Below, piece after piece: positions 1 through 30,679 of a stretch of DNA of 30,679 nt. The position numbers and the translations under genes are program-made. Below the pieces are notes generated by a model. That model made no database searches. It saw only the letters and a program-made list of their open reading frames with translations, and had not been told where the DNA came from. Position 1 is the stretch's first letter. Each line of letters starts with the position of its first letter. This DNA comes from Myxococcota bacterium (GTDB taxonomy: Bacteria; Myxococcota; XYA12-FULL-58-9; JABJBS01), in contig JAYZAY010000022.1 of the NCBI GenBank assembly GCA_036339465.1, forward strand, positions 1-30,679, given 5' to 3'.

Positions 1-317
1 CAATAAGCGTCCACGCGTGCGGAGGGTCTAACGTCGCGCAAGAGGGAAAATTGCCTCGCATATCAGCAATTCTCCTGTGGTCTTGCGCATCCAGGAAAGT
101 GCGTCGACCCCTTGATTTCAAATCAATTTCAAATCAATTTCGGGACGCGATACATAGCCCACGTTTTCCCCTGTCAACGCTTCACCTACACCCTCACGGA
201 TATAAGCGCATGACTCGGGGTCAAGATGGATTGCTAATCCTTGCATGTACGGCTCTTTCATCCGCCACCTATTACCGGCTTTCATCAGCGCACTCCCAGG
301 TGATTTACTCTCCCCAG

Positions 318-3300
318 TCAGCGGAACTCAGGATATCGACTGGTACCGTCAATGACCACCGGCGTGGGATGCGGATCTGTATTGGTATCATCGTTGGCAA
401 AATAGATTTTGGGCGCGGGGTCATAACCAAAAGATGCCACTTGGGCACTGGCCGCATCTGAATAGGTGATGCCCCACATTTCAAAGAAATCGCGTTGATC
501 TTTTTGCGTAATAGAAGAAACGGCGATGAGCATAAAATCGTTACCGTCAATGCCGCCGGGCGCGTCCTCGTAGGTGCCAAAGCCTAGAGCCTCCTTTTGA
601 TTATCCCAATCTGAGGCATCCTTGATGGCCTGGTTAAACAGTCGTTCTTGGAGATACAACAATGTATACAAGTCCCAACCACTGCTTAAATAGTCCAGTT
701 CATCGCTTGTATGGATGAGCTGCATATAAAAATTCATCCTCTCATCATTGTTGGCCGCGTACCCGCTCGAAGACCAAATACGCTGGTAAACGGACTGAAC
801 GGGATCCAATTCCGATACCGCGATTTGCAAGATGTCAAAACAAGCTTCATAGCTCACTCGATCGGCACTCAAGCTTTCCCCAGTCTCTCCTTGGTAAACA
901 TAATGTTTGTGTAGTGGAAAAATCTGGTTAGAAACCTCCCCTGATCTGTCCCCATAAATTCTAAGACGGCCCGGTTGCAGATTGTGACCGATTTCATGGG
1001 TTTCACCCCACCCTAAAGGCTCAAGAGGCCAGGTTTGGTCGTAAGGGTTACCAGAACAGCCAGCACCGCAATGAGCATAGGTATCAATATTGATGTGCTG
1101 GGTGCTAGGGCTGCCATGGATACTCTCGGAAGTGCAATCCCATCCTTTGTTGGTACAATACGCGGCCACAGCCGTGTTCAAACTCAAACCCTCACCAGCA
1201 TACCCTGCGAGATTGTAGGTATCTTTGACCATGTACTTGTCTAAGTCGCTAAAGAAATAACTCAAGTTACCGTTATAGGGTTCAGCGTTGATGGCCTTGA
1301 GCATTTTATCGGTCTTTGAGTGGATCTCAACACCTCCCGTTTTGACCTCCGTGATGGGGTATGGACTACTTTGAAGTGCGGACAGGTAAGCGTCAGCATC
1401 AGCGATATCCGTGAGGACGGGATGTCCTCCGACCAAAGTCAAACGCAACTGAATCCAAACGGCGCTCTCGGTCTCATCACTCACCACCTCTAAGACGCCC
1501 CCATAGGGTGATGAAAATGTTATGGGGGTACCAGCGGTCACCGGCATTTTTGGGCTTTGCAAGAATTTCGGCCTGTCGTATTTGTCATCATCCCACTCAC
1601 GGGTGGACCCAGTACGCTGGGTGTTTATTTTCAAATCGATATTGATATCCGAATTGTCCAAACGCTCGATGGTAAAGGCTTGCCCTGGTAAGGCATAGGC
1701 ACCGATAGCCGTAAAACCGCCGTACAGAGACAAAGTGATATCTTTATCAATGGTAACAAGGTTCACCTCATCCATATTTATGGGGTCAGAAAATGTTCCT
1801 AGGTCAGCCTGAGCCATCTGACTGGTGCGGTTGTAATGAACCACATGGTCTGCGAAGTAAGCTTTCATAAATGGCATGATATCCGTGTCTGTTTTGCTCA
1901 TGGGGTACGCAATTTCTTGGCGCAAACGGTCGGTGTAAAGCAAGAGTGCTTTCCAAAACCGTTTACCCTCCATTTCAAACAATCTTTGACCCGTTTGGTC
2001 TAAATGCCACATGAAGTTTTTTATTTTTAAGGCTCCGTCCAAGAAATTCTCGGCAAGGTTGACCACGTTGCCACAAGACGTTTTACCCACAGAAGTTGTG
2101 CACACGCTAAAATCAAAAGACAAATCGTTTTGTTTCAAGTGATTCAACACCCTAGCCACACTCTCCAAAGCCCCGCCTGCAGCGATCAAATCATCAATGG
2201 AATCCCATTGTGCCTGGTCTTGGGCCCAATAATTACCCCCATAGGGTCCAATGGACATGTCCATCCCAGCCAAGACGCCATTGCCGTAGTCGCTTACGTC
2301 CCAGCCTTTGGTGTGAAGATAGAGGACAGGCACACCACGATAAAGGGCGTCATCCACCAGCAGTTCCACCTGTTTTGAATCACTCTCTTCGCCGTGAGCA
2401 CCCAGCACCAACAAATCTAGATTCGCCACACAAGAAGCCGCGGTGCTCATATCGTCGCAATCAGAATAACTGGCCAAAGGGTAAGTACCTTCAAACCAGG
2501 TTGACACCTGGTTATAATGCCCCCCCAAACCCATGAACCCCACTTTGGCCATGGACAGCTCAGCACTATCATCAGCATCACCTGCGACCAACCAAGACAG
2601 CAGACGCACAAAAGCTGGCTCAAATTGAAGTTGCTCGTTACCGGAAAATCGCGCGACCACATCGTCACCAAAGGCAGCACAGGGGGTTGCATATTGCGTA
2701 CCTGCCAGGGCCAAATTATTTCCTTGTTCGCCCAACACAAACGCAAACTTGTTTTGGTAATCGGTGGTTTCGACCCACTGACTCGATTTTTTTGGGACAA
2801 AAGTCAGTGATGCATCACCATAAATTGCTCGCAAAGAGGCTTCGGCATTGCGGGTCATGTCTGCTAAATACTGCAATGCAAAATCAAGAGGTAATGTGGT
2901 GCTGTTCAAGCCCCTAGCATCGCCTGTGGCCAACGCGGTTTCAAAAGTACAACCGGGGTCCTCTGCTTTGATAGTGGATTGTCGGTTGGTGTCGTCACAG
3001 TCGTTCTCGGCCTCGTAGCCATCATCGTCGATATCCACATCAACACAACTGGCACCAACTCCATCGTAACCGGCATTGCAACTGCAAACTCTGTCACTGG
3101 TCGCTGTGGCAGCTTGGGTTTCTGTGGCATTTTCATCACACAACGTTAAGGACGTACAATCTCGGTCACTGGTTGTGGTTGCTCCTATCGACTCATATTC
3201 AGTCGCATTACAAGATTGAACCGGCAAACAAATCGCCGCGTTGACGGTGGCGGAAAAATCAACACCCGCCCTACAGCGGCCACAGACACGGTCTGAAGTG

Positions 3301-3674
3301 GTTGTGTGTGGAGTACTCACGAACTCACCGGCCTGACAATCGGTTAGAATCGGAGCAAATCCCAAACAAGAACTGTTGCAGGTTTTTTCTGCCGTATAAG
3401 AATCTGTGTTATTGGTGCCGTCATCACAGCTTTCGCCTTCTTCAAGAATCCCATTTCCACATTCGGCAGAGTTGGCCGCGGGCTGGCCAGCTTCAGAGGT
3501 TTCGGTTCCGGTTGAGATAACCGAAGAGGGAGCCGCTTCGTTGTAAGTCTCACTTTGGTCTCCCACATTCCCACCAACATTTGTACTCGAACCGCCCTCT
3601 CCACCGTCACAACTCATCATTAGAAAAGCACTAACCGCCAAGCGGCCACAGTATTGAAGCTGATATCGATTCAT
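318..3674 (-). CDS. Lipoprotein ImpA/M60-like zinc metalloprotease with N-terminal Cys-rich repeat stalk
   Basis: The HExxH zinc motif GWGETHEIGHNLQ (HEIGH at 984-998) is followed by GEVSNQIF, the M60-like third ligand. Segments NYWAQD, NTQRTGSTR, RPKFLQSP and CGAGCSGNPYD recall Pseudomonas/Vibrio ImpA. Start moved from 4025 to the ATG at 3674, which has AGGAG upstream and a lipobox-like signal (MNRY...AFLMMSC). Confidence 0.85.
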   Translation of the reverse strand: MNRYQLQYCGRLAVSAFLMMSCDGGEGGSSTNVGGNVGDQSETYNEAAPSSVISTGTETSEAGQPAANSAECGNGILEEGESCDDGTNNTDSYTAEKTCNSSCLGFAPILTDCQAGEFVSTPHTTTSDRVCGRCRAGVDFSATVNAAICLPVQSCNATEYESIGATTTSDRDCTSLTLCDENATETQAATATSDRVCSCNAGYDGVGASCVDVDIDDDGYEAENDCDDTNRQSTIKAEDPGCTFETALATGDARGLNSTTLPLDFALQYLADMTRNAEASLRAIYGDASLTFVPKKSSQWVETTDYQNKFAFVLGEQGNNLALAGTQYATPCAAFGDDVVARFSGNEQLQFEPAFVRLLSWLVAGDADDSAELSMAKVGFMGLGGHYNQVSTWFEGTYPLASYSDCDDMSTAASCVANLDLLVLGAHGEESDSKQVELLVDDALYRGVPVLYLHTKGWDVSDYGNGVLAGMDMSIGPYGGNYWAQDQAQWDSIDDLIAAGGALESVARVLNHLKQNDLSFDFSVCTTSVGKTSCGNVVNLAENFLDGALKIKNFMWHLDQTGQRLFEMEGKRFWKALLLYTDRLRQEIAYPMSKTDTDIMPFMKAYFADHVVHYNRTSQMAQADLGTFSDPINMDEVNLVTIDKDITLSLYGGFTAIGAYALPGQAFTIERLDNSDINIDLKINTQRTGSTREWDDDKYDRPKFLQSPKMPVTAGTPITFSSPYGGVLEVVSDETESAVWIQLRLTLVGGHPVLTDIADADAYLSALQSSPYPITEVKTGGVEIHSKTDKMLKAINAEPYNGNLSYFFSDLDKYMVKDTYNLAGYAGEGLSLNTAVAAYCTNKGWDCTSESIHGSPSTQHINIDTYAHCGAGCSGNPYDQTWPLEPLGWGETHEIGHNLQPGRLRIYGDRSGEVSNQIFPLHKHYVYQGETGESLSADRVSYEACFDILQIAVSELDPVQSVYQRIWSSSGYAANNDERMNFYMQLIHTSDELDYLSSGWDLYTLLYLQERLFNQAIKDASDWDNQKEALGFGTYEDAPGGIDGNDFMLIAVSSITQKDQRDFFEMWGITYSDAASAQVASFGYDPAPKIYFANDDTNTDPHPTPVVIDGTSRYPEFR

Positions 3675-3950
3675 CACCCTACTCCTTCTCCACACGACAC
3701 ATTTCCCTTGGAAAATCAGACCACAGCATGGCTGTCGTCGTAAATCAACAGGATAACGAAACAACGCAATATCCCAAGAGGACTCAATATCCGAGAAGCA
3801 GCCTGGACCGCAGTCCATGGCATTTTTCACAATGCGAATTTCGATGTTCGCTGAGGCCCCATCAACTGGTTCTTTAGCATGGCCGATCTCCACCGTTGGC
3901 ATCGCTCCAAAACCCTGAAAGAAGAGAACAATCATTACGGCAACAATATA

Positions 3951-3989
3951 ATCTTCTGGGATATCTTCTGGGATATCTTCTGGGATATC
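3951..3989. repeat. 12-bp tandem repeat ATCTTCTGGGAT x3 plus a partial copy
   Basis: Exact copies at 3951, 3963 and 3975. Confidence 0.95.
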
Positions 3990-4504
3990 GTCTTTGACAC
4001 CGTCTATTGGCCCCGAGATTACCAATCCAAATCGAATATTGGGTTTTCAGAAATGGAACGAGTTTCAAAGAATTATCAGGAACAGCTTTCGTCGCCTATG
4101 AAATGGCAAGACAACGCCGCCCATGACGCAAAATAATCGTGGGCAAAAAGACAACAACTACCCTTCTTTTCTAGTTTTGTGTATTTCGAGAGGAAGGATA
4201 AGTCATCTATTATCACGAAAAAGTTTAGAGCTATCAACCGCGTAAAAATCAGAAAGGGCGAATGAGGAGGAGACTCGACAAGAGCCCCCTCCAAAGAGAA
4301 CGATTACGAGGAATTCAAACTAGTTGTTGCCGTCGTCTTCAAGCCGACCAAAGGCAGGTACCGGTACGAGACTACAACGAAAGAGGGCTTCGTCTAGGTA
4401 GAATCCGTTTTTGCTGAAGCAGCTCCCCTCATCGTGGAACCAAACCTCACTTTGCTCCATATCGAGTGCAAGGTTAGAAACATCGCAGTTCTCCGCAAAA
4501 GTTT

Positions 4505-4750
4505 CATTGGTATTTAGGGCAGTTAAGGACGTAAATTCCGAAAGCCCGGCTCATCAACCGGTGCCAAGCGTCCTCGTTTTGGTGCAGGCCCTGGCATGTT
4601 CACTCCCCTCTTTTGGCTTTCGGTGATTTAGCAGCCCCTTTTTTCTCAAGCGGGTATTGGGCGTAAACACCCCCTGGAAACAAACGAGATAACTTCGCGG
4701 TATTGGGAATGAGAACCACTGGTTTTTCAATACCTATTTTCGGAAATCGG
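4505..4750 (-). mobile_element. IS91-family (Y2 HUH) transposase C-terminal remnant
   Basis: The minus strand reads, across frameshifts, PRSYLVCFQGVFTPNTRLRKK...AWHRLMSRAFGIYVLNCPK. The DNA aligns by eye with 26250-26490 (shared catcaaccgg, gttcactcccctc, cttttgg, aacaaacga, acttcgcggt, tttctcaatac-like stretches). Confidence 0.75.
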
Positions 4751-4829
4751 CAGTCGGGATAAAACGGAGATGGGTGGTGCCGTCTGAGTAAGGCCTTTTA
4801 AGGCGAAGCGACACATCACCACCAAGGCA

Positions 4830-5750
4830 TCGAGTTCGTGAAGCTCGAGCACCAACTCATCCACGGCGGCGCTGGATTTACCCTCGTGTTTTCACTTTTC
4901 ACCTTGGCCCGAGCCACGGTTTCAGCGCCGCTTTGGCTGATTTTTTTTTGAGGTTCGAAATGATATTATTTCCGCGCTGTTCGATACAGCCCGCCAAAAT
5001 CAATTCCGCACCGAGGGTACCGCCACTTTGGGTGGGGCAGGAGATCTCATTACAATCCATGGCCTGTTTCAGGGCATCCACCCCCAACATGAACTCCAAC
5101 TCCGACGTGCCCAACACCTGCTCGTAGCCCTTAAATTTCTGCACCCCGTTGAGTACCAACTCGTTGAGGATGGCCACGGTATTCCAGCTGCTGTTTCGGG
5201 TGGTGAACGGCATCACCACCACCGAATTTTTCGCCGTGGGCACCCCCGGCGCTTCTTCGGCCCCCATGGTTTTCTTCAGGGTCTCGATTTGCTTCACCGC
5301 CGCCTGTGTCACCTTATCCTCTTCTGGGAGCGCCCCGCTTGAGGAGGTGATGCTTCACCGGCAGCGGGGGCAAAAGCAGGAGTTGGTTCAGTCACCGCAG
5401 GTTCCGGCGCAAGCGCAAGTTTCGCTTCCACGACGGGCAGAATCTTGGCTTCGGGCGTTTTGGCCACCTCGGGGCTCCAGGTCACCCCCTTCTCAAAGAG
5501 GCACCAAGGCTTAAAGAGAGCATCGTTCATGGCTACCGTTCCACTCCCCCACGTCAGCGCACCAACTTGCCCTTCACCGACACCGGTGTCCGTTGAGAAA
5601 GGCTCTTCACCTTCACCCGCTTGTTGGTCTTAGCATCGCGGATTGTTTAGACGGTTTAAGCTTACGGTCCGGTGTGGCTGCGAAACTCACAGGCACCACC
5701 AAGGTAACCGTCAGAAAGGACACCCAAAATCTCACCTAGGATTTCTTCAT
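4830..5750 (-). pseudogene. Decayed exported protein with a Pro/Ala-rich linker and a CsgG/TolB-N-like alpha/beta domain
   Basis: The ATG at 5750 has a G-rich RBS, but codon 5 is TAG, inside a signal-like segment (VRFWVSFLTVTLVVPVSFAA). Further stops and frameshifts split ORFs 5309-5530 and 4899-5312. The motif DCNEISC...GGTLGAELILAGCI resembles the myxobacterial TolB-N/CsgG-like domain. Confidence 0.55.
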
Positions 5751-5897
5751 GAAATTTCCCCCTGGCAAGTTCCTAGTAGGGTTTTCGGGATGGATTAAGA
5801 CGACCTAAACCAAAAATACATCCAGACTTTCTAGGAAAACAAGGACTGGAAAATGGCCACAAAAATGTGCCAAGAAAACCCAGCCATCAAAACATCC

Positions 5898-7292
5898 CTA
5901 ATCATGCACCTTCAGCACACAGAGCACGGGAAAATGGTTCATACAGCTATCGATCCCCTGCCGAGTTTTCGGTTCCTTTTTTCCAGCAAACTCTCTTTCA
6001 TCCTCAGACAGTTCCCTCAGGGTTGGGTCACCTATCCAGTAGGTCTTAAGGGGTCTGCTGAACGGTTCCCCAAACTGGGCATTGCCCCCGAGAAAGGTAA
6101 GAGCAAAACCAACTCCCCCTTGAACATTGTTCATGCCGCGGTTGGGGTGTTCTACTTGTCGATTTCTTTCGGCCCAAGGCTCGTCATATTTATCGGTGCA
6201 ACCGCCACGGTACCAGTAGACAATTTCCTGGGCCTGACACGTGGGGCGAGCGATAGCATCGGGGTTTTGCTCAAGGTCGTTGGTTCGGAGTGAGAATTTC
6301 ATAAAGCTCGACCAATCACCACCTAGTTCAACAGGGCTACCAATCAACCAAGGTGCGTTGACCTTCCACTGAGATCTCTCCTCAGCGGTGGGGCTCGACT
6401 CCACCTTAGAACCCGGTTCAAACCTCTTTTCGGTGGTGGCCCTAATGGGCTTGCGAAAACGAATGGGAAGAACATCACATACCTTCTCGCCTTCTTCGTT
6501 GTCGAGGCGAGAAATGAGCGGCTGGGCATATTCTTCATCCCCTTCTTCATGGGAAAGCCTCAGTCGGTCGGCCAAATCCTGCCAGTTCTGTTCGCTGCTT
6601 ATCAAAATGGGAATAATCTCGTGGTTTATATTGTCCTCGTTAACCAGGCAGCGACCACTCTTCTTACACCACTCTGGTAATTGGCAGATCTTCTCATGGG
6701 CCAACGCGCCACGGTATCCCTCCACGGGCTGCCTGTGATTGCCATCCATAGGCTTATTCATTTCACGATTAAACCAACCGACAGTGTGCCCATAAGCATC
6801 GTCATTCATCATCAGGCGACCCTGCTCCACCCCCGCATCCCACCAATAAACCAAGCGTGAGGCTTCGGTGACAATTTCTTCTTGTGACGGATAGAGCTCC
6901 GGCTCTGGGCGATGCCGTGGGCCTTCATCGTCATCATTTCCGCCACCCTCTCCACCTTGATTTTTCTCCTTGGCCGCTGCTTCATCGTTCCATTCATCAT
7001 CTTGCTCTTGCTCCACTTGCCCCTTGGCCTTCTTCGCTTCCTGCTCCGCTTTTTGGGAAGCACTTAGGGCATCGCCACCTTGCCCGGCCCCGCCGATAGC
7101 CAACTCTTGGTCGTAGGCATCGCCCCCGCATCCCCCGGCACTCTGACCCGTGGCCTGTCCCGAAAGTGTCCCGCCCACCTTAAAATCCACAAAAATGGCC
7201 ACAAGAGCCAAGGCGCCAATCCAGGCAACCCTCTTTAGGAACGGGTTGCGCTTCTCTGATTCATGATTTTCCTGTGATGGTTCTTCCGACAA
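5898..7292 (-). CDS. Hypothetical membrane-anchored exported protein (464 aa), possible C-type-lectin-like C-terminus
   Basis: Long ORF with a probable TTG start at 7292 (GGAGG 5 nt upstream). One N-terminal hydrophobic helix (VAWIGALALVAIFV), an acidic Gly-rich linker, and a Cys/Trp-rich domain ending YWIG...SCMNHFPVLCV. Confidence 0.7.
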   Translation of the reverse strand: MSEEPSQENHESEKRNPFLKRVAWIGALALVAIFVDFKVGGTLSGQATGQSAGGCGGDAYDQELAIGGAGQGGDALSASQKAEQEAKKAKGQVEQEQDDEWNDEAAAKEKNQGGEGGGNDDDEGPRHRPEPELYPSQEEIVTEASRLVYWWDAGVEQGRLMMNDDAYGHTVGWFNREMNKPMDGNHRQPVEGYRGALAHEKICQLPEWCKKSGRCLVNEDNINHEIIPILISSEQNWQDLADRLRLSHEEGDEEYAQPLISRLDNEEGEKVCDVLPIRFRKPIRATTEKRFEPGSKVESSPTAEERSQWKVNAPWLIGSPVELGGDWSSFMKFSLRTNDLEQNPDAIARPTCQAQEIVYWYRGGCTDKYDEPWAERNRQVEHPNRGMNNVQGGVGFALTFLGGNAQFGEPFSRPLKTYWIGDPTLRELSEDEREFAGKKEPKTRQGIDSCMNHFPVLCVLKVHD

Positions 7293-7659
7293 GGTCCCCT
7301 CCACCAGTACGAACTTCTTCAGCGATAACAGTCTACCATGCTTGCTCGGATCTAAGGTAAGATATTTAAACAAACCCCAAACATTTATCCTCTCCCCCCC
7401 AAGCACCCTTGATGCATTCAATGGGATAATCCATCGAGGTCCGTCAGAGACGAGCGAAGACAATAACACGCAAATTGGCCCTGATGGCGATCTCCGGAGG
7501 CATGGATTGCACCTCGCTGCGATATGACAATCTATATGACCATCTATCTGACAATCGCCTCGGCAGCGTTACTCTCGCGTGCAATTCCCAAGGCGCAGTG
7601 GTGAGCTAGCGGAAGTTCGAGCCCTACGGAAAATGGGTCGAAGAGACAGGCTGGGTTGG

Positions 7660-7715
7660 TAGCTCCCGCTTCACAGGGCAGGAACCTGACGCTTCCACCG
7701 GGGAAGCGGAAGCTA
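7660..7715. repeat. Inverted repeat / REP-like hairpin
   Basis: Arms TAGCTCCCGCTTC (7660-7672) and GAAGCGGAAGCTA (7703-7715) are 12/13 complementary, with a 30-nt loop, in a divergent intergenic region. Confidence 0.6.
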
Positions 7716-7827
7716 TGCCACGAGTGTCTTGATTACTGAAATAACGTTGTATTCTGGACTTTTTGTGGGTTTTGCCATTCAATCGCTCCTTAACTCTTGT
7801 AAAATCTGCATTGAATTGGAGTTCATT

Positions 7828-8295
7828 ATGAAAGTTTTTTGGATCGTCTCAACCTGCGTGGTGCTGGCGATAGGTTGTGCCAGCAATCAAGAGCCCCCCC
7901 ACGTCTCACCCTCGGACTCGGTTGTCGAATCTAAACCCGACACACTTTCCGAGAGCGAAGTGACCCAATCCTACGAGGACTGTTTTAACTACTGTGAGGA
8001 AGCGATGGACCAAGCGGGGCAAGTTCGGGATGAATGTCCACAAACTTGCCGCGAGGATCCCGGGGCGTTCACTCAGGACGATCTGATGAACGACGATGAG
8101 GTCGATGGATTGATGATCACCAAGCAATGCCTCAGTGAGTGTCATACTAATTCCCTAAGCACTAAAAAAACGGGTGGTTGCAACCAGAGGTGCTGTGTGC
8201 AGAGTTGCGAACGGCGCCAAGACTATAATGGCAGCGGCATGGGGCCTGAATGCCCTGGAATGTGTCGGGAATTCTTAGCTCGTTCTAAGAAATGA
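7828..8295 (+). CDS. Cys-rich lipoprotein, unknown function (155 aa)
   Basis: ATG at 7828 after GGAG. Signal peptide with lipobox LAIGC. Repeated CxxxC motifs (CFNYC, CPQTC, CLSEC, CNQRC, CVQSC, CPGMC). Confidence 0.75.
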   Translation: MKVFWIVSTCVVLAIGCASNQEPPHVSPSDSVVESKPDTLSESEVTQSYEDCFNYCEEAMDQAGQVRDECPQTCREDPGAFTQDDLMNDDEVDGLMITKQCLSECHTNSLSTKKTGGCNQRCCVQSCERRQDYNGSGMGPECPGMCREFLARSKK

Positions 8296-8506
8296 TTAGG
8301 GAATCGAGCGGGTTTCTCACTCTGAAAGCCTCACCCCGACGATTCTACTCAATCTCAATTAAAAACATCAAAAAGACCACTCGCTGAATCGACTTTATCC
8401 ATAGTCATGAAGATGATTGAATTAGGTGATGAACCAGTACCTCTCTAAGATGGTTCAACACCCAATCGTCGTTTGGAGATAAGATTGGAAGAACATTGAG
8501 ATTAGA

Positions 8507-9490
8507 ATGCAAAAAATCAACAGGATCACAGACATTCAATCATTGCACCAGCATGTTCAAAGAAACGAACCATGTGTCTACAAAGTGCCTCCTGAAAAAC
8601 AGTTACCATTCCAAAAAAAATGGTCGAAAGAATTTCTTCTAAAACAGGTTGGTTCCACTGAAGTAAAGGTCAGAAATTCGGCCTCAAAAAAATATGTCGA
8701 TCCAGAAGAAAATTTTTGGCCATTGGTCGGAGCCTTTCTTCTCAACAAGATGACCTTTGCCGAATTCATGAATATGGGAGCTCCCCATGGAATGGTCATG
8801 TCTGGAACCGAAACGTATATTCACCACAACGGTGAATCCACACCCGCGTGGAAGGAGCTTTGGCAAGATGCCTCTGGATTGACCATGCCAGAGGACGAGA
8901 ATATCCAATCTGAGTGGCTCACCCCAGAAGACCTTCATACCGTGGGTTTATGGGTGAGCGGCAAGGGTGTTAAATCAATTCTTCACTATGATGATTCAGG
9001 AGACAACAATTTTAACTTTCAGGTTCTTGGCTCCAAGCGAATCACCCTATTTCCGCCTCAAGATTGGCCAAACCTAAAGACCATACTCGCCCTTGGCCTG
9101 CACGGAATGGAAGCATTTGAAGCATTACATCAACCTCCGCTAAGTCCTGCAGCGTCCATTCTGGAGTCAACGAATCCTCACGTAGCACACCTGGAGAAGG
9201 ACGAGGTCCTTTATATTCCTTCGCGATGGTATCACTTCGTCGAACACGAAGGAGAATTTAACATCAATCTGACTTATTGGTTCAAAAGAGGTCCGATCGA
9301 AAGAGTAGACGAAAACATCCAACAACTCAGTGTACCAGGACGTAGTTGCCGTGATCATCTCCTAGTTCTAAAGCTTAGTGGAGCGATGTTCCTAGCCGCA
9401 ATGTTTAATCTGTTCTGGAAAGTCACAGGTTTGCGCTTGGGCGATTGGATCTGTAATCGATTGGCCCACGTTAAGAAAGCTTTGCCGTAA
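8507..9490 (+). CDS. JmjC/cupin-like Fe(II)/2-oxoglutarate oxygenase
   Basis: LHYD...NFNFQVLGSKRITLFPP and VLYIPSRWYHFVEH give the HxD...H facial triad, and the N-terminal KWSKEFL segment is typical of Cupin_8 proteins. Hydrophobic C-terminal helix. Confidence 0.85.
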   Translation: MQKINRITDIQSLHQHVQRNEPCVYKVPPEKQLPFQKKWSKEFLLKQVGSTEVKVRNSASKKYVDPEENFWPLVGAFLLNKMTFAEFMNMGAPHGMVMSGTETYIHHNGESTPAWKELWQDASGLTMPEDENIQSEWLTPEDLHTVGLWVSGKGVKSILHYDDSGDNNFNFQVLGSKRITLFPPQDWPNLKTILALGLHGMEAFEALHQPPLSPAASILESTNPHVAHLEKDEVLYIPSRWYHFVEHEGEFNINLTYWFKRGPIERVDENIQQLSVPGRSCRDHLLVLKLSGAMFLAAMFNLFWKVTGLRLGDWICNRLAHVKKALP

Positions 9491-9567
9491 CCACACTCTC
9501 TTGAACTTATTCGAAGAGCATTAATCAACGGTAACCAAGTCAAGAAACCCCACAAGCAAGGTCATAT

Positions 9568-10045
9568 TTACAACAAGCCGCACATAGGGCCTCTTGCCAT
9601 CATTGCGATCCGGGTAAAGAGAGAACAGTAGACGTTGTTAATATGGACCGATGAGGCGACCCCCAGATCCAAATTCACGAAGCCTACAATATTCCAATAT
9701 GCGCCACCACCCCGGTGCTCCAAATCAAGGAAGAAAGAAAGATGCGGAAAGTCCATAAAACACAGCTAAAGTGCCCAAAAGCGAGATAGAGAACAACCCA
9801 ATGACCACCGAGAGACAAACCAAGACAAATAATTCCACAAATAGATAACGCTCAAAAATTGAATTTCCAAAGGGACTCCCCACCATGGTCACCACAAAAT
9901 TGCCCTTGGAACGAACCCCACTTTCGTTGTGTTGCCATTGTAGAGTTTCTAAGACCAGAAGAAAGCTCTCCATGAAAGAGACATATTCACGTGCTTCCGT
10001 CGATTCGACATCATCGAAGTTACGCTCACTGAACTTAAAGATCTT
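9568..10045 (-). pseudogene. Possible fragmented small membrane protein
   Basis: Two overlapping minus-strand ORFs (9725-9973 and 9568-9756) with hydrophobic stretches. No recognisable family. Confidence 0.25.
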
Positions 10046-10218
10046 TCAATCCACCCACCCTAGTTCTTGCACAGCTCACCCAAAAAACCGTAGCCCCTCT
10101 CTTCACCCCACCTTAAGCATGCAACAATGGCCACCTCACGTCCTTAGTTCTAGCTCTTCACCCGAATCAAAACCAGAGAATTTGGCATTGACTCGGCCCC
10201 AAGAAAGGAAGCAATGGA

Positions 10219-11853
10219 CTAGACGTGGCGGCGAGAGACCCACTCTTTGACCTCTTCCCTTATAATCTTGCTGTTATGTCGAGGGTCTGTGGGTAAGTTT
10301 GGATAATGCACCGCCTCCTCAACCACCCCCTCCCAGCGGGTACCCTGGGATAGACAGATAATATCGAGCGCTACCTCTTCAGACCAAGATTGACCACCTT
10401 CCAATTCAACACACAAGACACCCCGCTCTTTACCAGCCCTCCCCACCCCCACCAAAGCAGCACGAAAAACAGCGGGATGTTGAAGAAAGATTTGCTCCAC
10501 GGGGACCGCTGGCACCAGACCATTTTCAGTGTCAAGACGATGCATGGTCCGCCCACAAAACCAAAGCCGATTGTCTGAATCCAAGTATCCTAAATCACCC
10601 ATACGGTGCCAAAGAAGTTCGCCTTCATGGATTTTTGATTTTTCATTTGCACCTGGCGCATTACGATACTCAGTGCTCACTCCTCCTCCACACACAACCA
10701 CCTCACCTATTTCTCCCGCTTCCAGGAGTTGGACCTTATCCCAAGTGGGAAGCTCCTGAGATTGAAGCGCGATAATCCTGATCTCCATTCCGGGCGCGGC
10801 ATGACCCAAACAAATGCCTTCCCCCCTCATCGTTGCTTCTGCGGTACCACCTAGAATTTCTTGGGTTCCAATGTTGGTCACGGGCAATGCTTCCGTCGCC
10901 CCATAGGGCGTATAGAGTTCTACCTCTTCATTGACAAAGGCACGAAGACGCTTGTGTAAAGAAACGGGAATAGGTGCCGAAGAAGTTAAAAGTGTCTTAA
11001 GGCTCGGAAAGTGTGTTTTGTGGGTTTCTGCATATCGCACGAGTTTTTGCCAAACAATCAGGGAAGCGCTGGCGAAATTTGGTTTAAACTTCAAAATCGC
11101 ATCCACCACCGCTTCGGGATCTGCCTTGGAAGGACTCTTAACGTCGATTTCGGGCACGGAAACGGTCAGCCCCATACTTAGCCAAAGGATTGTATACACC
11201 AACAAGGTTTCAACCACCTGGGTCTCAGGAGCCAATTTCAACATTGCCTCTAAGGCACGGATTCGTTCAGCCATACAATAACGTGACATCACCACAGCCT
11301 TTGGTGGGCCCGTTGAACCCGAAGTAAATACAATGCTCGCGTCATCGTGGAGTCCTAGATTGCACTCTGGTAGTTGCGTGCCTCTAGTTGCTCTCTCTAA
11401 TTGAGTCAAAGTGGGCCCAAAAAGCCAACTCCACCGCCCTGCCACAATTCGAATATCCACTGACTTGAAAGTTGAGCGCAGAAATAGGCTGACAGTATGT
11501 AACGCGGCCGGCGCAATAAGTGCTCTCGGCTTGATACTCTCCACACAAGCAAGCACCTTACCGATGCCCATGGCTGGGTCGATAAACACAGGAACTAAAC
11601 CAGCTCTCAAGAGGCCAAAAATTGCTGGGTAAAATTGTAGTGACGGGGCAAACATGAGCAGCACCCGGTCGCCGGATTCGAATCCCAATCTACGATAACC
11701 TTGTGAAAAGGCTTCAATACGATGTTCTAGTTCGGTGTAGGTAAGTGTATTCCAGCCTTCTCCCCGTTTCCCTCGCGGATAATTAAGGGCCACGGCCTCA
11801 GGATGAGCTTCCGCATGAGCACGGATGCCAAGGGTAATATCTCCTTCATCCAA
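10219..11853 (-). CDS. oleC: OleC-like AMP-forming enzyme (beta-lactone synthetase family)
   Basis: ANL motifs VFTSGSTGPPK, TPYGATEALPV and WHRMGDLGYLD...LWFCGR. PVFIDPAMG and the C-terminal PTDPRHNSKI.RE match the OleC-type DxRHNxKIxR signature. Confidence 0.75.
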   Translation of the reverse strand: MDEGDITLGIRAHAEAHPEAVALNYPRGKRGEGWNTLTYTELEHRIEAFSQGYRRLGFESGDRVLLMFAPSLQFYPAIFGLLRAGLVPVFIDPAMGIGKVLACVESIKPRALIAPAALHTVSLFLRSTFKSVDIRIVAGRWSWLFGPTLTQLERATRGTQLPECNLGLHDDASIVFTSGSTGPPKAVVMSRYCMAERIRALEAMLKLAPETQVVETLLVYTILWLSMGLTVSVPEIDVKSPSKADPEAVVDAILKFKPNFASASLIVWQKLVRYAETHKTHFPSLKTLLTSSAPIPVSLHKRLRAFVNEEVELYTPYGATEALPVTNIGTQEILGGTAEATMRGEGICLGHAAPGMEIRIIALQSQELPTWDKVQLLEAGEIGEVVVCGGGVSTEYRNAPGANEKSKIHEGELLWHRMGDLGYLDSDNRLWFCGRTMHRLDTENGLVPAVPVEQIFLQHPAVFRAALVGVGRAGKERGVLCVELEGGQSWSEEVALDIICLSQGTRWEGVVEEAVHYPNLPTDPRHNSKIIREEVKEWVSRRHV

Positions 11854-11865
11854 AGATTGAATTGT

Positions 11866-12387
11866 TCACTCTCCTGAAGTTGTTTTCGACTTTCCAATGA
11901 GCAAGATGATGAGAATCATCATGACCATACTCACAGAAAGAAACCATTTGATAATGGCAGCGGGATTCCCCACCAAGAATGTCCAATACGGGGGCTCAGG
12001 AAAGGCCATCAACCCACAGATATGAGCGATATTTTCAACCTCATCTAAAAACCCAGCAACCCATGGAATCCACATCAAGACGTTCCAACTTTGAGACATT
12101 TTCGATTTTTCCATCGCCCAAGCCAAACCAAACATGATGGCCGTGGCGTAGAAAAAGGGATGGAATATATCGGGAGGAATATGCGCCCAAAACGCGTCAA
12201 AATCCTTTTCTTCCCATGTTTTTAACTCACCCAAATACCCCTCATAGGTCAGGGCCGTCTGCATCCGAAGACCACGTTGAGCACTCTCGCCCGCAATGGT
12301 AATAATGATGACCTGGGAAATTAAAGCCAGAACTAAGGCAATAAATGCCACCCTCGACAGGTTCTCCATATCCCTGAAGCGCTGCAT
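11866..12387 (-). CDS. Hypothetical integral membrane protein (about 4 TM helices)
   Basis: ATG at 12387 with AGGAG RBS. Four hydrophobic segments, with a polar intramembrane motif FLDEVEN. It ends 12 nt before the oleC-like start, so the two are probably an operon. Confidence 0.75.
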   Translation of the reverse strand: MQRFRDMENLSRVAFIALVLALISQVIIITIAGESAQRGLRMQTALTYEGYLGELKTWEEKDFDAFWAHIPPDIFHPFFYATAIMFGLAWAMEKSKMSQSWNVLMWIPWVAGFLDEVENIAHICGLMAFPEPPYWTFLVGNPAAIIKWFLSVSMVMMILIILLIGKSKTTSGE

Positions 12388-12554
12388 AATGCTCCTTTCC
12401 CTGAATCGGCCCCTGAATTGAGCAACAAAGCTGCCCTCTTCAAATGATGCCCCAGTCTCTGAGTCAGCGCAATGAACATGACTATCTCCTGGCATCCAAG
12501 TAGCGATTGCAGTTTAATATAAGAACTTTACGTCCTTAACCGGGTGATTTTTCA

Positions 12555-15500
12555 ATGGCCCAGGGCCCCAAAGAAATAAGCACACAAAATGCCCAATCTC
12601 TTGTGGAAATTCTTCAACAACGGGCAAAAAGACAACCCGATGATTTGGTTTTTCGATTTCTACACAGTGGAGACGCGAAAGGCCCTATTACGGAATGGAG
12701 CTTTGCTCAGCTTGATAAAAGAGTCCGAATCATCGGAAATTACCTTCAGAAACAACAATTACGCGATAAACCCGTTCTTTTACTATATCCTGCCGATCTG
12801 GAATTCATCGCCGGTTTCTTCGCCTGCCTTTATAGCAACATCATCGCCGTCCCCGTAGCAGCGCCCCACCCTGTGCAAATGTCCAAGATGATGCCGCGCT
12901 TGGTCTCTATTATCCGCGACGCAGGTGCCCACGTGGTGTTAACCACTCAAAAAGTCGTTGAATACGCAACCCTATTCACGGCCAATCACAAAGAGCTCAA
13001 ATCATTGCAGTGGGTTGCCACAGACAAATTAACTCAGGAACCCGATGGGTGGGATATCCCGCCTCCCGATCCCCATGCAACCGCATTTATACAAAACACC
13101 TCTGGTTCCACAGGCGACCCAAAGGGTGTCATGCTCTCGCACCACAATCTTCTACAGGATCAACGTATGCTGAAAATGGGATCCGAACGTTCATCGGACA
13201 CCAAAATTGTATGCTGGCTCCCTCTCTTCCACGACCTAGGCTTAGTCGCGAACGTATTACACACCGTCTTTCTTGGCGCTCAATGCACCTTAATGTCACC
13301 ACTTTCGTTTCTACAAAAACCTGCCCGTTGGTTGCAAGCCATTTCCTATTATCGAGCAGACCTGAGCTCCGCTCCAAACTTCGCCTACGAACTTAGCTCC
13401 CGCAAAATTAGCAAGGAGGATTGCCAAGGTTTAGATTTGAGCTGCTGGCAAGTGGCTGGCAATGGAGCCGAACCTGTCCGCTTCACAACACTCCGAAAAT
13501 TCGCTGAAAAATTCGCGCCCCAAGGCTTTCTCTATACTGCGCTAAATCCCGTTTACGGTCTGGCTGAAAGTACGGTCGCATGTTCAGGCAAACCCAAGAT
13601 CCAAGACGAACCCACCATCCAATGGCTGTCGGAAGAGGCCTTAAGAAACAACGAAGTGACTTTCACTAAACCGGGCACGGACGGTTCTCGAGCGTTGGTC
13701 TCCGCAGGAAGGTTCGATTGGCTCGGACAAGAAATCATCGTGGTCGATCCAGACAGTCACAAGATGCTTGAAGACCGGTGCGTCGGAGAGCTTTGGCTGA
13801 AAAGCGATATCGTTGGCAAGGGATATTGGAAGAGGCCGGAGCTTTCTCGGGAGATTTTCGAAAACGAACCCATAGATGGCCCCACCGGCCCATTCCTTAA
13901 ATCCGGAGACCTTGGATTCATCCATGAGGAACAACTCTATATCACGGGAAGACTGAAGGATCTCATTATCGTCCGCGGGAAAAATCATTATCCACAAGAC
14001 ATCGAACTTACCGTGGAAAATGCGCACCAAGATATTCGAAACGGTTGTGTGGCCGCTTTCTGTTTGGATAGTGAGCAAGAAGAGAGACTGGTCATCGTGG
14101 CCGAAGTCAAGGAGCGACCACAGCCCACACAAGCTGAGGAAATCCGTGAGGAAATCCTGCGTGCAGTCGCTGGCAGCCATGAGCTCAAACCCCATGACAT
14201 TGCCCTCATTGAACCTCGGAGTATTTCGAAAACTTCCAGTGGGAAAATTCAAAGACAAAAAACTCGACAAGCTTACGCGTCCAATAAACTTAAAATCGCT
14301 AATTCTAAGTCCAAACTAAAGAAATTCAAAGAAGACACTCAATCGAAAATGCACATCGCACTTTCCACTAGCCCCGCCTTCCTACAACTCCGTTACCGTG
14401 CCACCAAACTTCTCCAAAACATTCGTTCGGTAAGAGATTCGATGAAAGACCGCGAAGATATACGAGTTGAAGAAGCGAATATCCTAGACACTGAGACAGC
14501 TAAATCCCACAACGAGTCTGAAGATTTTTCAGCTTCGAAAACAAGTCAAATCATTGCCACTATTCCCACCCCTTCCCCAAAAGGCCAAGAAGTTGATGTC
14601 ACCGAATCACTCATAGCGACAATGCTCGCAGAGCATCTCGGCATTTCCGTAGACGACATAGATACCACGGCAACCTTTGACACATTTGGGCTCGACTCCA
14701 AATCTCTGGTCGCCCTCTCTGGCGACTTAGCAACGGTTCTTCAAAAAGAGTTTCCCCCAACCATTCTCTATGATTATCCAACCATCCTGGCACTCGCAAA
14801 ATTCATCGCAGACCCACCGAGGAGCGAATCGAAAAAGGGGCACCCGCGTCCACGGACAAGTGCCTCCAATAATTATGAACCCATGGCAATCATTGGCGCA
14901 GCCTGCCGAATGCCTGGCGGCGCTAACACCCTTGAAAGTTTCTGGGAGAATCTTATCAACAGTAAGGATTGCATCTCTGAAGTGCCTTCGAGTCGGTGGG
15001 ATTGGCGTGAATTCTATAATGCAAATGGAATCATACCAGGAAAAATGAGTACAAAATGGGGAGCGTTCATCGATGACCCCTCACTTTTTGATGCGCGATT
15101 CTTTTCGATTTCCCCTCGCGAAGCTCCACGCATTGACCCACAACAAAGACTGGCCCTTGAGGTCACCTGGGAAGCGCTGGAAAATGCAGGCATTGCGCCC
15201 AAATCTCTAGAAGGCAGCCAAACCGGTGTCTTCCTTGGCATCAGCCACAGTGACTACGGACGTATGCAATCCAATGACCGCTTAAATTTCGGCATTCACG
15301 CCAGCACCGGTAATACCCTAAGTATCGCAGCAAACCGAATATCCTATGCCTTCGATCTTCGAGGTCCCAGTATGGCAGTGGATACGGCCTGCTCTTCCTC
15401 CCTGGTTGCGCTTCATCATGCCTGTCGAAGTATTCAGCTTGGCGATTCCCAACTTGCCATTGCAGGGGGCGTAAACCTGATCCTTTCGCCCGATCTAACC

Positions 15501-18500
15501 ATCGCCTTTTCGCAGGCTCGTATGATGGCGCCCGATGGACGCTGCAAAAGCTTTGACGATTCAGCGGATGGTTACGTTCGAGGCGAGGGCTGTGGGGCTA
15601 TTGTCATCAAATCGTTGACTGAAGCATTGGAAGATGGTGACCCAATCATGGCTATCATTCGAGGATCCGCCGTCAATCAGGATGGGCGTAGCAATGGAAT
15701 CACCGCTCCAAACGGCCCGGCCCAAGAAGCGGTCATCCACGCCGCGCTAGATGCAGCCAATCTCTCCAGTAATGACATCGACTACATCGAAGCACATGGA
15801 ACCGGAACATCATTGGGGGACCCCATCGAGTGTCTCGCCCTAGGGAACGTATTTGCACGGGAGAAAGATGCCCCCTGCATCTACCTTGGTTCAGCCAAGA
15901 CCAATATCGGTCACCTTGAAGCAGCAGCAGGTGTCGCGGGCCTTCTTAAAGTGATCCTCTCCATGGAACACAAAAAGATACCCGCCCACTTACATTTTCA
16001 AAAGCCAAGCGAAAAAATTCCGTGGAAAAATCTACCCTTTCGAATTCCAACAGAACCTATTCCCTGGCCAACCAGAGACCATGAAAAACTAGCCGGCATT
16101 AGTTCGTTTGGATTTGGTGGAACAAATTCCCATGTAATTATTCAAAGCCCACCTCCACAAGAAGAAGTCGAACTGGCCATGGCGCGACCCCGACACATTC
16201 TCACTCTTTCTGCCAAATCACACGAGGCACTCCAAAAAGGAGCTGACCGTTTCGCCACATACTTCGAAGCTCCAAGCCATCCTAATATCGAAAACATTTG
16301 TCACACTTCCAACGCTCATCGGGACCACTTCGAACATAGAATGGCTGTCACCGGCAGTTCATTCGAAGAAATTCATCGCTCGCTTCGAGGCTACCTAGAA
16401 GGCCAAGAGGTCCCTCAAGTCGCCACAAGTCGGATCAGAAAGCACCGAAAGAATAAAATAGCTTTTCTCTTTAGCGGGCAAGGCTCCCAATATGTGGGAA
16501 TGGGACGAGAGCTCTTCAATCGTCAGCCTTTGTTCCGGATGGCAATGGAGCAATGTGACATCATCCTTCAGCAACACCTGGGCACCTCTATCATCGATAA
16601 AATCTACGGTGAGAATGCAACCGAGGAAAAACTAAGTCGGACCCTTTACACCCAGCCAGCGATTTTTTCCCTCGAATACTCCCTTGCGATTCTCTGGAGC
16701 ACTTGGGGTATCGTACCTGATATCGTCATGGGCCACAGCATTGGTGAAATAACCGCCGCCTGTGTCGCTGGCGTAATGACCCTCAATGATGCCCTCAAGT
16801 TAGTCGCTTGCAGAGCCAAAGCCCTAGATAATCTGCCCGAGGGTGGCACAATGATGGTCCTCTACGGTCAAAAGGGTGAAATTGACGCTCTGATTTCTCC
16901 ATACCCCGAAAGTGTCGGTCTGGCGGGGCACAATTCAGCCAACGAATTTGTTATATCGGGCAGGCAAAAAGACATCGACGACATCGGTATCAAAGCGAAA
17001 GCCAAGGGATTGTCACTCACAACTCTCAAGGTTTCCCAAGCATTTCACTCGCCTCTGGTTGAAAGCTCCCTGGATGAATTTGCGACTGCGATTCAGGAGA
17101 TCCCCATGCGATCCCCCCGTATAGATATCATATCGAATATCACTGGTTCCATGGTGACCAGTGATATGGCAACACCCAGCTATTGGCGACACCACGTGAG
17201 AAAGCCTGTTTTATTTTCCAAAGGACTCGAAACCATCAGAAGCTATGGTGCAGATGTATTCGTTGAATGTGGCCCTCACACCACGCTCCTAGGTTTGGGT
17301 CGACGCTCTGTTCCCGCTGGTATCGGACAATGGCTCCCATCCTTAAAGCGTAAACGCGACGACTGGGAACAAATTCTCGAGACAGTAGCCACCCTCTATT
17401 CCATCGGTGCCCCCATTAATTGGGACGGTTTTGATGCTGGATACATTAGGCGGCGAGTTCGAATCCCCAATTATCCCTTTCAACGAGAACATTATTGGAT
17501 TGAAGAAGCAACTCAGGTCACACGAACCATCAGAAAGAAGATCGATGAAATTCGCGATGAGGAGATGCATCCTCTCCGCGGTCATCAAATCGAAGTCAGT
17601 AACCTTCAAGAAGGTGAGAGTCTTTTTGAGCTAAATCTTTCGACTGACTTACCGGTTTTTTCTCTATCAAGTTTGGGAGAAGACGTTTCCTACTTATCCC
17701 GACCCGCTTTCATCGGCATAGCACTGGAAGCCGTGAAGCAATTGAAGCCAAACGACTCATGGAATCTGATGCACTACGAAGCGCCACATAGGATTTCTAC
17801 GAAAAGGGGTGGGAGCATCCAATGTCAGGTTCTTCTCCAAAAACACGGAGAAGACTATCAATTCAAAGTTTCAACCTCTATCCCAAAATACGACGGTGGT
17901 CGCTCCAACTGGAATCAAAGCGCAACAGGGAAGCTTATCCTCCAGAGAAACGAAGAACCGACCAAAAACCAATCGTTGGTATCGCTCCAAGAAAAGATTG
18001 AAGTATTCGAAACTCCAGCCAACTACTACGAGCGCTGTTCTGAACTTGGCCTCGGATATACGAAAAGTCAAAATGAATTCATCTCCAAAATATTCCGAGC
18101 AGAGAATCAGATATTGACCCAAGTAAAGATTCCATCCATGGCTGGCGATAGAGTTAGAACTTTTCAAACCTCCCCCGAGCTACACGATGCCTGTAAGCAG
18201 ACTTACGGTGCCCTTTGTCCTTTGGATGGTAAAGGCACCTATGAACCCGTGGCATTCGAACGAATGGTTAGCACAGATCTCGCTAGCACCATCCTCTGGA
18301 TTCACGGTCAACTGCATCCAAACCGGAAAACAGACACGAACTTTCTCACCATGGACCTCTGCATATACACAGAAAACGGGGAACTCGTCAGTCAAATCCA
18401 AAAGCTCAAATTGGTTCCTGCCCCCAAAGAAAAGACCCTCGGTGAACAACTACTCATTGCCAACGAAGAAGAACAGTTGTTCACCATCAAGACCTTTATA

Positions 18501-19571
18501 CATAACCAGCTAGCCAAGGGACTTAAAATACCCTCCGATAAGTTAGATCCCAATGTTTCTCTTACTGAGTTGGGATTAGATTCATTGGTCGCCCTCGAAG
18601 TGGTCAACAGCACTGAAAAACAACTGGGAATAAAAATAAATATCACCAAACTGGTCGAGGGGACCACAATCGCGACCTTGACTGAATACGCCATGGAGCT
18701 TTTCGCCGGAGACGAACAAACCGGGGAAACCACCTCCAATGCCGAACCTGAAGAGCCCGACGATCCAGTCTTGGTGCCATTTTCGAAGTTGGCCCAAGAC
18801 CAGCCACCAATCTTCTTCGTACATCCCGTGGGGGGATCTGCACTTTGCTATGTGGATTTAGCACGAGCTCTCGAAGACAAACACGCCTTTATCGGAATAC
18901 ATCAACCCCTCCTGGTCGACATTGAGCAAAACGTTGATTCAATTGAGAGCATCGCCGCTGATTATGTCAGTCGTATTCAAGAAAAACAGCCACAGGGACC
19001 CTATAGACTGGCTGGATGGTCAATGGGGGGAGTCATCGCTTTTGAAATGGCCAAGCAACTCACAGATCTTGGTAAAACTGTAAGCTTCTTAGGTATCATC
19101 GATGGAAAGGCCCCCAGCGCAAAAAATCATAGTTTACCCCACGACAAAACCGAATTCCTGCTCCGAATCTTAGCCCAAGATATGGGGATCCCCTACGAAC
19201 GCTTGGACCTGGAATTATTGCGAACTACCGAACTCGACGAGGGCCTACGCTGCATTTTGAGATTGGCCAAAGATGCCAATATCGTCCCGTGGAATTATCG
19301 AATCAAGGACTTTAGAAAACTCTTCGAAATCTTTGAGCAAAACCTGCGAACTTTGAATTCATACTCCCCAGATCCCTTCGATGGAAGAGTCCATGTATAT
19401 AGGTCTGAAATCCCTCTACCAGAACACAAAGAAGCTCCCGAAGATATGGGGTGGGGTCCATTGTGCCATAGTGTCGCATGCTCTCACGTCATCTCGGGAA
19501 CACACTTCACCCTTATTCGAAAACCGAATGTTGAAACCCTCGCCAAACATCTGAACGAAGCGTTAAAGTAG
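12555..19571 (+). CDS. Single-module type I PKS: FAAL-ACP-KS-AT-pseudoDH-ACP-TE (2338 aa)
   Basis: FAAL: TSGSTGDPKG, WLPLFHDLGL, PNFAYEL, FAAL insertion, KTSSGKIQR. ACP1: GLDS near 14690. KS: DTACSSS, HGTGT, NIGHLE. AT: GQGSQ, GHSIGE, QAFHS. DH-like region: HPLRG...LHDACKQ. ACP2: LGLDSL. TE: HPVGG, GWSMGG, GTHF. No KR Rossmann motif seen. Confidence 0.95.
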   Translation: MAQGPKEISTQNAQSLVEILQQRAKRQPDDLVFRFLHSGDAKGPITEWSFAQLDKRVRIIGNYLQKQQLRDKPVLLLYPADLEFIAGFFACLYSNIIAVPVAAPHPVQMSKMMPRLVSIIRDAGAHVVLTTQKVVEYATLFTANHKELKSLQWVATDKLTQEPDGWDIPPPDPHATAFIQNTSGSTGDPKGVMLSHHNLLQDQRMLKMGSERSSDTKIVCWLPLFHDLGLVANVLHTVFLGAQCTLMSPLSFLQKPARWLQAISYYRADLSSAPNFAYELSSRKISKEDCQGLDLSCWQVAGNGAEPVRFTTLRKFAEKFAPQGFLYTALNPVYGLAESTVACSGKPKIQDEPTIQWLSEEALRNNEVTFTKPGTDGSRALVSAGRFDWLGQEIIVVDPDSHKMLEDRCVGELWLKSDIVGKGYWKRPELSREIFENEPIDGPTGPFLKSGDLGFIHEEQLYITGRLKDLIIVRGKNHYPQDIELTVENAHQDIRNGCVAAFCLDSEQEERLVIVAEVKERPQPTQAEEIREEILRAVAGSHELKPHDIALIEPRSISKTSSGKIQRQKTRQAYASNKLKIANSKSKLKKFKEDTQSKMHIALSTSPAFLQLRYRATKLLQNIRSVRDSMKDREDIRVEEANILDTETAKSHNESEDFSASKTSQIIATIPTPSPKGQEVDVTESLIATMLAEHLGISVDDIDTTATFDTFGLDSKSLVALSGDLATVLQKEFPPTILYDYPTILALAKFIADPPRSESKKGHPRPRTSASNNYEPMAIIGAACRMPGGANTLESFWENLINSKDCISEVPSSRWDWREFYNANGIIPGKMSTKWGAFIDDPSLFDARFFSISPREAPRIDPQQRLALEVTWEALENAGIAPKSLEGSQTGVFLGISHSDYGRMQSNDRLNFGIHASTGNTLSIAANRISYAFDLRGPSMAVDTACSSSLVALHHACRSIQLGDSQLAIAGGVNLILSPDLTIAFSQARMMAPDGRCKSFDDSADGYVRGEGCGAIVIKSLTEALEDGDPIMAIIRGSAVNQDGRSNGITAPNGPAQEAVIHAALDAANLSSNDIDYIEAHGTGTSLGDPIECLALGNVFAREKDAPCIYLGSAKTNIGHLEAAAGVAGLLKVILSMEHKKIPAHLHFQKPSEKIPWKNLPFRIPTEPIPWPTRDHEKLAGISSFGFGGTNSHVIIQSPPPQEEVELAMARPRHILTLSAKSHEALQKGADRFATYFEAPSHPNIENICHTSNAHRDHFEHRMAVTGSSFEEIHRSLRGYLEGQEVPQVATSRIRKHRKNKIAFLFSGQGSQYVGMGRELFNRQPLFRMAMEQCDIILQQHLGTSIIDKIYGENATEEKLSRTLYTQPAIFSLEYSLAILWSTWGIVPDIVMGHSIGEITAACVAGVMTLNDALKLVACRAKALDNLPEGGTMMVLYGQKGEIDALISPYPESVGLAGHNSANEFVISGRQKDIDDIGIKAKAKGLSLTTLKVSQAFHSPLVESSLDEFATAIQEIPMRSPRIDIISNITGSMVTSDMATPSYWRHHVRKPVLFSKGLETIRSYGADVFVECGPHTTLLGLGRRSVPAGIGQWLPSLKRKRDDWEQILETVATLYSIGAPINWDGFDAGYIRRRVRIPNYPFQREHYWIEEATQVTRTIRKKIDEIRDEEMHPLRGHQIEVSNLQEGESLFELNLSTDLPVFSLSSLGEDVSYLSRPAFIGIALEAVKQLKPNDSWNLMHYEAPHRISTKRGGSIQCQVLLQKHGEDYQFKVSTSIPKYDGGRSNWNQSATGKLILQRNEEPTKNQSLVSLQEKIEVFETPANYYERCSELGLGYTKSQNEFISKIFRAENQILTQVKIPSMAGDRVRTFQTSPELHDACKQTYGALCPLDGKGTYEPVAFERMVSTDLASTILWIHGQLHPNRKTDTNFLTMDLCIYTENGELVSQIQKLKLVPAPKEKTLGEQLLIANEEEQLFTIKTFIHNQLAKGLKIPSDKLDPNVSLTELGLDSLVALEVVNSTEKQLGIKINITKLVEGTTIATLTEYAMELFAGDEQTGETTSNAEPEEPDDPVLVPFSKLAQDQPPIFFVHPVGGSALCYVDLARALEDKHAFIGIHQPLLVDIEQNVDSIESIAADYVSRIQEKQPQGPYRLAGWSMGGVIAFEMAKQLTDLGKTVSFLGIIDGKAPSAKNHSLPHDKTEFLLRILAQDMGIPYERLDLELLRTTELDEGLRCILRLAKDANIVPWNYRIKDFRKLFEIFEQNLRTLNSYSPDPFDGRVHVYRSEIPLPEHKEAPEDMGWGPLCHSVACSHVISGTHFTLIRKPNVETLAKHLNEALK

Positions 19572-19572
19572 T

Positions 19573-19620
19573 ATCCCCACTTCCATCCCTACTTCCATCC
19601 CTACTTCCATCCCTACTTCA
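19573..19620. repeat. 12-bp tandem repeat ATCCCTACTTCC x4
   Basis: Copies at 19573, 19585, 19597 and 19609 (first and last have one mismatch), between the convergent PKS and KSIII genes. Confidence 0.95.
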
Positions 19621-19651
19621 GACACAGAGTCATTAAGAGATTCGATGGAAG

Positions 19652-20674
19652 CTAGTAGGTCATGACCGCGCCGCCCAGTGACAAACCGGCCCCTGTCCCG
19701 ACCATCATCATTCGACCTCCACGCTTTAGTCTACCGGTTTTGATAGCCTCATAGAGCGCCGATGGAATCGAAGCCCCCACACAATTCCCATAATTCGCAA
19801 CAATGTCCACCATCTTCTCCGAGCGAATGCCTGCATATTGCTCCAAAATCTTCGCCGCTACCTTAAGTCCGGTCTTACTCGTTTGATGCGGAATAACAAG
19901 TTCAACCTTGGGTTCGTGGGGTGGACATAGCCGAGCCAGAAAAGGTGGCATCAAGTCCACTGCCATCTTTAATACCTCGGGACCATTCATCGAAAAATAA
20001 TGGTCTTCTCTTTGGGTATTCGCACTATTGGGATGACGAGTCGATCCACATCCCCTTAGAGTGGTCAAATCAACCCCACTACTGTAGGTCTCAAAAAGGA
20101 GCCGATGAAGAGCGGACTCCTCCTCAGCAGGTGTGGGCACCACAACCGCCGCCGCCGCAATATCACCAAAAAGGGTAAAACTCTCAGCCTCATCTTTATT
20201 GAGACCTACCGACGCAATATCCGAACTAACAATGAGCACTTTTTCGTGCTGCCCCGTGGCAATGAACGCAGCCGCAACATCGATGGCGGTGATAAAGCTC
20301 AAACAAGTGGAGTGCACCGTCATACATTTGATACCCGAATCCTGAAGCCCTAATTCCCGTTGGATATAACACGCACCATCGGGAATCATCTGACCATGAC
20401 TACCGCTGGCATTGATAATCAAATCGATATCGCCCACAGCAATACCTGCGTCCTCAAGGGCCTCATTCGCCGCTTGGGCCCCCATCCATGGAGCCGTTTC
20501 TCCACCTTCAACGTCTGCCCATCGCCTCTCGAAAACACCGTTCGCCTTGGAACTGGTTCCCTCCGGAATATCACAAAGAGCCTCCGCCTCACTGGCCAGA
20601 ACAATCCTTTTAGGCAGATAACGCCCCACGCCTCGAATCTTAATTCGTCTTTCACTCTTCGACATATCCGACAT
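19652..20674 (-). CDS. 3-oxoacyl-ACP synthase III (FabH/OleA-like condensing enzyme)
   Basis: Cys-His-Asn triad in HSTCLSF, IPHQTS and YGNCVGAS, plus LFGDIAAA and C-terminal GTGAGLS. Start probably ATG 20674 or 20665. Confidence 0.9.
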   Translation of the reverse strand: MSDMSKSERRIKIRGVGRYLPKRIVLASEAEALCDIPEGTSSKANGVFERRWADVEGGETAPWMGAQAANEALEDAGIAVGDIDLIINASGSHGQMIPDGACYIQRELGLQDSGIKCMTVHSTCLSFITAIDVAAAFIATGQHEKVLIVSSDIASVGLNKDEAESFTLFGDIAAAAVVVPTPAEEESALHRLLFETYSSGVDLTTLRGCGSTRHPNSANTQREDHYFSMNGPEVLKMAVDLMPPFLARLCPPHEPKVELVIPHQTSKTGLKVAAKILEQYAGIRSEKMVDIVANYGNCVGASIPSALYEAIKTGRLKRGGRMMMVGTGAGLSLGGAVMTY

Positions 20675-20892
20675 CCTTCCCTTCCTCGGGCCAAAACAGA
20701 ATAAGGCTGGAGATACGAGTGATATCAATAACGCTAACTCGTCTTATGCAGGAAGTCCATCATACACCTTTCAAAACCCAAAGCCCAAAATAGAACAGTC
20801 TACAATCACACCATACATACAAACGCATACCCTGGTTCATCCGGATAAAGCGAGATATAGTGAAACGAAGAAGAAGGGAGGCCTACAGCCAC

Positions 20893-22137
20893 ATGCTCGC
20901 CCTAGGGTCACAGAAAGTCAACGTTTTATTAACCGGAGGACGAGCCCCCGTGACCCTTGAACTATCCCGACTTCTCTCCGCTGCCGGGCATAAAGTCTTT
21001 GTGGCCGAGAGTCTTCCACTTCATATTTGCCATTTCTCAAATACGGTTACATCCAACCTCCATATCCCCGCTCCGAATTCAGATCTAGATGGATTCGGTG
21101 AAGCCCTCTCGAAAATCATCAACGAATATAATATCGATTACCTAATCCCAACCTGCGAAGAGGTTTTTCACGTCTCTAGGGTAATGAGTAAACTTCCGGA
21201 ACGATGCAACGTTTTTACCGACACCATCGAGAAACTAAGAAAGCTACACAGTAAAAAAGAATTTATGGAATACGCTTCCAGTTTTGGTTTACCTGTACCG
21301 GAAACCAGAAGAGTCACCTCCATGAAGGCGGTCCACCAAAAACTCGCCACCGGTGAGGACTTTGTTCTCAAAAAGGTCTTTTCCCGATTTTCTTCCGACA
21401 CCATTCTACTTCCCAAGACGCCTCAGGATGTCGAAGGCATTGAGATAGGCGAAGACACCCCTTGGGTCATTCAGGAGTACCTGGGAAAAAAACAGTTCTG
21501 CACCTATTCCATTGTCGTCAAAGGAAAAATCCAGGGCCATGGGACCTACCCTACCACCTATACCGCCGGTCAGGGCGCGAGCACCTATTTTGAATCCGTT
21601 CAACCCCAAGAGATCTATGAATGGATAGAGAAATTCGTTGGCGCCATTGAATACACGGGTCAAATATCCTTTGACTTTATGGAAACTTCCACAGGTAAAA
21701 TTTTGCCCATTGAGTGTAACCCCCGTGCAACCAGCGGCGCTCATCTTTTCGCCCCCACCGATAACATCGACCACGCCTTCTTTGGGTCCCCCTCTAAACC
21801 CATATTTCCCGCATCCAATCGGCCATCGATGGTTGGAATCGGGATGGCTTTGTACGGAATCCCGGCGGCAATCAAAACAAGATCCGTGATGCAATGGTTC
21901 GCAGACTGGCGCAAAGCCAGAGACGTCGTATTCTCAACCAAAGACCCGGTTCCGGTGCTAGGACAGTTCTTTTGTTATATGGTCTTTTCTTGGCTCGCCC
22001 TTAAGAGTGGCAATACCATACTCGCTGCGTCCACAATCGACATTGAATGGAATGGAAAGCTAAGTCCTGGAGAACAATCGACCGTTGAAAATCAAGAAGA
22101 GACAATCGAGAGCTTAACCCAAAACTCCCGGAGTTAG
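20893..22137 (+). CDS. ATP-grasp domain protein
   Basis: VLLTGGRAPVTLEL, LIPTCEE, LHSKKEF, VLKKVFSRF, WVIQEYL and YTGQISFDF...IECNPRATSG (ATP-grasp ExNPR). ATG 20893 follows GGAGG. Confidence 0.85.
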   Translation: MLALGSQKVNVLLTGGRAPVTLELSRLLSAAGHKVFVAESLPLHICHFSNTVTSNLHIPAPNSDLDGFGEALSKIINEYNIDYLIPTCEEVFHVSRVMSKLPERCNVFTDTIEKLRKLHSKKEFMEYASSFGLPVPETRRVTSMKAVHQKLATGEDFVLKKVFSRFSSDTILLPKTPQDVEGIEIGEDTPWVIQEYLGKKQFCTYSIVVKGKIQGHGTYPTTYTAGQGASTYFESVQPQEIYEWIEKFVGAIEYTGQISFDFMETSTGKILPIECNPRATSGAHLFAPTDNIDHAFFGSPSKPIFPASNRPSMVGIGMALYGIPAAIKTRSVMQWFADWRKARDVVFSTKDPVPVLGQFFCYMVFSWLALKSGNTILAASTIDIEWNGKLSPGEQSTVENQEETIESLTQNSRS

Positions 22138-22141
22138 AGTC

Positions 22142-23137
22142 ATGAGCAAGCGCATCTTAGTCACCGGGGCAACCGGCTTCCTTGGAGGTGGGGTAGCCCG
22201 GCGACTTCTCGCAGAGGGACATGATGTCCTAGGGACCGGCAGAAACCTTGCAAAGGGCCAAAAACTACAGAGCGACGGCGTCGAGTTTCAAGCTGCCGAC
22301 CTATCGGATACACCAGCGGTTCAGAAGCTATGTGATGGTCGCGACATTATTATCCACAGCGCCGCACTCTCCGCACCTTGGGGGAAATTAGAAGACTTTC
22401 GCGTCGCTAACATCGATGCCACCCGTCATATCCTAGACGCGACGAAGAGATGTGGGGCAGAACGACTCGTCCACATATCATCACCCAGTGTTTATTGCAG
22501 TGGGGTTGACCAATTCAATATCCCCGAAGACCAACCCTTTACCACTTCGCCATTGAACCATTATATTCACTCCAAAATCGAAGCAGAAAAACTTATCTCA
22601 GAATCAGACATACCCCATGTCATTCTTCGTCCTCGGGGATTATTTGGGCCCGGAGACCCTTCCATCTTCCCACGATTGATCGACCGCATGTCCAAAAAAA
22701 AACTACCGATTGTAGGAAAAGGAAACAATGTTGTAGACATCACCTACATAGACAATGTGGTCCATGCGACGTGCCTGGCCGCCTTGAGTAAAAGCCCAGA
22801 AGTTTTGGGAGGCATCTACAACATCACCAACGGCGAATCCATCGAATTATGGAGCTTCCTGAAGGAACTCGCTAACCAATTAGAGATACCACGCCCCAAT
22901 CGACATATCCCCTATGATTTCCTCTACGCAATTGGCTCCATCCTAGAAACAATCCACCGACTTTTCTTGCCCGAAAAAGAGCCGAGAATTACCCGTTATG
23001 GGGTCGTCGTCCTAGGGCGAAGTACCACCCTCAATATTAACAAAGCCAAAAAAGAACTTGGGTACGAACCGGTTGTTGGTGTCTGGGAAGGACTCACTCG
23101 TTACGTCGCCTGGTGGAAGAACCAAAAAAATCACTAA
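22142..23137 (+). CDS. NAD(P)-dependent extended SDR, 3-beta-HSD/OleD-like reductase
   Basis: TGATGFLG Rossmann motif, HSAA, HISSPSVY, catalytic YIHSK, LRPRGLFGPGD and YIDNVVHA. Confidence 0.9.
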   Translation: MSKRILVTGATGFLGGGVARRLLAEGHDVLGTGRNLAKGQKLQSDGVEFQAADLSDTPAVQKLCDGRDIIIHSAALSAPWGKLEDFRVANIDATRHILDATKRCGAERLVHISSPSVYCSGVDQFNIPEDQPFTTSPLNHYIHSKIEAEKLISESDIPHVILRPRGLFGPGDPSIFPRLIDRMSKKKLPIVGKGNNVVDITYIDNVVHATCLAALSKSPEVLGGIYNITNGESIELWSFLKELANQLEIPRPNRHIPYDFLYAIGSILETIHRLFLPEKEPRITRYGVVVLGRSTTLNINKAKKELGYEPVVGVWEGLTRYVAWWKNQKNH

Positions 23138-23150
23138 ATGTAGTCTCAAC

Positions 23151-24152
23151 ATGGAACACACCCATTCTACATCTCCAAAGCAATCGACCCAAACATCGAT
23201 GGTGCCAGCCCGCTCCCAGGATGTCGCTGAACGAACAAAAACTTTACTCCATGAAATCCTAGCCTCCAAGAGACTCCAAAAGCGAAAGACCCTGTCTATG
23301 ATTTTTTGGGGATTCGCCGCAGTCTTGTATTTTCCAGTGGGACTATCTTTCATAGCCCTAAGACTTAGGCTGATCCTTCTCTACCGATAATCTGCACAAC
23401 CCCTCTACCTCCGACTCTCGCCGGTTGGGTCACACGGAGAATTCTATTTCCCGCCCTTGGTTTCCGAATCCGAGCCACAGGCATTCAGCATCTTAAACAG
23501 GCACTTGTGGACACGCCCTTCTTCGTCATCACAATCAACCACATTTTTTACGCCGACAGTGCTATCATCTTTAAGTTGCTGCAACAGGCAGGCTGTACTC
23601 ATTACTCGCTTTTGGCATCGACCCTGATGGCAGGAGAAGGCCAGTGGGAGCGACTCAAAAGGCCATGGAATCGTCAACAAAACGGTCTACACCAGAAGCG
23701 TTGCCGCAACCAACTTAGAAAAAGAACAGACCCGGCAAGAACTTGCGACTCTGGTTCAACAATCCAAAAACCTTCCTGACTGCCAACCCCTCGTGGTCTT
23801 CCCCGAAGGGCAAGTTCATAATTACAACCAATACCTATTACGCTCTGAAAAATTCTGTTTTGGCCTCAACCAACCGATTCTACCCATTGCCCCTAAGTTT
23901 CAATATCCCTGGCCATTGAATTTTTGGATTGCCAACGAGAATCAAGTGTTCACTTGGTTACTCCTCCTCTTTGTGCCCTGGGTTCATTGGGACTACCGAA
24001 TCCTGCCATTGACCACCCAAGAGAAAGAGGAGAAAGACCATACCTTCGCCCAACGCATTCAACACACGACAGCAAAAGCGCTAGGAATATCTCCCACCAG
24101 TTTTACCCTAAATGACGTTGCTAACACCCTGAACAACGGCTCGAAACCCTAG
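23151..24152 (+). pseudogene. Lysophospholipid acyltransferase (PlsC/LPCAT/AUP1-like) split by two frameshifts
   Basis: Frame A gives an N-terminal TM segment (LYFPVGLSFIALRL). After a shift near 23380 it reads LAGWVTRRILFPALGFRIR...INHIFYAD (HxxxxD). After a shift back near 23655 it reads LVVFPEG...LFVPW...FAQRIQ..TAKALG. Confidence 0.75.
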
Positions 24153-24536
24153 AACCTCGCCCAAACAAGATGACAGATGGTTGCAACAATCATAAGCCAC
24201 TCCCTACTTTAACAAGAGCATTCGCAGAATCGCATACAACGGGTTTGTCTTGTCCATACGTTCCAAAGGCTTACCGGAAAAGAACGTAAACTTTATCGGG
24301 ATCCCATGAGGCACTTTGATGACCGAAAGAGAGTCCCGCTTTCCCTTGGGAAAAAAGAGCTCAAACCAGAGGACGCGCAAAGAACCATCATCCTCGACAC
24401 CACTCGAGAAGGAATGGAGGGTGCCATAAGAGAGAGTGTGATTCCTTAAACAATCACACGCAGGTTGAGTGAAAATTGCATTTAAGTCTATAATCACGGG
24501 GAGTGAAATTAATCCTTCGAAAGCTTAGACAAACCC

Positions 24537-25703
24537 ATGTCGACTAACCCCACTAAAGAATTTCCCTCACAAATAGTGCTCTTTCGGGCATCGGAGTTCG
24601 GTCAAATACCCTGGCCAGTTTCGGCAGAGGGCCAGAAGGCTAGGACATGGCTCGAACCGATGCTTGAACACGGAATTGAACCCTATATACGCAATGTGCA
24701 TACCGATCCTGGAGTACTTTTCTGCGATGACAAGGTCGTCCCATTCACCGTGACAAACCCCTTTAAAGATAACTCCTACGTTTGCTCGCCATTTACGCAT
24801 TACATCACCTACGGCCGGGAAGAATTAGAAAAATTGGATTCGCGACTCACTAAAACTATTTTTGGGTGGATCCTCAACCAGGTGGAGCGTTGGTTCGAAA
24901 AAGAAGAATTTGATCGGGTACTGTATGTGAATAATTGGCTCCTCTCTACCAATTTGTACCCGAACCTAGATTGGACAAGAATCGGTGATATTCACCAACG
25001 CCTCCTAACGGAATTCCCAAACTACCCGATTGTCTTTCGCTCAGTTGATCAACGAGCCAATCCAGAGCTCCATAAGGCTCTCGTTGAACTTGGATACGAA
25101 CCGGTCTTTAGTCGCTTCGTTTGGTATCAGGATCCGTCATCCCCCCAAGTTCAAAAAAGAAAAAACTATAAATTAGACCGTTCGATTACGCGAAAATCAG
25201 GTTATAAAATCGTCAGCGGCGACGAACTTGAGGATTCAGATTTCGAGCGAGTGGAAGAGTTATACAACCAACTCTACCTCGAAAAATATTCAAAATTCAA
25301 TCCACAGTTCACCTCTGAGTTTCTTCGGTATCTCTGCCGCGCTGGAATATTAAATATTCGTGCCCTTCGTAAGGCTGGTCGTATAGATGCAGTCCTCGGG
25401 TTCTATACGCGACGGGGAATCGGCACAGCCCCATTGTTTGGATATGACACTTCACTACCGCCAAAGACAGGACTCTATCGTATTTTGAGCTGGGTCTGGT
25501 CAGAAGAGGCAAAAGAACAAGGGCTACTCATCAACTGCTCCGCAGGGGTTGGACAGTTCAAAAAAAACCGTGGCGCTGAACCCGCCTTGGAGTCAAATAT
25601 GGTGTACGCACACCACCTCCCCAAAGCCCGGCGCTGCTGGGGCTTTATTAGATTTATGTTATCCCGATTCATCGTTCCAATTATCCGGAAACATGAGCTG
25701 TAG
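24537..25703 (+). CDS. GNAT/FemAB-like fold protein of the type found with ATP-grasp/KSIII clusters
   Basis: SYVCSPFTHYITYG, VNNWLLSTNLYP, LYNQLYLEKYSKFNPQFT, TAPLFGYDT...GLYRIL and SAGVGQFKKNRGA (C-terminal FKxxxG motif). Confidence 0.75.
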   Translation: MSTNPTKEFPSQIVLFRASEFGQIPWPVSAEGQKARTWLEPMLEHGIEPYIRNVHTDPGVLFCDDKVVPFTVTNPFKDNSYVCSPFTHYITYGREELEKLDSRLTKTIFGWILNQVERWFEKEEFDRVLYVNNWLLSTNLYPNLDWTRIGDIHQRLLTEFPNYPIVFRSVDQRANPELHKALVELGYEPVFSRFVWYQDPSSPQVQKRKNYKLDRSITRKSGYKIVSGDELEDSDFERVEELYNQLYLEKYSKFNPQFTSEFLRYLCRAGILNIRALRKAGRIDAVLGFYTRRGIGTAPLFGYDTSLPPKTGLYRILSWVWSEEAKEQGLLINCSAGVGQFKKNRGAEPALESNMVYAHHLPKARRCWGFIRFMLSRFIVPIIRKHEL

Positions 25704-26108
25704 AGAGAGCCTGAGTTGACATCCGAAAATCATGTCCCCACCACTGATGAACGCTTTACGAAAAGTAGACGCTCACGGTCAAAATAAAGCCCAAATGATT
25801 GATGGTGCACTGCAATAAAAGTTTTCGGTCAACCGTCGAACCGTCCAAAAGTCCCCACTTTCTTTTCCAAAACACCACAGATTTTGGTTTTTCAGAGTCG
25901 AGCATTTTGAACCGAGCACCGAGGAAATCCAAACCCCTATTTTGACACTAAGCGACCCCAACAATCCACTCACTCTCCCGTTCTGGTCTAAAAATCCCCC
26001 AAGCCTTCTCCCAAAACCTCAACTCCGGAATCTCGATTAAAGACATCAAAAAACCTACAAAATAGCGAAGCGAAACGCACCGGTCCATAACCCTGTCTCA
26101 AAAGAGTG

Positions 26109-27447
26109 TCACCCATATTCAAAATTCATTTGCTGAAATCTCAGAGGCCTGAGCTTCGCAGAATCCCAGGAAGTGCCAGATGCTTGAGAATACTCACGAA
26201 TCAAAGTTCCTTGAATAATAGACGACACATTGGTCATCGAGACCTTACATTTCGGACATTCAAGGACGTCTATTTCAAAAACTCGGCGCATCAACCGGCG
26301 CCAAACCATCCGTTCTCTGGTGCATCCCTTGGCGTGTTCACTCCCCTCACCTCTTTTGGTTTTCGGCTATTTAGCTACACTCTTTTTCTGAAACGGGCCT
26401 TGGGCATCCCCCCCCATGGTAACAAACGATGTGACTTCGCGGTTTATGAATTCAATCCACGAGTTTCTCAATACGTATTTTCGCAAATTGTCCGTCGGGG
26501 GGGCACAACATAGAGCACAGTAGCTTCTCAAGTTGCTTGCGGGGATGGGCGAGGATGCAGCCTTTACACCCCAGCTTGTAACTCCTCCCTGAAGCCGCAG
26601 CGCCTTGAATCCCAAACCACCTTAAAGCCGTGACGCCATCCCATGAATAGTTATCCACCAAGAGAAGCCTCGCACACAAAATCAAGGGCCGGCTGCTCAA
26701 ATAGCAGTGGTTCGTCCATGCTCGTGGGGCTGGCTCTTCATCAAGCCACTGCGCCTTGTCGGCGAAGGTTGAGACACGGTCTTATCACAAATTATCTTAC
26801 GCAATGGCTTCGAGGTCTTCTGCGCTGGGGCGCACTAAGCGGTGGAACTCAAGCGCGTCATTAGCCTCCACAAACACACCGTCTGGCATCAGGGTGCGTT
26901 TGTGAAGGTCTAGATTGGCCGCACTCCCAAACCGCAGGATGGAGGTGACCTCGCCGCTCTGCGCTTCACGCACCGAGCTTAGACCCAATTTCTTTTTGGC
27001 TCGGCGGCGCCGCCAACCAAAGACCTCCCCAGTGAAGCGCTTCAGAAGAAGGCTTGCAAAGCCGCAATCGTAAGCGAGGCGGTAGCGGAGGGCGACAGAA
27101 AAATAGAGCACCCATTGCCCCATGGGGCCCCAGGGCAAGACGTTGCCTTTTGAGTGGGCCGCCAAATCAGCCATCCGGCGGCCGCAGCAGCTTGGGAAAA
27201 GACCCCAGCCCTTGCAGGAAAAAACCACCAGGCATTGGTGTCGGCAGAAAAAACACACCACATGGGTAAAGCCGTGGGCTAAGGTGCCGATGCCCAAAAA
27301 AGAGGCGAACTCTTGCCATACGAAGTGTGGGAGGCTGTGGGCGATGGATTCAAGCTCTGAGCGGAAGGTTTCTAGGTGGGTTTGGATGATTTGGTAAAGC
27401 GGCGTCTTTTCCAGGCGGCGGGGTTTGTAAACTGGGGGATGTAACAA
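26109..27447 (-). mobile_element. Degenerate IS91-family transposase pseudogene
   Basis: N-terminal YKPRR.EKTPLYQII, zinc-binding region (HGF...C..C...FSCK..G.FPSC.GRRM) and decayed HUH motif (RFGSAANLDLHKRTL.PDGVF). Further fragments KQLEKLLC and KPRSHIVCYHG, and C-terminal WRRLMRRVFEIDVLECPKC. Multiple stops and frameshifts. Confidence 0.85.
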
Positions 27448-27460
27448 CCTCGGCAGGCAC

Positions 27461-27476
27461 TACAACTTCCGTGCCC
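27461..27476 (-). promoter_or_regulatory. Sigma54-like -24/-12 motif upstream of the IS91 transposase
   Basis: GGGCAC-GGAAG-TTGTA versus consensus TGGCAC-N5-TTGCW; the -12 GC is altered to GT. Confidence 0.3.
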
Positions 27477-27594
27477 GGTTTAGGGCCTCAAAATGGGAGT
27501 CTTTACTTACTTAGGTATTTCGAAACGCGACACATGTAGCAAAATAAGACACATTCCATCTTAGCAACAACGCCATGGCCATTTTCCTTTAAAG

Positions 27595-27680
27595 CTGATA
27601 GGTCATTGGTTTGAATCGATTACCTTAGGCATGAATCATGGAAGATAGTTCCACACGATACAAAGAACTTGCTGAGTTCA
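27595..27680 (+). repeat. 86-bp block, copy 1 (upstream region plus first codons of a truncated gene)
   Basis: Matches 29031-29116 with one mismatch (gatagtt versus gatggtt). A partial third copy lies at 28963-28995. Confidence 0.95.
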
Positions 27681-27760
27681 GAGTTATGGAGTAGGCCTGG
27701 ACTTGAATCGGTCGCAAGTAAGAGGGCTCATGCCACATTTGCTCAACATTGGGAATAGAA

Positions 27761-28363
27761 ATGCACGCGTACATGGATCGACTTCGGGAACTGAACCTAC
27801 AGGCTGTGGAGGGGGGAAGTCACAACTTCAAGCATCAGCAGGATCTGCTGTTGGAAATCGCGAAAAAGAGCAAGCCCGCGCGTGTGCTGGAGATTGGGTT
27901 CAACACAGGCTTTGGGGCTACGCTTTTCCTGAACCAGGGCTGTAAGGTGACGTCGTTCGATATTGGTGAGCATGACTACGTGGCTCGCTGTAAGGACATC
28001 GTGGATGAATTTTTTCCGGGTCGTCACGAGCTAGTGGTGGGGGATTCGGCTCTGACGATTCCGCAGTACACCACTGAGGACCCGTTCGACCTGGTATTTA
28101 TTGACGGAAAGCACAGCTATCGGGGATGCATCGTCGATTTACTCAACTGCATTGACCACTGCAAGTCGGATGCGTTGGTGGTGGTGGACGATGTCTTCAT
28201 AATGAGTGACGACCCCTGCTACTTGGCCATCCAGTCTCTGGAGACGGCTCGTCACTTGCGTCAGTTGAGCTTTCACAAGTACCACGGAGACCGCGGACTG
28301 ATGCTGTGTCGCTACACTGTGGAGCAGTCGGATTGGTGGGGATGCTGGGAAGAACCGGGGTAG
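27761..28363 (+). CDS. Class I SAM-dependent methyltransferase (Methyltransf_24-like)
   Basis: VLEIGFNTGFG, VTSFDIG, LVVGDS, FDLVFIDGKHSY and VVVDDV. Confidence 0.9.
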   Translation: MHAYMDRLRELNLQAVEGGSHNFKHQQDLLLEIAKKSKPARVLEIGFNTGFGATLFLNQGCKVTSFDIGEHDYVARCKDIVDEFFPGRHELVVGDSALTIPQYTTEDPFDLVFIDGKHSYRGCIVDLLNCIDHCKSDALVVVDDVFIMSDDPCYLAIQSLETARHLRQLSFHKYHGDRGLMLCRYTVEQSDWWGCWEEPG

Positions 28364-28375
28364 CTTGGCTCTCTT

Positions 28376-28649
28376 GAGTAAGAGTAAGAATTAAGCAGGA
28401 AGCTTAGTGGCATGGTTCTTAAGTAAAAGTAAGAATTAAGTAAGAATTAAGTAAGAATTAAGTAAGAATTAAGCAGGAAGCTTAGTGAGTAAAATAAAAG
28501 TAAGAATTAAGTAAGAATTAAGCAGGAAATAAGAACAAATAAGAATTAAGCAGGAAGCTTAGTGGCATGGTTCTTGATTTCATCAAGGCATGAATAAGAA
28601 TTAAGCAGGAAGCTTAGTGGCATGGTTCTTGATTTCATCAAGGCATGAA
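28376..28649 (+). repeat. Purine-rich array of variable-length copies of one sequence, (G)TAAGAATTAAGCAGGAAGCTTAGTGGCATGGTTCTT...
   Basis: 11-bp units at 28430, 28441, 28452 and 28501. Longer units at 28385, 28463 and 28512. Exact 55-bp tandem pair at 28540-28594 and 28595-28649. Confidence 0.95.
28618..28633 (+). promoter_or_regulatory. Sigma54-like -24/-12 motif upstream of the Y1 transposase
   Basis: TGGCAT-GGTTC-TTGAT, with the -12 GC altered to GA. The ATG follows 11 nt later. The same motif precedes the second copy near 30550. Confidence 0.35.
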
Positions 28650-28929
28650 TTCACCCAAGATAGACCATCACGTCCGCTCTATTGAATCAAATTGTACATA
28701 CCACATCATCAGTAAAACACGGGGGGGGCTCTATCTCATGGTTCCCCAAAACAGAGTCAGAGAGATTATCATTGGGATTTTGGCAAAAGCCAAAGAAAAA
28801 CACCCAATAATTAAGACCCATTATGCCGTATTCCTCTCAAACCATTTCCATATGATGGCCCAGGGCCCCAATCCTGATTTCTCGTATTTCGTAGGTTTCA
28901 TCAAACTTGACATATCAAGGGCTTACTAA
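28645..28929 (+). mobile_element. Truncated Y1 HUH (IS200/RAYT-like) transposase
   Basis: TYHIISKTRGG...AVFLSNHFHMM (HUH motif). Only 94 aa; the C-terminal half carrying the catalytic Tyr helix is absent. Confidence 0.8.
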
Positions 28930-29063
28930 CCATCCTGCTTATTTTTTTATTTTTTAAAAAAACTGATAGGTCATTGGTTTGAATCGATTACCTTATAACC
29001 ATCCTGTTTATTTTTTTTAAAAAAAAAAGTCTGATAGGTCATTGGTTTGAATCGATTACCTTA
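28927..29063 (+). repeat. Imperfect tandem duplication of about 69 bp
   Basis: TAACCATCCTG(C/T)TTA-polyT-polyA-CTGATAGGTCATTGGTTTGAATCGATTACCTTA at 28927-28995 and 28996-29063. Confidence 0.9.
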
Positions 29064-29073
29064 GGCATGAATC

Positions 29074-29185
29074 ATGGAAGATGGTTCCACACGATACAAA
29101 GAACTTGCTGAGTTCATTTCCGAGAAGATGAGAATGTCGCAGATACATCGGCCGTTGATGCTGGCCGATCTGCTCACAAATCGAA
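29074..29185 (+). pseudogene. 5' fragment of a probable HNH/HIT-domain protein gene
   Basis: YKELAEFISEKMRMSQIHRPLMLADLL resembles the N-terminal FI...MRMSHIYQPVML motif of HNH-HIT fusion proteins (recalled, not searched). The resemblance stops after about 37 codons. Confidence 0.55.
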
Positions 29186-29264
29186 CGCAGGGTCTTAGCT
29201 CGTACCTTTCCCCTCATCGCTTTATTAGCTACCTCCTTCGTGGAGTCGCCTTCGGAGAGAGACA

Positions 29265-30323
29265 ATGACGCTGGAGTCGCTGGTCTTTGCCTCAGCGCAG
29301 AGCCAGTTTCCCATTGGAGAGGGCGGAGGCGAGACCATCATTCGAGACCTTCTCCTGGCTCTGCACAACCGGGGCATACAAGTAGAATCCGATGGAGTGT
29401 GGAACCCAGAGCAGCACTCGCAGCTAGCACAAAACGTCTCTCAGCTTGGGGGAGCTCTGGAGATGTCGCAAGACGGAACTGCCTGTTGTTATAACCTGAA
29501 CTACAATACGCGTCTCGTACCGAGACATGCCTTTGCACAATTGGTGGACGAACAAATAGCCCAGACCGACTCCCAAGTGGTCCTCATCCAGGGCATGGAT
29601 TCCTGGGAGGCCATTGCCGCAGCCAAAAGACAGGGTCGGTTTCCCGTTTTCTACACTCAGAACGGGCGAGAGCTCGAGACCTATCCCGAGGCCAGAACAC
29701 TTCCACTGGTGCTGGCGAACTCCAAATACTTTCAGGCCCGGATGCGGAGCGAGTACGAAATACCTGTAGAGCTCTTGTATCCAGCGGTAGACCTGGACAA
29801 ATACCGGGTGAAAGAGAACAGCCGCCGCTACATCACCATGATTAATCCAGTGGTAATCAAGGGCATTGCCTATGCACTCAAGCTCGCTCTGGCGTATCCT
29901 GAGCGGGAATTCCTGGTCGTCGAAGGTTGGGGAACTCCACCCGACATTCTCTCTGTGATCGAGCGGATCCCTAACGTGACCTGGTGGGACAAACAACTGG
30001 ACATGCGCACAGTCTACTCCCAGACCGACATGCTCCTGGTCCCCTCCCAGTGGGACGAGGCCTTTGGCCGAGTGATCACCGAGGCCCAGATCAACGGAAT
30101 CCCAGTACTCGCCAGCCGGGTGGGAGGGATTCCAGAATCCCTCGGGCCAGGAGGCGTCATGGTCGACGAAATCCAGAGCCCCCAGGCCTGGTCGCGAGGC
30201 CTGGCCGAGGTGATACTTCGCTACGACGAGCTCGCAGTACGTGCCGAAGAGCACGCGGCTCAATTCTCCAGTTCTCGAGCGGCGGAGCGCCTACTCGAGA
30301 TCCTCGAAGACAGAGTGGATTGA
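29265..30323 (+). CDS. Glycosyltransferase family 4 (GT-B)
   Basis: GGGE, LANSKY, INPVVIKG and LLVPSQWDEAFGRVITEAQINGIPVLASRVGGIPE (Ex7E motif). GGAG RBS upstream. Confidence 0.92.
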   Translation: MTLESLVFASAQSQFPIGEGGGETIIRDLLLALHNRGIQVESDGVWNPEQHSQLAQNVSQLGGALEMSQDGTACCYNLNYNTRLVPRHAFAQLVDEQIAQTDSQVVLIQGMDSWEAIAAAKRQGRFPVFYTQNGRELETYPEARTLPLVLANSKYFQARMRSEYEIPVELLYPAVDLDKYRVKENSRRYITMINPVVIKGIAYALKLALAYPEREFLVVEGWGTPPDILSVIERIPNVTWWDKQLDMRTVYSQTDMLLVPSQWDEAFGRVITEAQINGIPVLASRVGGIPESLGPGGVMVDEIQSPQAWSRGLAEVILRYDELAVRAEEHAAQFSSSRAAERLLEILEDRVD

Positions 30324-30576
30324 GGAAAGGAAGGAAGAGGAAAGGAAGAGGAAGTAGGAAGCAAGGAAGAATTAGGAAGAGGAAGAATTAAGGAAGAAGG
30401 AAGAATTAAGCAGGAAAGGAAGAATTAGGAAGAATTAGGAAGAAGGAAGAATTAGGAAGAATTAAGGAAGAATTAAGCAGGAAGCTTAGTGAGGAAGAAG
30501 GAAGAATTAAGCAGGAAGCTTAGTGAAGCTTAGTGTGAAGGAAGCTTAGTGGCATGGTTCTTGATTTCATCCAGGT
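30324..30576 (+). repeat. Second purine-rich array, (A)GGAAGAATTAAGCAGGAAGCTTAGTG...
   Basis: Starts directly after the GT4 stop codon. Many truncated units (GGAAG, GGAAGAATTA, GGAAGAATTAAG, ...CAGGAAGCTTAGTG) lead into the transposase leader. Confidence 0.95.
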
Positions 30577-30679
30577 ATGAATTCACCCAAGATATGCCAT
30601 CACGTCCGCTCTATTGAATCAAATTGTGCCTACCACATCATGAGTAAAACATGGGGTGGGCTCTATCTGATGGCTCCCA
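30577..30679 (+). mobile_element. Second copy of the Y1 HUH transposase 5' end (runs off the window)
   Basis: MNSPKICHHVRSIESNCAYHIMSKTWGGLYLMAP. About 10 mismatches in 103 nt versus 28645 onward (manual count). Confidence 0.85.

Follow-up and report, generated by a model that had tools for sequence, protein, structure and literature searches.

We report a locus in a Myxococcota genome at which contigs from two independent seawater studies join across exactly 1,436 bp (unit 1) that carry a methyltransferase gene and are flanked by copies of an 86-bp block. We consider it reasonably likely that this unit is an insertion, one that the one-ended action of a TIRtron-like Y1-HUH transposon would have produced while carrying the methyltransferase gene along and duplicating 86 bases of the target. 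The locus offers both a filled and an empty allele, a paralogue showing the ancestral form, base-exact junctions and a case from a second phylum. The predicted product, with the right end joined precisely, the far flank carried along and a long duplication, would be unlike those of IS608 cut-and-paste and IS91 rolling-circle transposition. If this reading is true, a widespread small element constitutes a route of horizontal gene gain that is invisible to annotation pipelines.

Background

TIRtrons were named in 2013 (PMC3733652, accessible text), and a full-text search returned the word TIRtron from that paper only. The same text proposes biochemistry on the cleavage and joining by a TIRYT of its own inverted repeats; an assay of a TIRYT enzyme was not found in the accessible literature. 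We likewise found no paper joining RAYT or TIRYT with gene capture in a search that left many subscription journals outside its reach.

Materials and methods

The window analyzed here is the whole of contig C22 (30,679 nt) from a 4.17-Mb assembly; features lie on the forward strand unless the reverse strand is named. Only runs with a share of at least 0.2 were used for junctions. The evidence on junctions and on the empty allele consists of assembled contigs, not reads, and the junction evidence is piecewise, the stretch as a whole being spanned by no single record. Papers given by PMC number are cited for their accessible portions.

Organization of the locus

The first-pass annotation had described two tandem units sharing the order of block, cargo gene, purine array and transposase 5′ end. 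That order is real and occurs twice, but the units are not equivalent. Unit 1 (27595..29030) runs from the block through the methyltransferase gene, a transposon left end and a decayed, internally deleted transposase to a right end, which is followed by the second block. The junctions of the first block with the methyltransferase gene (27357-27908) and of the latter with the array (28302-28414) are present in an independent assembly of run X3, that of the second block with the GT4 glycosyltransferase gene in X5, X1 and X4, and that of the GT4 gene with its array in X3 and X2. The joint between the deleted transposase and the right end is covered by X5 and X6, where its right side amounts to only 19 bases, the rest being masked repeat. 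Misassembly, the concern raised with the original description, is ruled out at most junctions by this recurrence in independent assemblies (the deletion/right-end junction being bridged in part only), and assembly across the unit junctions appears genuine. None of 40 other genomes searched for relatives of the locus DNA matched.

The block and its truncated gene

The block occurs at 27595..27680 and 29031..29116 with one mismatch, and the assembly has only one other direct repeat that reaches 40 bp and 96% identity with its copies 0.3-6 kb apart. Copy 1 contains codons 1-14 of a truncated gene, of which a 5′ remnant of about 36 codons stands at 29074..29182, cut at the start of the GT4 segment. 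On contig C73, a paralogous stretch (C73:92396-92534) matches 27541..27680 at 83% and thereby includes the native sequence upstream of the block (27541..27594). This upstream homology is found at copy 1 only, and the homology of copy 2 with C73 extends for 66 bp more, to 29182; because upstream homology lies at one copy and downstream homology at the other, we regard the copies as halves of one interrupted locus, the left and right members of a flanking duplication.

The remnant has 64% identity to P0077 over residues 1-36, and an exhaustive protein search yielded two short relatives only, P0077 and P0078 (E 2e-4 and 4e-4), neither of them with a Pfam family; P0076, its top match, was dropped as a repeat-protein artefact. 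The truncated gene may be a HIT/HNH gene. Its remainder was not found in the assembly, and the block's gene had no match in plasmids, a word-based protein search, Atlas or 150 genomes of the phylum.

The empty allele

Empty joints were found in two of four runs, X1 (study P1) and X4 (study P4), at 27594>29031 and 27647>29084, the shorter side measuring 180 and 238 bases. The C73 paralogue (C73:92396-92600) and the empty form are colinear, and we therefore read unit 1 as an insertion and the block as its flanking duplication. Filled junctions were recovered in X3, X5 and X6, and in X1 depth is 7.1-7.6 over the flanks and the joined contig and 0.6-2.6 in the methyltransferase bins, values that give no share of cells. 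The empty joints in X1 and X4 show unit 1 behaving as a module of gain and loss, and the GT4 gene is present in the empty allele too. Counting against our preferred reading, the empty joint did not appear in any of the four runs of a further comparison; the joints in hand are also subject to the caveat that an assembler can collapse an 86-bp repeat and that X4 has large holes elsewhere.

Transposon ends and transposase

Each purine array is a left end, with stutter, of a TIRtron-like Y1-HUH transposon, and such arrays are generic ends of this transposon family. In unit 1, the left terminal inverted repeat and its stutter (28375..28644) comprise partial copies with one fixed start and differing stops, and their motif also precedes the full-length transposase in L040, a complete 1.3-kb copy of the transposon that supplies the full-length gene sought by the first-pass annotation. 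The decayed 5′ third of the transposase follows (28645..28918), joined by an internal deletion to the right end. It keeps the NHFH motif and lacks the region of the predicted catalytic Tyr, shows 81% amino acid identity to P0003 residues 1-91, and differs from L040 at 28 of 270 nt (17 non-synonymous versus 7 synonymous codons). The right terminal inverted repeat (28919..28962, reverse strand), whose outer edge is joined to the start of the block, is 97% identical to right ends at C26:173-209 and 94% to that on C56, and it stands after the transposase 3′ end in C26, C56 and L040. A nested stutter (28963..29030) repeats the opening 33 bp of the block and adds another partial right end. Neither the right end at 28919 nor this nested copy with its second right end had been noticed earlier.

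The second transposon copy is represented by a left-end stutter array (30324..30576), which begins at the GT4 stop codon, and by the transposase 5′ end (30577..30679), which differs from L040 at 8 of 102 nt and is cut by the contig end. For unit 2, no known right-end flank matches 29117-29400, and no duplication was found.

Inverted repeats flank the transposase gene in the complete L040 and in the C23 paralogue, and a strict test called a repeat at 26 of the 77 family loci that could be tested. Short target duplications were not evident by eye at ordinary copies in 26 end pairs; two loci flagged as repeat cases were set aside, L091 because its end had been called falsely and L140 because it matched weakly, at 72%. 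Folding is seen at the left end (z -2.9) but not at the right end (z +0.4 and -0.7). The other half of a carboxylase gene cut by the C56 right end was not found, and one metagenome scan for the left-end motif returned only one contig, of 1,431 bp, whose flanks could not be used.

A fold model of P0003 matches TnpA-REP (4ER8) first and IS608 TnpA next, NH-x-H is conserved, and Tyr126 is invariant in nine close relatives. These features point to a Y1-type transposase with an HUH motif and a predicted catalytic tyrosine, in agreement with the HUH (Y1) enzyme invoked from the outset.

Cargo genes

Both cargo frames are intact, as had been noted, and look foreign. Cargo 1 (27761..28363) encodes a SAM-dependent methyltransferase of 200 aa (PF13578 Methyltransf_24, E 7e-14) and cargo 2 (29265..30323) a GT4 glycosyltransferase of 352 aa (PF00534, E 3e-13). 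Their GC3 values are 0.69 and 0.66, as against 0.49-0.52 in three neighboring host genes, and their 4-mer scores fall in the lowest 0.5% and 0.07%, respectively, relative to 1,500 random genome stretches. Cargo 1 was not found in 200 other genomes of the phylum; it has relatives at 83-93% in other records, and an 88% relative was likewise not found in 400 phylum genomes. Cargo 2 has a match in one of 200 other phylum genomes, at 34%. Viral contigs yielded one 30% match to the methyltransferase and none to the GT4 gene.

The first-pass annotation saw here an integron-like array collecting surface-glycan-modifying genes; in the form weighed here, the block is a dedicated attachment site to which units are added serially. 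The locus does resemble integron cassette arrays in its co-oriented foreign genes separated by repeats, each gene lying between block-derived DNA and a left-end array, and in the gain or loss of unit 1 as a unit. The repeats, however, consist of transposon ends and duplicated target sequence. The block, a remnant of coding sequence, continues at its second copy into native sequence and is present on C73 without array or transposase, whereas the array motif occurs without the block on C14, C39, C73 and L040; such independent occurrence had been named in the original description as refuting it. No integron integrase exceeds its cut-off (TIGR02249, best 65 bits versus 265, in an assembly 93% complete), the block has no notable or attC-like fold (z -1.1 and -1.6, judged by folding score), and the exact 30-mer of the block, looked for in 146 loci, is confined to those derived from the window, with no third unit among them. 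An array of equal cassettes is thus very unlikely and largely refuted. Glycan specificity of the cargo is not supported: the claim rests on two genes of putative function, and the second case described below carries a TIR/WD40 gene.

The neighboring ISCR-like element

A broken ISCR/IS91-like HUH transposase element (25918..27447, reverse strand; PF14319, E 6e-10; NF052416 ISCR clade Ia, E 7e-37, below cut-off) lies upstream with its 5′ (ter-side) end facing the block; the genome holds many remnants of it, with a shared end near 25918. In ISCR1 complex class 1 integrons, mobilization is modeled as release followed by recombination through homology. By analogy, the ISCR-like element could have placed the block before the methyltransferase gene in a one-ended event ending at GTTC, after which the TIRtron right end would attack the block start and release a circle or fragment that recombines into a second allele through the 86-bp homology.

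We judge this two-enzyme route unlikely, although several observations fit it. Besides the orientation of the remnant, block 1 ends at GTTC, an IS91-family cleavage word (PMC13181058, accessible text), on the strand that an ISCR enzyme would cut, which counts against our preferred reading. C53 and C73 show linkage of the block to ISCR upstream DNA, and the 4% divergence of the L114 repeats (see below) fits recombination between alleles. On the other hand, with about four junctions to choose from, one would be expected to carry a fitting 4-mer in roughly 15% of cases (a rough estimate), GTNC does not stand at the end of the other ter-side breakpoints, the local ISCR element is itself broken, the ORFs listed for L114 include none recognized as ISCR-like, and the TIRtron right-end join is required all the same. 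The side of the joint on which the single A/G difference between the blocks lies varies among runs, as this route would allow, but its phase was left out as evidence because assembler bubble removal can set it.

A second case and a family survey

Repeats spanning the element were found at 7 of 53 element loci of other genomes, as against 1 of 112 shifted controls, that one control overlapping a second transposase copy. Only one of the seven, L114 in an Acidobacteriota genome, is a clean second case: a 1,076-bp repeat (95.7%) flanks the element with architecture and polarity as in unit 1, a 3.2-kb TIR/WD40 cargo lies beyond the left end, and each repeat copy continues a different interrupted gene. 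L087, L092 and L137 were rejected since their spanning repeats are the element's own sequence, and L111 since its repeat consists of paralogous gene pieces; L065 and L100 read ambiguously.

These data also bear on a reading without capture by the transposon, in which TIRtron copies land beside genes of a foreign island, illegitimate recombination brings in the methyltransferase gene together with a dead element, and deletion between the repeats gives the empty allele. It would accommodate the 46 of 53 family members without a spanning repeat, the ends just past stop codons of ordinary genes, and left flanks that are mostly not foreign: only the two window flanks among ten fall below the 5th percentile, a result that does not support foreign left flanks in general and also counts against our preferred reading. 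It does not account for the repeats of both C22 and L114, the right copy in L114 included, beginning at the exact outer edge of the right inverted repeat, for the nested 33-bp copy using the same join, or for shifted controls without such repeats. We hold it to be quite unlikely.

Proposed mechanism

One-ended insertion by the TIRtron-like element would account for a right end that abuts the first base of the repeated block. It is further favored by an old, decayed element inside a young duplication: the transposase piece is decayed, whereas a single one of 86 positions distinguishes the blocks. An intact element copy would supply the enzyme in trans, and this enzyme would link the right end to its target. 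Strand transfer would continue past the left end for about 700 bases, and either template switching or short-homology recombination might then resolve the far end, 86 bases downstream of the join. Rounds of this reaction that were aborted would likely have given rise to the stutter arrays as well as to the nested 33-bp copy. As to the GT4 gene, it likely came in at an earlier time by the same route, entering this gene remnant along with the second copy; judged from sequence, its capture by that copy is plausible. According to the accessible text of PMC13181058, one-ended co-mobilization is established for IS91-family HUH enzymes; these make no target duplication, which counts against our reading.

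We put forward more tentatively, as a possibility rather than an expectation, that 320-aa TIRtron-like elements act as a gene shuttle that splices one end to the target, carries neighboring genes and leaves the target duplicated over a long stretch, from tens of bases to 1 kb, which permits loss of the cargo by recombination. Integrase-free, population-variable cassettes and serial capture at hot spots would result, in Myxococcota and Acidobacteriota.

Comparison with known systems

One close likeness is to TIRtron/TIRYT elements (Di Nocera et al. 2013, PMC3733652), in which, in the text accessible, a RAYT-like HUH/Tyr transposase gene lies between terminal inverted repeats that are also dispersed as singles, dimers and clusters; here, too, inverted repeats unrelated to REPs flank the gene. 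The GGGGWSAS motif is absent from our ends; it is present in some TIRs only, others being unrelated to it (PMC3733652). Quentin et al. (2018, PMC6006769) treat TIRtron/TIRYT as TnpA-Y1 subclass 2.1, and the accessible portions of both papers make no mention of carried cargo, of a long duplication at the flanks or of an empty site. Our transposase differs from that subclass in its length (about 320 aa), its Tyr context (Y-L-L-S-Q-G, not Y---NP) and its lack of a Pfam C-terminal HTH (Bac_DnaA_C, HTH_23, HTH_28), the C23 paralogue having no Pfam match at E up to 1. Its 319-322 aa fit subclass 2.3 (about 325 aa, YVDLNP, 55-aa core insertion), but YVDLNP is absent and about 57 residues separate HUH from Tyr, so that it falls outside that subclass as well.

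Neither does it conform to IS200/IS605, with a short TnpA (Y---Q) and subterminal hairpins at both ends: it has 319 aa, only the left end folds, and P0003 has no NF033573 match. Helitrons are not known to have inverted ends or target duplication. They resemble the present case in that HUH-based read-through of an end captures flanking DNA, and differ as eukaryotic Rep-helicase elements (PMC4778049). IS91/ISCR elements share the HUH enzyme and the co-mobilization of sequence lying outside the end on the upstream side of the transposase gene, but have oriIS/terIS ends without inverted repeats or target duplication (PMC13181058, accessible text), as opposed to the inverted ends, stutters and 86-bp duplication of unit 1. 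REPtron/RAYT-REPIN systems (TnpA-REP) provide the best fold match, a weak NF047646 match (42.8 bits versus a cut-off of 80) and ends often just past stop codons; they differ from our element, which has ends without a GTAG-footed hairpin, few repeat copies and a gene in several closely similar copies. A doublet of left and right ends on C73 resembles a REPIN.

Organization of the locus and the probable target duplication

The window is the entire contig C22 of a 4.17 Mb assembly in 102 contigs, and this stretch is also present in seawater metagenome runs. Beyond a broken ISCR/IS91-like transposase gene (25918-27447, minus strand) lie a first copy of an 86-bp block (27595-27680), a methyltransferase gene (200 aa), a purine array leading into a Y1 transposase fragment of 91 codons, a motif at position 28919, a partial block (33 bp) together with the motif a second time, the second block copy (29031-29116), a GT4 gene (352 aa) and, at the contig end, a second array and transposase start. 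The first-pass annotation had the order of the parts right and left out everything within 28919-29030. Both cargo genes are compositionally foreign and rare across the phylum sample, and a close relative of the methyltransferase carries the label Myxococcota.

Sequence comparison identifies the block as a probable duplicated target. It encodes the beginning of a protein from a genuine family, possibly the one named HIT/HNH, with 64% identity over residues 1-36 to a relative (P0077) that extends beyond the point where the window copy ends. A paralogue on contig C73 (92396-92600), with neither array nor transposase alongside, aligns with 27541-27680 and continues uninterrupted into 29117-29182; because it is colinear across both flanks, the native flanks are split between the two block copies, the left one remaining with copy 1 and the right one with copy 2. 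It is very improbable that the block is instead an attachment site in a cassette array: the first-pass annotation, which proposed such an array, would have given it up if block and transposase end occurred independently elsewhere, and the proposal fails on that point, with no IntI above cut-off in the assembly and no attC-like fold in the block.

Filled and empty alleles

In two of the four runs of a first comparison (X1 and X4, from separate studies), contigs skip exactly the 1,436 bp of unit 1 (27595-29030). In X1 the methyltransferase bins have a depth of 0.6-2.6, as against 7.1-7.6 for the GT4 gene, the joined contig and the left flank. X3 contigs bridge the junctions of the methyltransferase with block copy 1 and with the array. 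The junction made by the deletion within the transposase is covered in X5 and X6 with zero differences and a short overhang; the empty joint was seen in none of the four runs of a second comparison. These alleles are read from assembler contigs, which may contain a collapsed repeat, above all in X4. Since the empty form is that of the C73 paralogue, we take the empty state as ancestral and unit 1 as an insertion.

The transposon and its ends

The arrays are transposon ends. A complete element on a metagenome contig (L040) consists of the array, a 319-aa gene and, about 200 bases downstream, the 28919 motif, and the two motifs are imperfect inverted repeats of each other. Array units in the window share a fixed start, with a variable stop in each. 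The transposase protein has NHFH and an invariant Tyr126, and the first matches of its structure model (pLDDT 80) are TnpA-REP 4ER8 and IS608 TnpA. The element probably works like a TIRtron and falls within the broad definition of PMC3733652, whereas it lacks the motifs that PMC6006769 gives for TnpA-Y1 subclasses 2.1 and 2.3.

Fragments of the same element terminate contigs C22, C26, C39 and C56; a paralogous family with its own ends occupies C23, C31, C37 and C80, and C58 bears a further array type. Depth of the transposase contig is about 6-9x that of single-copy neighbours in four runs, a ratio that is not a copy number. Transposase relatives occur in 13 of 21 other genomes of the order and are widespread in Acidobacteriota. 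The family set comprised 88 loci (79 from one search and 9 of 20 regions from another, duplicates removed), of which 11 with short flanks were set aside; inverted repeats were called in 26 of the 77 tested, with repeated end cores in 16 of those 26.

Several copies have unusual surroundings. A piece of transposase gene interior directly follows the right end in L040 (1340-1431) and at another family locus (L137), as if these ends were joined to another element copy. On C73 (76903-76967), left and right ends stand head to head with no gene between, a REPIN-like doublet whose identical joint occurs in X1. On C56 (85538-88339), a biotin carboxylase/BCCP-like fusion gene (933 aa) is cut short by a right end, and the remainder of this gene was not found in the assembly. 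At C39:65-2523 and C14:2389-3854, two co-oriented left ends flank a 739-aa membrane/HEAT-like gene, of which C31 has a paralogue, and a gene of 348 aa that matches no Pfam family. In L111, a 94-bp piece located 94-187 bases after the transposase, between gene and right end, has 91% identity to a permease-like gene 6 kb upstream.

Proposed mechanism

The chemistry of HUH enzymes is established and provides the basis for the mechanism proposed here. At unit 1 the first base of the repeated segment directly adjoins the right end, the cargo is located outside the left end, and no repeat marks the far junction. By analogy with the one-ended transposition of IS91 (PMC13181058), unit 1 probably arose through one-ended insertion by the right end, carrying DNA from beyond the left end. 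An intact copy would nick its right end and then join it to a target strand, copying would proceed past the left end, and template switching or short homology would resolve the free end 86 bases further on; early aborts of this reaction may have given rise to the arrays and the 33-bp copy. That the neighbouring ISCR and homologous recombination were also involved seems rather unlikely, even though this route accounts for the GTTC at the end of block copy 1. Passive hitch-hiking of the cargo with the element is unlikely, and leaves the start of the repeats at the inverted end unexplained.

Foreign composition, a cut in the same gene remnant and an abutting left end suggest that the GT4 gene arrived earlier, through another such one-ended event; no duplication to match it was detected, and the right end of that copy lies off the contig. 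As to timing, the unit 1 transposase fragment has diverged from L040 at 28 of 270 bases (non-synonymous change in 17 codons, synonymous in 7), and the block copies differ at one of 86. A decayed transposase between near-identical blocks points to an old, dead copy that would have reached the site recently, along with the methyltransferase, unless the blocks owe their similarity to gene conversion.

A matching locus in Acidobacteriota

Among loci with long flanks, 7 of 53 had a direct repeat of at least 30 bp that spans the element copy and has one of its two halves close to an end. Shifted controls gave 1 such repeat in 112, at a place that overlaps a second transposase copy. On inspection only one locus (L114) was clean, the other six being repeats of the element's own sequence, paralogous gene pieces or ambiguous cases. 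At L114 (JBIOVX010000153.1, 3269-10250), the two copies of a 1,076-bp repeat (95.7%) lie either side of a TIR/WD40 gene (1,017 aa) and, after it, the element with its left end, intact transposase and right end. Where the right inverted repeat stops, at its outer edge, the right repeat copy begins; it cuts short a PAP2 gene that the left copy has in full, and only the right copy has a complete DUF2938 gene. This geometry and polarity are those of unit 1. The TIR domain (PF13676, also ThsB-like) suggests that the cargo is possibly a defence gene. At the start of the insert is a fragment of a sibling transposase gene.

The element type is already known and barely studied; a literature search, with most subscription journals outside its scope, returned no report of a TIRtron-type element that carries cargo or makes long duplications. 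The present locus contributes an empty allele and a polarity, together with a counterpart in another phylum.

Neighbouring elements and genes

At L065 (G006:C4), several genes and a Y1 transposase are bracketed by gene pieces that are duplicated and internally deleted, and by a repeated ISCR-like end; such clustering of ISCR remnants with TIRtron-like elements is also seen in the present assembly. In the window, a second ISCR-like 3' remnant (4512-4758) has 74% identity to 26249-26499. The ISCR-like family (window 25918; C31, C53, C54, C73, C84) terminates in a conserved CCTAGG-like word beside GTGC/GTAC-type words, possibly a target preference. Left of the island, FAAL-PKS (2,338 aa), FabH-like, ATP-grasp-like, epimerase and GNAT genes (12555-25703) form a lipid or secondary-metabolite cluster, and 318-4025 (minus strand) encodes a protein of 1,235 aa that combines EGF-like repeats and IMPa domains with an M60-like peptidase domain.
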